Source of the DNA: Fibrobacteria bacterium
Lineage (GTDB): Bacteria; Fibrobacterota; Fibrobacteria; UBA11236
Assembly (NCBI GenBank): GCA_043745805.1
Contig: JAYTSD010000032.1
Location: 1-64,000 of the forward strand
DNA: 64,000 bases
Direction of reading: 5' to 3'
Numbering within the stretch: the first letter of the stretch is position 1; each line of letters starts with the position of its first letter. A program made the position numbers and the translations under genes. Shown piece by piece: positions 1 through 64,000 of this stretch. Under the pieces are notes generated by a model, which searched no databases, was not told where the DNA came from, and worked only from the letters and a program-made list of their open reading frames with translations.

Positions 1-1
1 A

Positions 2-94
2 AATCTTCGGCTTAAAAAAGAATTGTTAAGAGCAGAAGAAGAACGAGACATCCTAAAAAAAGCCGCGGCGTATTTCGCGAAAGAGTCCCGATGA
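2..94 (+). CDS. IS3 transposase OrfA, C-terminal fragment (5' partial)
   Basis: My translation from nt 2 gives NLRLKKELLRAEEERDILKKAAAYFAKESR*, the typical IS3 OrfA end. Confidence 0.9.
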   Translation, partial: NLRLKKELLRAEEERDILKKAAAYFAKESR

Positions 95-953
95 GATACG
101 CGTTTATTCGGGAACACACAAAAGAGTTTAAAGTGCTTTCAATGTGTCGAGTACTAAAAGTGCATCGTAGCGGATTTTACAAATGGCTACTTATTCCCAA
201 GTCAAAAAGGCAACAAGACGATGAAAAGCTGATTGTAGAAAGCCAACATTTTTTCCAAGAAAGCCACGAATCTTATGGGAGCCCTCGCATTCACCATGAT
301 CTTTTGGAAATAGGAATTCGCTGTGGTAGAAAAAGAGTGGAACGTTTAATGCGACAAACCAAGCTCAGAGCGGTACGCAGTTACAAATCCAAGCATAAAC
401 GGTACCTTAAACCGAGCCTTACCTCCCGCAATCTATTAAAAAAAAATTCACCTCCGAGTCAGCCAATGAAAAATGGGTAACCGATATTACCCAAATCAGA
501 ACTTATGAAGGTTGGTTATATGTGGCCATCGTAGAAGATTTATTTTCACGCATGGTTGTTGGATGGTCGATGCAATCGAATATGCGCAAAGATTTGGTAT
601 TAGATGCACTTTTAATGGCCGTATGGAAGCGTCAGCCAAAGCAGGAAGTGATTATTCATTCGGATCAAGGTTCGCAATTTGGTTCGGAGGACTGGTTAGT
701 ATTTTGCCGAGATCATGGTTTGATTCCCAGCATGAGTCGTCGTGGTAACTGCTATGATAATGCAGCTCAAGAATCCTTTAATGGAACGCTTAAAAAGGAG
801 CTTGTTCGTGGTAAAATTTATCAAACAAGGAATGAAGCGAGAAGTGACATTTTTGATTATATCGAATTATTTTATAATTCCAAGCGCAGACATAGATATC
901 TTGGGTATATGAGTCCTATGAAATTTGAAGAGATAAAAATGCAAGTTACCTAA
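91..953 (+). pseudogene. IS3 transposase OrfB (DDE), split by a frameshift in an A9 run at 438-446
   Basis: ORF 91..480 has YGSPRI and KRVERLMR. The -1 frame after the A run reads FTSESANEKWVTDITQIRTYEGWLYVAIVEDLFSR and continues into ORF 522..953. Confidence 0.85.
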
Positions 954-979
954 CTCTCTACTATAACGGGGGAAGTTCA
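954..979. repeat. Right terminal inverted repeat of the IS3 element (length approximate)
   Basis: The reverse complement reads TGAACTTCCCCCGTTATAGTAGAGAG, a TG-initiated IS3-type end just after the orfB stop. The left copy is not in the window. Confidence 0.7.
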
Positions 980-1070
980 TTGATCGGCGCCGAGCATTAT
1001 AGATGCTTAATAAGATTATTTTTATGTGCAACGAATATCAAACCAGATCCAGAGATTAAATGTCGATAAA

Positions 1071-1385
1071 ATGAAAAACTTATACACCATACTATACATC
1101 CTTAGTTTTTTAACAACCGGCTGCTCCAATAGATATTTGATCAAGCCCTCAAATGAAATGAATTTGCGATAGGGTGATAATTTAGAAATTATATTAAGAA
1201 ATTCTAATAAAAAGACTGACCAATTTATTCGCCAAAATGCAGACTCCATCATTTGTAAATCCAAATCTTATGGAAAGAATGAGATTTATGAGATGGAAGT
1301 GAAGACATCATCACCAAGCAAAACACTTGGTTTAGTCGGTGTCATAGGTTTAGGATTTTTAGAAAACACTAAACAAAAAATTTAG
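1071..1385 (+). pseudogene. Small lipoprotein gene interrupted by an in-frame TAG at 1170-1172
   Basis: My translation: MKNLYTILYILSFLTTGC SNRYLIKPSNEMNLR*GDNLEIILRN...SKTLGLVGVIGLGFLENTKQKI*. It has a lipobox-like LTTGC and the frame stays open after the stop. Confidence 0.6.
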
Positions 1386-1666
1386 GTACCGTTGCAACTA
1401 AATTCCTAAAAGCTAGACCCACAAATATTGGGTCGAAAACTATTTCCCTATGGAAATAAACCCAAAACACTTCCAGAGTATGAAAATATTGTTTGGGAAG
1501 TAAATATCTATTAAAGAAAGTAAGTATGATACTAATAAAGGTGCTAATTATTCCAGTAAATGGGACGGAGATTTGTCTACAGCCTCTAAGTACAGATGTA
1601 CATTTACTCCAAAATATTAAAACAAAGTGGAAATTGATGCGACACTACTTACTACTTGGAAAATTT

Positions 1667-2932
1667 ATGCGTTATAGATTTATCGCGCTTTTTACCTTAA
1701 CTCTTTTTTGCTTTGCACAATCCCAGCAAGTGACACAAATTCCTATTACGTCGCTTTTAAATATTCGATCCGTTACAACTTTTACTAATGGAAATCTAGT
1801 GACTTGGTCATTAGGTGGTGGAGTTGATCATGGAAATGGATTGTTTACTTCAGCTGCCGCTATATTTACAGGCGATACCGCAGTGTTGGCTTTACCGGAT
1901 TCCTCTTTGATTTTCGCTAATGCGCGCCATCCTGATATATTATTGCATTACTCAAATAATGATGGAGTAGGTTTTCAAACCCGTGGCATAGATGATACGG
2001 GGAGTTTTAGTATTTCCCTTTCCGCAGGAAATTACAGTAAAATATTTTTGACATTTACCAGCGCATTTGGGCAGTCTGATCTTCAATTTCAGTTGAATTA
2101 TAAAGATACCACGGAGACGAAATCTGTTACCCTTCCCGATTGGTATTATTTTATATCCAACAGCGATTCCGTATGTTTTAATCTGCTTAGCAATTTGGCC
2201 AGATGGGATCATAACAATATTCCTGCTGCTATTTCGGGATCGGGCCACAATAATATCGATGGCATCGAACTGCATCCGATGGTGAACAAAACCTTAGTCA
2301 GTATTAAGGTGATTAAGGTTAAAACTCCTAATATGCCGTCGATCTTGACGTTTTGGGCGGCTACTGGTGTGACCGTATCTTTGCCCGCTACGGTGGTTTT
2401 GGCGAGACTCGCGGATACAGTAAAAACCGATAGTGTAAAATTACTGTGGAGAAAAGCCATGCCTTTGGTCGACAAATACCGATTAGAACTCTCTCTCGAT
2501 TCGCTTTTTTCAAAAGTGCAAATGGATTCCAATGTAACGGATACATTACGTACCGTTAAAGTAACGGTCCTAAGCGGAAGTTTAGGTTTATTTTGGCGCG
2601 TGCGTGCCCATAATGTGTTGGGTTGGGGGCCTGTGAGCGCTACCGGAAAATTAATCCTAAGTTCGCCGACTACTGCGATTTCCCGACAAAAGCCTTTTTT
2701 ACAAAAATTTGCGATAAGCGAGGAGCTGTTGCATTTTACTTTAGCTAAATCGGAAAATGTTCGAATCGATTTATTTGATATGCATGGCCATAGAATAGTT
2801 TTGCTTGATGGAATGCTCGCTGCGGGAGAACATCATTTGGCTTTGCCCACAAAAAACTTGTCTCTAGGACTGTACATAGTAACTTTACATAGCGAGGGCT
2901 TTCAGCAAAGCTTGAAAATCATTAAGCCTTAA
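1667..2932 (+). CDS. Secreted protein with an FN3-like domain and a T9SS type A-like C-terminal domain
   Basis: ATG 1667 gives signal peptide MRYRFIALFTLTLFCFA. FN3-like FWRVRAHNVLGWGP. C-terminal VRIDLFDMHG...NLSLGLYIVTL. Start moved from 1493. Confidence 0.75.
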   Translation: MRYRFIALFTLTLFCFAQSQQVTQIPITSLLNIRSVTTFTNGNLVTWSLGGGVDHGNGLFTSAAAIFTGDTAVLALPDSSLIFANARHPDILLHYSNNDGVGFQTRGIDDTGSFSISLSAGNYSKIFLTFTSAFGQSDLQFQLNYKDTTETKSVTLPDWYYFISNSDSVCFNLLSNLARWDHNNIPAAISGSGHNNIDGIELHPMVNKTLVSIKVIKVKTPNMPSILTFWAATGVTVSLPATVVLARLADTVKTDSVKLLWRKAMPLVDKYRLELSLDSLFSKVQMDSNVTDTLRTVKVTVLSGSLGLFWRVRAHNVLGWGPVSATGKLILSSPTTAISRQKPFLQKFAISEELLHFTLAKSENVRIDLFDMHGHRIVLLDGMLAAGEHHLALPTKNLSLGLYIVTLHSEGFQQSLKIIKP

Positions 2933-3156
2933 ACGCTCCATTTGCCAAAATTCTACAAGCAATTAACTAGGATGATCTAGTAAAGTTACTTTATGTATTT
3001 AATCACTATTAATAGGTATTAAATACATATTCTATGCTATCAGAAATACCTAATAAACGATATCACAATTCCACATTTTCGTATTAGATTATACAATTAC
3101 AGAGTTGGGGGGTTGATAACTCTGCAAATAAAAAATGAATACTTTGGGGAAATATT

Positions 3157-5418
3157 GTGAATAAAACAAAAGTTATTTTTATTGTACTTATGGCATTTGC
3201 CATTAAAAATTTTGCATTGCCCATTTCCATTTCTGGAAAAGTTTCCGATGCTAATGGTCAACCCATTGCCTCCGCAATTATCCGTACATTTACCAATACT
3301 GTTATTTGCACTACCAAAACGGATGGCACCTACCTTTTAAAAGGCGAGGCCTCGGGTATTTTTAATCGCACTGGAAAAAACTTCAATGCGAATAGCATCG
3401 AATTCAAAAACAATACTTTCATATTCAATGTTCGCGAAGCCGCAATAGGCAATGCAAAATTATATAATACCGCGGGACATTGTTTAGCCACCATTTATAA
3501 AGGTGCTTTTCAACAAGGAAGCAATAGCATTCCTTTTGCTTTAGCGAAATATGGCCATGGCCTTTTATTGTTACGCACCGAAATTGGCAATGTGACCAAT
3601 ACTTATACGCTTAATCCTATGATGAATGATTTGAATAATTCCATTAGCGAAAATTTAAATACCAAAAGCCGAGGCTTATTTAAAATCGCAGCTTTGGATT
3701 GGTTACAAGCAGCCAAATCAGGGTATGCTACGAATTTGCAGGCGATTAGCTCTTATAATGGTGTGATTAATATCACATTAGCTTCCAATACCACTCCCGA
3801 TTTTGGACCGAATGTCAGTATATTCGATCCTTCCATGCCCATGGCAGATATGCAAGCTAAAATCAATAGCGTATTACCCGAGGCGAAACAATTCGCATCA
3901 CAACGTATCGCTTATTTCTTCAAGCCTGGTACTTATAATCTCACGGTAACCATTGGTTATTATATACATGCTATCGGTTTAGGCAATTCGCCCGATGATG
4001 TGTCCATCAATGGCGTAGTGGAATCACGGGGACAAGGCTCTTTAAGTTATTTTTGGCGCGGCGCGGAGAATCTATCAGTTACTCCCCCCTCAGGGATCTC
4101 TAATATATGGTCTATTTCGCAAGCCGCTCCTTTCCGGCGTATGCATATTAAAGGCCCTTTGCAATTGCATGACGGTGGCTCTACCAGCGGTGGTTATATG
4201 TCGGATTGTAAAATCGATGGCGCTGTTAATTCTGGATCGCAGCAGCAATTCTATACCCGTAACTCGCAAATTACCTCTTGGAATGGCGGGAATTGGAATA
4301 TGTTTTTCCAAGGGGTTTTAAATGCGCCTGCGGATAATTTCGCCACGGGCGGTCCCATGACCAATATTGCGAATACGCCACTATCTCGGGAAAAGCCTTA
4401 TTTAACTATAGATGTAAGTGGAAATTATGCGGTATTTGTTCCGGCTTTAAAAACCAATTCGCAAGGCACGACTTGGCTCAATGGCCCTACGGCAGGCGAA
4501 TCCATGCCTATTGATCAATTTTATATCGCTAAAGAAACGGATAATAGCGCCAGTATCAATGCCGCTTTAGGACAGGGCAAAAACCTAATTCTCACCCCGG
4601 GAATTTACAATTTAGATAGTCCCCTAGAGGTTACCCGTCCCAATACGGTGATATTAGGAATTGGCTTCCCCACCCTCTCCGCGCAAAATGGAACTATTGC
4701 CATGAAAGTAGCCGATGTAGATGGTATCAAAATCAGCGGTATTCTTTTTGACGCCGGCCTCACCGAATCACCAACCTTATTCCAAGTAGGCGAGGTTGGA
4801 AGCGCTGTAAATCATAGTGTGAACCCAACTTGTCTTTTTGATATTTTCGCCCGTATTGGTGGAGTGGTAGCAGGTAAGGTGGTGACTAGTGTAATTATTA
4901 ATAGCAATAATGTAATTCTCGATCATTGCTGGATTTGGCGTGCGGATCATGGCGCTGGGGTAGGCTGGACTTCCAATACCTCGAAAAATGGCATGATCAT
5001 TAATGGCAATGATGTAATTATGTATGGCCAATTCATGGAACATCATCAACAGTATCAAACCATTTGGAATGGCAATAATGGCCGCAATTATTTCTATCAA
5101 AATGAAATTCCTTATGAAGTGCCTACCCAAGCAGATTTTCAACATGGTGGCGTAAATGGTTGGGCTTCTTACAAAGTGGGCGATGCTGTGATTAATCATG
5201 AAGCTTGGGGTGTGGGCGTATATGCCTTTTTTAATCGCGCGGCCATTATTTTAGAAAATGGCATTGAAGCCCCTATGCGCTCAGGAGTGAAATTCCATCA
5301 TATGGTAGTGATGTCCTTAGGCGGTAATAAAGGCGAAGTCACCCATGTTATTAATGGCACCGGCCCAACAGCGAGTCAAGCTACTAAGACAAAGGTGACG
5401 CTAGCAGAATATCCTTAA
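3157..5418 (+). CDS. Secreted GH55-like exo-beta-1,3-glucanase with N-terminal prealbumin-like/CTD-like module
   Basis: PDFGPNVSIFDPSMP, FWRGAENL, WSISQAAPFRRMHI, SGGYMSD, SQQQFYTRNS, WIWRADHG and FYQNEIPY match bacterial GH55 (Streptomyces Lam55A type). Signal peptide present. Confidence 0.85.
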   Translation: MNKTKVIFIVLMAFAIKNFALPISISGKVSDANGQPIASAIIRTFTNTVICTTKTDGTYLLKGEASGIFNRTGKNFNANSIEFKNNTFIFNVREAAIGNAKLYNTAGHCLATIYKGAFQQGSNSIPFALAKYGHGLLLLRTEIGNVTNTYTLNPMMNDLNNSISENLNTKSRGLFKIAALDWLQAAKSGYATNLQAISSYNGVINITLASNTTPDFGPNVSIFDPSMPMADMQAKINSVLPEAKQFASQRIAYFFKPGTYNLTVTIGYYIHAIGLGNSPDDVSINGVVESRGQGSLSYFWRGAENLSVTPPSGISNIWSISQAAPFRRMHIKGPLQLHDGGSTSGGYMSDCKIDGAVNSGSQQQFYTRNSQITSWNGGNWNMFFQGVLNAPADNFATGGPMTNIANTPLSREKPYLTIDVSGNYAVFVPALKTNSQGTTWLNGPTAGESMPIDQFYIAKETDNSASINAALGQGKNLILTPGIYNLDSPLEVTRPNTVILGIGFPTLSAQNGTIAMKVADVDGIKISGILFDAGLTESPTLFQVGEVGSAVNHSVNPTCLFDIFARIGGVVAGKVVTSVIINSNNVILDHCWIWRADHGAGVGWTSNTSKNGMIINGNDVIMYGQFMEHHQQYQTIWNGNNGRNYFYQNEIPYEVPTQADFQHGGVNGWASYKVGDAVINHEAWGVGVYAFFNRAAIILENGIEAPMRSGVKFHHMVVMSLGGNKGEVTHVINGTGPTASQATKTKVTLAEYP

Positions 5419-5450
5419 AAAGGGATTCTGCGCATTATTTTTCCGAAAAG

Positions 5451-5636
5451 TTAATTGGTCCAGCTTTCCCAGCTAAAGCAAACGAGCGTGGTTATTCCCA
5501 CGGTAAATCCAAAAGTACCGGTCCACAAGAGTAGTCCAAGCAAAGGCGTCCAGTGATAGCATGAGGCCATAGCTTGGAAACCAGCAAAACCAATTACATA
5601 ATAAAGGAATGCGGCTGCAAACATTGCAATTTTCAT
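5451..5636 (-). CDS. Small two-helix membrane protein (61 aa)
   Basis: ATG at 5636 preceded by GGGAGAG RBS; two hydrophobic segments. Confidence 0.55.
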   Translation of the reverse strand: MKIAMFAAAFLYYVIGFAGFQAMASCYHWTPLLGLLLWTGTFGFTVGITTLVCFSWESWTN

Positions 5637-5834
5637 ATTAATCTCTCCCGAATAAAATTCATTATAGCACAAAAGGATAATATTTTTCGAGCAATACTGC
5701 TATTGTGAAGAATACATATCTGAAAAAATAGGGACTAAAACAGAGACTTGTGCAAGGATGCATAGTATGATGTGAACGATTTACTAGAGCGATTGGTAAA
5801 CGCATTCCTGATGAATATCATAAAAGGGAAGTTT

Positions 5835-7964
5835 ATGAAAAAGGGAAATGAGCTCAAGGCATTCATTTTTGATGAGCAATTTCGCGATCAATTGGCACGT
5901 CAAATACTGCGTATTTTACTTCCCGCGCTGACAGGTTTTGCAGTTTTAGCCTTGATTTTAACGCTTTTTTTGCATAGTACACAGAAGGTACCCCTTTACA
6001 TTTCCATTTCATCCGTAATTTTATTGTGGGTAGTTTTTCAATTTTCTGCTACCGAATGTATTCGCTATACCGTAATCCTAGTGATTTTAAATGGCTTAGT
6101 AAATATTGCCATAAACCAAAATTTACGAGCTCCAGGAGTTATAGGCGTACCCATATTAGCCGTGGCCCTTTCAGCATGGTTTTATTCCATGCGCACAACG
6201 ATTATTTTGGTCATAGCCTTCTTTGTGGGATATGGAATCCTTGCTTATTGCCTGTTTGCAAATATTTTTCCTGAAGGCAAAGCTCTGGAGTCTTCGAATT
6301 ATTCCATTCGTTTATTTGCGAATTTAATTTATATCGGTGCGGTAGTATTAATTCCGGCACAAATTCTGCGGAAAATATTTCTTCAACTAAAACAAAAAAA
6401 TAGAGACCTTGAAAAAAGTCTGCTGGAACTAAATGAAAGTCGAAGTTTTACTACACAAGCGGTGAATAGTTCTCCTCGTATCTTTGGTTGGATAAAACCG
6501 AATGGCGTCCTTCAATTCGCAAATGACACAGCACTTAAAATAATAAACACAAAACCCGAAGACGTTTTAGGAAAGGAGTTTTGGGATACGCCATGGTTCA
6601 ATCATGATCCGCAACAGCAAAATAAACTTCGTGAGGTTATTGCTGAAGCTGCGCAAGGGAAGCCTGTTCGAACGAATATGTTGCATAAAACAGCGGCAGG
6701 GGATCTTTTGGAAATAGATTTTTATGCCTCACCCACTTTTGATATTAATGGTGAGGTGGCAACGATTGTGGTGGAAGGGGCCGATGTTACGGATGAGCGA
6801 AACTCTATTCGTCAAAAACAAAAACTAACCGAACAACTTCATCAAAGTCAGAAAATGGATGCTGTAGGCCAATTGGCTGGCGGTGTTGCGCATGACTTTA
6901 ATAATTCTTTGGCAGGAATTATTGGCGCAGCTGAGTTGATTCAAAATGGTCATTTGAATTTAAGTTCGCAAAAAGAATTTATTGATTTGATTATTTCTTC
7001 GGCACAACGTGCAAGTGAACTGACGAAAAAGTTACTCACTTTTTCACGCAAAGGGAATAAGTTAAAGAGTAAAGTGGATATGGTGAAAATCATACAAGAC
7101 ACAATGGGATTACTTAGACCTACGCTTAATAAAAACATCGCTTTTGCGGTGGAAGTTAAAGCAAAACAAACCTTAATTTTTGGTGATGATGCAATGCTTC
7201 AGAATGCATTAATGAACATAGCCATCAATGCTAGTCATGTAATGACTAATGGAGGAGTCATAACCTTCACACTTGAAAATTTATCTCTTGATACAGGTTA
7301 TTGCGAAGCCTCCTCATTTGAAATTAATGCGGGAGAATATTTGGATGTTTCGATTCGCGATACCGGTTTTGGAATGACTCCCGAAATACAAGCGCATATT
7401 TTTGAACCTTTTTTTACTACTAAGGAACAAGGCAAGGGAACAGGACTAGGACTCGCTGCGGTTTATGGTACCGTGCAGGATCATCAGGGTGCTATTACGG
7501 TTTATTCGGAAGTTAATGTGGGTACAGTTTTTCATCTGTATTTCCCGGTATCCGAAGGTAATTTAAATGAAAAAATTGAAGAAACTGTAGAGTTGGGTTC
7601 GGGCACGGTTTTATTGATTGATGATGAACAAGTAATTCAATATGTGGCCAGTGCCTTGTTGATTTCTCTCGGTTATACGGTGATGTGCGCGGAAAATGGA
7701 AAAGTAGGTTTAGAAAAATTTTATGAGCATAGAGATAAAATTGATTTGGTTATTTTAGATATGATTATGCCAGTTATGGGTGGGCGTGAAACAATTACTA
7801 AACTTCGCGAAATAGATAATAATATACCCATCATAGTTTCATCTGGATTTGCTAAAGAAGAAGACTTTTTGCAAATGACAATTCAAGGCATTTCTGGTTC
7901 TTTACAAAAACCTTTTCGCCGAGAAGAGCTTGCGAAGATTGTAGCAAAGCATATTCGAAAGTAA
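5835..7964 (+). CDS. Membrane hybrid sensor kinase (TM region, PAS, HisKA, HATPase, REC)
   Basis: GQLAGGVAHDFNN H-box, IFEPFFTTKEQGKGTGLGLA, receiver VLLIDDE...DLVILDMIMP...KPF. Likely start 5835 after AAGGGAAG. Confidence 0.92.
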   Translation: MKKGNELKAFIFDEQFRDQLARQILRILLPALTGFAVLALILTLFLHSTQKVPLYISISSVILLWVVFQFSATECIRYTVILVILNGLVNIAINQNLRAPGVIGVPILAVALSAWFYSMRTTIILVIAFFVGYGILAYCLFANIFPEGKALESSNYSIRLFANLIYIGAVVLIPAQILRKIFLQLKQKNRDLEKSLLELNESRSFTTQAVNSSPRIFGWIKPNGVLQFANDTALKIINTKPEDVLGKEFWDTPWFNHDPQQQNKLREVIAEAAQGKPVRTNMLHKTAAGDLLEIDFYASPTFDINGEVATIVVEGADVTDERNSIRQKQKLTEQLHQSQKMDAVGQLAGGVAHDFNNSLAGIIGAAELIQNGHLNLSSQKEFIDLIISSAQRASELTKKLLTFSRKGNKLKSKVDMVKIIQDTMGLLRPTLNKNIAFAVEVKAKQTLIFGDDAMLQNALMNIAINASHVMTNGGVITFTLENLSLDTGYCEASSFEINAGEYLDVSIRDTGFGMTPEIQAHIFEPFFTTKEQGKGTGLGLAAVYGTVQDHQGAITVYSEVNVGTVFHLYFPVSEGNLNEKIEETVELGSGTVLLIDDEQVIQYVASALLISLGYTVMCAENGKVGLEKFYEHRDKIDLVILDMIMPVMGGRETITKLREIDNNIPIIVSSGFAKEEDFLQMTIQGISGSLQKPFRREELAKIVAKHIRK

Positions 7965-7992
7965 TTGTAATTTGGAATAAAATATTCTGAAG

Positions 7993-10900
7993 CTAAACGA
8001 GTACCTTTAAGGTCTTTACTATGGGAATTGATTTAGCTGAAATGGACTGTTGATATTTCCATAATCGAAATATTTCTTCTACTTGAGTAAATACTTTTCC
8101 TTGGGCAACTTCTTCATCTCTCGCAAGCATGGAGGCCCTTGCATTTTCTCCCAAACGCTTGCGCCATAAGGGATCTTCTACCAAACGCTTCATCCAAACC
8201 GCCGCATCATCTAGATCTGGATCCGCCCATAATAAATCATTTTCACCAAATAAGAGTTGTGCATAAGCACAATAAGGATCGACCGGAATTAATTTGTGTT
8301 TCACTAATACGGAATTTCCCTCATGCATAAAATCCATATTGCCCGACCAACCTGTGGCTAATGCGGCCTTTCCCATGGACATACATTCCATCATACCCAA
8401 ACCCAAGCCTTCAGCTCGGTGCAAGGAAACATATACATCCCAGCATGCCATTAAGGACATCACCTCATTATACGGAATAGAATCTCGAATGAAACGAATA
8501 TTGCGATGCTCACAGGTAAACTCCTCGAGCTTGGAGGCGATTTGTCCATATTTTGGTGCGGCTTCAATATGGTTCATTTTGATCATTAAGATGACGTCAT
8601 TTCGACCTGTAAAAACTTTGAGAAACAATTGAATAACGCCGATAGGATTTTTGCGTTCAAAAACACTAGTAAAATCAAAGCTGAATCCGAATACTATGGC
8701 GTTTTCGGGAAGATTCCAGCGTGCACGATCAGCAAAAATATTACTGGGAAGATCCACGGTTTGCGGATAATATCGCACGGCAGTTTTAGATATGCACGAG
8801 GCAATAGCATTGGCGACAAATTGGGTGGGTGCTAATACCGCATCCATCGATTCTAATATCGGAACCCAATCATTTGGGATTCGGGATAGCTCCCAAAAAG
8901 GTACGCAAATATTTAAATGATTTTCGATGCGTAACGAGGATGGCGGTTCCCGCATTAGCATGCCAACTTCATAGGGGTTAATATGAAATAAATTAATGGC
9001 ATGCGGCATGGGATCAAGGGAAGTCCAAAGCTCGATATCCAAGCTTAAATCGCGTCTACTTCGTCCCAATCCCGAATCGATATCTAATAATGCGACTTCA
9101 TAACCTAATGATTTTAATAACTTCACTGTATTGCGTGCCGCTACGCCTAAGCCGATATTGCTGGTGAGGAACCCGATAATATTGAATCCCGGTTTATCGG
9201 AACGGTGGATTTTTTTTTCAATAGTTTTAACCTCAGAAAAATTTAAGGCAACGGTTGGATTTTTATTTTCCGAATTAGGGTAACTTACAGGCGACCATGT
9301 TGCTCGCTCTAAGGAAGGATTTTTTTTTCCATAATGCAGCAAACTTTCATGCACAGGTGTTTCGGCGGGATGGCCCCTTTCTCCTAGGGCTTCAAGTCCA
9401 TTAATGGCTTCACGATAATTGGGAGATACTTGAAGAGCCTGCTTAAAACATAATAGCGCATATTGAGGATCCAAAACGGGATCATCGAGCCACGGAGGCG
9501 TATAGTTCAAAGCTAGGCAGCCTTGTGCAGTCCATGCACGCGCAACCGCTTCGGGATTTTCAGAATCAATTTTCCATAATTTTCCTATAGGCATTAATTT
9601 ACGATAGCGTCCATTAATCAAGGTAATCTCTTCGCTCGAACGCTGGTTTTGATAAGTCAGGCCTTCAGGATTCTGGTAAAACAAACTCAAAGTTTCTGGA
9701 ACTAAGATTCCATGACTATTATGCAGTATGGTACGAATTTGAAACTCCAAATCCCCCGCGGCAAAAAAATTAGGATCGAAAATTCCTGTTTTTGAGAATA
9801 GGGATTTTCGCCACATGGGATGAGGTCCCAAAAAGCACCATAGCATGCCTTGAGCAGGATCCCATTTTGGATATTTTATGTTACGGTAACCATTATCTTT
9901 TCCAAAAATCGCATTTGGGATATTTGTCCAGTCACACCATGCATATGCAAAGTCAGCTTCGGGATTTTGATCGAGTTTTTTAGCGAGAATTTCTAAAGCA
10001 TTGAAAGTATGTGAATCATCAGTATTCGCATTGGTAATATATTTTCCGCGTGCAAGGTTGACGCCTCGATTCCATGCGGCATACAAAGGCTCGCGAGCAC
10101 TGCGAATATAATGAAGATTGGGAATGCGATGGCGAAAACTTTCGACAATTCTTCCTTCGTCCTGTTCCGATCCGCTATCGACAACGATTACCTCGAGCTT
10201 GTTTCCCAGTGTTTGTGCAGCCAAATCCTCCAAACAGGCAGGTAACAATTTTGCGGAATTATAGGCCGAGACAATGGCGCTAACGAGAATTTGCTCGGTT
10301 ACTTCAATTATCGCCGATGATTTATTTTCTTGAGATGGATTTTTTTCTGAATGAGAAAATATTTGAATGGCTTCATTAATACAGTTTTCAAAATTAAGGG
10401 GGAATGAGTTTATACTTTCAATATTTTCCGCAATGGCCAAGGCTGAGCTTAATTTCAGCGTATTGAAATTAACCCAAGTAGGGAAGGGTAATATGCGAAT
10501 AATGGCTTTTGATTCTGGAAAAAAAGTGCGAAAATTCTGCTCATCCATTTGGCTATTTACAATTAGATATCGAGACTCGCGAGCAATTTTTCCTAAATCG
10601 CGTTCGCGGTTTTCATATTCTTGTCCGGAAAAAGAGTTGGGAAAAAATCGATGCTGCAAGTCAGGAATCCAACTTATAGCACAATAATCTGTCCAAACAT
10701 CCATTGGAAGGGGGAAATAAACATCAATCAACTGAAATAATTCTTCACGATTATGGCAAATAAGCATTTTACTAGAATGAGATGAGCTAATGTCCTGCGG
10801 AGCCCAAAAAATAATTTCATGAAAGAGCGAAATAAAAGATTGATAATGCTCTAAATTTTTTACGGTTTCTGTGCGAATCACTAAGGAAATTTTAAGTGAA

Positions 10901-11004
10901 TTTTCATTACTGTGAGCGGCATTTGATCTTACTAGCATTTCGACAATGGAAATGTCGAGCCAACCATTACTTCCTGTTAATATGGGGATTCCAACGCGAA
11001 TCAT
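7993..11004 (-). CDS. Multidomain glycosyltransferase (partial GT4-like + GT2 + GT4)
   Basis: WIPDLQH N-terminal module; GT2 VSAIVSAYN...VVDSGS...NANTDD; GT4 RKNP and DVYVSLHRAEGLGLGMMECM. Confidence 0.88.
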   Translation of the reverse strand: MIRVGIPILTGSNGWLDISIVEMLVRSNAAHSNENSLKISLVIRTETVKNLEHYQSFISLFHEIIFWAPQDISSSHSSKMLICHNREELFQLIDVYFPLPMDVWTDYCAISWIPDLQHRFFPNSFSGQEYENRERDLGKIARESRYLIVNSQMDEQNFRTFFPESKAIIRILPFPTWVNFNTLKLSSALAIAENIESINSFPLNFENCINEAIQIFSHSEKNPSQENKSSAIIEVTEQILVSAIVSAYNSAKLLPACLEDLAAQTLGNKLEVIVVDSGSEQDEGRIVESFRHRIPNLHYIRSAREPLYAAWNRGVNLARGKYITNANTDDSHTFNALEILAKKLDQNPEADFAYAWCDWTNIPNAIFGKDNGYRNIKYPKWDPAQGMLWCFLGPHPMWRKSLFSKTGIFDPNFFAAGDLEFQIRTILHNSHGILVPETLSLFYQNPEGLTYQNQRSSEEITLINGRYRKLMPIGKLWKIDSENPEAVARAWTAQGCLALNYTPPWLDDPVLDPQYALLCFKQALQVSPNYREAINGLEALGERGHPAETPVHESLLHYGKKNPSLERATWSPVSYPNSENKNPTVALNFSEVKTIEKKIHRSDKPGFNIIGFLTSNIGLGVAARNTVKLLKSLGYEVALLDIDSGLGRSRRDLSLDIELWTSLDPMPHAINLFHINPYEVGMLMREPPSSLRIENHLNICVPFWELSRIPNDWVPILESMDAVLAPTQFVANAIASCISKTAVRYYPQTVDLPSNIFADRARWNLPENAIVFGFSFDFTSVFERKNPIGVIQLFLKVFTGRNDVILMIKMNHIEAAPKYGQIASKLEEFTCEHRNIRFIRDSIPYNEVMSLMACWDVYVSLHRAEGLGLGMMECMSMGKAALATGWSGNMDFMHEGNSVLVKHKLIPVDPYCAYAQLLFGENDLLWADPDLDDAAVWMKRLVEDPLWRKRLGENARASMLARDEEVAQGKVFTQVEEIFRLWKYQQSISAKSIPIVKTLKVLV

Positions 11005-11171
11005 GTAGTGAATTTATTTATTCGCAAATGTAAAATAGCCATCTTACTATAATATCATAGAGCCCTATTTTAATTCAATATTGAATAGCAAATACATTAG
11101 CAGATAAGCAATAGTTTAGGCATTCTTTAAGGGGATAGTTAAAGTAAAATAATAATGGAACAAGGGTTTAT

Positions 11172-11215
11172 AAAAAAAATGCAACCATTACTTTAAAAGG
11201 TAATGACCGCATTTT
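11172..11215 (-). terminator. Rho-independent terminator of the GSDH/F5-8C gene
   Basis: Minus strand ATGCGGTCATTAC-loop-GTAATGGTTGCAT (with G-U pairs) followed by a T run, about 60 nt after the stop at 11275. Confidence 0.75.
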
Positions 11216-11274
11216 AAGTAAAGTACTTTCCAAAAAAATAGTATAAATATTAATATCTATACTAAATATAAAAA

Positions 11275-14200
11275 TTAATTTCCGTAAACCTTTAATTCAA
11301 ATATAGAATAGCCCCAGCCGGTACCACGCTTAATACCTTTCATACGGACATAACGACCTGTGCCAATTAATCCGGTATGGTTTTCGGTTCCGCCAATACC
11401 GCCGCGTACGGCTTTGAGTAATGTCCATGCTGTGGCATCCGGGGAGGATTGTAAATCAAAGTCTTTGCCATAAGCGCCTTCCCATATAATATTAATCCGA
11501 GTAATATTTTTGCTTGCGCCTAAGTCTAAATAAACCCATTCGGAATCCGCATCTACTGCTGCTTTTCCACTATAATTCGATTCCCAACGTGTATTTGCAA
11601 TACCATCTACAATCAGTTTAGGCAAATTGGTGCCTAGGGAAGAGGATGCAAAACCAGGTGTATTTGTTGTAGTAAGAAGAACTTCTATCGGGTTAACCAC
11701 ATCCACTAAAAAAGTTGCCTGTGCTGTAACATTGCTGTTAATGGCTGAAAGTGTAAGTGCAGCTGCAGTTAGGCTGCTTGCTGTTACTGTTCCATTTACA
11801 GTCCAATGATCAAAATGATTTCCGCTAGTAGCCGTTGCGGTGAATGAGGTGCTTCCTCCTGCGGCAATGGTTTGTACGCTATTCGGAGAAATGCTTCCCT
11901 GTCCCGCAGCCACCGAAGGGGTAACGGAATAATTTGTGACTGTGCCGGTTGGGCCATAAACTTTTAATTCAAATATGGAATAGCCCCAACCTGTGCCACG
12001 TTTAATCCCTTTCATACGGAGATAACGACCTGTGCCATTTAATCCGGTATGATTTTCGGTTCCACCTAAGCCACCGCGTACTGCTTTAAGAAGCGTCCAA
12101 GTTACGGCATCCGTCGAAGTTTGTAAATCATAATCTTTACCATAAGCGCCTTCCCATACAATATTCACATGCGTGATATTTTTGGAAGCTCCCAAATCCA
12201 AATAAACCCATTCAGAGTCCGCATCAACGGCAGTCTTTCCGCTAAAATTTGATTCCCAACGAGTGTTTGTAATTCCATCCACCACAAGTTTCGGTAAATT
12301 GGTGCCTGTTGAGGACGATGCAAATCCGGGCGTACTGGTAGTCGTAAGAAGAATTTCATTAACTACATCTGCTAAAAAAGTGGCTTGTACAGTAACATTA
12401 CTGTTAATGGCTGAGAGTGTGAGTGAGGCTGCGGTGAGACTGCTAGTAGTGGCTGTTCCATTTACCGTCCAGTGATCAAAATGAAACCCGCTGGTTGGAG
12501 TTGCTGTGAAAGAAGTCGAACCACCTGCGGCAATGGTTTGCGCACTATTGGGAGAAACGCTTCCTTGTCCTGCGGCAACTGAAGGGGTAACGGAAAAGTT
12601 AGTGGTGGTAATATCCATTCCCAATACTTTAAATTCATAAATGGAATAACCATAAATGGTGTAACGAAGAATACCCTTCATACGCACATAACGCCCAATG
12701 CCATTTAAGGTAACATGTAATTCTTGACCGCCGATAGCATCTCGGACGGCCTTAAGTAGCGTCCAGGTTACGGCATCATTGGAGACTTGTAAATCATATT
12801 CTTGTGCATAGGCACCTTCCCAGTTTATACTTACGGAGGTGATTTTTTTAGGGGAGCCCAAGTCCACATATATCCATTCGGCATCCGCATCGGCGGATGT
12901 TTTTCCCACATAATTTGATTCCCAACGTGTAGAGGCGTTGCCGTCGAGAGCTAAATTTGGAGTATTGCCGCCTTTTGAGGAAGAGGCAACTACTGGGGTT
13001 GTTGCTGAGGTTAAAGTTTTTTCATTAGGATCTGGAACATAAGGAATAAAATTTGCAGTAACATTGGTATTACTACTTGGAGTGATATACGTGTGCGTAA
13101 ATGCTCCGCCATCGCTCCAATTACTAAAGATATAATATTGGCCATTTAATAATTGTGGCGTAATAGCTTCCAATGTTCTTTCAATTCCTGCAACTCCAAT
13201 AAAAGAAGTGGGGGCGGTAAATGCTGTGCCATCAAGCTTTAGTTTGAGGCCTACAGGTGAGGTTATTAAGGATACCGTGGCCTTGACAGGAAGGACATCT
13301 ATGGAATCGATTTTGGTTAAACCTTTACTGTCAATAACGGTGAGATAAATCCGGAAAAAAACTCTATCCGAAGGCTCACCTGAAGTAGGAACAACAAAGC
13401 TACCCGATTTACTTCCTGTAGCATTTAAAAAAGTATGTGGATGTAAAAAAGCGCCTTCATGCCAAAACTTAACCAACCAGGTAAATGCTGTGGCAGGGAG
13501 CACGCCGTCTTCGGGATCATTACCTGTTGCACTATAATTAATGGTTTGTCCACCGGAATACGTGCTATTCAAAGCTGGGCTGGTAAAGGCTAATGTGGGC
13601 GGTAAATCATCTACCACGGTTAAAGTCGCCGCCGTGCTGGTGGAGGTGCCAAAAGTGTTTTGAACTATTGCAAGGTATTGGGTATTGTTATCGGCAAGTT
13701 GAGGTGAAGGTAAAGTGTAGCTTGCAGCAGTCGCTCCGGAGATATTCACACCGTTTTTTTGCCATTGATAATTTAAAGGGAGGCCTCCCGATGCCACTAC
13801 TGTGAAAGTAGCACTTTTACCAATGCCTACAATTAAACTTTTAGGGGCATCGGAAATAGCGGGTGCTAGGCTTCCGGTGTAGGAAATTTTTCGTAAAGTT
13901 CCTGTAATAGATAAATAATAAATGGCGCCATCGGGACTAACTTTAATGTCAACGGGTTGTACAGCACCTGTGGAAAAATCGGAAAGTGTATTGGTGGCAG
14001 GATTTAAATCACGAATCCATCCGGAACAATAATCTGCGAAAAAATAATGGCCATAATAAGAAGAAGGAAACTGCTGGGTTGCGGGTTCATAGAAGTCACC
14101 TCCAATAATGGAACAACCTTCTTTATGATCATAAAAATAATACGGATCTTTGTAAGCGGGGTTACTCACTTTACCTTCAGCGGCAGGCCAACCATAGTTC

Positions 14201-15042
14201 GCGCCTTTTACGCCTTCATTTAATTCTTCCCAAGTTTGGTCGCCTACATCATTAATAAAAAGTCGACCCGTGCTATTTTGGAAAGCAAATGTGAAAGGGT
14301 TGCGTAAGCCTAGAGCCCAAATAGATTGGTTTTTGCCTGTCGTAGTGCTTAAAAAAGGATTGTCTGTGGGTATGCTTCCATCTTTATTGATGCGTAAAAT
14401 TTTTCCTAACATGGAATTCATATCTTGTGCATTAGGACCATTGGCATTTTCTCCGGTAGCGATATAAAGCTTTCCATCTTTACCGAAATGCACACCGCCG
14501 CCATTATGAATACCTGAGGAACCTAAAAGTGTTAATTCTAATAAAACCAATTCACTGCCTGCCAAAACAGTATCAGGATTGGTATTAGAAACTGTAAAGC
14601 GGCTTACACGATTATGATTTCCACCACTTGCTGTGGTGTAATAAACATATACGAATTTTTCGGTAGCAAAATTTGGATCAAAGGCCATGCCTAGCATTCC
14701 TCTTTCACCAGAAGGGTCTACGGCAGTGGCGAGGAATGGCGAGGCCAATAAATTTCCATTTTTATATAGGCGTATGCGGCCGCCTTTTTCGCAGATAAAT
14801 AATCGACCATCAGCCGCAAAGGTCATGGAAACGGGTTCGGAAAGTCCTGATAGGATTTGTGCATCGCTAAATTGGCTCGGTACTGTGGACAATGCGTAGT
14901 GAATACCGGAATTATGATTTCGATTTTCCTCATCGGTAATTTGCATGCATCCAAAAAGTGAAATCAATAAAGCGGCGACTATATAGCGTAAATTTTTAAA
15001 AAAAAGCGCATGGAGAAGCCCTTGGCCAAAGCGAATGGTCAT
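11275..15042 (-). CDS. Lipoprotein: PQQ-dependent glucose/sorbosone dehydrogenase domain, Ig-like domains, three F5/8 type C (discoidin) domains
   Basis: Lipobox LFGC; ERGMLGMAFDP, HNGGGVHFGKDGKLY, GLRNPF, NYGWP; three copies of TRWES...EWxYxDLG...GRYxRMKG...YSIxExKV. Confidence 0.9.
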   Translation of the reverse strand: MTIRFGQGLLHALFFKNLRYIVAALLISLFGCMQITDEENRNHNSGIHYALSTVPSQFSDAQILSGLSEPVSMTFAADGRLFICEKGGRIRLYKNGNLLASPFLATAVDPSGERGMLGMAFDPNFATEKFVYVYYTTASGGNHNRVSRFTVSNTNPDTVLAGSELVLLELTLLGSSGIHNGGGVHFGKDGKLYIATGENANGPNAQDMNSMLGKILRINKDGSIPTDNPFLSTTTGKNQSIWALGLRNPFTFAFQNSTGRLFINDVGDQTWEELNEGVKGANYGWPAAEGKVSNPAYKDPYYFYDHKEGCSIIGGDFYEPATQQFPSSYYGHYFFADYCSGWIRDLNPATNTLSDFSTGAVQPVDIKVSPDGAIYYLSITGTLRKISYTGSLAPAISDAPKSLIVGIGKSATFTVVASGGLPLNYQWQKNGVNISGATAASYTLPSPQLADNNTQYLAIVQNTFGTSTSTAATLTVVDDLPPTLAFTSPALNSTYSGGQTINYSATGNDPEDGVLPATAFTWLVKFWHEGAFLHPHTFLNATGSKSGSFVVPTSGEPSDRVFFRIYLTVIDSKGLTKIDSIDVLPVKATVSLITSPVGLKLKLDGTAFTAPTSFIGVAGIERTLEAITPQLLNGQYYIFSNWSDGGAFTHTYITPSSNTNVTANFIPYVPDPNEKTLTSATTPVVASSSKGGNTPNLALDGNASTRWESNYVGKTSADADAEWIYVDLGSPKKITSVSINWEGAYAQEYDLQVSNDAVTWTLLKAVRDAIGGQELHVTLNGIGRYVRMKGILRYTIYGYSIYEFKVLGMDITTTNFSVTPSVAAGQGSVSPNSAQTIAAGGSTSFTATPTSGFHFDHWTVNGTATTSSLTAASLTLSAINSNVTVQATFLADVVNEILLTTTSTPGFASSSTGTNLPKLVVDGITNTRWESNFSGKTAVDADSEWVYLDLGASKNITHVNIVWEGAYGKDYDLQTSTDAVTWTLLKAVRGGLGGTENHTGLNGTGRYLRMKGIKRGTGWGYSIFELKVYGPTGTVTNYSVTPSVAAGQGSISPNSVQTIAAGGSTSFTATATSGNHFDHWTVNGTVTASSLTAAALTLSAINSNVTAQATFLVDVVNPIEVLLTTTNTPGFASSSLGTNLPKLIVDGIANTRWESNYSGKAAVDADSEWVYLDLGASKNITRINIIWEGAYGKDFDLQSSPDATAWTLLKAVRGGIGGTENHTGLIGTGRYVRMKGIKRGTGWGYSIFELKVYGN
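11278..13020 (-). repeat. Intragenic tandem repeat, about 670 bp period (linker Ig-like + F5/8C unit)
   Basis: TTTAATTCAAATATrGAATAGCCCCA recurs near 11291 and 11963, with a more diverged copy near 12628. SVTPSVAAGQGS...HFDHWTVNGT occurs twice. Confidence 0.85.
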
Positions 15043-15329
15043 AATAAATCCTTTGATAGAGAAGTTTGATTTAGCAGCTAGATTGTGCTAATTGAGTACT
15101 AAAATATTCTATAACGCTAAATATATATTTCTGACGTATGATTTTGAGTACTTATACCATAAAAATATTTTTGCAATAAATCTGCAATTGGTTTGGGTTT
15201 AATTACTTCTTTACGGTAATGGGAGCTTTTTTGTTTCCAATAAAATTGGCGATTAATTCCGTGGCTGCGGACCATTGACAGGTGGTCCAATGAACCGCAG
15301 TAATTAATGTCTGTGCTTTGATAAGCGAA

Positions 15330-17585
15330 TTATTTATTGCGAATAAACCCAAATCGTGAAACGATATTTTTACTCTTAGGTTTTATACTCAGGACTTCGC
15401 CTTGGCTACCCGTAATTTGACCCGGCTGTTCTCTTACCGATATGGTACCCTTCATAATATAAGCTCCCGTTCCAATGGCGTTACCATCACGAGCGATAGG
15501 TAAAAAGGTTAAGTATACCGGAATTGAATCGTTAGGATTGGGTGCCATCGCTCTGATTTGTGCGAATTGTGCCGCATTAATTTCACCATCGGCTTTGTTT
15601 ACAAAAGTACCCAAGTTATCAAATATTTTTATGGAATAGCTAAAGGGATATTTGGTATTTACTCTCCAAGTGGGTCCAACTGTGGCATCTACAACAAGTC
15701 CGCTCTTTAAATTAGTAGGTAATACCGATTGGATTTGTGGATTAGTGCAATTGAGGCAAGCCCCTTTATTATTATGTATCACAATTACGCTATCTATGGG
15801 TTTTAAATTCAAATCAACCGATTCGGTTAGGCCTTTCACAATTCCTAAATCCACTTCGGCAATGGCGGTTGCGGCTTCGCCTCCAATCGGTACAAAGATT
15901 TGCATTTTACTGAGATTTCCTTTGGTATCCTTGAGCCCAGAATTAACCGTAACACGCAAGCTATCATTAGGTAAAGGGTATTTTTTGGAATCGGCGGCAA
16001 AGGTATAACGATATTGGCCAGGCGCAATTAATTCCACTTTGGCAATGCTAATTTCCGCTCCATTGACTAAGCCATTATTTCGTTTCACATCGAAAGGGAA
16101 GGCTTTGGAATTTAAGTCAATATTAACAGGTTCGCTAAAGGTGATTTCAATGGTAGAAGGAACCTTTGAATCGAGGGAAGGTACTGCCTTGGCAGATTTT
16201 ACTAAAGGGCCAACGCTATCGTCCATGGGAACCGAAATATCATCCACATTCGCGAGCAATTGATTATTGTCAAAATTTGTACCATAGGAAAATGGTGTAG
16301 TTAAAGTTACGGTAACCTTTTTGTTAACCGGAGCTGTTGGGGTAGGTATGGCAACACTTGCCTTATTAAAGGGGTCGGTGAGTTTAATAACCTTTGGTGT
16401 GGTTGTGGTGGCAGTGTCATAAATTAATACAGCGGTTTCGATGCGGCCGTCGCCATTGAGGTCTTGATAGTAACCTTTGATGGGCTTGGCGATTTTTTGT
16501 GCGATAATTTTTACATAAATAACAGTGGTTCCTGGATTAGCAGGATCGGTGCTTGTGAAAGTAAGTTTTTGAATACCGCTAGGGGAATTATCTGGAACAA
16601 GGGTTTGAGTTCCTGGTAGGAGTGGTGTTGACCCTAATGTCCATGTTCCTGTAATAGGATCTTTTTTTTGCGAGGCTACATTATCGCAATCGATAGTTTG
16701 AGTGACAGAGTGAATATTATACGCAAAAAAATCTTTACTTCCCCCACCCTGAATAACGGTTACCGTATCTCCTGAAGGAATAGCGTTACCATTTTTATCG
16801 GCTAATTGCAATCCGATGGTTGAAGGGATAAGGTCAAAACTTGTGGTAACCTGTAAATGTGATCCCGTTGCTTGTCTTTCACAAAAAAAGAAATCAAAAT
16901 TATAATAGTTATCCAAAGCAATATTTAATTGGTTTTTCTGATTATCTAAATTGATTAAGCCTTGTCCATTATTTTGGCGACCACCTAAATCTAATGCTAA
17001 GGTATTGTTTACAAAAACCCATACATCATCATCACCTTTGAAATTCAAAACTTCACCACCACGATATTTAAAAGTGGCATGCATTTCCATGCAAAAATGA
17101 AAATTATGTTGTTGTCCATCATCACCTTTAAAAGTTTCACCAGTGACAGCTTCGTTTGTAGGATTAGGTGCTTTTACAAGAGTTTGAGAAGGAGGAATTT
17201 TAACCATATCGATGGGAAAAAAAATAGGATCGTCCTTTGTATAAGTATTTAATGTATTCGGAACTTTATCCAAAATTAACTCTTGGCAATAACGTTTGTT
17301 CAAACCAGAGACATCATGAAACCATTCACTTATTTTATAGGTAGGACATGGGCTACCAGGAGCATCAACAGGTTTGCGATCTGTTCCTAGGGTTGTTTGA
17401 ACAAGTCCTTTTAACCCACCTCCATCCGTATTACATGTTTTCGGTAGTGAAAAATCAGGAGCAGAAACATTAAAATCACGAATGGATACAGGAAAGGGTT
17501 TTGTTTGTGCATTCAGCATCACCGGTAATAAAATCAACGGAGTCGATAATAAAAGAATTTTTCTGGAAATTGTCTTCAATAACAT
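15330..17585 (-). CDS. Fibro-slime domain secreted protein with FlgD-Ig-like C-terminal module
   Basis: HNFHFCMEMHATFKYRGGEVLNFKGDDDVWVFVNNTLALDLGG...FFFCERQ is the fibro-slime/PA14-like motif. Tail IFDNLGTFV...GTGAYI. ATG 17585 follows AGGGA. Confidence 0.88.
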   Translation of the reverse strand: MLLKTISRKILLLSTPLILLPVMLNAQTKPFPVSIRDFNVSAPDFSLPKTCNTDGGGLKGLVQTTLGTDRKPVDAPGSPCPTYKISEWFHDVSGLNKRYCQELILDKVPNTLNTYTKDDPIFFPIDMVKIPPSQTLVKAPNPTNEAVTGETFKGDDGQQHNFHFCMEMHATFKYRGGEVLNFKGDDDVWVFVNNTLALDLGGRQNNGQGLINLDNQKNQLNIALDNYYNFDFFFCERQATGSHLQVTTSFDLIPSTIGLQLADKNGNAIPSGDTVTVIQGGGSKDFFAYNIHSVTQTIDCDNVASQKKDPITGTWTLGSTPLLPGTQTLVPDNSPSGIQKLTFTSTDPANPGTTVIYVKIIAQKIAKPIKGYYQDLNGDGRIETAVLIYDTATTTTPKVIKLTDPFNKASVAIPTPTAPVNKKVTVTLTTPFSYGTNFDNNQLLANVDDISVPMDDSVGPLVKSAKAVPSLDSKVPSTIEITFSEPVNIDLNSKAFPFDVKRNNGLVNGAEISIAKVELIAPGQYRYTFAADSKKYPLPNDSLRVTVNSGLKDTKGNLSKMQIFVPIGGEAATAIAEVDLGIVKGLTESVDLNLKPIDSVIVIHNNKGACLNCTNPQIQSVLPTNLKSGLVVDATVGPTWRVNTKYPFSYSIKIFDNLGTFVNKADGEINAAQFAQIRAMAPNPNDSIPVYLTFLPIARDGNAIGTGAYIMKGTISVREQPGQITGSQGEVLSIKPKSKNIVSRFGFIRNK

Positions 17586-17845
17586 AAAGTCCCTTATTTT
17601 AGTTTGTTCCTGCAAGCAGGAAAAAAAATCTTGGGCTTGGAAAGCCGCGACTAGTTTATCCTCAACTTAATTCATTACCTAGTTAAAACGTTCTCATTTG
17701 AGAAAAGAACAATTACTAAGGTTGCTGAGGACTTAAATCTATGTCCGTGCTTAAGATAGGGCACAAGGGCGATTTGGTTAGAGAGTATATTTTCGAGTTT
17801 GGGGGCAATATGACCCTGACCGCGTCCTTACACAATAATTTTTGT

Positions 17846-19087
17846 TTAAAAGCCGTCGAGCACTTGAAAAGGAAATTTTGAGCTATCCAAAGCTTCGATA
17901 ATTTTTTCATTGGACTCTTTGAGCAAATTCACTAAACCCATAGGCTTCCCTTGTAAACTCACGCCTTTTTCATTGATTAAAATCGCTATTAAAGGCTTCG
18001 CAGGATCTTCCTCAAAAACACCTACCACCTTACCAACTTTTTGTGAGGCCAATTTTATATAAGACCCCAAAGGATACGTTCCGATATACTTGGTTAGACC
18101 CTGAATGAGCGTACCATCCAATAAATTCATTTGTCCCATTTTTGAAACTCTGTCTAAGGCAGTGGCAGGAGTCAACGCTTCACGGTGAGAACGTTTATGT
18201 ATCATGGCCGCTAAAGTATCGGTAATGCTAATAATACGCGCCGTAGGAGGAATTTGTTTACTTGATCGTTGATGGGGGTAACCTGCACCAGACAATCGCT
18301 CATGATGTTGATACACCACGGAAAAAATAATTTCTGTAAGCCCTTGGATTTTTTTGATTAACCCATATCCCGTGATGGGGTGTTTATGAATTTCATAAAG
18401 CTCTTCAGAGGTGAGTTTACCATTTTTATTTAAAATCGCCTCGGGTACCGCCAACATGCCAATGTCGGCTAGCAAGGCACCTTGGCCTATATCAATGATT
18501 TGTGCGCGTGAATATTGCAAAGCCGTAGCCGTGGCAATTGAAAGTAAGCATACATTAAAGGCATGCTGCGGTAAGGTGGGAGCAGTGAAGCTATGTTTCG
18601 ATAATGCAAAAGTTAACAGCAAGTGCCTATCTTTAGCAAAGGCATCAACCCAATCGGAAACAAAATTTTTTAAGTTCGCATTGTTACTGAGTTCCCCTAA
18701 GCAAATTTGATCATAAAATTCTTTGGTGACTCCAATGGCTTTTTCATACTGCTTCAACAAATTGGTTTTGTAAACGGGCAAGCGTTCATTATGGGCACAT
18801 TGAGTGAGGTTTTTTTGTAAGGCGATTCCTAAAGGTTGATGGGATTGCAAATCCTCGCGAATCCATTTGCTTTCTAGGCTTTTAAAGGCTTCCGTTTGCC
18901 TAGTTTTTTCATATAGAGATTCTACTGGATTTTTAACAGAGGGTTCGATTATTTCTTTTTTTAAAATATTAAATACTGGATCAAGGGAGTCGATAGTCGC
19001 TAAATCTTTAAAATCTATCGCCAAAATATTATCGAGTTCTTGATCATGAATTAAATCTTCAGCCGACATAATACTTTCCGTCACCAA
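17846..19087 (-). CDS. HD-GYP domain protein, degenerate
   Basis: HHERLSGAGYP and ILNKNGKLT are present, but the HD dyad reads LLADIGM. Confidence 0.85.
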   Translation of the reverse strand: MVTESIMSAEDLIHDQELDNILAIDFKDLATIDSLDPVFNILKKEIIEPSVKNPVESLYEKTRQTEAFKSLESKWIREDLQSHQPLGIALQKNLTQCAHNERLPVYKTNLLKQYEKAIGVTKEFYDQICLGELSNNANLKNFVSDWVDAFAKDRHLLLTFALSKHSFTAPTLPQHAFNVCLLSIATATALQYSRAQIIDIGQGALLADIGMLAVPEAILNKNGKLTSEELYEIHKHPITGYGLIKKIQGLTEIIFSVVYQHHERLSGAGYPHQRSSKQIPPTARIISITDTLAAMIHKRSHREALTPATALDRVSKMGQMNLLDGTLIQGLTKYIGTYPLGSYIKLASQKVGKVVGVFEEDPAKPLIAILINEKGVSLQGKPMGLVNLLKESNEKIIEALDSSKFPFQVLDGF

Positions 19088-19093
19088 TGCATT

Positions 19094-20539
19094 TTAAAAT
19101 GCTTTGATGTGACCCTCTTTAAGCATAAATATTTTAGGACCTATTACTGGTTCGTCAATACGTAAAGTACTCGTTCCAATTTTAAGTGTTACCCCAGGGA
19201 AAATTTTTCTTTCTACGCGAATGCGTAATTCTGGGCGCAGATAATTGTTTTGAATGGATTCTAATAATTTTATTTTTTTCTCTTCCAGCATGGGAATGGT
19301 TTGTTCAATTTCTCCGGAAGCTTCGCGCATTTCCAAAAGGATTTTAGTTTCTTCGGCGCTTAATTTTTTTTGCTCTTTAAAAAGTTCTTTAAGGCGATGA
19401 ATGCGCAAGCTTAGCTTCTGAAAATTTTGATTAAGTTCTTTAATTTTTTCTTCTATGCGTAAGCGATTATCTTCTAATAAATAATCACAACCTACTTCCA
19501 AATCAGTTTTGCGGGCGAATTCATTACCAATGATAGTCGTACTGATTTCCAAATTGGCGCGCGTAAGGCCACCAATAATAGGGCCTAGGAGGCTAATGTT
19601 TTCCCGTGAAAATAATTGGCAATTCATACTTTCTTTTTCAATAAGTATGGATCCATGTGCGCGAATGATTTGATTGGAGGTAAACCCCGCGGTTACGGAG
19701 CCTTTAGCCTGCACCGAACCTTGTCCACTGCCAATGAAACCGGTTTTAAAGAGAACATTGCCACCGCAAATAATTTTTGCATCGCCGGTTTGTCCATTGA
19801 TTTCTAAATCCCCACCGATTTTTAATTCAAAGCCATCTTTCACATCACCGGCAATTTTAACGCTGTATTCATAGGCTATATGTCCCGTTGAATAGTCCAC
19901 GGAACCCGCAATTTCTAAACAATCTTGCACATGAATTAAGCCATCGGCTATGCGGAAATATCCGGGAATAGCGGCGACCAATAATAATGCATCTTCTGGA
20001 GACTCTTGTACATTACTCCCAATAGGCCAAGCAATATCCTCTCCATTAGGGCCAGGGACCGGATCGCCCCGTAGATTTTTAAACAGGATGCCCTTTTCGG
20101 CAGGAATTTTTTTCACTAAGACTTGGTTTTTTTCAACCGCTTGAATTAAAGAAATTTTTTTGAAATCAACTTGTCCATGCGCTTCTTGCGAGCCATTTAG
20201 TTTTTTATCTGTAGAAAAAAGATATTCTAAACGCGCTTTGGCTCCAGGCTTTGGAGGTGGCGCTTCGGCAATGCGAATAGTTAAGGCAGCTTTTTTTTGA
20301 TTCCATTGTGAGGCCGCTAAAGCGAGGCGCTCAGGAAGAATAAATTCGGGTAAAATTCCATCGGCTTTTAATTTTTCCATTACCCAATCAGCATTAATAT
20401 CGCCCAAGGGAAGTTCGGCCGGTTCTAAAGTTAAAGTTGCGGAAAATTTATCCAAAGATATAGCGAGACGTGCCCGAGGCATGCTTCCATTGCTTGGTGT
20501 TAACGTCTTTGTTGGAGACGGATCGCTTGCTAAACTCAT
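19094..20539 (-). CDS. fapA: FapA / DUF342 family protein
   Basis: GQVDFKK, VDYSTGHI, glycine-rich beta-solenoid, KTDLEVG, coiled coil, KIFPGVTLKIG. Confidence 0.85.
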   Translation of the reverse strand: MSLASDPSPTKTLTPSNGSMPRARLAISLDKFSATLTLEPAELPLGDINADWVMEKLKADGILPEFILPERLALAASQWNQKKAALTIRIAEAPPPKPGAKARLEYLFSTDKKLNGSQEAHGQVDFKKISLIQAVEKNQVLVKKIPAEKGILFKNLRGDPVPGPNGEDIAWPIGSNVQESPEDALLLVAAIPGYFRIADGLIHVQDCLEIAGSVDYSTGHIAYEYSVKIAGDVKDGFELKIGGDLEINGQTGDAKIICGGNVLFKTGFIGSGQGSVQAKGSVTAGFTSNQIIRAHGSILIEKESMNCQLFSRENISLLGPIIGGLTRANLEISTTIIGNEFARKTDLEVGCDYLLEDNRLRIEEKIKELNQNFQKLSLRIHRLKELFKEQKKLSAEETKILLEMREASGEIEQTIPMLEEKKIKLLESIQNNYLRPELRIRVERKIFPGVTLKIGTSTLRIDEPVIGPKIFMLKEGHIKAF

Positions 20540-20637
20540 AATTAAATCACATTATTGAGCGAATTTGCTCTTTTATTGGTCAACGACAATTTACCCTTTC
20601 CGCTGGTGTTTATATTATAGGGGCTAGGGGAGAAAAA

Positions 20638-22665
20638 GTGCAATCTGAAATTTCGTTAAAAGTTAAAGTTCTTATTCCCGGCGGGATGTCCGAACTCTTT
20701 TGGTATCATGCGAATGTTGAAATGAAAGTTGAAGTCTGTTCTTTGGTGCAGGTAACGCTAAAATCCAAAACTGTAACGGGATTAGTACTAGAAGTGGGTT
20801 ATCCCGATTTGCCCTTTAAAACCAAGCCCATAGTGGGTTTGGCAGCGAAAAATACTTGGGTATCACCGAGTTGGGTGGAACTTTTACAATGGTTAAGTCG
20901 CTACTATTTAACTCCATTACCTCAAGTTTTAAGCGTATGTTTACCTAAATTTGCTTGGCGTTTTTTATTTGCCGAGCCACCTAAACTTAGAGTATCGCGT
21001 AAAAAGAAAATCCAGATGGTTGAAGCCGATGCTTCCGCATTAATTCTCAATAGCGAACAACATGAAGCTATAAATGCTATAGCCGAACCGCTAAGCAAAA
21101 ATCATTTTCAACCTTTTTTATTACATGGCATAACTGGTAGCGGTAAAACTTTAGTGTATTTGCATTTGGCCAAGCAAGCAATTGAGCAAGGGAAAAATGT
21201 TTTAGTGCTTTTGCCCGAAATTGCGTTGACGCCGCAAACTTTAGGACGCTTTCAAGCTTTTTTAGATCAAAAAGTATATGCTTTTCATAGTAACTTAGGC
21301 GTTACGGATAGGCGTGAATTATGGAAAGCGTTGTTTGCGAAAACCGCGCGGGTTATTGTGGGCGCACGCTCGGCTGTATTATGTCCGATGGATAATATTG
21401 GTTTAATTATTGTTGACGAAGAACATGATGGGAGTTATAAACAAAGTGAAATGGCTCCCCGTTATCAGGCGCGGGATGTGGCGGTTTATCGGGCTAAACA
21501 AATGGGTTGTCCAGTGATTTTAGGAAGTGCGACGCCATCCCTTGAAAGTTACTATGCTGCACAAACGGGTAAATTTACATTGCTCACCATGAATCATCGA
21601 GCCACTGGTGTATCCTCGCCCACGGTACGCTTAGTAGATATGCGCGAACAATTCGAATTGCAAGGTCCCTTGCCGCTTTCGATTCCACTTCGCGAAGCGA
21701 TGCAAAAGGCTTTGGAAAAAAATGAACAAATCATTTTATTTTTGAATCGCCGAGGTTATGCGCATCGTCGCGTATGCCAAGGTTGTGGCTCACCGCAGCA
21801 ATGTCAAAATTGCGCCTTACCTTTGGTGGTACATAAAAAAGTACAGAAATTAAAATGTCATTATTGTGATTTTTCTTTGAGTTATAGCGCACCTTGCCAA
21901 GCATGTGGTTCGCCTTCCTTTTTGGAAGTGGGTCGCGGCATCGAAAAAATCGAAGAGTATATTAAGCAAATTTTTCCTGCGGCAGGTATTTCACGATTGG
22001 ATAGAGACACGACCGATCCCGTGGGTGGACCGGATGAAATTTTGCAAGAGTTTAAAAGTGGGGTAACCCAGATATTACTGGGTACGCAAATGGTGGCTAA
22101 GGGCCATGATTTTCCGCGCGTAAATTTGGTGGGTGTACTCGATGCTGATATGGGTCTTGGCATGTCGGACTTTCGTGCGCAAGAACGTTCCTTTCAATTG
22201 ATCACGCAAGTAAGTGGCCGCGCAGGCCGCCATCATGCAGGCGGGCAAGTTTTTTTACAAACCTTTAAAGCCGACAATCCGATTTTACAATTTGCTTTGA
22301 CCCATCATTATGAAAATTTTTATGCCGCCGAAATAGAAATGCGTCAGGAATTACAGTACCCCCCTTTTCGTCGCTTATTATTAGTGGAAATTTCAGGTGA
22401 AGATGAACATTTAGTATTAGAGCAAATGCAACAGTTCGCCGAAATTTTTAAAGTACTTGCCGAAAAAGTGGAGGCTATTGTTTTAGGGCCAAGCTTTGCC
22501 GTACTTAAACGCATTAAGCGGCAATACCGTGCGCATCTCATTGCTAAAGGGAAAGCACCCAATCAATTGCAATGGTTGATGGAGGAAAGTTTAAAGCAGT
22601 TTAAAGCCGATCCCTCCGGTAAGACTCGCGTGCGAGCGGATATGGATCCTGTGGCTTTGATGTGA
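20638..22665 (+). CDS. priA: Primosomal protein N'
   Basis: LLHGITGSGKT, PEIALTPQ, DEEHD, GSATPS, LNRRGY, four CxxC pairs, GTQMVAKGHDFP. Confidence 0.97.
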   Translation: MQSEISLKVKVLIPGGMSELFWYHANVEMKVEVCSLVQVTLKSKTVTGLVLEVGYPDLPFKTKPIVGLAAKNTWVSPSWVELLQWLSRYYLTPLPQVLSVCLPKFAWRFLFAEPPKLRVSRKKKIQMVEADASALILNSEQHEAINAIAEPLSKNHFQPFLLHGITGSGKTLVYLHLAKQAIEQGKNVLVLLPEIALTPQTLGRFQAFLDQKVYAFHSNLGVTDRRELWKALFAKTARVIVGARSAVLCPMDNIGLIIVDEEHDGSYKQSEMAPRYQARDVAVYRAKQMGCPVILGSATPSLESYYAAQTGKFTLLTMNHRATGVSSPTVRLVDMREQFELQGPLPLSIPLREAMQKALEKNEQIILFLNRRGYAHRRVCQGCGSPQQCQNCALPLVVHKKVQKLKCHYCDFSLSYSAPCQACGSPSFLEVGRGIEKIEEYIKQIFPAAGISRLDRDTTDPVGGPDEILQEFKSGVTQILLGTQMVAKGHDFPRVNLVGVLDADMGLGMSDFRAQERSFQLITQVSGRAGRHHAGGQVFLQTFKADNPILQFALTHHYENFYAAEIEMRQELQYPPFRRLLLVEISGEDEHLVLEQMQQFAEIFKVLAEKVEAIVLGPSFAVLKRIKRQYRAHLIAKGKAPNQLQWLMEESLKQFKADPSGKTRVRADMDPVALM

Positions 22666-22676
22666 CGGTAGAAGTT

Positions 22677-22778
22677 GGGCGTGACCCCTCCGCTAAGGTT
22701 GTGGGGTCGGGCTGTGCAGGGCTTGCTTCGCTACGGTGCTTACGCACTGGCTTCGCCACCCTTACCATCCCTCACGCA
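22677..22778 (+). ncRNA. Structured GC-rich intergenic element, Flavo-1-like RNA motif or REP-like repeat
   Basis: GGGCGTGACCCC...GGGGTCGGGCT...CATCCCTCACGC; terminal GCGTGA/TCACGC pairing plus internal hairpins. It resembles my recollection of Flavo-1; not tested with a covariance model. Confidence 0.5.
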
Positions 22779-22798
22779 AGAATTTGTTTCTTAACTTT

Positions 22799-23170
22799 TT
22801 ATCCTACACTCGGCGTAAAAACTCGGAGGCGATGTCCATCGGGATCGCAAGCCACAAAAGTATATCCAAAATCCATGGCCGTTGGTTTTTGCAGCATAGG
22901 TAACTTACGGGTTTCCCAAAGGGCATAAACTTTTTTAACCTCTTCGTCATTCGCCACGGCAAAGGCGATTTCACTTCCGCCACTATTATTTTCCGGTTTA
23001 GGCTCAACCGTATGCTTGGCCCAAAGTCCCAACATCAAACCATTGGCGAGCGCAAATAAAACAAAGGTAGGAGACGATTCGATGGGATTTTTTTCGAGTA
23101 ATTGCGTGTAAAATTGTGAGCTACTGAGTGGGTTTTCCACATAGAGTAAAATAAAATTGGGCGCTTGCAT
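22799..23170 (-). CDS. VOC/glyoxalase-family drug-binding protein (EhpR-like)
   Basis: ILLYVENP..S..FY, SPTFVLF, GGSEIAF, MDFGYTFVACDPDGHRLRV. Confidence 0.88.
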   Translation of the reverse strand: MQAPNFILLYVENPLSSSQFYTQLLEKNPIESSPTFVLFALANGLMLGLWAKHTVEPKPENNSGGSEIAFAVANDEEVKKVYALWETRKLPMLQKPTAMDFGYTFVACDPDGHRLRVFTPSVG

Positions 23171-23216
23171 AACTTTTTCCTTTGATGATTAAATCAAAAT
23201 TAATGTTCTGAATATC

Positions 23217-23248
23217 AGTATAGAACTTCGTTATGACAGTTTCTGTCA
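23217..23248 (-). promoter_or_regulatory. Promoter of the VOC gene: TGACAG-N3-CTGTCA operator over the -35 position plus a TATACT -10
   Basis: Perfect inverted repeat at 23234-23248; minus-strand TATACT at 23222-23217; lies directly downstream of the WYL regulator gene. Confidence 0.65.
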
Positions 23249-23280
23249 GCAGTAAGATAAGATTTTAAAAACCTTGGTTT

Positions 23281-23970
23281 TTATTGCAGCGGAATGCCTT
23301 CGGAGTCCCGCCATTCTTGCAATAGAGCTTGGCGATTGAGCGGGAAAAATTCTTCGGTTGGGTATAAGGAAATGATTCTGTCGGTACGAAAATGGCGGAA
23401 GCCTTGGCGTAATTCACACCAAGCCACAATCACGCGAAGGCGATCAAAAAAGCCTAAGGCTAATGGCCAAATTATTCTTTGCGTTTCATTTTCTTTTAAG
23501 TCTTTATAGGAAATGTTGAGTTTATGCTCCTTGCGAATGGCTTGACGGATAGCGGTGAGATCGACATTCGAAGTAGGGTTTTTTTCACTCGGTCCAATTA
23601 AAAGCGCTGAGGCATGTAATTGTTCACGAAGTTCATGAGGTAACACGGAAGCTATTTTTCCTAAGGCCGCACGAGCCGCTTCGGCGAGTTTATTATCGGT
23701 TTTATCCGCCACCCAACGCATGCCAAGCACTAAAGCTTCAATTTCTTCAGGAGAAAACATTAAGGGAGGTAACATATAACCTGGCTTTAAGAGATAGCCT
23801 AAACCAGCCGCGCCATCGATGCGCGCGCCTTGGGCTTGCAAGGTAGCTATGTCACGATATACGGAACGTAGGCTAATGCCGAGTTCGGCGGCAAGCGTGG
23901 GACCCGTTACAGGGTAACGATGCTGGCGAAGGATTTGGAGAAGTTCGAGCAGACGTTCGGTGCGGGACAT
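23281..23970 (-). CDS. YafY-family HTH-WYL transcriptional regulator
   Basis: RLLELLQIL...LAAELGISLRSVYRDIATL, LPPLMFSPEE, AWCELRQGFRHFRTDRI. Confidence 0.93.
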   Translation of the reverse strand: MSRTERLLELLQILRQHRYPVTGPTLAAELGISLRSVYRDIATLQAQGARIDGAAGLGYLLKPGYMLPPLMFSPEEIEALVLGMRWVADKTDNKLAEAARAALGKIASVLPHELREQLHASALLIGPSEKNPTSNVDLTAIRQAIRKEHKLNISYKDLKENETQRIIWPLALGFFDRLRVIVAWCELRQGFRHFRTDRIISLYPTEEFFPLNRQALLQEWRDSEGIPLQ

Positions 23971-24048
23971 GGTTTTCCTAGTAATTAAATTTCATTGCGT
24001 GACTAGGGTGCGAAGCGATGAAGCCTCGATATATTTTGAATTTGATCT

Positions 24049-26316
24049 TTACTTTTTAACATAAAATGGCGCCACACTATACTCGTCTTGCAAATCTTTG
24101 TTTTCTGAAATCCAAATAACTACACCACCTAAGCAGATTGCCATTTTTGAGGCGTCTTCAAACGAAATACCTTGCTGTTCCCTCATTGCAGGATAATCAT
24201 CAAGTGCATATCCTGCTACATGAAAGTATTCATGAATGATTACCAGTTTTTGTAAATCCGCTTCCGTATCTTTTGCAAAAAATTGCGTGGTAAACAGTAT
24301 ACCTTTAAAAAACCCCGCAGGAGGTCCATAATCGTGCTGAGGAACGGCTTCTGCCAATACATTTTTTGCAGCTTCATCATCCAAGTAATAATCATTATTA
24401 GCAAGTTTTAAATTTTTGTTCTGTTGAAATTTTGGGAGTAACACATCCAATTTCTCAGATATTTTTTTATCATCGGGATCATTGAAATTAAATTTTTGCC
24501 CATTTCCACTATTAGGAAATATACCCATATATTTTCCCAATGCTTGGCATATTACATCCGCTTTTTGATATCTAGGGGATCCATTTTTAATATCATTCTG
24601 TAATTTAACCAGTGCTGTTATGGTTGTTTCCAGCGCCCTATTTCTCTTCTCTTCAAGATTTTGAATAAGGCTAAGATTTTCTCCTTCTAATCGAGGGAAA
24701 TATTTTTTTGCCGCAAGAGCTGGTACATAGTAGAGAGTTTTTCCGGTCTTTTTATCGATTATTTGTGATTCCTCAGGCCCTGTATTATTGGACATTGACG
24801 TCCCATTCGCAGAATTATTTTGTGTGTTTTGGCCCAAGGCATAATACCAGGCGGTCCAGGGCTCATCGGCGATAGTTTTGTAAATTTCTATTTCGCCGAT
24901 AAAAATGGTTTGATTAATATTTTCCTCGTCTGATATATCGGGGTTACGTCCGTATTTTATGGATTCTTTAGCTATTCCACGACGAGTAAATAATGTGGAC
25001 CAAACCGCGCCATGGGCACTAAATTTATCGTCCTTAATTTTCATAGTATTTTCATTTGTCCAGCCTGCTTGCTCTGGAGTTGGAATAGTTTTTCCAATTT
25101 TTACATCCATTAAAGCAGCATTAAAAAAACCAACTCGACTACCAAGGGGAGCATTTGTTAAAAGTAACTCTACCTCTTCAAGTGGTACAGTGTTATCGTA
25201 AACTACACCATCTGTTGCTTTATTATTTTTTACGGGCTCACCATTTTTAATTAAGATAGTTTTCATTTTTTCATTAATTGTATATCTCGAATAAATTGCT
25301 TTTGCGGACAAACCAGTAGACCGGTGATTTTTAAACCAAAATTCAGTTTGTGAAAATCGTTCATCCAATCGATATGGACCTAAAACATTCCACATGGCAT
25401 AAAGGTGATGAACTTGCACCCATTCTGCGCAATCTACTCGCCAAGCACCAAAGAGATAGTTTAAAACTGCAATATTACACATTGAACCATACATGGCTTT
25501 AATCGCGTCAGAAGGATTTTTTCCTTGTTTTAATTTTAATACTACCATTTGTAAATTACCATCTTCGCCCATCGGATTACCCGGTTCCCAATACTCTTTA
25601 TCATACCGAGCTTCTGGATTATCAATTACACTATTTCCTACTGCTCGACCGCCATTGACTCCCGCACTGAGTTCATTCGCAGCTTTGACTAAGTAATAAT
25701 TATAGGCTTCTATTACGTCAAAATACAGGAAGAGCACATAATCTAATTCGGAACCGCTGAATTCATCCATGAGTTCTGACGTTAAATCATCGCCATATTT
25801 CGCTTTATAGATTTCCCTTAATTTATTTAACGCAGAGGGATCGCGCTTGAAGGGAATGAGAGTCGCATACACAGCTTCTTCATCGGTGCCAAGCCCATTT
25901 ATTGCCTCTTTGATACGAGTAGCCGCTTGTGCATAATCGATGGACGATGAAGTTTCAATTTTTTGATCTGAATTCGCAGTGCCTCGATTTAATAGCTGCA
26001 TAGCAAATTCTAATGAGTTACCATCAAAATCACCATCGATTTCGTCCACTAATACTGTTTGATAAAGACTGAAATAAACTTTGTTAAGTTCTTCTATTGC
26101 TGTTTGATTTTGATTCAGCTCTTGCAAGGCCTGATAAACCGTAGTTTCATCCGTGCCCATTCCTTTCATCGCTTTATATATCAGATTTGCTAGTCGATGA
26201 TAATTGAGTGGAGGTGGTGGATTGTTCGTATCCTTTTTATTGGTGATGTTTAGCTTAGGAATTGGAATATCACTTCCAGGTAAATCATTTTCGCTTTTGA
26301 CTAATGGATATCCCAT
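24049..26316 (-). CDS. Putative effector: two annexin-like repeats + Tgl-like transglutaminase + HEXXH metallopeptidase domain
   Basis: KAMKGMGTDE and EAINGLGTDE repeats; LKQGKNPSDAI...VDCA...GSRVGFFN...WTNENTMKIKDDKFSAHG; IIHEYFH...D; no signal peptide. Confidence 0.72.
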   Translation of the reverse strand: MGYPLVKSENDLPGSDIPIPKLNITNKKDTNNPPPPLNYHRLANLIYKAMKGMGTDETTVYQALQELNQNQTAIEELNKVYFSLYQTVLVDEIDGDFDGNSLEFAMQLLNRGTANSDQKIETSSSIDYAQAATRIKEAINGLGTDEEAVYATLIPFKRDPSALNKLREIYKAKYGDDLTSELMDEFSGSELDYVLFLYFDVIEAYNYYLVKAANELSAGVNGGRAVGNSVIDNPEARYDKEYWEPGNPMGEDGNLQMVVLKLKQGKNPSDAIKAMYGSMCNIAVLNYLFGAWRVDCAEWVQVHHLYAMWNVLGPYRLDERFSQTEFWFKNHRSTGLSAKAIYSRYTINEKMKTILIKNGEPVKNNKATDGVVYDNTVPLEEVELLLTNAPLGSRVGFFNAALMDVKIGKTIPTPEQAGWTNENTMKIKDDKFSAHGAVWSTLFTRRGIAKESIKYGRNPDISDEENINQTIFIGEIEIYKTIADEPWTAWYYALGQNTQNNSANGTSMSNNTGPEESQIIDKKTGKTLYYVPALAAKKYFPRLEGENLSLIQNLEEKRNRALETTITALVKLQNDIKNGSPRYQKADVICQALGKYMGIFPNSGNGQKFNFNDPDDKKISEKLDVLLPKFQQNKNLKLANNDYYLDDEAAKNVLAEAVPQHDYGPPAGFFKGILFTTQFFAKDTEADLQKLVIIHEYFHVAGYALDDYPAMREQQGISFEDASKMAICLGGVVIWISENKDLQDEYSVAPFYVKK

Positions 26317-26351
26317 AGAAAGTCCTTTTTTCTGTTTTTAAATTTTACCAA

Positions 26352-26984
26352 CTATGATTTTTTACCTATCGATCCATAGGGAACACTACAAAAACACAGG
26401 TAACCTTTACCGCCATCGGCCGGAATTATTTCTAGGGAAAAATAATCTGACATTGGGGCATCGGTGAATTCCACATCTACCGTGGAAGATGCTCCACTCC
26501 CTGCTTGCGAAGGGGTATAAGAGTCACCTATTTTTTTTGACTCATTATATTTACGAGATCTGGAAAAGAGGTGTAAGCTATCTTGGCAATCCTTTGCTTC
26601 GGCCTCATTCATATCTATTCTTACGAGTATAGATCCTTGTTTAAATTCTGTATCCCCGTAACTTGCATTGGCATCGAGTTTCAAATGAGCTTCCATGGCG
26701 AAATCAACCGTTCCGCCTTTGAAGGATACAGCGACATCGGCGATAGCACCAGCCACTGCACTAAGGGAAGCCGCACCTCCAGCAACCGCGGAATTTAGGG
26801 TATCCTTAATGTTTCCTAAAGCCCCATCAGCCATGGCTTTGCCTGCGTCAATAGCACCGCCAACAGCTCCTTTGGCTGCATCCAGCGCGCCACCGACTGC
26901 TCCAGCAATATCCACTTTAGGTACGGTAACCTTGGGTACTTCGACTTTAGGTATATCTATATTTCCACTAAATCCAAAACCCAT
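26352..26984 (-). CDS. Hypothetical protein: PKV repeats, Ala/Gly-rich helical region, beta-rich C-terminal domain
   Basis: GGAG RBS; 8-nt gap from the upstream gene; no recognised family. Confidence 0.7.
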   Translation of the reverse strand: MGFGFSGNIDIPKVEVPKVTVPKVDIAGAVGGALDAAKGAVGGAIDAGKAMADGALGNIKDTLNSAVAGGAASLSAVAGAIADVAVSFKGGTVDFAMEAHLKLDANASYGDTEFKQGSILVRIDMNEAEAKDCQDSLHLFSRSRKYNESKKIGDSYTPSQAGSGASSTVDVEFTDAPMSDYFSLEIIPADGGKGYLCFCSVPYGSIGKKS

Positions 26985-26992
26985 ATTCGCTC

Positions 26993-28045
26993 CTACTCGT
27001 CACTTATGGTTTTAACATTGCCCGGAACAGTTTTAGCTGTGGGATAAATTAGTTTTGAGGTTCCAATTTTATATCCATTTTTTTCAGAACTAATGGTGTA
27101 CTCACCGGCTTTAAGTCCAAAAAAGGAAACGAAGCCATGTTCATCACTGGTTGTTTTAGCCGTAGTTGGACCTGTTAATACCACGCTTGCAAAAGGAGCA
27201 GGTTGTTTTTTAGCATCGACGATTTGCACATGAATGCCCTGACATTCAAAATCCACCGTATGTTTAACATTTTCCAACCATTTGGGATAAGGGCTGGACT
27301 CACCTTCGGAAGTAGTAGCTGTAGGCTGCGGCAGAATAGCTTGTTGGAAAAAGAAAACTTCTAATTTTCTATCGTCGGCTACAAGCCCAGAACTTGTTTT
27401 GATGTCTTCGAAATGGCCTTCCACCCCATGGGCAATAGGTGTTACGTCCTCACCCAAGGTGGTTTTTTCCAAACCCATATACGCTTCTACAATGGCTTGT
27501 CGAGTTTCAAATTCGGATTTGCCATCAACCGGTAAAGACGCCCCTTTATTTTTATTGGCATATTCCTGAAAAGCTTTTACGGCAGTATTAGTTTTTTCAT
27601 CGGTGATGCCAGAGGCATAGCCATTATAAAAAGGGTTATCGCCCTCAGGTAACACCGATAATATGAGTTGTAATTCACGCGTTCCCCAACGGGATTGGGA
27701 TTTTTTTTCCGGGCCAAATTGATTGAGCCAAGGATTGGGTTTGCCTTTTAAAAAGGCACCTAACATTTGCGCGCGATCAAACGCTATATCGGATCCAGCC
27801 AAATCTTCATCGCTGCCGGCATGGCCTACAATAAGGACTTGTGCCTTAGGGTATTTAGTGTGCATGCCAATAATGGCTTTTATTCCGGCCAATGCTTGCG
27901 GGAGTAAGAAACATTTATTGGCATCGAAAATCATTCCATTCAAACGTACTCGATCGACAATTTGCGTTTGTAATTCAGCTCTCTCTCCAGCATTAATTTT
28001 AATGCCTTTGGTGAGTTCTTTAACTGTTACGGTTAGCGTGGCCAT
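26993..28045 (-). CDS. OmpA-like + peptidoglycan-binding-like + prealbumin/carboxypeptidase-regulatory-like protein
   Basis: FDANKCFLLP...LIVGHAG...DRAQ (OmpA-like); TNTAVKAFQ...LPVDG (PG_binding_1-like); VQIVDAKKQP...SDEHGFVSFFGLKAGEY. Confidence 0.7.
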   Translation of the reverse strand: MATLTVTVKELTKGIKINAGERAELQTQIVDRVRLNGMIFDANKCFLLPQALAGIKAIIGMHTKYPKAQVLIVGHAGSDEDLAGSDIAFDRAQMLGAFLKGKPNPWLNQFGPEKKSQSRWGTRELQLILSVLPEGDNPFYNGYASGITDEKTNTAVKAFQEYANKNKGASLPVDGKSEFETRQAIVEAYMGLEKTTLGEDVTPIAHGVEGHFEDIKTSSGLVADDRKLEVFFFQQAILPQPTATTSEGESSPYPKWLENVKHTVDFECQGIHVQIVDAKKQPAPFASVVLTGPTTAKTTSDEHGFVSFFGLKAGEYTISSEKNGYKIGTSKLIYPTAKTVPGNVKTISDE

Positions 28046-28105
28046 TCGATTTACAAACCTAGGAAAATAATAAGGTGGATTTTTTTTTCATGTTCATCAT
28101 AATGT

Positions 28106-31100
28106 CTATGCTTTGCCAGCCAGCTTCTTTGCGGCCGCCAGCGGATACATTGCATGAAATTGACCTTGGTACTGCGCCGGCCAAGGATAAGGCGCACCAT
28201 TTTCGGCATACCATTTATTTAATTGCACATCGACTGACGTATCGCCAACTCCTTCAAGGTTATGGATTTTTTTGGTGTAGACCTTACCCGAAGGCCAAGG
28301 CCAACCGTCTTTATAGTCAGTAGCAGCAAGAGTGGGATCATAGCGTAGCCGCCCAGTTACTCCTTTTTCGGGTTTCACATTCCCCAGTGTGCGGTTCATT
28401 TTAGGAACCACATTTGGCATTTTGTACCCATTGGCTTTATCCTTGATCACGGCAGGCTGTGCTTTGACAGTTTCCTGCACCTTAGTGAACTCTTCGGGGA
28501 TGATGTGCGGCAGGAGGCCTTCAAGGTTATACTCCAAAGCTTCTTTGGAGAATTCGAAATGTTGCTCCATGTACCATGCATCGCGAAGCGCGCTTTCCAA
28601 TACCTCCGCAGGGAATCCTGGTGACACGAACTTGGTATAGTCCGAAGGGCAAACTACGTCGGCATAAATGGAGCGGAAGGTGAGATCGCGTTTGGTTTTT
28701 TCTGGAGGATACGGATGAGCCGCGCAATAGCCAAGATAAATACGTGCCCGTACTACATATTCCGCGCTCGAGCGGGCGTCCGCCACAGTTTTTTCGAAAT
28801 AACCTTTGTTGTAGAGTACCGTGAGCAATATTTTGCGTTTCTCTTCTTCAGATAACGCAAGTAATTTTGCTTTATCAGGAAAGAGCTTACCATCACCATT
28901 GGCCAGATTTTCCCAGAACTGTTTGTAGTACTGATCCCAAAAGGCATTTCCCGTATGGAGTCCTGTATCGTAGGGGGTAACTGGCGGAGTAGCAGATGGT
29001 TTCTTGGTACCCCCAGCGAATAGCCCGTCGCGCACTCCATTGGGATATTTCTCTTGCCAGTCATGTAAGGTCTTGAGCGAATTGGTGAAATCGTCCCAGG
29101 CTTGTGACTCTTTTGCGAAAACCCATAACATGCCCGCACCAACTGCTAGTGGCGCACCCAAGCACAATCCGGCATCACTGAGAGCAAAGCGTAAGGCTAT
29201 ATCTGTGAGGCCTTCCCCAAAAACTTTCGAACCATTGGCCACTTCTTCTTTTACAGCACGTTCAATAATTGAGGCCCAATCTGGTTCCACCGTGCCCTTT
29301 AGCTCAATGATCACATTGCCCACTAGGTCCACAGCTGTTCCTTCGACTTGCAATGGTATTATCACATCTTTGAATAAAAATGAACCCACTATTGCGAGTT
29401 GGCCTAGCGCAGCAGCATCTGGCAGCTTGAAGCCGAATTTTCCACCTACAATATCTTTGCCAGCTTTGAGTTTAAATGCATTGAGTTTGAACTCTAATGA
29501 ACCTTGAACCGTACCTTTGGAGTCTCCCCATTGGGCGGGAGCGTCGACCGAAAGCTTGTACCACATCGAGATGTCAGCGACAGTATCTTCAATTTTATCC
29601 GCAGCGAATTTTGATAATTTATCGGCACCGTTATAATCGGTGGTCGAAGCCCATTTGATAAAGCCTAGCGGATTAAAGTTAGCCTTTATACCCCATTCAC
29701 TTTGACCTTTACCCATAATTGCGTCAATATCCCAGGATTCGACGGAAGTGAACTTGGCTTCGATTCCCTTGAACAAGGAACTATCGGTTTTGAGTTCGGC
29801 CTTCTTGTTTATTTCTGGCGCAGTGCTGCCTTCGGGAGGTTTAGTGGGTGCTGCGATGCCGAATTTCTTCGCCTTCTCCGAGGTAAGTCGCACGGCTAGT
29901 GTAGGTTTGATGGTTGCCGAAAGATTTATGGTGGCCCAAGGATCCTTTCCCGGTACCTTCCAGTTTTTCTTTTCGAGTTTGAGTTTTTTGCTAATGAAGT
30001 CTGTAAGAGCTTTAGGTGTAAGAGGTACCGTCCAAGTACCCGCACCGTCCTTATTGTTCCAAGGCGGCAGGAGTTCTACGCCCAAAGGAGGTAAAAGTAA
30101 ATCCTCTAGCCCAGCAGTGTTTACCTGCACGTTACTCTGGCTCTCTACGCTGCGATCCTGAAAGCAAGCAGTGAGGTAATAATGAGTCGCATTGGATTTT
30201 GGTTGAACGGTTAAGGTGCGTGCCATCGCACTTATTTTGGTAAGGAGATGCTTTCCATTACCCGCATCCTCGTATATTTCCACGTCAGTAGCACCTTCTA
30301 CATTCCATGCAAGGTAAACATCAGAATTGCGCGGTACATCGAGGCTATTGCCCTTTTGTGATCCATCAGGAGTAATAGCTTCGAACTTCGTAATTGCTAG
30401 CTCTGCGGTTTCTTTTAGAGTAATGTTTACGGCGCCATAGTATGCATCGGGCGCTGCTGGCTCAACAATAAGTTCAATATAGATTATACCTTCTGGTGTA
30501 TTAATGTCAGCTGAAGTCGGGGTAATCTCCATGCTACCCTTCCATTTGCCATCCACTTTCTTGGTAGCCGAGGTTACATCGCGAACTGAATTCATTTTTT
30601 TACCGAAGGAAATACCCACACCAGTCACATCGCCGGAATCGATTTCCCAATCTAACAATAAGGCCAAGCCAGGCTTTGCGGTAATCTGACCACTGGCGCG
30701 CGAACGTGTTCCGCCATTTTTAGTGTACACCACAAAACTAGCGCTGGTTGCAGGCTTGAGCGGTACTTTAGAATCAATAGATTTAATAGACTTGTTTTCT
30801 AGGCTTTTTGTCTTCTCTAAATCCGGAAACAACACAGTCGCTTCACCAAGAGCAATATCATCCACACGCCCATGGCCTTTATCATTTAATTTCCCATGAA
30901 ACTCTTTACCATCGCTGGCGATTACAATAAAGCTTTCGCCTGCTCTTAGTTTTTGATCTTGACCCAACAAATCAAATTCAACATAGGTAAGTGGCGTTTT
31001 AACCACAGCATTAGTTTGATTAAAATCAGGAAAGACTACTGATGCTTCACCCGTTGCAACAGGTTCTACTCTGGCAAAACCATTTTTATCCAATTGCCCG

Positions 31101-31552
31101 CGAAACATATCTCCGCGACTATCCGTTAGTATATATCGTTCATTTACAAATGGTTTTTTGTTAGTATCGAGTAAAATAATTTCAATAAAAGTGGTTGTTT
31201 TTTTGACTGGGCTATCATCGATTAAATCATCTAAGGTTTCAAAATCCTCAGCAAAGCGCGGAACAAAATTTATGACGGGCAATGGTTTTTCGACCACTAC
31301 CAAAGATTTGATAATTAATAAATGTGATATGCGTTCAAGTAAATCCTCAGTTTTGCTATGCGCTAAAGATTTAGCAATGGATTCCGAAAAAAGTATGCTC
31401 GGAACTTCGCGTAACTTTTCTTCAGGTAATTTTCGTAAAAATCTTTTGATTTCGGAGAGGGTAGCAAAAGACGAGACTACTTCGCCACTTTGTAAATCGC
31501 GCGGCCGAACAAATTCGGTTTTTTGTCGAGCTGCTAAAATAACCGTGCGCAA
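28106..31552 (-). CDS. Large hypothetical protein: two transthyretin-like repeats, Ig-like domains, unknown C-terminal region with a hydrophobic segment
   Basis: TTG start after GGAGG; FIEIILLD..KPF..ERY....G....GQLDKNGFARVE....GEASVVFPD occurs twice; no signal peptide. Confidence 0.7.
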   Translation of the reverse strand: MRTVILAARQKTEFVRPRDLQSGEVVSSFATLSEIKRFLRKLPEEKLREVPSILFSESIAKSLAHSKTEDLLERISHLLIIKSLVVVEKPLPVINFVPRFAEDFETLDDLIDDSPVKKTTTFIEIILLDTNKKPFVNERYILTDSRGDMFRGQLDKNGFARVEPVATGEASVVFPDFNQTNAVVKTPLTYVEFDLLGQDQKLRAGESFIVIASDGKEFHGKLNDKGHGRVDDIALGEATVLFPDLEKTKSLENKSIKSIDSKVPLKPATSASFVVYTKNGGTRSRASGQITAKPGLALLLDWEIDSGDVTGVGISFGKKMNSVRDVTSATKKVDGKWKGSMEITPTSADINTPEGIIYIELIVEPAAPDAYYGAVNITLKETAELAITKFEAITPDGSQKGNSLDVPRNSDVYLAWNVEGATDVEIYEDAGNGKHLLTKISAMARTLTVQPKSNATHYYLTACFQDRSVESQSNVQVNTAGLEDLLLPPLGVELLPPWNNKDGAGTWTVPLTPKALTDFISKKLKLEKKNWKVPGKDPWATINLSATIKPTLAVRLTSEKAKKFGIAAPTKPPEGSTAPEINKKAELKTDSSLFKGIEAKFTSVESWDIDAIMGKGQSEWGIKANFNPLGFIKWASTTDYNGADKLSKFAADKIEDTVADISMWYKLSVDAPAQWGDSKGTVQGSLEFKLNAFKLKAGKDIVGGKFGFKLPDAAALGQLAIVGSFLFKDVIIPLQVEGTAVDLVGNVIIELKGTVEPDWASIIERAVKEEVANGSKVFGEGLTDIALRFALSDAGLCLGAPLAVGAGMLWVFAKESQAWDDFTNSLKTLHDWQEKYPNGVRDGLFAGGTKKPSATPPVTPYDTGLHTGNAFWDQYYKQFWENLANGDGKLFPDKAKLLALSEEEKRKILLTVLYNKGYFEKTVADARSSAEYVVRARIYLGYCAAHPYPPEKTKRDLTFRSIYADVVCPSDYTKFVSPGFPAEVLESALRDAWYMEQHFEFSKEALEYNLEGLLPHIIPEEFTKVQETVKAQPAVIKDKANGYKMPNVVPKMNRTLGNVKPEKGVTGRLRYDPTLAATDYKDGWPWPSGKVYTKKIHNLEGVGDTSVDVQLNKWYAENGAPYPWPAQYQGQFHAMYPLAAAKKLAGKA

Positions 31553-31660
31553 TTTACCTCCTGCTGTGCAATAAGATGTAGCAAATTAAATATTTCCGAC
31601 CACTTTGATTAGCGCCAAAAATAAACAAAATTAAATGGTACAAATTTTATCACAAATGCA

Positions 31661-32656
31661 TCAGTTGAGAAAATCTACTATTCTCGCCAATAATTTGGCA
31701 TGAACCTGAGTGCGATTAACGCCTTTTGCATCGGAAAAGTAACGAGACATAATTAATCGTCCCAGCCAAGTGCCTTCATTGGCATAAACAAAATGTCCCG
31801 CATGGGTTTCGAAGGTTTGTATATGAGGACAGAGAAATGTTATTTGGGATTTCACCCAATCCGAATTAAATATTTCGGATTTTGAGGAGCCTACATAAAG
31901 TAGCGGCGCATTTAAATTTTTGATACTCTCCTCACTAAATCCAGGAAATATGGGAGTGGGATCGAGGAGAATAAATTTTTTGATTCTTTTTTCAGTATAC
32001 AGTTTAGCATTTGCCTCCACATCTTCATTTGAAGGTTTTTCATTTGCAAAAGCTTTTTCTACACGCTTTGCTAAGATATTTTTTGCTTCGCTGCCGTCTG
32101 CCGTATTCATGACTTGTTGAATATCATAGGACAAGCCTGCCAATAAAAGTCCGGTTTGTCCGCCAACACTATGACCGATAAAATAAATTTTACTCGTATC
32201 CACAATGGGTTGAAATGAAGATTTTCTAGCAATAGTCCAATCTATTACTTCTGTTACTACTAATGCGCGTTTCCAAAATCGAAAAAGTTCACCTTCTTTA
32301 AAATCTTCTTTTGCTTGATGATCATGATGTGGCGCGATGACGATATATCCCTTTTGAGCTAAAGCTACGGCCAACCAAGGATAAGAAGTTTCTGTTCCTA
32401 ATATTCCATGAGACAAAATTATTAGGGGGAATTTTTTTTGATCAGGTAATATCGCGTTTTCAATTAAGCTTACTTTTTTCGTAAAAGGTAAGGGGACATA
32501 GCGAACTTCGGTTAAGCCTTGCTGTTGTTTTGTTGGATACCAAGCATGTGCGGAAAATTCATCCGTTTTTATTTTAATATGACCTGCTTCGTAAGCATGG
32601 GAAAAGATGACGAAAAAAAACAAAAAAATAATAGTAGGGGAGAATTTCATTTTCAT
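31661..32656 (-). CDS. Secreted alpha/beta hydrolase (dienelactone hydrolase-like)
   Basis: AWYP, FPLIILSHG, LAQKGYIVIAP, nucleophile elbow GHSVGG, AGHFVY. Confidence 0.88.
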   Translation of the reverse strand: MKMKFSPTIIFLFFFVIFSHAYEAGHIKIKTDEFSAHAWYPTKQQQGLTEVRYVPLPFTKKVSLIENAILPDQKKFPLIILSHGILGTETSYPWLAVALAQKGYIVIAPHHDHQAKEDFKEGELFRFWKRALVVTEVIDWTIARKSSFQPIVDTSKIYFIGHSVGGQTGLLLAGLSYDIQQVMNTADGSEAKNILAKRVEKAFANEKPSNEDVEANAKLYTEKRIKKFILLDPTPIFPGFSEESIKNLNAPLLYVGSSKSEIFNSDWVKSQITFLCPHIQTFETHAGHFVYANEGTWLGRLIMSRYFSDAKGVNRTQVHAKLLARIVDFLN

Positions 32657-33258
32657 TTTTCCTTGGTTTTAATAAAAGTGTTTAATTGATTATAGCAGCT
32701 CATTAAAATATTTTCAGATAAGTCATTTCCTCTTGCGCCACGAGCAAGAATTATTCCTCCTACACAAGTAGACATTAGCGCTGAAAATTCAGGTTCAGTT
32801 ATTTTAAAATTTTCGTCAGAAAATATTTTGCAACGATCGGCTGCATATTTATGAAATTCAATAGCAAATAAAGTCTGCATAGCTTTAGAATTTTTCCCCA
32901 TTTCCGTGGTCATTGCAGGCAATGGACAACCTTGACCGGTTTTGTCATAATCGCGATGTTGGGTACTTAAATAAATTTTAAGAAAAGCGCGTAACTTAGG
33001 AGCTCCACTTAAATTAGAGGGGATTGCTGCTAAGGTTTGTTTCCCTGCCTCTGCAATAGCATATTGAAATGTTTCTGCAACCAAAGCTTCTTTAGATTTG
33101 AAATGCGCATAGAATCCGCCTACCGTGAGGCCCGCTTCTTGCATGACTTTAGCCACACTCCCTGCTTTAATCCCATTTTTCCGCAATAGTTTAGCGCTCG
33201 CGGCTAAAATTTTTTCATGAGTTTCTTGTTTTTGTAGAATCGACATTTGGTTTTCCAT
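32653..33258 (-). CDS. TetR/AcrR-family regulator
   Basis: SVAKVMQEAGLTVGGFYAHFKSKEAL; YLSTQHRD...GCP; ATGA overlap with the hydrolase gene. Confidence 0.93.
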   Translation of the reverse strand: MENQMSILQKQETHEKILAASAKLLRKNGIKAGSVAKVMQEAGLTVGGFYAHFKSKEALVAETFQYAIAEAGKQTLAAIPSNLSGAPKLRAFLKIYLSTQHRDYDKTGQGCPLPAMTTEMGKNSKAMQTLFAIEFHKYAADRCKIFSDENFKITEPEFSALMSTCVGGIILARGARGNDLSENILMSCYNQLNTFIKTKEK

Positions 33259-33290
33259 ATATTATAACTATAATATTATAGTTATAATAT
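33259..33290. promoter_or_regulatory. Perfect 32-bp palindrome, probable TetR operator and promoter
   Basis: ATATTATAACTATAATATTATAGTTATAATAT equals its own reverse complement, abuts the tetR start and contains TATAAT on both strands. Confidence 0.75.
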
Positions 33291-33359
33291 TAAATGATTG
33301 GGTGGGAAAAGATGATTTTTATTTCCTTTACTTTTTATCTTAAATTCTAGGGGTACTTT

Positions 33360-33830
33360 ATGCAAAAAGCAACATTTGGCGCAGGCTGTTTTTGGGGAGT
33401 AGAATTAACCTTTCAAAAAACTCCGGGAGTTTTATCTACGCAAGTGGGTTATACGGGCGGTTGGAAAGAAAGTCCTACCTACAAAGATGTTTGCTATGAA
33501 GACACCGGCCATGCTGAAGTTGTAGAAGTTACTTTTGATCCCTCACAAGTGGATTATAAAACATTATTGGAAATTTTTTGGGAGAATCATAATCCCACCA
33601 CTTTAAATCGCCAAGGCCCTGATACAGGAACGCAATATCGTTCCGCGATATTTTTCCATGATGAAATGCAGAAAAATATTGCTACGGAATCTAAAAATCA
33701 AAAACAGACTTCTGGGAAATACCGTAACCCCATTGTCACTGAAATTGTACCTGCGGTAACTTTTTATCGAGCAGAAGAATATCATCAGCAATATTTGGAA
33801 AAACGTGGTTTAGGTAATTGTCATATTTGA
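33360..33830 (+). CDS. msrA: Peptide methionine sulfoxide reductase MsrA
   Basis: [34 protein letters not shown]. Confidence 0.97.
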
Positions 33831-33836
33831 TCCAAT

Positions 33837-33868
33837 AAAAAGGGTGTAGCTAAATTGAGCTTCACCCT
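33837..33868 (-). terminator. Terminator hairpin between convergent genes
   Basis: Minus strand AGGGTGAAGCT-loop-AGCTACACCCT followed by a T run. Confidence 0.65.
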
Positions 33869-33898
33869 AAAAATTAAATTTTATTCAAGTTTTTAAAC

Positions 33899-35602
33899 TT
33901 AATGCGTAAAGTTCGAGGGCGTAAATGATAATTGCGAAATCGTTGGAGACGAAACCAAACTATTTAAATCAATTGCGCGGCGATCTAAATCATTGAATGT
34001 GCGTGTTACCGTAGGAACAACTGGGTCTTGAACGGTTTCTCCTGTTAAAAATCCCGCTAAAACTGCAACTGAAGCGCGAGCTCTAGGATTTACTTGCAAA
34101 AAAGTTGTTCTCACTTCGCGACCATGGCAACCATTGCAAGTATTTAAGGACACTAAGTGACGGGCTTCGTTATTTACAATTCCGGGAGCACTCCAAAAGT
34201 CAATTTGATTTGTGGAGTGGCCGCCACGGAAGGGGACACTATCAAAAACAAGCGGAACAATATTGGTACCAGCTAAGATTTGCGCTTCATTTTGGTTTAC
34301 GTATTTGGCAAATGTAGTACTGTGATTGAATTTATTGGCCGGTGTTTGTTTGGTGTCTACTTGAAAAAATAACCCCGCATCGGCTCTTGGTGCTTTGGCA
34401 ATATTAAATTCACGTAACTCCCAAGGTCCGGCTAAGGCAATTTCATTGGTGCGCATGCGTATGATTTCGCTTCCATTGGCTCTGCCAAAAGCTAATCCAG
34501 CATCGGCTTTCACAACACTTTCGGTAATTTTTTGTAAAGAATCACGGTAAGCGCCAGAATTTAAGGTCATGGTATTAAGATCGACCCACTTTTGTGCATA
34601 GGCTTTAGCCGAAGCAGCATTAGAGCGGTCTACCGCATATTCCATGATAAAAGTGAAATTAGGAATTATTTGACAGGAGCCATCTGCAACTTTAGTATCT
34701 AAGTCAAGCACTCCCCAAACAAACCGTAATTCACCCGCCAAGCCTTCGCCAAAAAATAAATTTTGTCTTAAATCCACACGATTAACAATACCTAATAAGC
34801 GAAAGGGTGCTTTGTTCATTGCCAAGCGGCCAGTATTTCCGCTCGCCCGCAACCAAGGATCAGTAACCCTTGTTCGAATAGCGGCGCGTGCTGGAACGAT
34901 ATCCCCATTTACCGTTAATGAAGTTTCCCATTTAGAGAGAATCGACATGGCTAAGTCATGCGGTGACTTTCCGGTTTTGGAAGTGTTCGCCATTTGAGTT
35001 AATAAATAACCAAAAGTCCATTTTTTTGTTGAGTCCTTTACACTAGTACTTTTACAAGGATCGGAAGTGCGAAAGCTATTATTCACCACGGAAAGATCAC
35101 GGATGAAAAGCGTTTTTTCCGCGTCCAAATTGGTACTCGCGGTTAATGCCGCAGCCGTAAGTTCCGTTGGCGAAGTCGTTGCCAAAGCTTGTACTGAGCT
35201 AGGAGTACCCGATGATTTCAGTTGAACCTGATGATTAACTAATTCATTTAAATCAATATTGATAAGCGCTGAATAAATTCCATCTTTGGCGGCATCATCA
35301 CCTAAACCATCATCATGTAAGGTGACAATTCCTTCTTGATAAATAATATCCAATGCTTTGGGAAGATTCACCTCTTCAAATTGAACCTTGAGCAAGCCCT
35401 TTTCAAGGCCTGATTGAATACCCATTGGGGTTACGGTAACCGAAGATGTCTTGGGAGGGTTTGTCCGTAAATCGCGACCTGGGATTTGTGTGGCTACGGA
35501 TTTTTCTAAAGTAGGAGAGGCGGCCAGCGTATTTAGAGGTAATGAGGATAAGGTACATGCTAAAAGACTGTACTGGAACAAAGATTTTTTTTTGCTAAAC
35601 AT
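33899..35602 (-). CDS. Secreted protein with a choice-of-anchor X-like motif and one CxxCH
   Basis: Signal peptide; LHDDGLGDDAAKDGIYSA; TCNGCH near the C-terminus. Confidence 0.7.
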   Translation of the reverse strand: MFSKKKSLFQYSLLACTLSSLPLNTLAASPTLEKSVATQIPGRDLRTNPPKTSSVTVTPMGIQSGLEKGLLKVQFEEVNLPKALDIIYQEGIVTLHDDGLGDDAAKDGIYSALINIDLNELVNHQVQLKSSGTPSSVQALATTSPTELTAAALTASTNLDAEKTLFIRDLSVVNNSFRTSDPCKSTSVKDSTKKWTFGYLLTQMANTSKTGKSPHDLAMSILSKWETSLTVNGDIVPARAAIRTRVTDPWLRASGNTGRLAMNKAPFRLLGIVNRVDLRQNLFFGEGLAGELRFVWGVLDLDTKVADGSCQIIPNFTFIMEYAVDRSNAASAKAYAQKWVDLNTMTLNSGAYRDSLQKITESVVKADAGLAFGRANGSEIIRMRTNEIALAGPWELREFNIAKAPRADAGLFFQVDTKQTPANKFNHSTTFAKYVNQNEAQILAGTNIVPLVFDSVPFRGGHSTNQIDFWSAPGIVNNEARHLVSLNTCNGCHGREVRTTFLQVNPRARASVAVLAGFLTGETVQDPVVPTVTRTFNDLDRRAIDLNSLVSSPTISQLSFTPSNFTH

Positions 35603-36083
35603 ATTTTTCCTTGGTGTTAGTTATTTTTAATAAAGAATTTCGAATCCAATGCTTTTAGATAACAGAATCCCCCTCTCTTTTTAGAGATGTTCAAATTAAG
35701 GACAAACAAATTTCTAGCGCATACAACGATTAAGTGTTGTATTAAAAACGGAAATTATTTTTAGGCAATCGATTAATGCGAAAGTCTTTTCTTTTTTCAG
35801 TAACCGCGTCAATAATTATTAAGACGAATATCGTTTAGGCTAAGGTAACCAAAAAATATTTATGTTACGGTACCCTAAATTATCAATGTTCGACTTAACT
35901 AACATTAAGATACATCGGTTTTTTAGTTTCGCCACGTTTTTTTTAAATATCACAAAAATTTTTAATTAAAGTCGAGGACAAAAAATCCTCAATTTAGATT
36001 AACTATAATGTTTTTAACGGTAACATATAGGTTAATAAGGTTAAAGTAGGGAATGAATTAACACAGGTGAATAACATGACAAT

Positions 36084-36117
36084 AAAAAAGCGAAGTTCTG
36101 TAAAGAACCTCGCTTTT
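36084..36117 (-). terminator. Rho-independent terminator of ssb
   Basis: Minus strand GCGAGGTTC-TTTACA-GAACTTCGC followed by T6, about 20 nt after the stop. Confidence 0.8.
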
Positions 36118-36138
36118 GGCAAACAAAAATATGTTTGA

Positions 36139-36642
36139 TTAAAATGGCAAATCGTCTTCAGCCATGGGAGGTACACTCGAAGGAGCATAGCTATCCGATT
36201 TTCCGCCACGCGAATAACCGCCGCCATTACCACCATTATTTCCGCCACCATTACTACTAGTGTTGTCATTAGAGCGGAAACTTTCGCCGCCTTGTCCTGC
36301 ACCAGCACCGCCAGGGCGACCTAATAACACCATAGAATCGCCAATGATTTCCGTGGTATAACGTTTTTGTTGATTGGCATCTTCCCAAGAACGGGTTTGC
36401 AAACGCCCTTCAATATAGACTTGGCCGCCTTTATGCAAATATTTTTCGGCGACTTCCGCCAAGCCGCGCCAAAGCACAATATTATGCCATTCGGTTTTGT
36501 CGACTTTTTGTCCATTTTTGTCGGTATAACTTTCGGTTGTAGCGATAGAAAAGTTCGCCACCTTCGCACCAGAGGGGATAGCGCGCACTTCAGGGTCTTT
36601 TCCCAAATTGCCAATAAGCATGACTTTATTTAATGATCCCAT
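36139..36642 (-). CDS. ssb: Single-stranded DNA-binding protein
   Basis: [35 protein letters not shown], Gly-rich linker, DDLPF tail. Confidence 0.98.
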
Positions 36643-36790
36643 TTTTCATTCCTTCTCCCCGGTTTTCACGCAGGGGCAAATTGATTTCGTTTAACAAGTA
36701 TCTCTATTACATAATAAGAGTTTTTGGCCTTCGATTTCCGAGCAGGGTATTTATCTTTGCAGAAACTATCCTTCGAGGAAATTTAACCGT

Positions 36791-37894
36791 ATGAAAAAGT
36801 ACAAAAGTCCGGTCAGCCTCCCCATCGATAGGCTAGATAAAATTTGGCCTGTCGAATTAAAAATGGCGCGTATCGGGGCGGTTTTGCATCCGGCCTCAAT
36901 TTCTGCAAATTTAACGCATAGCGCGGATATTTTAAAAAGCTGGGATGGTAAACTTTTTCATTTGCACGCTTTATTTGGACCGCAACATGGCTATCTCGGT
37001 CAAACGCAAGATAATATGATCGAATGGCGCAGCTATAATCATCCCCAGTGGAATATTCCCGTGCATAGTCTTTATGGCGAGTATCGCGAACCGAGTCCCG
37101 AAATGTTGGCAGGTCTTGATGCTTTAGTGGTCGATATGCAGGATGTTGGCGCACGCTATTACACTTTCATTTGGACTTTATACTTATGCATGAAAGCTTG
37201 TGAAAAGGCCGGCATTCCGGTTGTGGTTTTAGATAGACCTAATCCATTAGGGGTAACTCGTGAAGGACCTCTATTAAATCCGGAGTATCGCTCTTTTGTG
37301 GGATTGCATCCCATTCCCGTGCGTCATGGCAAAACCATTGGTGAACTCGCTTGGCAATTTAAAGCCGAAGCCTTTCCTAAATGCGAAGTGAAAGTACTCA
37401 CAATGGACAATTGGGAAGCGGAAATGTGGTTCGATGAAACGGGTTTACCTTGGGTGTTACCTTCTCCTAATATGCCCACTTTGGATACGGCCATAGTTTA
37501 TCCGGGCATGTGTTTATTTGAGGCGACCAATATTAGTGAAGGACGCGGTACCACCAAGCCTTTCGAATTATTCGGCGCACCTTTTATTGAAGCTAATGTT
37601 TTCGCTAAAAAAATGAATGCTTTAGATTTACCCGGCACTTATTTTCGGGAGGCATATTTTCAACCGACTTTTCACAAATTTAAAGGCGAGCTTTGTGACG
37701 GTTTACAAATTCACGTTTTAGATCGCGATACTTATTTGCCTTATCAAACGGCGATTGAAATTATAAAAATGTTACGTCAGGAATATGGCGAACAATTTCA
37801 ATGGAAACAGCCACCTTATGAATATGAGTATACGCATCTTCCCATAGAAGTTTTAATCGGTGGCCCGGTTCAGGAGGTATTTCCCAATGGCTAA
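36791..37894 (+). CDS. namZ: DUF1343 exo-beta-N-acetylmuramidase NamZ family
   Basis: LFGPQHG, DMQDVGARYYTF, LDRPNP, PSPNMP, SEGRGTTKPFE. Confidence 0.88.
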   Translation: MKKYKSPVSLPIDRLDKIWPVELKMARIGAVLHPASISANLTHSADILKSWDGKLFHLHALFGPQHGYLGQTQDNMIEWRSYNHPQWNIPVHSLYGEYREPSPEMLAGLDALVVDMQDVGARYYTFIWTLYLCMKACEKAGIPVVVLDRPNPLGVTREGPLLNPEYRSFVGLHPIPVRHGKTIGELAWQFKAEAFPKCEVKVLTMDNWEAEMWFDETGLPWVLPSPNMPTLDTAIVYPGMCLFEATNISEGRGTTKPFELFGAPFIEANVFAKKMNALDLPGTYFREAYFQPTFHKFKGELCDGLQIHVLDRDTYLPYQTAIEIIKMLRQEYGEQFQWKQPPYEYEYTHLPIEVLIGGPVQEVFPNG

Positions 37895-38783
37895 ATCCTT
37901 AACTGCTTATTTACTTTGTGCTGGACATGGCATGCGGCTGCGGCCATTTACCAATCGAACACCTAAGCCCTTGGTTACTTTTTTAGGCAAAACGGCTTTG
38001 GAATTAAATACCTGGACGGTGAAAAATCTTTATCCTTCACGATTAATTTGCAATGTGCATCATCAATGGGAATTGGTGGAGCGCGAGGCACGCCGTTTAG
38101 GCGTTGATGTAATTTATGAAAATGATATTTTAGGCACGGGTGGCTGCTTATGGAATGCCCTGCATATTTTAGAATCTACAGATCATTTTTTAATTCACAA
38201 TGGTGATATACTTCACGATATTGATGTTTATGCATTGCTTGCGCAACATGAGGCGAGCGGTAATATTGCTACGTTGGCAGGTGCATTTCGTCCTTCACAT
38301 AATACTTTGAGTTGCAGCGAGGGAAGTGAATTGCTCGGCATACATGGTTATGAATCCTTTAATTATAGTGATGAAATGACGCGCCGTACCTTTTCTGGAA
38401 TTGCAGTTTATAATCGTGAATTTTTACGCTATGTCAAAGCCGGTGAGCAAGATATTAAACGTTACTGGATGGATGCTTTGAACGCAGGCGAGCATATTGG
38501 TATTTATAATATTTCTCAAGAGTCCATGTGGTTTGATTTCGGTACACCACAAGGTTTATGGAATGCGGCCAAATGGGTGATGGATAATGCCGGCGAATTT
38601 AGTTACCGTTACAATCCCAGTATGCGTGAGAATCGTCCTTATGTCAGCAATGAAGTAGGCCAAGATGATTTACCGGATTTTATGCGCAATGTTTTGATCT
38701 ATGAAGAAACTCGTTTACCTATTCCTCAAGACACGAACAATTGCATTTTGGGAATGGATTTCAAATGGAATATTGAACCTTAA
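37887..38783 (+). CDS. Sugar-phosphate nucleotidyltransferase (MurU-like)
   Basis: ATG 37887 after GGAGG; LCAGHGMRLRPFT..TPKPL, ILGTGG, HNGDI, WFDFGTP. Confidence 0.8.
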   Translation: MAKSLTAYLLCAGHGMRLRPFTNRTPKPLVTFLGKTALELNTWTVKNLYPSRLICNVHHQWELVEREARRLGVDVIYENDILGTGGCLWNALHILESTDHFLIHNGDILHDIDVYALLAQHEASGNIATLAGAFRPSHNTLSCSEGSELLGIHGYESFNYSDEMTRRTFSGIAVYNREFLRYVKAGEQDIKRYWMDALNAGEHIGIYNISQESMWFDFGTPQGLWNAAKWVMDNAGEFSYRYNPSMRENRPYVSNEVGQDDLPDFMRNVLIYEETRLPIPQDTNNCILGMDFKWNIEP

Positions 38784-40597
38784 AAATTATTTTTCCCCAA
38801 CGCATCGAATGATTTAATAGGATTCGTTTCTCCCGAAAGAAAATTAAATTTCACCACTCCATCCACTAAACTAAAACGTGAGAACTTTTTTTTTCCAAAA
38901 TCCAATTTTGCCCTTTTTACTTCTGTAGTAATAGAATACTCATAAGCCCCAATATCATATCCATTGGCCTCTGGACGGGCAAGTAAGATATCAAAATCAT
39001 TATTCACCAAAGAAGAGACGGCGGAAGATCCGGCATTAACCGCTGGGCTACTGGAATGAATATGAAAGTCACCGCTATTATTTAAAAATAAAGGATCACC
39101 GGTAATGGGGCTCGCATCAAAGGTAAAGGTTCCCTTGCCCCCATTCCATAAATTATTGGAAATGATTCCCATGTCCGACCCAATGCCATTGGAGCCGCCA
39201 TTATACGGTGTTCCAGAATGTGGCGAAAAAATATTGTTTTGCATATTAAGTGCATTAATCCCTAAACTCCAGTCATTCATGACTGCGCCATAATTAGCAT
39301 TGCCCGTAGTATCGGTATTATTAAAAGTATTATTCCAAACTTTGCAGCCAAGTAAGGTATTGGTATTAAAACGAATTCCCGCTACCGAAGTATTATAAAC
39401 CACATTATTAAATATACTAACGCTATTTCGCGAACCATCGGCAATATTTATACCATGCTTACTCACATCATGAATCATATTGTGATGAAAATTCACGCTA
39501 TCACAAAAGTCCGAACCATTACCGCCATTGACATAAATCTGAAAACCATTCCCACTTTTAATATGATGAATATGATTATAGGCGATTTCATAACTTCCTT
39601 TTCCATCAATATAAATGCCATGGCTAAGTTGATCACCGCCTTGAATATCATGAATATTATTTCCCAGCCAATTTGAATTCGCTCCATTCCCCGTAATACC
39701 AGCCATGCGCGAGGCACTTGCGCCAGCAGTTACTCCGGTATAGGCGGTTAATTCATTATTGACAATGCGCCAATTATCCCCAAATACTTCTTGGCTAATC
39801 GGACCATCATATCCGCCCCCTTCAATGCGTAAATCTGCTATGGTAATCCATTTGCCTGCATTCGGATAATTTTGTCCATTCAGTCCCGATAGACAGCCGC
39901 CGCTATGTCCTGCGGCATCGCCATTAATAAACGCATCTTCTCCAGGATACCCCATGAGGGTAATTGGTCCGTTACCCTCAACTCCATTAGGTGACGTTCC
40001 CGAACCTCCATCTGATTTTTTAAAGCGCAAAAAATATTTTTCAAATCCAATTGAGGAAAAAGTTCCGGCACGGAAAACGAAAAAATCTCCCGGCTTCACG
40101 AGTCCCCAAGCCCCTTTGGATAAATCTGCAAACTGCGGTGTTAAATAAGGATTGTTAAAGCTGCCTGTTGTTGCTGCACTATCATCACCCTTAGGAGTAA
40201 AGAAAAAGATACGTCCAGGATTCACCATAAAAGTTTTATCGACATTTGAGAGAATGTCATTTACAGTTACTTTAATAGGAAGTTTGGTTCCCGGAGTTGG
40301 GTTCCCGATAGCGCCAAGTTGTACGGCTAATTGCTGAATATCATTACGTCCTTTGGAGGCTCGCAGGAAACGATAATTATCCACTTCTACATTATTGAGA
40401 TAAACTTTTACTATGGTTCCAGCGCCTTTTAGCCCAAAGTTTTTTCCGAAAATGGATAAGTAAATACCTTTATTATTTTCTCCACCTGTGATAGGTCCAG
40501 AAATGATATCCGTATAAAGGATAATGGGTGCAGTTTGAGCGAATAATAATACGGGGATTAATGCTATTGCTAATAAGCATAATCGGCAAAGTGACAT
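38780..40597 (-). CDS. Secreted right-handed beta-helix protein with a choice-of-anchor Q-like end
   Basis: Signal peptide; repeated NxIH/NNxxYN coils; HGIYI; DFHIHSSSPAVNAG...DIGAYE. Confidence 0.8.
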   Translation of the reverse strand: MSLCRLCLLAIALIPVLLFAQTAPIILYTDIISGPITGGENNKGIYLSIFGKNFGLKGAGTIVKVYLNNVEVDNYRFLRASKGRNDIQQLAVQLGAIGNPTPGTKLPIKVTVNDILSNVDKTFMVNPGRIFFFTPKGDDSAATTGSFNNPYLTPQFADLSKGAWGLVKPGDFFVFRAGTFSSIGFEKYFLRFKKSDGGSGTSPNGVEGNGPITLMGYPGEDAFINGDAAGHSGGCLSGLNGQNYPNAGKWITIADLRIEGGGYDGPISQEVFGDNWRIVNNELTAYTGVTAGASASRMAGITGNGANSNWLGNNIHDIQGGDQLSHGIYIDGKGSYEIAYNHIHHIKSGNGFQIYVNGGNGSDFCDSVNFHHNMIHDVSKHGINIADGSRNSVSIFNNVVYNTSVAGIRFNTNTLLGCKVWNNTFNNTDTTGNANYGAVMNDWSLGINALNMQNNIFSPHSGTPYNGGSNGIGSDMGIISNNLWNGGKGTFTFDASPITGDPLFLNNSGDFHIHSSSPAVNAGSSAVSSLVNNDFDILLARPEANGYDIGAYEYSITTEVKRAKLDFGKKKFSRFSLVDGVVKFNFLSGETNPIKSFDALGKNNF

Positions 40598-40670
40598 AAA
40601 ATACTCCTTAGAATAAAAGGGAAGAAATAATTTGTAATTTTTCTTTAAAAAGAAGACTTATAGAGATATT

Positions 40671-41720
40671 ATGCAAGACTTTAAACATCAAATTGATATT
40701 CAAGAATACTACGGAAAAATCCTAAAATCATCCACTGATTTAAAAACCAATGCTTGTTGTAGTAGCGATGCCGTGCCGGAAAAACATCGAAAAATTTTAG
40801 CGGAATTGCCCACTGAAATTCTGGAAAAGTTTTATGGCTGCGGATCGCCCATTCCCATGGACTTAGAAGGCCTAACCATTTTGGATTTGGGTTGCGGCAG
40901 TGGTCGAGATGCGTATTTACTATCTAAGCTGGTAGGTCCAAAGGGCAAGGTCATCGGCATTGATATGACTGAAGAACAGTTACAAATTGCACAAAAACAT
41001 GTGACTTCGCAATCTGAAAAATGGGGCTATGCGAAAGCGAATATGGAATTTCATCACAGTTATATAGAAGATTTATCGGCTTATATTGCTGATGCTTCTA
41101 TTGACATTGTGATTTCGAATTGCGTGATAAATTTATCTCCCTCTAAAGAAGCTGTTTTTCGTGAAATTTTTCGTGTGTTAAAACCTGGCGGCGAACTTTA
41201 TTTTTCAGATATTTTTGCTGGACGCAGGGTACCAGAGGCTTTACAAATGGATGCCGTTCTGCAAGGAGAGTGCTTGGCGGGAGCTTTGTATTGGGAAGAT
41301 TTTCGTAGAATTTTGCGTAAAGTGGGTTGCTTGGATTATCGATTTATGTCGAAGCGAAAAATTGCAATCGGTAATGTGGAGCTTGAAAACCGTATTGGCA
41401 GGGTAGATTTTTGGTCGGCTACGGTGCGGGCTTTTAAGTTACCGAATTTGGAAGATGTTTGTGAAGATTATGGTCAAACTGCAACCTATTTAGGAACTAT
41501 TCCCAACGCGCCGCATACTTTTGCTTTGGATGATCATCATTTGTTTGAAACGGGTAAGCCAAATTTGGTATGTGGCAATACCGCCTCTATGCTTGCCGAT
41601 ACGCGCTGGGGACGTCACTTTAAAGTTATTGGTGAAATGAATACCCATTTTGGGATTTTTGCTTGTGGTCCAAATTCTGCGCCTTTGCTGGGTGAGGACG
41701 TGGGTGGGGCTTGCTGCTAA
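40671..41720 (+). CDS. arsM: Arsenite S-adenosylmethionine methyltransferase (ArsM/AS3MT-like)
   Basis: LKTNACC, FYGCGSP, LDLGCGSGRD, ISNCVINLS, GECLAGA, terminal CC. Confidence 0.82.
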   Translation: MQDFKHQIDIQEYYGKILKSSTDLKTNACCSSDAVPEKHRKILAELPTEILEKFYGCGSPIPMDLEGLTILDLGCGSGRDAYLLSKLVGPKGKVIGIDMTEEQLQIAQKHVTSQSEKWGYAKANMEFHHSYIEDLSAYIADASIDIVISNCVINLSPSKEAVFREIFRVLKPGGELYFSDIFAGRRVPEALQMDAVLQGECLAGALYWEDFRRILRKVGCLDYRFMSKRKIAIGNVELENRIGRVDFWSATVRAFKLPNLEDVCEDYGQTATYLGTIPNAPHTFALDDHHLFETGKPNLVCGNTASMLADTRWGRHFKVIGEMNTHFGIFACGPNSAPLLGEDVGGACC

Positions 41721-41728
41721 AGTATTAG

Positions 41729-43222
41729 TTATTCAAGCGTCTGTTTAAACAAACTCAGCGAATGATAAGCGGCTAGCGCGCGCGCTCGGGCTGCGGAATG
41801 ATCCACAATAGGGTGAGGATAGGTTTCGCCTAAAACGACCCCTGCCTTGGCAAGTGCTGCCGTTGAGGCTTCCCAAGGGCGATGGATATTGCGAGAGTCT
41901 AGGCCCGCGAGTTCCGGAATCCAATGCCGAATATAGCTACCGCTGGCATCAAACCGTATCCCCTGAGTTACGGGGTGGAAAATACGAAAATACGGGGCGG
42001 CATCAGCGCCACTGCCCGCAACCCATTGCCAGCCCATGGTATTTTGGGCTAGGTCCGCGTCCACCAAAGTATCCCAAAACCATTTAGCTCCGATCTGCCA
42101 AGGTAACAGCAAATGCTTAACCAAAAAAGACGCGGTGGCCATGCGCACGCGATTATGCATCCAGCCCGTAGCCCATAACTGTCGCATGCCTGCGTCGATA
42201 TAAGGATATCCTGTGCGGCCGGTTTGCCAAGCGCGGAGACCCTCGCTGTCGCGGTTCCAAGGAAAGGCGGCAAACGATGGACGCAGCGGTTGATCGGGAG
42301 TATGCGGGAAATGAACGAGTAAATGATGGGCGAATTCGCGCCAGATCAACTGGCGTTGCCAAGCTAGCAGGGAGGTTTTTACAGTAGGGTCTTTCTTAGC
42401 TTCACTCAGTCGTATCTGCAGAGCGGCCCAGATTTCCCGAATCCCGATCTCACCAAAATGCAAATAAGGCGAAAGCCTAGAGGTACCTTCAAGAGACGGT
42501 ATATCGCGGGTTACCGCATATTCGGTTATGATGGCTTCCATCCCATTGGCTAGGAGTTCATGGCCGGCAGCGCTTCCTGGAGTCCAAGTGGATTGCAATC
42601 CGACATCCCAAGAGAAACGCGGGAGAAGCTTTAAACTGTTTATAGAAATGGAGTCAGGCCAGTGTTCCGGCGCGGGAATTTTTCGAGGATTGGGAAGCGG
42701 AGGCGCGGGTTCTGGCGCCTCTTGGGTGGCTCGCCAAAAAGGCGTGAAAACTTGATAGGGACCTGCGCTAGCGCGGGTGCGGATAGATTCGGGTTCATAG
42801 AGTAGGCTTGAGCAAAACACATCGACTTCAACACCGAGACCATTCGGATTTAAACGTAGAGCGTTTGCAATATGTTTATCATACGCTTCCACTTTTGGTT
42901 CATATCTCCGACTCCAGAATACAGCAGTAGCGCCGGTTTCATTAATCAGTGCACGTAATTCGGTTAAGGCATTGCCATGTCGGAGTATGAGTCTCGAACC
43001 TTTGCCGCGCAAGGCTTCATCCAACCGATTTAGAGAATGGTGCAACCACCAACGGCTCGCACCTCCTTGCGCCCAATCGCCTTCGCTTTCAGGGTCGTCA
43101 ATGTAAACCGGCACGACAATGCCGCGCTTGCATGCTTCATACAGAGCGGGATGATCGGCAAGGCGAAGATCTTGGCGAAACCAGACTAAGGTGAGGGCTT
43201 TTTTTTCTGTGTTTTTTGTCAT
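41729..43222 (-). CDS. phrB: Deoxyribodipyrimidine photolyase (class III-like CPD photolyase)
   Basis: WFRQDLRLADHPAL, GGASRWWLHHSL, TSRLSPYLHFGEI, WMHNRVRM, WQWVAGSGADAAPYFRIF. Confidence 0.92.
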   Translation of the reverse strand: MTKNTEKKALTLVWFRQDLRLADHPALYEACKRGIVVPVYIDDPESEGDWAQGGASRWWLHHSLNRLDEALRGKGSRLILRHGNALTELRALINETGATAVFWSRRYEPKVEAYDKHIANALRLNPNGLGVEVDVFCSSLLYEPESIRTRASAGPYQVFTPFWRATQEAPEPAPPLPNPRKIPAPEHWPDSISINSLKLLPRFSWDVGLQSTWTPGSAAGHELLANGMEAIITEYAVTRDIPSLEGTSRLSPYLHFGEIGIREIWAALQIRLSEAKKDPTVKTSLLAWQRQLIWREFAHHLLVHFPHTPDQPLRPSFAAFPWNRDSEGLRAWQTGRTGYPYIDAGMRQLWATGWMHNRVRMATASFLVKHLLLPWQIGAKWFWDTLVDADLAQNTMGWQWVAGSGADAAPYFRIFHPVTQGIRFDASGSYIRHWIPELAGLDSRNIHRPWEASTAALAKAGVVLGETYPHPIVDHSAARARALAAYHSLSLFKQTLE

Positions 43223-43313
43223 TAATTATTCACACACTGCTGAAGCGATTCATTAAGGTATGGATACATTTGTTTATTGGTGAGTACGGTAATGTCTGAC
43301 ATTGGTTTTTCCG

Positions 43314-43568
43314 TTACCCCTTTAAAGCACTTTGTACGGCCGCGCGAATTTCTCGACGTAATACTTGTAAATCAGAAAGTCCAGGAACATTTCTCATGGC
43401 CTCTCTTAAGGTATTATTGATTAAAGTTTGATATCCTGTACTTTTTTTGACAGCCTGCTCTTGGAAATAAAGCAGAATATCCGCATCTAAGCGTAAGGTC
43501 TTTTGCACTTTTTGTGGGCGATAAAATTTACCTCGAATGCCTTTACTGAAATCATATTCTTTTTTCAT
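43314..43568 (-). CDS. brnA: BrnA antitoxin family protein
   Basis: MKKEYDFSKG, TLRLDADIL.YF, GYQTLINNTLR. Confidence 0.88.
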   Translation of the reverse strand: MKKEYDFSKGIRGKFYRPQKVQKTLRLDADILLYFQEQAVKKSTGYQTLINNTLREAMRNVPGLSDLQVLRREIRAAVQSALKG

Positions 43569-43569
43569 G

Positions 43570-43695
43570 TTAACCCTCGATGCATTTACTCACGCTTTTC
43601 TTTTGCAGTTGCGCGACTGCGCAGAAATTAAACGAATGATTTTTGTGTTTCTTATAATTCGCCTTTGCTTTGCGAGGATCCCATTCAAATTTCAT
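43570..43695 (-). pseudogene. brnT: BrnT toxin remnant (internal deletion plus frameshifts)
   Basis: My translation: MKFEWDPRKAKANYKKH, followed at once in other frames by IIRLISA and RATAKEKRE*. The central part is missing. Confidence 0.85.
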
Positions 43696-43708
43696 TGAAT
43701 AATTATAA

Positions 43709-43724
43709 CTACAATGTAGCTACA
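43709..43724. promoter_or_regulatory. Overlapping palindromes upstream of brnT, probable autoregulatory operator
   Basis: CTACAATGTAG (43709-43719) and TGTAGCTACA (43715-43724), next to a minus-strand TATAAT. Confidence 0.55.
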
Positions 43725-43909
43725 ACTCTAGTTTTGCTTTAGCTTGCTGATTTCAGGCAAATTTTCATTGAATTTTGAAGAGCTAAAAATGCAGGTTAGG
43801 TAAATGTCTACTAAACTAGGGAAAGCTCATAGTTATCCTTTGTGAAAGTAAAGAAAGAATGTATATTGTCTTTCAACGTATATTTTTCGATTTTGAGAAC
43901 GGAAAAAAA

Positions 43910-45241
43910 ATGAGCAAGTCTTTATTATTTGCAACTATAGTTGCAGGTTCAATTTTGCGAACAGCTTTTGCAGACCCTATAATCGTAGGTACGCCAAAAC
44001 TTTTGTATACTACGGATAAATTGCCTATCGATCCAATATGTAGCCTTTCAAGCAGCATCCCTTCAACAATTGATTACTGCAACACAGCTCCTTTAAATTC
44101 GGCGGGAAAAGATTTGTTAAGTATTGATGGATCAGTACCAATTATTAAAAATTCTGATGGAAGTATGGGATTTTTTTACAATTTCGCAAATGGCTTCGCC
44201 TTATTTAAAGGCACGCCAGATAAACCATTTCCAAGCCTACCCTTATGGTCTGAAAAAATCCTAACAGCCTTTCCATACGCAACGCCAGTTGATATTCGAA
44301 AACGCGTAGTTAAAACTGCCGGACATCCAGGTCAAGATCATATTTATATTGCAAATATATACCATGGTTCCAATTCAAGTGCGGATCCGATGATAGGTTT
44401 TATTCATTATGAAGATATTGCATCCTGCAAGGATGCTGATGTGGTGAATGACGTATATTCCGCATCTTGTTCTTCATATCACATTGGTCTCGCAAATTCT
44501 ACTGATCGCGGCAAAACTTGGCATTATATGGGCCATGTTATTAATACTTCTAGAAATGGAGGTTACGGCGATGACGGCAAAAATAATGCACACCAGACCA
44601 CAAATATAGGTGGCGTTCCATATCTTGTTAAAGATGGGTATTTTTATGTTTACTATCACGAGTACCCTAGTGTTTCTGGAACAGATTACAAACGATACGT
44701 ATCTGTTGCCAGAGCATTAATTAGTGATGTGGTTAATGCAGCTTCAAATGGAAACGTAAGCCCGCCATGGTATAAATACAATAATGGTACATGGACACAG
44801 TCTGCGTTAACTGGATTGGGTTCAAGTATATTTGAAGCTCCACAAGACCATGGGAATACACATACTGACGCAGTTTACTCGAATCTAACAAAGAAGTATT
44901 ATTTAATTACCGTTGAACAAAATTTAAAGATTGGTAATAGCATTAATTTGTACTCCTCTTTTGATGGAATTAAGTGGGATGCTCCAAACAGCATTAGTTC
45001 AGGTTCAGTTTTTTATCCGTTTATTTCACCATCATCTTTTATTGACAATGATGCTCATACTGTTGGAAAGGATTTTTACGTTTTGTATGCAAAGACTTCT
45101 CCAAGATATCATGAGCCAAATTATCTCCGGTGTCTAGAGGCAGGTGACGGTGCGGGTGCTTGTCAAGATATATATCAAGTAAAGGTAACTTTGGGTGCAG
45201 GCGATGTATCGCCAATCATAGATAATGTATTAAGAAACTAA
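43910..45241 (+). CDS. Secreted Asp-box/BNR beta-propeller protein (glycosidase-like)
   Basis: ATG 43910 gives signal peptide MSKSLLFATIVAGSILRTAFA; STDRGKTW and SFDGIKW Asp-box-like motifs; GFIHYE; DGYFYVYY. Confidence 0.7.
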   Translation: MSKSLLFATIVAGSILRTAFADPIIVGTPKLLYTTDKLPIDPICSLSSSIPSTIDYCNTAPLNSAGKDLLSIDGSVPIIKNSDGSMGFFYNFANGFALFKGTPDKPFPSLPLWSEKILTAFPYATPVDIRKRVVKTAGHPGQDHIYIANIYHGSNSSADPMIGFIHYEDIASCKDADVVNDVYSASCSSYHIGLANSTDRGKTWHYMGHVINTSRNGGYGDDGKNNAHQTTNIGGVPYLVKDGYFYVYYHEYPSVSGTDYKRYVSVARALISDVVNAASNGNVSPPWYKYNNGTWTQSALTGLGSSIFEAPQDHGNTHTDAVYSNLTKKYYLITVEQNLKIGNSINLYSSFDGIKWDAPNSISSGSVFYPFISPSSFIDNDAHTVGKDFYVLYAKTSPRYHEPNYLRCLEAGDGAGACQDIYQVKVTLGAGDVSPIIDNVLRN

Positions 45242-45286
45242 ATCTATTTAAATCACAAAAATCATATCAAATAATTAGGAGAATTT

Positions 45287-45640
45287 ATGAAAACTCGGAA
45301 AATATTTCTTTTAGCTGGATTAGCTGCAATAAACTCATTTGCATTTAATAATGCAACATGGGTTCAAATATCAACAATTAAATGCATAAGAGTTAACGGT
45401 ACGCAAGCGCTTTTTAAAATTAATGAAACATCCCCAACAATGATTCCTGTGACAGACACAAAAATGAATACCTATTGGTTTCAGGTTGATCTATCTTCCA
45501 AAGAAGGCAGTGCAGCATACACTGCATTGCTTATGGCAAAATTTTCTGGTAGTACAGTTCAATTTTATGTTCCAAGTGGTACTGCAAATGCGGGCGGTGT
45601 TTACCCTGTTCAAAACTTTACATATGGACAAGATGCTTAA
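45287..45640 (+). CDS. Small secreted protein, paralogue 1
   Basis: AGGAG RBS, signal peptide ending SFA, shares long blocks with 45759..46130. Confidence 0.85.
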   Translation: MKTRKIFLLAGLAAINSFAFNNATWVQISTIKCIRVNGTQALFKINETSPTMIPVTDTKMNTYWFQVDLSSKEGSAAYTALLMAKFSGSTVQFYVPSGTANAGGVYPVQNFTYGQDA

Positions 45641-45758
45641 ATTACTTCTTGGTCAAGATAGATTTTCGAATTTTGTTAAAAAAACGAAGTACTCTTAAAC
45701 CTGATCATAAAGCCAAATAATTTTCAAGGATAGCAACATTTTAATTTAGGAAAATTCA

Positions 45759-46130
45759 ATGAAAATTTGGAAAATATGCTTGATTCTCGGATCTGCTTTA
45801 ATAAATGTTTTTGCCTTTCAAGACATGAATTCTGTGGTCTCATCAACAATCAAATGTGTACGAGTAAATGTTACGTCATCTGGTGTTACTCAAGCTTTAT
45901 TCAAAATTAATGAGGCTTCACCAACGATGAACGATTTAAACGATACAAAAATGAACACTTATTGGTTTCAAGTTGATTTAGCTAATCAAGATGGTCTTGC
46001 TGAATATTTAACAATGCTAAAAGCAAAATTTTCTGGTCAACAAGTTCAGTTTTTGATAACAAGTGGTACTGCGAACGCTGACAATGTTTATCCTGTTCAA
46101 AATTTAACATATGGATATCAAGAGGACTGA
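45759..46130 (+). CDS. Small secreted protein, paralogue 2
   Basis: AGGA RBS, signal peptide ending VFA; shares TQALFKINE, DTKMNTYWFQVDL, AKFSG and VYPVQN with paralogue 1. Confidence 0.85.
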   Translation: MKIWKICLILGSALINVFAFQDMNSVVSSTIKCVRVNVTSSGVTQALFKINEASPTMNDLNDTKMNTYWFQVDLANQDGLAEYLTMLKAKFSGQQVQFLITSGTANADNVYPVQNLTYGYQED

Positions 46131-46350
46131 TTTATCATACCCATTCTTTTTAATTCCAAACACCACACGAGGTTTTTGTGATTTTGTAAGGTTTTTAAAT
46201 AAATCAGGTTCGACAGATTTTGTATGTAATGCTTGATATTAATTTATCCAGTTAATTTCTAAAGCTACACTACCATTGGAAGAGCCGTGAATAAACCCAT
46301 TTTTAGCTATATTTGCCCATCAAAGAACTTAAAAAGAATTTAGGGTGGCA

Positions 46351-49065
46351 ATGGAAAGTCGTTATTCTCCGAGCGATATAGAAGACAAGTGGTATCAAAT
46401 TTGGGAAGAGGCCGGTGCTTTTAAACCCCAAGCTAAAGATAAAAACAAGGGTAAGCCTTTTACCATTGTTATTCCGCCGCCGAATGTGACTGGCGCTTTG
46501 CATATGGGTCATGCGCTGAATAATACTTTGCAAGATGTTTTGATTCGTTGGAAACGTTTGCAGGGTTTCAATACCTTATGGCAACCCGGTACCGACCATG
46601 CGGGCATTGCCACGCAAAGTGTAGTGGAACGCGAATTGGCTAAGCAAGGCGTGAAGCGTCAGGACTTGGGTCGCGAAAAATTTGTCGAACGCGTTTGGGA
46701 ATGGAAACAAGAATACGGCGACCGTATTGTGAATCAATTGAAAAAACTCGGCAGTTCTTGTGATTGGTCGCGTTTGCGCTTTACCATGGATGAGGGTTTA
46801 TCCATTGCGGTGAAAGAAGTTTTTGTACGGCTCTATGAAGATGGCCTGATTTATCAAGGTAATCGCCTGATCAATTGGTGTCCCAAATTGCAAACGGCTT
46901 TGGCGGATGAAGAAGTGGAAAACAAAGAAGCGCAAGGACATTTTTGGTCTTTGCGTTACCCTTTGGCGGAAGATCCTTCACAATTTATTGTGGTGGCGAC
47001 GACGCGTCCGGAAACTTTATTTGGTGATGTGGCTGTGGCTGTTAACGCGGAAGATACCCGCTATCAGCATTTGATTGGCAAAAAAGTAAAATTGCCTTTA
47101 ACCAATCGCGAAATCCCTATTATCGCCGATGAGCATGCCGATCCCACTAAGGGTTCCGGCGCAGTGAAAATCACTCCGGCTCATGACTTCAATGATTTCG
47201 AAGTGGGCAAGCGACATAATCTTGAACCCATTTGCGTGATGGATTTAAATGCGCATATGAATGAAAAAGCCGGTGCCTATGCGGGCTTGGAGCGTTTCGC
47301 TTGCCGCAAAAAAGTTTTGGCCGATTTAGAAGCTGCGAGTTTAGTAGAAAAAATTGAAGATAAAGTGATATCGTTACCGCTATGTTACCGTAGCGGTGAT
47401 ATTGTCGAACCGTATTTAATGAATCAATGGTTTGTGAATATGCGTCCTTTGGCGGAACCTGCTTTGGAGGCTGTGGTCGAAGGTAAAACGATTGCGGAAA
47501 GACAAGCTACCGGAACCATTGGTTTTGTGCCGGAACGTTATACCAAAACCTACCGCACATGGCTTGAGCCCTTTAAAGATTGGTGCATATCGCGTCAACT
47601 ATGGTGGGGTCATCAAATTCCTGCTTGGTATGTCATTAGTGAAACCGGCGGACAAAAACGCAATGACACACCTTTTGTAGTGGCGCGTTCGACGGAAGAA
47701 GCGAAACAAAAAGCTATTGCAAAGTATGGTGACAATGTAGTTTTGGTACAAGAAGAAGATGTGTTGGACACTTGGTTTTCCAGTGCCTTATGGCCTTTCA
47801 GCACTTTAGGTTGGCCGGAAAAAACCGAAAGCTTAAAAACTTTTTACCCTACCGATGTACTGATTACGGATAGAGGTATTATTTATTTCTGGGTAGCGCG
47901 CATGATTTTTTCGGGATTAAAATTTTTGGATAAAGCACCCTTTCATACCGTGTATATACATGGCACTATTCTCGATGAAAAAGGTCAGCGCATGTCCAAG
48001 TCCAAGGGCAATGGCATTGATCCTATTGAGATGATTAAAACTTATGGTGCCGATGCTGTGCGTTTTGCTTTGATGACTTTGACTACCGAAGGGCAAGACA
48101 TTAAACTCTCGCCGGTGAAATTTGAATCGGGCCGTAATTTTGCCAATAAACTTTGGAATGCCGTACGTTTTGTGTTACCCCATGTGGAAGCACAGCAAGC
48201 CGAAGATAATCAAGTTATGGATTTACAAAGTCAAGCTTTATCCATGCCGGATCGTTGGATATTGTCACGCGCGAATTCTATGATACACGATGTGAATCAA
48301 GCTTTGGAAGCCTTGCGCTTTTCCGAAGCGGCGCAGGCCATATACCGCTTCACTTGGGATGATTTCTGTTCCCGTTACTTAGAAATTCGCAAACGGATTA
48401 TCACGGGAGAAGCTTCACCTGAAAAGCAAATGGCCGTAGCGGTTTTTGTTTCCGTACTGGAAAAATTGATTGCCGTTTTGCATCCCTTTATGCCTTTTAT
48501 CACTGAGGAAATTCATGCCGCTTTAGGTCATAAAAATCTTTTGATCACTAGTGCTTGGCCAATGGTGGATGAAAAAGCACGCGATAAAAATTTAGAAGAT
48601 GGCTTTGAAGAAGTGTTTGCCGTGGTGGAAGCTTTGCGCGCCATTCGTGGTCAATATGCTATTGCTCCGGCTAAACCATTAAATGCCGTACTCAGCTTTG
48701 ATGACGCCGAAAAGAATGCTAAAGCCCAGGTTACGCAGGAGATACTGATCAATTTAGAAAAAGTGGGCGAGTTAAAAATTGGTTTGGGCTTGCCTAAACC
48801 TAGTTTTGCTGCCACGGAAGTGATTCCTGGAGGCAAGCTCTATGTGGCTTTGGAAGGTATTCTCGATATTGAAGCGGAGCGCCAAAAGATTCGTAAAGAA
48901 TTGGAAAAGTCCGAAGGCTTTGTGAAAGCGCAAGCGCAAAAATTAGCGAATGAAAAGTTCGTAGGTTCCGCACCGGCGCAAGTGATTGAGTTGGAAAGAC
49001 AAAAGCTAGCTTCGCAACAAGAGAAATTGGAAAAACTTAAAGAGACTCTCGCTAGCTTGGGGTAA
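46351..49065 (+). CDS. valS: Valine--tRNA ligase
   Basis: PPPNVTGALHMGHA, DWCISRQLWWGH, DVLDTWFSS, RMSKS, C-terminal coiled coil. ATG 46351 preferred over GTG 46345. Confidence 0.98.
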   Translation: MESRYSPSDIEDKWYQIWEEAGAFKPQAKDKNKGKPFTIVIPPPNVTGALHMGHALNNTLQDVLIRWKRLQGFNTLWQPGTDHAGIATQSVVERELAKQGVKRQDLGREKFVERVWEWKQEYGDRIVNQLKKLGSSCDWSRLRFTMDEGLSIAVKEVFVRLYEDGLIYQGNRLINWCPKLQTALADEEVENKEAQGHFWSLRYPLAEDPSQFIVVATTRPETLFGDVAVAVNAEDTRYQHLIGKKVKLPLTNREIPIIADEHADPTKGSGAVKITPAHDFNDFEVGKRHNLEPICVMDLNAHMNEKAGAYAGLERFACRKKVLADLEAASLVEKIEDKVISLPLCYRSGDIVEPYLMNQWFVNMRPLAEPALEAVVEGKTIAERQATGTIGFVPERYTKTYRTWLEPFKDWCISRQLWWGHQIPAWYVISETGGQKRNDTPFVVARSTEEAKQKAIAKYGDNVVLVQEEDVLDTWFSSALWPFSTLGWPEKTESLKTFYPTDVLITDRGIIYFWVARMIFSGLKFLDKAPFHTVYIHGTILDEKGQRMSKSKGNGIDPIEMIKTYGADAVRFALMTLTTEGQDIKLSPVKFESGRNFANKLWNAVRFVLPHVEAQQAEDNQVMDLQSQALSMPDRWILSRANSMIHDVNQALEALRFSEAAQAIYRFTWDDFCSRYLEIRKRIITGEASPEKQMAVAVFVSVLEKLIAVLHPFMPFITEEIHAALGHKNLLITSAWPMVDEKARDKNLEDGFEEVFAVVEALRAIRGQYAIAPAKPLNAVLSFDDAEKNAKAQVTQEILINLEKVGELKIGLGLPKPSFAATEVIPGGKLYVALEGILDIEAERQKIRKELEKSEGFVKAQAQKLANEKFVGSAPAQVIELERQKLASQQEKLEKLKETLASLG

Positions 49066-49119
49066 CATCCAGGTTAATTTTTCTTATACGGTTTATTCGA
49101 TTTTAATCGAAAACCAATC

Positions 49120-50796
49120 TTATTCAAAATGAGCCAATAAAATACCTCGTGAGCCGAGGTATTTTAATTCGGCATAATAAATATTTCCACGATGGCGCAG
49201 GGTAAAGGGAATGACTTTGCCCTTTAAATCAATTAAAGTGGGAGCAAAAAGAGGATTGGTTAAGGAGGGGAGAAATAAAATCCCCAAGCCATTATAAGCT
49301 AAGCTATGCCAATTATTGGGTGAATGGGGAGGAATGGGCTGATTTTGCTTTAAATATTTCCATGCTGCATTGACATCAATTAGCCCGTAACCAATACTAT
49401 CATTTGGATGATCCGCTAAATTGGAAGTGTTTTTTAAAGCTGCACGAATTTCGCTTGCAGTGGCTTGAGGATAGTATTGACGTAACAAAGCGGCTACCCC
49501 TGCTACTACTGGGGCCGCAAAGCTTGTTCCCGTTGCGGGATTAAAGCCATTTAAACTGGAAACATTAGCGACTGGCACGGCACAGTTTGAACCCATACCC
49601 ATGGATACCAAATCCGGTTTTATGCGTCCATCAAATGAGGGGCCTGTTGAGGAATAAGAACAGCGTTTTCTTTGGGTATTGGCTATCCCCACGGCCAATA
49701 TACTGTCGGCATCTGCAGGTGAGCTTATATTAGGCGAAGCATGGGTAGTGCCTTCATTGCCCATCGCTATCGTAAGTACCACATCGCGCTCTGCGGCTTT
49801 AGTCGCGGCAATCGAAGCGGGTAAAGTTTTTCCATCCAATTGAGAATAAGGAAAATTTGCACTGGTATCAAAGTCATAGCGATAACCTAAGCTAATGCTC
49901 ATCACCTGTGCGCCATGCAGAGTGGCTCGTTCAATGGCGGAGGCCACATAATCTTCTTCGACATAGCTTTCGGTTTCATCTACTTCGGCATGATAAAGTA
50001 AAAGTTGTACGCTTGGCGACACCCCCACCATTTTTCCTGGTGAATTTCCCGCTATGAGCGATAAACAGTTGGCTCCATGACTATCGCCTAAGGAATCTAA
50101 ATGTACTGAGTTGGTATCATTCTGCGTGAAATCCCATTGATCGATAATTTGCTTTTTGATTTTTAAGCTATCGAAAACATGATTTCCTAAATTAAATTGC
50201 ACATCGATCACTGCTAATTTTACACCATCGCCTGGAAGTAAATTTTCTTGCGCAAATATTTGTTGTAAATAAGTAATGCGTAGCGAATCAAAGAGGGCTT
50301 GCGTTTGTCCCAAATTTAGGGAGCCTGTGGACGACTCGGTAAAAGGTTCGGCCGCCCAAGCCTTTTTCTCCAAATTTTCTCGCACAAGGAGTTTATGAGG
50401 GAATTCTTTCACTGAAGCAATGCCGGGTAATTTTTTTAATTCCTCCAACTGATCGGGACGAATAAATGCCGAAATTTGGTTTTGCCAAAGCAGCTTTACT
50501 AAAGGATGAATTCCCAAATTCTCCAAACTATTTAAATAAGGAGCATAGAGCGGAAAGTCTTCCCAGGCTCTTTTGTTCTTGAATATTTGATCGCTAGACA
50601 TTTTAGCGACCATTGATGCCATTGATACCTTAGGCGCGAGTGGACCTTTGTCTTGCAATGCGATCCATACTTTTATTTTTGCCGCAGGCTCGGGTTGGAA
50701 TTCACTTGCAAAAAGCCATCCTAAATTTAAAGTTAAACATAGGCCTAAGCGAATCAGCCAAAAAAATGAGGGAAGAAAAACCTTATAATTCATCAA
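49120..50796 (-). CDS. S8 subtilisin-like serine protease, secreted
   Basis: LAVID, SHGANC, AMGNEG, GTSFAAPVVAG; start codon position uncertain. Confidence 0.92.
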   Translation of the reverse strand: MMNYKVFLPSFFWLIRLGLCLTLNLGWLFASEFQPEPAAKIKVWIALQDKGPLAPKVSMASMVAKMSSDQIFKNKRAWEDFPLYAPYLNSLENLGIHPLVKLLWQNQISAFIRPDQLEELKKLPGIASVKEFPHKLLVRENLEKKAWAAEPFTESSTGSLNLGQTQALFDSLRITYLQQIFAQENLLPGDGVKLAVIDVQFNLGNHVFDSLKIKKQIIDQWDFTQNDTNSVHLDSLGDSHGANCLSLIAGNSPGKMVGVSPSVQLLLYHAEVDETESYVEEDYVASAIERATLHGAQVMSISLGYRYDFDTSANFPYSQLDGKTLPASIAATKAAERDVVLTIAMGNEGTTHASPNISSPADADSILAVGIANTQRKRCSYSSTGPSFDGRIKPDLVSMGMGSNCAVPVANVSSLNGFNPATGTSFAAPVVAGVAALLRQYYPQATASEIRAALKNTSNLADHPNDSIGYGLIDVNAAWKYLKQNQPIPPHSPNNWHSLAYNGLGILFLPSLTNPLFAPTLIDLKGKVIPFTLRHRGNIYYAELKYLGSRGILLAHFE

Positions 50797-50940
50797 TGAA
50801 TATCATATCCCATTTATGTTTAAAGTCCAAGTTATAGCCGAACATAGCTGAATATAGCCAATATAGCTAGAAGTACTTTTACTAGATTATACCTCAATAA
50901 TAAAAAGAAGGATTGCGCCATTTGGCTGCGCCCAAAAGTT

Positions 50941-52407
50941 ATGCTAAGAACCTTAGATGAAGTTCGGAAACTTACGGCTGCGGGCAATGTAATTCCGATT
51001 TACAAAGAATTTCCCGCAGATTTAGATACACCTATCACGGCTTTGCTCAAATTAAAAAGACAAGGGCAAGGGGTATTTCTTTTAGAAAGTATTGAAGTGG
51101 GTGAAAAGCTTGCGCGCTTTTCTTTTTTGGGAAGAAATCCACGGACGGTTTTTCAATCTAAAGATGAAAATATTTTTATTTCCGGCGAAGGTGAAAAATC
51201 CTACGTAGGCAAGCCTTTAGTAGAATTACAGGAATTTATGAATCGCTTTCGTGGCGTACAGGATGCTGCTTTACCCGCTTTTTCTGGTGGAGCTGTGGGA
51301 TTTGTATGTTACGATGCTGTGCGCTTAGTGGAAAAAATTCCCGCGACCGGAAAAGATGATTATCAATTACCGGATTTGCATTTTGGTTTTTATCCTGCCT
51401 TTATCGTTTTCGATCATTTACAACATAAATTACGCATTGTCGCGAATGTATTAGTGGATGAATATGCTAGCTTGGAGGCCGCCTATACGGTTGCTTTGGC
51501 GCAAATTGAAGCTTTGGAAGCCGAAATCAATGAGCCTTTATTGCTTCCTAAAAAAGAAAATAAAACCATACCCTCTCCAGTATGGGCATCCAACTATACC
51601 GCTGAAGGGTATTTAAAAGGCGTTCAGGATTGCAAAGAATACATTAAGGCGGGCGATGCTTTTCAAATCGTTTTGGCTCAGCGCTTTACCTGTAAACCTG
51701 AGGTTACGGCCTTGCAAATTTATCGGGCTCTGCGGGGAATTAATCCTTCGCCGTATATGTATTATCTCGACTATGGCGATTTTGAAATTGTCGGTGCTTC
51801 TCCCGAAACTTTAGTGAAGGTGCAAGATGGTCTTGCGGAAACCAAGCCTATTGCGGGTACCCGCCGCCGCGGAAAAAATGCAGCGGAAGATTTAGCCTTA
51901 GAAAAAGAATTATTGGCGGATGCTAAAGAACGTGCGGAGCATTTAATGCTTGTCGATTTAGGCCGTAATGATATTGGCCGCGTTTCGGAATACGGTAGCG
52001 TAGAAGTGACGCAATTTATGGACGTCGAACGCCATAGCCATGTCATGCATATTGAATCGGTAGTGCGCGGGAAATTAAAACCCGAATATACCGCTTTGCA
52101 AGCCTTGATGTCTTGCTTTCCGGCGGGGACATTATCGGGAGCACCCAAGATTCGTGCGATGGAAATTATCGATAGCTTAGAGCCTACACGCCGTGGGCTT
52201 TATGGCGGAGCTATTTGTTATATGGATTTTCGTGGCAACTTAGATTCTTGCATTGCTATTCGCACCTTGATGTTAAAAGATGGTGTGGCTTATGTGCAAG
52301 CGGGAGCAGGCATTGTAGCCGATTCGGATCCGCAAGCGGAATTCGAAGAAACCGGACATAAAGCACAAGCCGTGATGAATGCTGTGGCAGAGGCGAGGAA
52401 AATATGA
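50941..52407 (+). CDS. trpE: Anthranilate synthase component I
   Basis: LLES, NPSPYMYY, PIAGTRRRG, KERAEHLMLVDLGRND, FPAGTLSGAPKIRAMEII. Confidence 0.96.
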   Translation: MLRTLDEVRKLTAAGNVIPIYKEFPADLDTPITALLKLKRQGQGVFLLESIEVGEKLARFSFLGRNPRTVFQSKDENIFISGEGEKSYVGKPLVELQEFMNRFRGVQDAALPAFSGGAVGFVCYDAVRLVEKIPATGKDDYQLPDLHFGFYPAFIVFDHLQHKLRIVANVLVDEYASLEAAYTVALAQIEALEAEINEPLLLPKKENKTIPSPVWASNYTAEGYLKGVQDCKEYIKAGDAFQIVLAQRFTCKPEVTALQIYRALRGINPSPYMYYLDYGDFEIVGASPETLVKVQDGLAETKPIAGTRRRGKNAAEDLALEKELLADAKERAEHLMLVDLGRNDIGRVSEYGSVEVTQFMDVERHSHVMHIESVVRGKLKPEYTALQALMSCFPAGTLSGAPKIRAMEIIDSLEPTRRGLYGGAICYMDFRGNLDSCIAIRTLMLKDGVAYVQAGAGIVADSDPQAEFEETGHKAQAVMNAVAEARKI

Positions 52408-52979
52408 TTCTCATACTCGACAATTATGATTCCTTTACTTTTAATTTGGTGCAATATATTGGCGAACAAAATCCCAATTTAAAAGTAATACGCAATGATC
52501 AGCATGCGGTAGCCGAAGTATTAGCGATGCGTCCTTCGCATATAGTGATTTCACCTGGGCCTTGTACGCCTAAAGAAGCTGGCATTTCTATTGAGTTAAT
52601 TAAAAATACTCCGGCCTCCATTCCTTTGTTGGGAGTTTGTTTGGGGCATCAAAGTTTAGGCGAAGCTTTTGGTGGTAAGGTTATTCGTGCCCCCTTTCCT
52701 ATGCATGGCAAAACCGATGGTATACAATGTCAAAGTATAGGCTTATTCCAAGGTTTACCTGAAACCTTTACAGCCACACGTTACCATTCCCTAATTGTAG
52801 AACGCGAAAGCTTGCCGAGTACCTTGGAAGTTACGGCTACGAATAAAGACAATATTATTATGGGACTTAAACATAAAACCCTGCCTTTATTTGGTTTACA
52901 ATTTCATCCCGAATCTATTTTAACCGAACATGGTAAAATCATGATCGCTAATTTTCTTGCCATGAAAGGGTCGGTATGA
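52404..52979 (+). CDS. trpG: Anthranilate synthase component II (glutamine amidotransferase)
   Basis: DNYDSFT, ISPGP, GVCLGHQ, RYHSL, QFHPES; ATGA-coupled to trpE. Confidence 0.95.
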   Translation: MILILDNYDSFTFNLVQYIGEQNPNLKVIRNDQHAVAEVLAMRPSHIVISPGPCTPKEAGISIELIKNTPASIPLLGVCLGHQSLGEAFGGKVIRAPFPMHGKTDGIQCQSIGLFQGLPETFTATRYHSLIVERESLPSTLEVTATNKDNIIMGLKHKTLPLFGLQFHPESILTEHGKIMIANFLAMKGSV

Positions 52980-54004
52980 GTTTTTCGCTTTGGCTCGGTA
53001 AACTAATCAAAAAAGAAAATCTCACTGCGCCGGAAATGGGCGAAGCGATGGCTGGTCTTATGGACGGGCAATGGACGCAAGCGCAAATAGGTGCATTCTT
53101 AATTGCCTTGCGTATAAAAGGCGAATCGCCAGCGGAAATTGGTGCGGCGGTAAAAGTGTTACGCGAAAAAGCAACGCGTGTACCTACTACCCGCAAACCC
53201 TTGGTGGATACTTGCGGAACAGGTGGTGATCATAGTGGCACCTTTAATGTGTCTACGGCAAGTGCCATTGTAGCCGCAGGGGCAGGTGTGGCTATTGCGA
53301 AACATGGCAATCGTGCGATTAGTAGTCGCTGTGGAAGTGCCAATGTATTGCAAGAATTAGGGGTTAACTTAGAGATGACAGCGGAACAGGTAGGGGCTTG
53401 TGTCGATGCCGTGGGTATTGGTTTTCTGTTCGCTCCTAAATTGCATTCGGCGATGAAGCATGTGGCGGGCCCTCGTCAAGAGTTGGGACAACGCACCATA
53501 TTTAATTTAATGGGACCTATGCTGAATCCTGCGCATGCCAAAAGACAAGTCATAGGCGTTTACGATATGAATTTAACCCGTGTCTTTGCGGAAGTATTAA
53601 GCGACTTACAATCCGAGCATGTGCTAGTGGTGGCCGGTACGGATGGACTCGATGAAATTACTCTTACGGCGCCTAGCAAAATCGCCGAACTTAAAAACGG
53701 GGAAATCAAAGAATATATTTTGAATCCGCAAGACTTAGGTTTTTCGCTTTGTGAAAAAAATGATTTGGTTGGTGGCGATGCACCCGAAAATGCGGCGATA
53801 CTTCGCTCCATATTCCAAGGTAAAAAGGGTGCGCCACGCGATATTGTAGTTTTGAATGCCGCTGCGGCCATTTATGTTTCGGGCGAAGCGAATTCCTTAA
53901 AAGAAGGGGTAACCTTGGCCATACGCACAATTGATTCGGGTGCTGCGCAAGCCACCCTAGAGAAATTTGTGGCTTTTTCAAAAACCTGTTTGCCAACCTC
54001 TTAG
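52976..54004 (+). CDS. trpD: Anthranilate phosphoribosyltransferase
   Basis: DTCGTGGD, FNVST, AKHGNR, RTIFNLMGP, DGLDE. Confidence 0.96.
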   Translation: MSFSLWLGKLIKKENLTAPEMGEAMAGLMDGQWTQAQIGAFLIALRIKGESPAEIGAAVKVLREKATRVPTTRKPLVDTCGTGGDHSGTFNVSTASAIVAAGAGVAIAKHGNRAISSRCGSANVLQELGVNLEMTAEQVGACVDAVGIGFLFAPKLHSAMKHVAGPRQELGQRTIFNLMGPMLNPAHAKRQVIGVYDMNLTRVFAEVLSDLQSEHVLVVAGTDGLDEITLTAPSKIAELKNGEIKEYILNPQDLGFSLCEKNDLVGGDAPENAAILRSIFQGKKGAPRDIVVLNAAAAIYVSGEANSLKEGVTLAIRTIDSGAAQATLEKFVAFSKTCLPTS

Positions 54005-54016
54005 AATTATTTCATT

Positions 54017-54820
54017 ATGCCCCACGATATACTTACAAAAATTATTACCGCTAAAAAAATACGTTTAGAAAAACGTAAACAAGAAAGGCCTTTGTCGCTT
54101 GTAGAGCAAGTAGCTAGGGCTTTGCCAGCCCCGCAAAAGAATTTTTTAAAAATTTTACGAGCTAAATCCACTTCACCCATTCCTCTGCATATTATTGCCG
54201 AAGTGAAAAAAGCTTCACCCTCCAAAGGCGTGATTCGCGAAGATTTTAAACCTTTGGAAATTGCCCAAGCTTATGCGCGTGGTGGTGCGAGTGCCGTATC
54301 GGTACTTACAGAAGAAGATTTTTTCCAAGGGCAGGACGTTTATTTGCAACAAATCGCGAGCTCCGTGGCGATACCGGCTTTACGCAAAGATTTTATTATC
54401 GATCCCTATCAAATTTTTGAAGCCAAATGTTTAGGCGCTTCAGCTTTTTTGCTACTCGTGAATTGTTTATCGCCAGAAATGTTAAAGAATTTTATTGCTT
54501 TGGGTCAAGAACTGGGATTGACGCCTTTGGTAGAAACACATACGGCCGAAGAAATTCAAATTGCTTTGGATGCGGGCGCGAATTTGATTGGCATCAATAA
54601 TCGGGATCTGAAAACTTTTAATATTTCCTTAGAGGTAACCTTCAAGTTAAGAACTTTAATTCCCGTATCCATCCCGGTTATTTCGGAATCGGGAATTTTT
54701 ACTGCTCAAAATATGCAACGCTTGGTGGATGCCGGTGTGAATGCTGCCTTAATTGGTGAAAGCCTTATGCGGGAGACGAACATGGAAAAAAAACTAAGGG
54801 AATTGCTCGGTTTTGATTAA
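54017..54820 (+). CDS. trpC: Indole-3-glycerol phosphate synthase
   Basis: IIAEVKKASPSKG, SVLTE, LRKDFI, GINNRDL, ISESGI. Confidence 0.96.
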   Translation: MPHDILTKIITAKKIRLEKRKQERPLSLVEQVARALPAPQKNFLKILRAKSTSPIPLHIIAEVKKASPSKGVIREDFKPLEIAQAYARGGASAVSVLTEEDFFQGQDVYLQQIASSVAIPALRKDFIIDPYQIFEAKCLGASAFLLLVNCLSPEMLKNFIALGQELGLTPLVETHTAEEIQIALDAGANLIGINNRDLKTFNISLEVTFKLRTLIPVSIPVISESGIFTAQNMQRLVDAGVNAALIGESLMRETNMEKKLRELLGFD

Positions 54821-55277
54821 GGTACTATTTGTTTGCTTGGGTAATATTTGCCGTTCGCCTCTGGCTGAAGGAGTGTTTTTGCATTTGCTGCAACAAAAAG
54901 ATTTACTACAAAATTTTAGTGTTGATTCTGCGGGCACAGGGGATTGGCATGTAGGTCATGGAGCGGATAAACGTTCGCAAGCTGTGGCAAAGCAAAATGG
55001 TTTCGAATTGTACAGCAAAGCAAGACAAGTAAAAATCAGTGACTTCACTGAATTCGATTGGATTATTGCAATGGACGATAATAATCGCGAAGATTTAAAA
55101 CGACTCTGCCTTCCTGCTTTGCAAAGCAAAATTATTTTAATGCGCGACTTTGATATTCCCGAATTTAAAGGGGAAGATGTTCCCGATCCCTATTATGGGG
55201 GAGATGAAGGCTTTATCCATGTGTATCTTATGCTGGAACGCTCTTGCGCGAATTTTTTAGAGCATATTAAAACTTAG
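54813..55277 (+). CDS. Low-molecular-weight protein-tyrosine phosphatase
   Basis: VCLGNICRS P-loop and DPYY; TTG start overlapping trpC. Confidence 0.93.
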   Translation: MIKVLFVCLGNICRSPLAEGVFLHLLQQKDLLQNFSVDSAGTGDWHVGHGADKRSQAVAKQNGFELYSKARQVKISDFTEFDWIIAMDDNNREDLKRLCLPALQSKIILMRDFDIPEFKGEDVPDPYYGGDEGFIHVYLMLERSCANFLEHIKT

Positions 55278-55324
55278 AGCATTCAATCCTGCACAAAGGA
55301 ATGTACTTTTGGTAACATTCTAGT

Positions 55325-56554
55325 ATGAAAACTAAAGGATTTACCACTTCGATTTTACATGCGGATCGGCTCGATCATCCTGAGCATGGTTCATTACACA
55401 AACCCATTCACACTTCTATTGCTTATGGCTATACGCGTGCCGAGGATTTGGCTGCGGTATTTCAGGGACGTACCAAAGGTTATGCCTATGCTCGTCAAGC
55501 GAATCCTACGGTAGCGGCTTTAGAATATAAAATCACGCAAATGGAACAAGGGGTAGGCTCGCTTTGTTTTTCAACCGGCATGGCGGCTTTAGGGGCCTTG
55601 TTTATTGCTTTACTGCGCAAAGGTGATCATATTGTTTCTAGTGCGTATTTGTTTGGAAATACTAATAGTCTATTACAAACATTAATCGCTATTGGCATTG
55701 ATGTGACTTTTGTGGATGCCACGCAAGCGGCCAATGTGGAAAAAGCTCTGACTTCGCAAACTAAAATGGTGTTGGTGGAAACCATTGCTAATCCAGTGAC
55801 GCAGGTTGCAGATATGAAAAATATCGGAAAACTGTGTGCGGAAAAAGGTTTGATTTATATCATAGACAATACTTTAACTTCGCCTTATTTATTTAAGCCC
55901 AAAGATGTGCAAGCCACTTTTAGCGTCAATTCTTTATCTAAATATATTGGTGGTCATGGCAACGCTTTAGGCGGTAGCCTCACGGATACGGGTTTATTTG
56001 ATTGGACTAAATTTTCGGGATTATATGATATTTATAAAACCGGCGATGCCAAACTATGGGCCATGTTGCAATTGCGAAAAAAAGGTTTGCGCGATTTTGG
56101 CGGCACACTAGCACCTGAACCCGCTCATGTTATTTCCGTAGGCGCCGAAACGCTTTCTTTACGCATGGAAAAATCTTGTGAGAATGCAATGGCTTTAGCC
56201 CAGCTTTTGAAAAAAAATCCCAAGGTGAAAAAAACTAATTATCCGGGTTTAGCTTCGCATCCTCAGCATGCTTTGGCGCAGGAATTATTTCATCGTCCGG
56301 CGGCTTTAATCAGCTTTGAATTAGGGGAAAGTGAAGATTGCTTTGCCTTTTTAAATCGTTTACAGTTGGCTATTTGCTCTAGTAACATTGGGGATACCCG
56401 TACCTTGGTTATTCCGGTAGCGCATACGATTTTCTTTGAAATGGGTCCCGAAAGACGGGCGAGTATGGGCATTTCCGAAAACTTAATTCGTTTGTCGGTG
56501 GGAATTGAAGATACGCAAGATTTATTAGAGGATTTTGCTCAAGCTTTAGGTTGA
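55325..56554 (+). CDS. Cys/Met metabolism PLP enzyme (cystathionine gamma-synthase / sulfhydrylase family)
   Basis: YARQANPT, ETIANP, IDNT, SLSKYIGGHG, NIGDTRTL, IRLSVGIE. Confidence 0.9.
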   Translation: MKTKGFTTSILHADRLDHPEHGSLHKPIHTSIAYGYTRAEDLAAVFQGRTKGYAYARQANPTVAALEYKITQMEQGVGSLCFSTGMAALGALFIALLRKGDHIVSSAYLFGNTNSLLQTLIAIGIDVTFVDATQAANVEKALTSQTKMVLVETIANPVTQVADMKNIGKLCAEKGLIYIIDNTLTSPYLFKPKDVQATFSVNSLSKYIGGHGNALGGSLTDTGLFDWTKFSGLYDIYKTGDAKLWAMLQLRKKGLRDFGGTLAPEPAHVISVGAETLSLRMEKSCENAMALAQLLKKNPKVKKTNYPGLASHPQHALAQELFHRPAALISFELGESEDCFAFLNRLQLAICSSNIGDTRTLVIPVAHTIFFEMGPERRASMGISENLIRLSVGIEDTQDLLEDFAQALG

Positions 56555-56581
56555 AATGTCGTAAAAAAGTGGAGAGGTAAA

Positions 56582-57790
56582 TTAATTTATCTCCGGCCAT
56601 CGACAAATTATGCGTTTAACAATTTCATCGGCAATAGCTAATGATGCTGTGGCGGCGGGAGATGGAGCATTGAGCACATGCAAGCTTCGCTCCCCTTCTT
56701 GAAAATAAAAATCATCCACTAATGAACCGTCTGTATGTAATGCTTGGGCTCGCACACCGGCTTCGGCGGATGTAAGCATATCGGCTTGGATTGCCGGAAC
56801 CAATTTTTGCAGCGCTTTGACAAAAGCTGCTTTGGAAAAAGAGCGATGAATTTCTGTTAAGCCCATTTTCCAATAACGTAAAGCTAGTTTGCGAAATCCC
56901 GCATTAAGTAAAACCGCTGTGAGTTCCGAAAAGGAAAAATCCATTTTCCGATACCCTTCACGTTTCATGGCCAAGACCGCATTGGGTCCGCATTCGGTGC
57001 TACCGTCAATCATACGAGTAAAATGCACACCTAAAAATGGAAAGGCGGGATCGGGAACCGGATAAATCAAATTACGAATCAAGCCTTTTTCTTCTGGCTT
57101 TAGCAAAAAATATTCTCCGCGAAAAGGGATAATGGCAATGCTAGGCTTTAATCCATCGAGCTTGGCTAAATGATCACTATAAAGTCCACCGCAATTAATA
57201 ATGAGATTTGCAGTGTATGAATTTTTATGGGTGATAATTTTTTTGCTTTCATTTTCATGGCTAATGCTTAAAACCTTTTCCCCTAAATGAATAGCGCCTC
57301 CCAATTGGAGAATACATTGGGCTAATTTTTCGGAAACCGTAAGGTAATTAACAATTCCTGTTTCGGGCACATGTAAACCGGCGATCCCTGTAGCGGAGGG
57401 CTCTAAGTTTTTTATTTCGTTTTGGGTTAAACGCCGGCAACCCTTTAAGCCATTTGCCTGCGCCTTAGCCCATAATTTATCTAATTCTGGAATTTGTTCG
57501 CTTTCAGTTGCGACAATAATTTTTCCACAAATATCATAGGGAATATTTTGGACTTGGCAAAAAGCAATTAGTTGTCGATACCCTTCTCGACATAATTGGG
57601 CTTTATAACTTCCGGGTTTATAGTAAATACCACTATGAATCACGCCACTATTGCGTCCTGTTTGATGTTGAGCTACACCCTTTTCTTTTTCTAAGAGCAA
57701 AAGTTTGGCCGCGGGAAATTTTTGCAAAAGCTTATAGGCGGTGGCTAATCCAACAATACCTCCGCCTATTACTATAAAGGAATATTTCAT
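56582..57790 (-). CDS. lhgO: L-2-hydroxyglutarate oxidase
   Basis: GGGIVG, HQTGRNSGVIHSGIYY, PFRGEY, PFLGVHFTR, NAPSPAATASLAI. Confidence 0.93.
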   Translation of the reverse strand: MKYSFIVIGGGIVGLATAYKLLQKFPAAKLLLLEKEKGVAQHQTGRNSGVIHSGIYYKPGSYKAQLCREGYRQLIAFCQVQNIPYDICGKIIVATESEQIPELDKLWAKAQANGLKGCRRLTQNEIKNLEPSATGIAGLHVPETGIVNYLTVSEKLAQCILQLGGAIHLGEKVLSISHENESKKIITHKNSYTANLIINCGGLYSDHLAKLDGLKPSIAIIPFRGEYFLLKPEEKGLIRNLIYPVPDPAFPFLGVHFTRMIDGSTECGPNAVLAMKREGYRKMDFSFSELTAVLLNAGFRKLALRYWKMGLTEIHRSFSKAAFVKALQKLVPAIQADMLTSAEAGVRAQALHTDGSLVDDFYFQEGERSLHVLNAPSPAATASLAIADEIVKRIICRWPEIN

Positions 57791-57932
57791 TTCTGAAAGA
57801 AAGTATAAATCAAGAAATGATTCGGTTGGAAGGGCAAAATCATGTTATTTTTCAACTGGAATTTTAGTCTTCGAAACTTATACTTTTCTGAGATTTTTTA
57901 TGCGTATGGTTTATTTGTGAACGGGATGGATT

Positions 57933-59843
57933 ATGAAAAAAATAGGAATTGGTGCCCTTATTCTTTTGCTTATCGCAGGAATAGCTTTCGTTATTTATCA
58001 AAATACTCCGCATAAAAAATATGTTCGGCATATCACCAAAGCCCGACTATTTGCCAAAGAAAAAAACTTAACTGCTGCAGAACAAGAATATGAATTAGCC
58101 CTAAAAGCAGTGCATACATTTTCATCGGATATTGCACTAGAATATCTTCGTTTTAAAATCACAAAATTAATTGCAGAAAATAAGTGGCATGAAGCAACTC
58201 TTGCTGCACTTGACTTTGTCAAAGCCTATCCAGAGAATAATGAAGGGCAAGTTTTTTATGCTCAATTGGCTTATCGCACGGGGGATGCGGAAGCAGCCTT
58301 CGAAGCTATTGATAAAGTATTATTGGCTAAGCCTACTCACTTTGAAGCACGTAATTTACTTGCCCAATTACGAGCAAGTCAGGGCAGAGTGGATTTAGCA
58401 GAAGATCAATTGCGTTTGCTCCAAAAAAGCTATCCCGACTCCGTATCGGTATTGTTACCCTTGGTAGAAGCTTTAATCAAACAAGGTAAAGTTGTAGAAT
58501 GTCGTGCGATTTTACAAAAGGTAATTGCAACGCATCCAAATATAGCCCAAGCGCGCTTGTATCTTATGGACACCTATTTATTGGAGCGTCGTCCTGACTC
58601 TGCACAAGGTGTACTTACGGATTGGAAAAATCAAGATTCCAGCTTAATGCAAGAAATTAGTGTACGGCAAGCACGTCTTTATTCATTACTCAATAAATTG
58701 GAAGACGCCGAAAAATGTTTGCAACCTTATTTAAACAAAAGCCCAAAAAATATTGATGCTTTTTCCGAAAAAGCGATTTTGTTAGTGAAGCGGGGTAAAT
58801 ACGATAGTGCAATGCAAGTTTACGAAACCATGGCCGATCTTAAGGCTAATATTCGCGGTCAAACCAGTATGCTAGCCCATTTCATTGCCTTAAAAAATCA
58901 AGAGCCCGCTAAAGCCTTAGGGTATTTGAAGATTTTGCAAGTGGGTGATAAATCAGATCGTTTATCACAATTTCTAGTGGCTTGTTATATAGCAATGGGT
59001 TTAGAAAATAAAGCTCAAGAATTGGTCGATACGCAAAAAAAATCCTCTCAAAATTTAAGTGAATTACTCAAGCAACTCTCCCTTGGAAAAGAATTCATTG
59101 GGGAATGGGCGCTGGTACAATATTTTCAATTGACCAAACAAGATTATTGGGCTTTAGCCACGGCTGCGAGTTGGCAAAAAAAATGGCCCAAAAGCCAATT
59201 GGCAGCTGGGATGTTCGCTACTCAGCTGATTGCCTTAAAACAATATAAGGTTGCCTTAAGCATTTTAGAAAAACAGCAGTTTACTTTGCCTGCTCAAAGG
59301 ATAGGATTAATCGATTTATATATTCAAACTAATCAAATTGATAAAGCTTTAATCTTAGCGAATGAATTAACAAATGGCCCAGCGAAAATGCAGGGCTTAA
59401 ATACACTATTGGCCGATTTATATATTCGTAAAGGACAAAAAGAAAAAGCTATGGAGATTTTCAAATTACAATTTGAACAAGATCCAAAAAATTTAGTGTG
59501 TGCAAATAATTTGGCATGGGAATATGGCGTTGTACAAAAAGATTATAGCAAAGCAAAAGTCTATATTGAAGCATTAAAGAATGCTAAGCATAATGATCCA
59601 CGACTTTATGATACCATAGGCTGGGTGCTTGCAATGGCAGAGAAATGGGATGAAGCCGAAACAAATTTACATAAGGCAACTTTATTAATCCCTGACTTTC
59701 CTCCAGTCATGTATCACTTTGGTTATGTTAAAGTGCAACAAGGTAAAAAGGCTGAAGGAAAAAAATGGGTAGACCAAGCTTTAAGTTCAACGGCTGCATT
59801 TGAAGAAAGAGCCGAAGCAAAAGCTTTTGCGGCAGGCATTTAG
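57933..59843 (+). CDS. Membrane-anchored TPR-repeat protein
   Basis: N-terminal TM helix, many helical TPR-like repeats, NNLAW...DTIGWV. Confidence 0.85.
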   Translation: MKKIGIGALILLLIAGIAFVIYQNTPHKKYVRHITKARLFAKEKNLTAAEQEYELALKAVHTFSSDIALEYLRFKITKLIAENKWHEATLAALDFVKAYPENNEGQVFYAQLAYRTGDAEAAFEAIDKVLLAKPTHFEARNLLAQLRASQGRVDLAEDQLRLLQKSYPDSVSVLLPLVEALIKQGKVVECRAILQKVIATHPNIAQARLYLMDTYLLERRPDSAQGVLTDWKNQDSSLMQEISVRQARLYSLLNKLEDAEKCLQPYLNKSPKNIDAFSEKAILLVKRGKYDSAMQVYETMADLKANIRGQTSMLAHFIALKNQEPAKALGYLKILQVGDKSDRLSQFLVACYIAMGLENKAQELVDTQKKSSQNLSELLKQLSLGKEFIGEWALVQYFQLTKQDYWALATAASWQKKWPKSQLAAGMFATQLIALKQYKVALSILEKQQFTLPAQRIGLIDLYIQTNQIDKALILANELTNGPAKMQGLNTLLADLYIRKGQKEKAMEIFKLQFEQDPKNLVCANNLAWEYGVVQKDYSKAKVYIEALKNAKHNDPRLYDTIGWVLAMAEKWDEAETNLHKATLLIPDFPPVMYHFGYVKVQQGKKAEGKKWVDQALSSTAAFEERAEAKAFAAGI

Positions 59844-61645
59844 GGACCGAAGAGCAGGAGGGAATGGGCTTGGTTTTTGAAAACCTTGACACTTCCAAAT
59901 CCATAAGTCGCTTCCAAATTTAAGGGCGACTTTAACACATGATACAGCACCACAGGATAACCATTTTTCTTTGCCGCAAACAAAACAGAATCCATACGTA
60001 TAAATTCAAGCTTCGAGATTTCAATTAATTGTTGTTCTGGCCACCCTTGTTTATGCAGATAAAATTCGGTGTAATAGGGATAATAAAGGCCCGTAAAGAG
60101 AACTTTTTCTTTGGGATAATGTATTTCCAAATACTTTAATGCTTCTCGATAAGGATAGGATTGATCACCTACATCGACTCCATAAATACCCCAGTCCTGA
60201 ACTCTCGTTCCATCCTTATGTACGGGAGAGTAATAACTTTGTACTCCTATTGCGAATGCTAAAAATCCCAGCGCATACGGCAGATATTTCTTTGTCACCA
60301 GCCTTAAAAATTCCACAGCAAAAACGAGAAGACTGGGTAATAAAAAAAGATTAAAGCGACTGTATCCATTGTATTGTCGATTATCAAGAAAATGGAAAGT
60401 GGAATCTACTAGCAAAATTAAAGCAAGAAAAAATAATAGCTGCCATTTGCGGCGGACGAGTAGTAATACGAATCCTGCAATAGCTATAGGCAGTAAAAGG
60501 CCAAAGCTATCCCAGAGTGAATGCAACTGAATCCAATACAAGTGGGCATCCTGGATATATTCAAAGTGAGGTGAATAGAAGCGTGTGGGTCCAATGCGTA
60601 ATCGATAAAGCAGGTAAAGGCATATTGGGAAGCATATAGCAAAGCTGATTTTTAATTCCGCCAGCATCGGCTTCCATCCGAGTGATTGGTTTTTGATTAA
60701 ATGCGAAAGTCTAAAGATTATTCGACAACATAAAAAGACAAACAGAAAGGGTATGGTCGTTTCTTTCATAAATCCAAGGAGCAATAAGGCTATCCAACTG
60801 GGCATAGCTAATAATCGCTCTGGATCGCCACGCAGCAAGCGTATTGCCTGCAAACAAACCAAAGTCATACAGAACACGGCAGGCATCTCTAAATAGAAAA
60901 GTGAATCAAAATTTCGGATTACCGGAAGTGTGGCTAATAAAAAGAATAGTCCTAGCCTTAGAAAAATGGAATGCCGGCGTAGGCTATAGAAGCCCAATCC
61001 CGCCAAGCATGCGGCGGAAAGTAAGGGGAGTAGGCGATAAGGGATTTCGGGATAGGGATTATGCCGAATAAGGTTGGCGAAGTAAGCAAGGGTAGCCGCG
61101 ACATAATGCAGAAAAATAGGATAGCGTAAAGCATGATAGAGATCGATATGGGCACGATGTCCTACCCATGTTACCCCTAAAAAAAAGACCGCAGCAATGA
61201 ATATCAAGAGTCCATCCAAGGATGGACGTAAAAAGGCAAAGATTAAAAAAAGTGCCAAAGCTAAGAAATACATTTTATGCAAAGCGAGTGAATGGGTAAT
61301 TTGCACGGCACAAAAAATATGATAATCCTCATCGCCACGCCAAGGTATGGAGACGGAAAGGCAGCGAAATTCCATCAAGAAAAATATTATGAAGAATAAG
61401 CAAAAGCAGAGAAGCTGGCGGAGCGAAAAAATCCGAAAATCCCCACTACAAATCCAAGCCCAATAGAATCCAGCCAGAGCGGAGATTATCCATGCAAACC
61501 CTTTTAAAGGCAAGCCCGGTAGGCTATTCCAAAGCGGAGTTAATATAAAGCATAATAGGTATAGGCTAAAAAGCAAAGCAAAACCCAGCGGTCTGGAGAT
61601 TTTCAGGCGTTTGGAAAAATTCATCACAATTATTTTAGCATGCAA
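59840..61645 (-). CDS. Polytopic membrane protein, possibly a GT-C-fold glycosyltransferase
   Basis: Many TM segments; acidic loop motif WRGDEDYH; YSRFNLFLLP; soluble C-terminal domain. Confidence 0.6.
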   Translation of the reverse strand: MHAKIIVMNFSKRLKISRPLGFALLFSLYLLCFILTPLWNSLPGLPLKGFAWIISALAGFYWAWICSGDFRIFSLRQLLCFCLFFIIFFLMEFRCLSVSIPWRGDEDYHIFCAVQITHSLALHKMYFLALALFLIFAFLRPSLDGLLIFIAAVFFLGVTWVGHRAHIDLYHALRYPIFLHYVAATLAYFANLIRHNPYPEIPYRLLPLLSAACLAGLGFYSLRRHSIFLRLGLFFLLATLPVIRNFDSLFYLEMPAVFCMTLVCLQAIRLLRGDPERLLAMPSWIALLLLGFMKETTIPFLFVFLCCRIIFRLSHLIKNQSLGWKPMLAELKISFAICFPICLYLLYRLRIGPTRFYSPHFEYIQDAHLYWIQLHSLWDSFGLLLPIAIAGFVLLLVRRKWQLLFFLALILLVDSTFHFLDNRQYNGYSRFNLFLLPSLLVFAVEFLRLVTKKYLPYALGFLAFAIGVQSYYSPVHKDGTRVQDWGIYGVDVGDQSYPYREALKYLEIHYPKEKVLFTGLYYPYYTEFYLHKQGWPEQQLIEISKLEFIRMDSVLFAAKKNGYPVVLYHVLKSPLNLEATYGFGSVKVFKNQAHSLLLFGP

Positions 61646-61700
61646 ATGACTTTACATCACCCTTGCAATTTAATTCTTTGCAGTTAATAGCGAATGAAGC

Positions 61701-62963
61701 TTAATATGAGTAGAATATTTGATGCACAGGATTTTTTCCCATACTGCACTTTCCCATTCCATTAAATAAATTTTGGTTTAATGATTTTGCTTTTGTCTTA
61801 TAAGGTGAAAAAATACTGACTTGATTTCCAAACTCATAAGCGCCAATATCAATAGTTCCCACCGATTGCCTCGATTCACTGGAAAGTGGATGTACATATT
61901 GAAATGCGGGCATTAAACTAAATCCATGCGCAGTACCCGGATTGGCACCTTGATTTATCGCGGCAGAGTTAGCTAATAAATGAAAATCAAAAATAGCGAT
62001 ATTAACTAAGCCGGCATTGGCGGTTTCTAAATTATTGGATGTATCCGAGGGACCTTCTACGGCTCTTCCTCCCCCAATAAAAAGATTATTCATCACTTTT
62101 GCTTTGCCCATTCCGTTCGTAATGGATACAAAAACATCGGATGATCCGGCTCGGTTATTAATAATGGTATTATTAATAACATATAAATCTTTTCCGCGTA
62201 TTTTAGTCAATGGTTCTTCGCCATAAGCAATGATTGCAGGGTTATCGGTATTAGGACTTTGCCGAATTAAATTTCCGATAATATAAGAAGTGCCAGCTTC
62301 GGGAATATCAATCTCATAACTGGCCGTGCCAGTTACTTCATCCATTATGCGATTGTAAAGTATATAACTCGTATCGGCACGGGTTTTAACGAGATGGCCA
62401 ATTTTTGCATCATGACTATAGCTATTGCGCAAGGTGAAGCTTTTTGCATAGCCGATATATATGTTATGGCTTTGACCATCTCCAAATCCATTGCGCGCGA
62501 ATTCACTGTTTTCAATTAAAACAGTTCCACCATCACCACCTAAAATTCCATTTTCATTGTCATGAAAAAAACAATGACGAATAATGACATTGGGACCTTC
62601 TTGACGAATACCTGCACCATTTTGATCGGGAACTGAGGCGCCAGAAAATTCAATATTTTCTACGACAGTATTTTTTCCACCGATTACCCAAATTGCTTTT
62701 CCACCTTCATTTTTGCCATTGGCCGCTAAATGTGCATATTTAGAAGAGCCCCGTAACACCAAATTATCGGCACGCCAACTTGTAACATCGCCATTATAAA
62801 GTCCAGCTGCAATTTCAACGGTATCGCCATTCTGTGCATCAACTGAGGCTAAGCTCGGCTTAGCATATTTTTTTCCTGGTCCCACCTCTAATTTTCGCGC
62901 CTCGAGCTGCATAGTCAATAAAACGCTTAGAGCTAAAAATAGTCGATCGAATTTATGGAGCAT
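61701..62963 (-). CDS. Secreted right-handed beta-helix protein
   Basis: Signal peptide; DQNGAGIRQEG, FHDNENGIL, HNIYIG, GHLVKTRA; DFHL...DIGAYE. Confidence 0.82.
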   Translation of the reverse strand: MLHKFDRLFLALSVLLTMQLEARKLEVGPGKKYAKPSLASVDAQNGDTVEIAAGLYNGDVTSWRADNLVLRGSSKYAHLAANGKNEGGKAIWVIGGKNTVVENIEFSGASVPDQNGAGIRQEGPNVIIRHCFFHDNENGILGGDGGTVLIENSEFARNGFGDGQSHNIYIGYAKSFTLRNSYSHDAKIGHLVKTRADTSYILYNRIMDEVTGTASYEIDIPEAGTSYIIGNLIRQSPNTDNPAIIAYGEEPLTKIRGKDLYVINNTIINNRAGSSDVFVSITNGMGKAKVMNNLFIGGGRAVEGPSDTSNNLETANAGLVNIAIFDFHLLANSAAINQGANPGTAHGFSLMPAFQYVHPLSSESRQSVGTIDIGAYEFGNQVSIFSPYKTKAKSLNQNLFNGMGKCSMGKNPVHQIFYSY

Positions 62964-63035
62964 ACTTTTCTTTCCTCAGTAATTACATGAGATCGCTATT
63001 TGCTTGGCCGTTAAAATAGCATATTGCAGAGTAAA

Positions 63036-63860
63036 TTATAATTGCCTGCGAAAGTTAATCGCAGCTTGCAAATGTTGACGATGATAACCATCTCCCGAAT
63101 ATTTTCCATCGGTAAGCAAGGTTCTAGCGGATATTTGAATCAGAATACGTTGCAGGGTATCTAAATCATCCGGAAAAATGGAGGTGGTGCATTGTGCAGA
63201 ACTTATAAATCGAAAATTTAATGAATCAATACCTTCGGCTAAATTCAAAGTATCAGGTTGTAAATCATTTCGTAAACCGGGAATTAAATGTATGCGAAAA
63301 TGCCCCTGTCCATCGGTTTTTAAAATCTGCCTTGCTACGGGATATAAATTTACATAGGCAGGTGCATTAGGGAAATTAGCCGCATTAATACCCACTACTA
63401 ATAAGGTATCAGTACTAGTGATTTGGATACTTATAATCGCGGTATCTTGTGTAATACCTTCAGCCCAAACATAAAATTTAAAAAGGGAATCGGAATGCGC
63501 AGGAATACGAAAAGTGGTTTGTGAGAAAGAATTTCCACTGCTAAATTTCTGAGCACGAATCTTGGTTTGGGTAGGATTCATTTTGAATCCTAATCCATTT
63601 ACATCAGGAAAAATCGCATGGCTATGACTGGGTAATCCTGCTCCAGCTTGGGTGAGATAGTATTGCGATTCTTGTAATGTGTATTGTCCATTCATTCGCA
63701 TTTCAGCAATTCCACTTTGTACCAACATACCCTTATGTTGAATATGATAGATGTAGAGAATACCTGCAATAGCGATAGTAGCAATACAAGATGCGACTAA
63801 AACTTCTAATAAGGAAATTCCTTTTGGTGAGGAAATTAAGCGCTTACCTAAAATTTTCAT
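63036..63860 (-). CDS. Type IV pilus minor pilin, PilW-like (prepilin N-methylation motif)
   Basis: KG|ISLLEVLVA class III signal with E5 and a hydrophobic helix; ATG 63860 preferred. Confidence 0.8.
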   Translation of the reverse strand: MKILGKRLISSPKGISLLEVLVASCIATIAIAGILYIYHIQHKGMLVQSGIAEMRMNGQYTLQESQYYLTQAGAGLPSHSHAIFPDVNGLGFKMNPTQTKIRAQKFSSGNSFSQTTFRIPAHSDSLFKFYVWAEGITQDTAIISIQITSTDTLLVVGINAANFPNAPAYVNLYPVARQILKTDGQGHFRIHLIPGLRNDLQPDTLNLAEGIDSLNFRFISSAQCTTSIFPDDLDTLQRILIQISARTLLTDGKYSGDGYHRQHLQAAINFRRQL

Positions 63861-63888
63861 AAAACCTTCGCACAAAAATAAACCTTTT

Positions 63889-63999
63889 TTATCTGGGTCG
63901 ATACACCACAAAGCCATAAGTTTTGGTGACTAAATTACCAGCTTGATTTTTAAAATCAGCCATTAGGGTAACATAACGTAAGGTAGTGGTATCTTGTTG
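63889..63999 (-). CDS. C-terminal end of the upstream gene (5' partial), possibly another minor pilin
   Basis: Open frame ...QQDTTTLRYVTLMADFKNQAGNLVTKTYGFVVYRPR* ending 28 nt before the PilW-like start. Confidence 0.5.
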   Translation of the reverse strand, partial: QQDTTTLRYVTLMADFKNQAGNLVTKTYGFVVYRPR

Positions 64000-64000
64000 A

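Follow-up and report, generated by a model that had tools for sequence, protein, structure and literature searches.

Four genes of an uncultured sediment bacterium resemble a detached toxin-and-carrier module for its own T6SS

Since the proteins studied here carry domains known from contractile injection systems, we wish to ask which machine, if any, their genes serve. The question is not answered by their immediate surroundings: the window, by which we mean the whole 64-kb stretch of DNA that was analysed (64,000 nucleotides), holds no vgrG, hcp or PAAR gene, and the neighbours are housekeeping genes and regulators. This counts against a T6SS link. We nevertheless favour, with a probability of roughly 0.6, the reading that the four genes serve the genome's T6SS as an auxiliary (‘orphan’) effector cassette, of a type that recurs in Fibrobacterota. 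Under this reading, genes 2 and 3 would form a conserved backbone, genes 1 and 4 would be the variable cargo, and the proteins would leave the cell through the T6SS.

The four genes and their surroundings

All four open reading frames lie on the minus strand, in one orientation. Gene 1 (28106..31552; 1148 aa, with a TTG start 4 nt past an AGGAGG ribosome-binding site) is a putative polymorphic cargo effector; gene 2 (26993..28045; 350 aa) is the proposed secreted carrier or adaptor; gene 3 (26352..26984; 210 aa) is the conserved partner of gene 2; and gene 4 (24049..26316; 755 aa) is an annexin-bearing putative toxin. The spacers are 60, 8 and 35 nt. The original prediction had given these lengths and gaps correctly. 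It was also right that the proteins lack a Sec signal, in that a Kyte-Doolittle scan of the first 40 residues of each finds no signal-like hydrophobic stretch, and that the flanks are unrelated and of regulator type: a WYL-HTH regulator and a glyoxalase on one side, an alpha/beta-hydrolase and TetR on the other.

The WYL-HTH gene lies 78 nt downstream of the cassette on the same strand, as might be expected if the genes formed an anti-phage defence system or some other intracellular conflict system. We consider that highly improbable, for PADLOC matches none of the four proteins, and the WYL-glyoxalase pair is native to the locus: it is kept in 5/5 relatives' loci examined, and no cassette gene turned up in the surrounding 15-20 kb that were retrieved.

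In a second strain population the cassette differs by 8 substitutions, 6 of them synonymous, and by no indels, and thus its genes look intact and under constraint. One contig of that population also spans the junction between gene 1 and the hydrolase gene. Two further observations count against the effector reading. The four proteins have no match among known toxin families, and no immunity-like gene was found at the cassette, unlike at three paralogous toxin loci of the same genome. The idea, formerly argued from the missing immunity gene, that the target is eukaryotic is pure speculation.

The gene 2 family and the injection systems of the phylum

The machine had been predicted to be encoded elsewhere, and a search of the genome finds a T6SS core cluster (TssK, L, M, A, B, C, Hcp, E, F and G, on contig C22), an orphan VgrG (contig C37), and two PAAR genes at contig ends; PAAR genes with TTR are present here. 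The same genome has an eCIS locus on contig C43, with sheath, tube, Pvc16_N, AAA ATPase and spike.

Gene 2 is composed of an OmpA-like domain, a PG_binding_1 domain inserted in it, and a C-terminal TTR-like domain. The last of these (CarboxypepD_reg, aa 271-332; 27050..27235, minus strand) matches PF13620 with E 2.5e-9 and 37.8 bits, above the cut-off of 32.3, so that the single TTR-like module claimed for this gene is borne out. The OmpA and PG-binding assignment stands through kin rather than through gene 2 itself, which has no Pfam OmpA match and a sub-threshold PG_binding_1 match (18.9 versus 23 bits); three proteins of the same genome, 35-39% identical to its first ~265-300 aa, do match both families. 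In these three large proteins, which have no signal-like start, the module forms the N-terminus, while the C-termini are PLD, Het-C and one of no assigned family. Immunity-like genes (DUF7738 twice, MORN_2 once) come after these genes, and the proteins are polymorphic toxins.

We found 107 homologues of gene 2, at 46-75% identity. Two of the 107, P0184 and P0207, are fused to Hcp according to precomputed Pfam annotation, and the same two are recovered among the 15 that we scanned. Hcp and Hcp-TTR genes lie just upstream of homologues in L016, L017 and L021, which constitute one near-identical lineage. A distant relative in L031 (31% identity) is a VgrG-like fusion of the form Phage_GPD+TTR+OmpA+PG_binding_1, in a host genome (G063) that has the eCIS marker Pvc16_N and in which no TssC was found. 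The gene-2 family thus has physical ties to T6SS parts. Moreover, Het-C, Tle1-like, Ntox46 and Ntox5 toxin genes surround gene-2 homologues, the Tle1-like phospholipases being near those of L016 and L019.

These fusions and neighbours bear on the possibility that genes 2 and 3 are non-secreted, TagL-like anchors in the envelope or peptidoglycan, that genes 1 and 4 adjoin them without belonging with them, and that there is no effector cassette. Conservation is much higher in gene 2 than in genes 1 and 4, and the lack of toxin families and of an immunity gene would fit. T6SS membrane complexes, moreover, are anchored by OmpA-like peptidoglycan-binding domains (TagL; the available part of PMC13584744). 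However, TagL is described there as having three transmembrane helices, whereas gene 2 has neither a transmembrane segment nor a signal peptide directing it to the periplasm. Its family is fused to Hcp, an expelled part of the machine, its module heads PLD and Het-C toxins, and toxin genes lie around its homologues. We judge the anchor reading to be decidedly unlikely.

The distribution of gene 2 across the phylum also favours a T6SS role. We surveyed 296 genomes, calling a gene-2 homologue at E<=1e-20. TssC is present in 23/23 gene-2-positive genomes versus 115/296 overall (one-sided Fisher p = 8e-11, computed over genomes, among which kin are not independent). When genera are counted, all 10 of the gene-2-positive genera fall within the 44 of 70 that are TssC-positive (p = 0.006). 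Two facts count against this result: the counts come from related genomes, and TssC was not found in 2/10 foreign genomes reached through gene-2 loci (G062 and G063, which are MAGs and may be incomplete).

Could the cassette instead be cargo of the genome's eCIS? The presence of the eCIS locus allows this, and so does the L031 fusion, given the genome in which it lies. But Pvc16_N occurs in just 6/23 gene-2-positive genomes, compared with 45/296 overall (p = 0.12), and the family with the most Pvc16_N matches (f5; 25/151 genomes) has gene 2 in 0/151. The Hcp fusions and Hcp neighbours, furthermore, are specific to T6SS. We hold delivery by the eCIS to be possible, yet clearly less likely than delivery by the T6SS.

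A different doubt is whether the four genes are a polymorphic toxin or adhesion cassette whose products leave by lysis, by vesicles or by an unrecognised system, so that the T6SS link would reflect a shared pool of domains. The want of a T6SS gene in the window speaks for this, and TTR, PG_binding_1, annexin and Ig-like domains are common to many secretion routes, as far as the available sections of PMC3482391 go. Against it stand the N-termini without signal-like stretches, the covalent fusions to Hcp together with the VgrG-like fusion of a distant relative, and the strict co-occurrence with TssC in the sampled phylum. Such a route seems to us unlikely.

The gene 2-gene 3 pair and its recurrence

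Gene 3, which has no Pfam family, consists of an Ala/Gly-rich N-terminal region, a conserved hydrophobic segment and a C-terminal beta-domain. The C-terminal domain, of ~85 aa, also ends the annexin protein of L016 and occurs in other proteins of the phylum. The hydrophobic segment (aa 73-105; 26670..26768, minus strand) is made of invariant columns in alignment A5 and has a hydropathy of 1.56; it is on this segment that the predicted interface with gene 2 falls. In complex prediction, genes 2 and 3 score 0.62, versus 0.00 for the best of 3 controls. That level is attained by 58/80 solved complexes and by 2/110 mismatched pairs, a calibration that holds only roughly because custom alignments were used. 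The score was 0.00 in one of three runs, with between-run contact agreement of at least 6% and partner pLDDT of at least 43. The prediction supports the binding of gene 3 to gene 2. We found no published description of this conserved, presumed carrier pair.

If the T6SS reading is correct, gene 2 would be made in the cytoplasm without a signal peptide, would ride an Hcp, VgrG or PAAR part and be secreted itself, and would hold gene 3 through the invariant segment in the manner of a carrier or chaperone. Gene 3, like genes 1 and 4, would then be toxic.

The pair is not confined to this genome. Our sample of foreign loci with gene-2 homologues numbers 23 (16 + 6 + L079), the Pfam scan of neighbouring ORFs covering 60/209. 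A gene-3 homologue lies directly downstream in 6/23 (L016, L017, L018, L037, L038 and G015:C87), and in 6/6 of these an annexin or gene-4-like protein follows within about 5 kb. Three of these six proteins have Pfam annexin matches, two match gene 4 by phmmer, and the sixth matches the annexin-like proteins of L016 and L018. By homology and gene order, then, genes 2 and 3 with an annexin-like protein are a recurrent backbone in related genomes. The cassette is not, as had been supposed, wholly undescribed in structure, and ‘orphan’ is apt for genes 1 and 4 only, since genes 2 and 3 are found elsewhere too.

The proposed variable cargo and comparison with known systems

A Pfam scan of gene 1 itself finds no match. 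Its N-terminal ‘head’ (about aa 2-104; 31241..31552, minus strand) is helical, belongs to no Pfam family, and is proposed to be a loading domain; it has no second copy in the genome and is found as well in small head+TTR proteins (alignment A1). Next come two TTR/CarboxypepD_reg-like modules (aa 118-180 and 186-247; 30812..31201), in agreement with the original prediction: a profile of the TTR module matches gene 1 twice (E 4e-24 and 2e-12), and many of its scanned homologues match PF13620. A whole-gene query of the representative library returned 258 homologues at E<=0.001, nearly all aligned in the TTR region, and 34 of the 258 were Pfam-scanned. Among those 34 are one VgrG and four with DNA_circ_N, a baseplate-type protein whose TTR module would also suit an eCIS. 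A TTR module of the gene-1 type forms the C-terminus of VgrG P0141, and in the cassette's own genome one sits after PAAR (contig C3). Since the gene-2 family is fused or adjacent to Hcp, TssC accompanies it in 23/23 genomes, and the TTR module is found on this VgrG and after PAAR, we can narrow the predicted adaptor-plus-effector module for a contractile system, which is supported, to the T6SS.

Gene 1 is tied to the gene-2 family by three observations. In L030, a 941-aa protein with two heads, two TTR modules and Ntox46 is encoded directly upstream of a gene-2 homologue, with an Ntox5 protein downstream. In G005, a TTR protein directly precedes a gene-2-like gene. Finally, 44 of the 97 gene-2 homologues with a locatable core motif have a head+TTR-like N-terminus: when head+TTR of gene 1 is compared with the N-termini of these 44 long proteins, hhalign gives Prob 98.3% and E 2e-14 over 167 columns. 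The head alone gives a modest Prob 73% and E 3e-5, which counts against the link.

The body of gene 1 (aa 266-1148) has a single close relative, P0006 (68% identity), in a search of 5.8 billion clustered proteins and of 1.84 billion representatives. Its C-terminal module (aa 679-1127; 28172..29518, minus strand), a putative toxin domain, has no Pfam, PDB-sequence or Atlas match. It shares homology with aa 356-765 of P0110, a protein whose N-terminus is PG_binding_1; the identity is 21%, with a pairwise E of 4e-19 and a library E of 2e-6. A hydrophobic segment at aa 794-812 peaks at a hydropathy of 1.78. Gene 1 may thus be pictured as a head+2xTTR loading region, a predicted pair of beta-sandwich domains, and a C-terminal module that is close to orphan and whose hydrophobic helix is possibly membrane-active. 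The structure model, with a mean pLDDT of 34, is too poor for a fold test, which counts against this picture.

Gene 4 begins with the predicted annexin, in the form of two repeats (about aa 40-200; 25750..26190, minus strand; PF00191, 58.6 bits, cut-off 25). PDB annexins match them with E down to 1e-19, and they are the sole part of the AF2 model with good pLDDT (75-92). The mean is 45, too poor for a fold test, which again counts against the effector reading. Domain X follows (aa 205-487; 24856..25704), with invariant Cys296, His303/304, Glu422 and His435; we suspect that it is an enzymatic toxin domain. The region aa 200-755 has three homologues in the 5.8-billion-protein database, P0007, P0008 and P0009, which share domain X at 47-55% identity. 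Missing from all three is the C-terminal region (aa 488-755; 24052..24855), unique to gene 4, which has no Pfam match at E<=10 and an Atlas lead to M35/aspzincin with a score of just 0.76. The transglutaminase and peptidase formerly assigned to gene 4 are unconfirmed: the one rests only on a TGL match at E 0.07, far below cut-off, and the other on an HExxH motif (HEYFH, about aa 695-699) with no family match. Gene 4 might combine a lipid-binding annexin pair, the conserved Cys/His/Glu domain and this HExxH region.

Gene 4 also bears on the eCIS reading. Its nearest relatives P0008 and P0009 have the exact architecture DUF4157/eCIS_core, annexin and domain X, DUF4157 being N-terminal. As far as the parts available to us show, DUF4157 marks eCIS and annexin is among the eCIS-associated domains (Geller et al. 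2021, PMC8213781), and predicted PVC toxins have annexin after the PVC-metallopeptidase (DUF4157) domain and before an enzymatic toxin domain, with OmpA as a toxin domain, Tox-OmpA, at the extreme C-terminus (Zhang et al. 2012, PMC3482391). The cassette is similar in that annexin precedes a putative enzymatic domain and an OmpA-superfamily domain lies within a toxin system, but its OmpA-like module is N-terminal or stand-alone. Moreover, DUF4157 is in none of the four proteins, the genome's three DUF4157 proteins all map to the eCIS locus itself and show no similarity to the gene 4 C-terminal region, and the gene-2 family tracks T6SS rather than eCIS.

In auxiliary or orphan effector modules of T6SS, VgrG or PAAR bears an adaptor domain of TTR type, as in the VgrG-TTR with Tle1 of enteroaggregative E. 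coli. The cassette is like these modules in being detached from a core encoded elsewhere, in having TTR-type modules also present on VgrG and after PAAR, in lacking signal peptides, and in having sister cassettes with Tle1-like and Het-C lipase-type toxins. It differs from them in lacking vgrG, PAAR and hcp, in lacking an immunity gene, and in that its TTRs, rather than being confined to the spike, are borne by the cargo, gene 1, and by gene 2, a distinct OmpA-like protein. The adaptor families DUF4123, DUF1795 and DUF2169 do not appear in Pfam scans of the cassette or of the scanned ORFs beside homologues.

[quoted passage not shown] 2023 (PMC10435454), is such a domain of cargo effectors and secreted adaptors, is distributed in Vibrionaceae, and occurs in proteins that carry other effectors. 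By analogy, the conserved and apparently non-toxic gene 2 might do the same. We claim no sequence kinship, and the distribution is another one, the records here being from Fibrobacterota and Myxococcota.

Specialised Hcp effectors bear C-terminal extensions, and P0184 and P0207 are likewise Hcp extended by the gene-2 module, just as an Hcp-TTR gene adjoins the homologues of L016 and L017. Gene 2 of the cassette, in contrast, has no Hcp domain, and with its three domains and 350 aa it would probably not fit into the Hcp lumen for transport. Lastly, Eag/DUF1795-type chaperones shield hydrophobic segments of T6SS effectors and are thought to stay behind. The predicted interface with gene 2 would similarly bury the hydrophobic segment of gene 3, although the folds are unrelated and gene 2 has peptidoglycan-binding-type domains. 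Unlike those chaperones, gene 2 may itself be secreted, as the fusion of its family to Hcp suggests.

Layout and surroundings of the cassette

The cassette comprises four open reading frames (ORFs) on the minus strand: gene 1 (28106-31552, 1148 aa), gene 2 (26993-28045, 350 aa), gene 3 (26352-26984, 210 aa) and gene 4 (24049-26316, 755 aa). The original prediction had placed four co-oriented genes here, and the ORFs are recovered at identical coordinates, with gaps of 60, 8 and 35 nt. Gene 1 begins with a TTG start codon, four bases past an AGGAGG. In a hydropathy scan, the first 40 residues of all four proteins contain no signal-like stretch, which would fit the predicted lack of a Sec signal. 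Nor is there a small immunity gene, as had also been proposed: inside the cassette, the ORFs beyond genes 1-4 are antisense and overlapping only. We likewise find no cognate immunity gene adjacent to the cassette, the next gene downstream being a native WYL regulator.

On its downstream side the cassette is flanked by this WYL-HTH regulator gene and a glyoxalase gene, and on its upstream side by an alpha/beta-hydrolase gene and a TetR gene. The broader surroundings consist of housekeeping genes (PriA, MsrA, SSB, NamZ and photolyase), and no linkage to hcp, vgrG or PAAR exists within the 64-kb window. When synteny is compared with five relatives, the WYL-glyoxalase pair is kept at all five loci, and none of the 15-20 kb fetched around it in each relative contains cassette genes. 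We therefore regard the regulator as native and outside the module. Since this pair is the sole synteny kept in the five relatives, the comparison does not place the far end of the insertion.

Two readings of the history of this locus were rejected. The idea that the whole cassette is missing from relatives is wrong for genes 2 and 3, according to the phylum scans reported below. The idea that gene 2 was acquired from Fibrobacterota by transfer was dropped, because the window's own genome groups with those records. Promoter and terminator scans of the cassette returned counts near the shuffled expectation and are uninformative, and for each of the four proteins the PADLOC models of anti-phage defence gave 0 matching families (E≤0.01).

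A 33-kb contig from two DNA runs covers positions 21000-33288 of the window with zero differences; the assembly may derive from these two runs. A second strain population, found in two more runs of that study, includes a 1.6-kb contig that joins the start of gene 1 to the hydrolase gene. This population differs from the window by 14 single bases in 13.5 kb (about 0.1%; window 21000-34500). Eight of the differences fall within the cassette, six of those eight are synonymous, and no indels were seen. Also near the cassette are two minus-strand ORFs, of 567 aa (33899-35602) and 605 aa (38780-40597), neither of which matches a Pfam family at E≤0.001.

Injection systems and the gene 2 family

The cassette had been predicted to serve a contractile injection system encoded elsewhere, and a search of the genome finds a T6SS core, a VgrG, two PAAR genes and an eCIS. 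The search, which covered components other than ClpV and TssJ, places TssK, L, M, A, B, C, Hcp, E, F and G of the T6SS core on contig C22. The VgrG is an orphan on contig C37. Both PAAR genes run off contig ends, one on C3 (1-543, minus strand), where it continues into a TTR (prealbumin-like) module of the gene 1 type, and one on C40 (8191-8676 of fetched locus L043). Since the genome carries both a T6SS and an eCIS, the possibility that the cassette has no injection system to serve falls away. A separate 4.3-kb contig (C36:1-4303) starts inside a TTR-bearing ORF and continues with genes for a 186-aa protein and a Lipase_3 protein (495 aa); it may complete a PAAR-TTR lipase cassette that the assembly split.

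The eCIS locus lies on contig C43 at about 113-147 kb (fetched loci L015 and L068-L070), appears complete, and encodes a sheath (798 aa), a gp19-type tube, Pvc16_N, an AAA ATPase and a spike. On its 3' side are three DUF4157/eCIS_core proteins, with open frames of 1093, 724 and 1021 aa. These are the only three in the genome; they have a Cys-rich N-terminal stretch in common and are likely the cargo toxins of the eCIS. The cassette is located on contig C32 among housekeeping genes, not at the 3' end of this operon. None of genes 1-4 matches PF13699 (DUF4157/eCIS_core) in Pfam, and the C-terminus of gene 4 shows no similarity to the genome's own three DUF4157 proteins.

Residues 271-332 of gene 2 match CarboxypepD_reg (PF13620) at 37.8 bits, compared with a cut-off of 32.3. 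The OmpA and PG-binding modules once assigned to this protein are upheld in part: its own PG_binding_1 match is under the cut-off and PF00691 (OmpA) gives no match at E≤0.1, but over its first ~265-300 residues it shares 35-39% identity with three proteins of this genome that match both OmpA and PG_binding_1 in Pfam. The canonical OmpA-like peptidoglycan-binding motif is of the GHTD...N..LS..RA type. These paralogues show a motif of that type where gene 2 reads GHAGSDED...DIAFDRA, and because of this departure peptidoglycan binding by gene 2 is uncertain.

The three paralogues (871-971 aa) are encoded on contig C49 (L010:7820-10735, minus strand) and twice on contig C1 (L011:1595-4210 and L012:10681-13296, both plus strand). 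Each has an OmpA/PG_binding_1 N-terminus and no signal-like start, and their C-termini carry phospholipase D (PLD), Het-C or an unassigned glycine-rich domain. Immunity-like genes stand behind two of them, namely two DUF7738 genes after the Het-C protein and MORN_2 after the glycine-rich-tailed third. This is classic polymorphic-toxin behaviour, and the OmpA/PG-binding module is here a delivery or anchoring part. The PLD paralogue is followed by a 390-aa ORF without a Pfam match, each of the three is preceded by a Big_13/Ig-rich protein, and an Imm72/Imm71 protein is encoded at L012:2414-3325.

With 107 homologues at 46-75% identity, gene 2 does not have the orphan status that had been claimed for the cassette; the named source organisms are Fibrobacterota or Myxococcota. 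The core motif is locatable in 97 of the 106 foreign homologues, and these can be classed according to their N-terminal extension. Fourteen are short and gene 2-like; 27 have an extension of ~160-200 aa; seven, among them the Hcp fusions P0184 and P0207, have one of ~205-220 aa; 44 have one of ~225-262 aa; and the remaining five are of in-between length. The 44 long extensions match the profile of the gene 1 N-terminus with Prob 98.3% (hhalign, E 2e-14, 167 columns). The head of gene 1 alone (about aa 2-104), with the TTR modules removed, still matches them with Prob 73% (E 3e-5). The extension of the 27 is unlike the head+TTR profile (hhalign Prob 0.7%), and its MAFFT alignment (A2) suggests that it may be a beta-rich domain. 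In the same alignment (columns ~430-490), a ~60-aa stretch of P0207 breaks with a family sequence that is invariant elsewhere, in a way that resembles a frameshift in the source contig; the P0207 fusion record is therefore of poorer quality than P0184.

Scanning 185,579 species genomes for gene 2 returned 16 loci; at these and six metagenome loci, 60 of the 209 called neighbour ORFs were scanned against Pfam. At L016, L017 and L021, which represent one near-identical lineage, the gene-2 homologue has an Hcp gene and an Hcp-TTR gene close by on its upstream side. At L031 we find a 1380-aa fusion of Phage_GPD (VgrG-like), TTR, OmpA and PG_binding_1, a distant relative of gene 2 (31% identity). 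Toxins occur in these neighbourhoods as well: Tle1-like phospholipases in L016 and L019, a Het-C toxin in L016, and Ntox46 and Ntox5 toxins on either side of the gene-2 homologue in L030.

Across all 296 genomes for the phylum, a gene-2 homologue (E≤1e-20) is present in 23, TssC in 115 and the eCIS marker Pvc16_N in 45. All 23 gene-2-positive genomes contain TssC (one-sided Fisher p = 8e-11), compared with six of the 23 for Pvc16_N (p = 0.12). Because the genomes are kin, these p-values make the association look stronger than it is; the direction of the co-occurrence between gene 2 and TssC is nonetheless clear. At the level of genera, all ten that are gene-2-positive fall within the 44 of 70 that are TssC-positive (p = 0.006). 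In the window's own family, 10 of 31 genomes contain gene 2, versus 0 of 151 in the largest one, and some genomes carry it in as many as 7 copies. These tallies include a genome flagged as unpublished (G021), which adds a single count.

Named loci led to ten further genomes, of which at least four duplicate genomes of the phylum scan (by contig coordinates, G064, G066, G067 and G069 are G109, G108, G119 and G132). TssC is found in eight of the ten and not in G062 or G063; the latter has Pvc16_N and carries the VgrG-like fusion. Given 23 of 23 for TssC versus six of 23 for Pvc16_N, together with the eight of ten locus-derived genomes, we conclude that the gene-2 family follows the T6SS. Occasional use of the family by an eCIS may also occur.

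Gene 3 belongs to no recognised family in Pfam, including at E≤10. Homologues of it lie directly after gene-2 homologues at six of the 23 foreign gene-2 loci examined (L016, L017, L018, L037, L038 and contig C87 of G015, which is in the same family as the window's genome). At all six, a protein resembling the annexin region of gene 4 is encoded within about 5 kb downstream. This protein has a Pfam annexin match in L016, L017 and L037, a phmmer match to gene 4 in L018 and L038, and, in L079 (from G015:C87), a match to the annexin-like proteins of L016 and L018. The C-terminal ~85-aa domain of gene 3 also terminates the L016 annexin protein, and the gene-3 profile is matched in 17 of the 296 phylum genomes, most of them in this domain only. 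Many proteins that are otherwise unalike (open frames of about 160-670 aa) carry the domain by itself, at their C-terminus or close to it; it is a mobile module.

Structure prediction supports the binding of gene 2 to gene 3. The predicted complex scores 0.62, and the best of three controls 0.00; the 0.62 mark is reached by 58 of 80 solved complexes and by 2 of 110 mismatched pairs, in a calibration that is approximate because our own alignments were used. One of the three runs scored 0.00, the runs share at least 6% of contacts, and the pLDDT of the partner is at least 43. In the predicted interface, residues 73-105 of gene 3, its invariant and most hydrophobic segment, would pack against all three domains of gene 2.

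The putative cargo proteins, genes 1 and 4

Pfam gives zero matches for the gene 1 protein itself. An exhaustive HMMER search of 1.84 billion representative proteins (E≤0.001) finds 258 that match it, almost all of them over aa ~110-250 alone. This stretch consists of two ~60-aa modules (aa 118-180 and 186-247) of the CarboxypepD_reg/prealbumin (TTR-like) kind. Pfam scans of 34 homologues show PF13620 in many and DNA_circ_N in four, and one homologue (P0141) is a VgrG with the gene 1 TTR module at its C-terminus. The two TTR-like modules first recognised in gene 1 are thus confirmed through homology to PF13620-matching proteins, though without a Pfam match of their own. The head+TTR front is also seen in L030, in the Ntox46 protein (941 aa) encoded ahead of the gene-2 homologue, and in another genome (G005) a TTR protein is encoded directly upstream of a gene-2-like gene.

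The body of gene 1 (aa 266-1148) has two relatives among the 1.84 billion proteins: a close one (68% identity) and a distant one, P0110, which begins with PG_binding_1 and aligns to aa 679-1127. A PDB sequence search with gene 1 returned nothing, the ESM Atlas no usable match for aa 480-1148, and an NCBIfam scan nothing meaningful. The structure model, from a 3-sequence alignment, has a mean pLDDT of 34, too poor for a fold search.

The annexin assignment of gene 4 is secure: two PF00191 repeats score 58.6 bits against a cut-off of 25, PDB annexins match to E 1e-19, and the helical repeats are modelled at pLDDT 75-92. The model of the protein as a whole (4-sequence alignment, mean pLDDT 45) is confident in the annexin region only and too poor for a fold search. 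The transglutaminase and peptidase modules once proposed for gene 4 are not confirmed. The sole support for the former is PF20085 (TGL) at E 0.07, with 12.8 bits against a cut-off of 23.7, and for the latter a HEYFH motif alone, with no family match. At E≤10, Pfam searches with pieces of genes 1 and 4 and with gene 3 gave a faint TGL match only, and the C-terminus of gene 4 had no match. For aa 200-755, a PDB sequence search found nothing and the ESM Atlas gave weak leads of the M35/aspzincin type (0.76, under the tool's bar of 0.9).

Between the annexin pair and the C-terminus of gene 4 is domain X (aa 205-487), modelled at pLDDT below 50. Its residues Cys296, Glu422 and His435 are invariant, but in four sequences only, which are at least 47% identical. 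Domain X has just three relatives, two of which are DUF4157+annexin+X proteins. This is an eCIS-type architecture, in agreement with parts of Zhang et al. 2012 (PMC3482391) and of Geller et al. 2021 (PMC8213781). We read domain X as a putative toxin core that would serve two delivery systems.

A possible T6SS loading system

The proposal of an adaptor-plus-effector module for an injection system encoded elsewhere is supported, and the fusions, neighbours and TssC co-occurrence of the gene 2 family refine it to the T6SS type. The evidence supports a putative T6SS-type auxiliary effector cassette, composed of a recurrent, lineage-expanded carrier pair (genes 2 and 3) and two nearly unique cargo proteins. 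In searches of openly accessible articles, we found no published description of the carrier pair.

A more specific reading is that the gene 2-gene 3 pair and the head+TTR front form a new T6SS loading system, with a membrane-active gene 1 C-terminus and non-kin or eukaryotic targets. Taken jointly, we consider this rather doubtful, with a probability of roughly 0.3. The loading system would be used in Fibrobacterota, and its parts would be fused in Myxococcota-type genomes. Gene 2 would be a secreted OmpA-like/PG-binding/TTR carrier that grips the hydrophobic segment of gene 3, a small membrane-active partner, and brings toxins with a head+TTR or an annexin tag to the spike or tube. In gene 1, the C-terminus would constitute a toxin domain of a new, membrane-active kind. 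Given a cassette with no immunity gene, the targets would be cells without what the producer has, such as eukaryotic or otherwise non-kin cells.

To our knowledge, T6SS effectors have no universal signal, and the T6SS has been little studied in Fibrobacterota and Myxococcota-type MAGs. Each new delivery domain or adaptor family (MIX, FIX, RIX, WHIX, Tap, Eag) has exposed large hidden sets of effectors. As judged from sequence, the carrier-like pair and the new N-terminal head appear to mark variable putative toxins in Fibrobacterota and Myxococcota-type MAGs. If the loading system is confirmed, the pair and the head would provide search handles for further effectors, gene 2 would be a peptidoglycan-binding protein that is apparently fired, not anchored, and there would be at least two new putative toxin domains, the gene 1 C-terminus and domain X of gene 4. 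If it is not, the cassette would be one more accessory toxin locus, of an ordinary kind, in an uncultured sediment bacterium.

The proteins encoded after gene-3 homologues (L016:11777-14443, L017:11751-12698, L018:2814-4229 and L079:8231-9262) have a conserved N-terminal region in common (phmmer E 1e-44 to 1e-58), followed by unrelated C-termini. The shared region, absent from the window's cassette, looks like a candidate second delivery tag for cassettes of this type. It matches the TTR profile in L017 and L079, and in L016 the C-terminus that follows it is Het-C.
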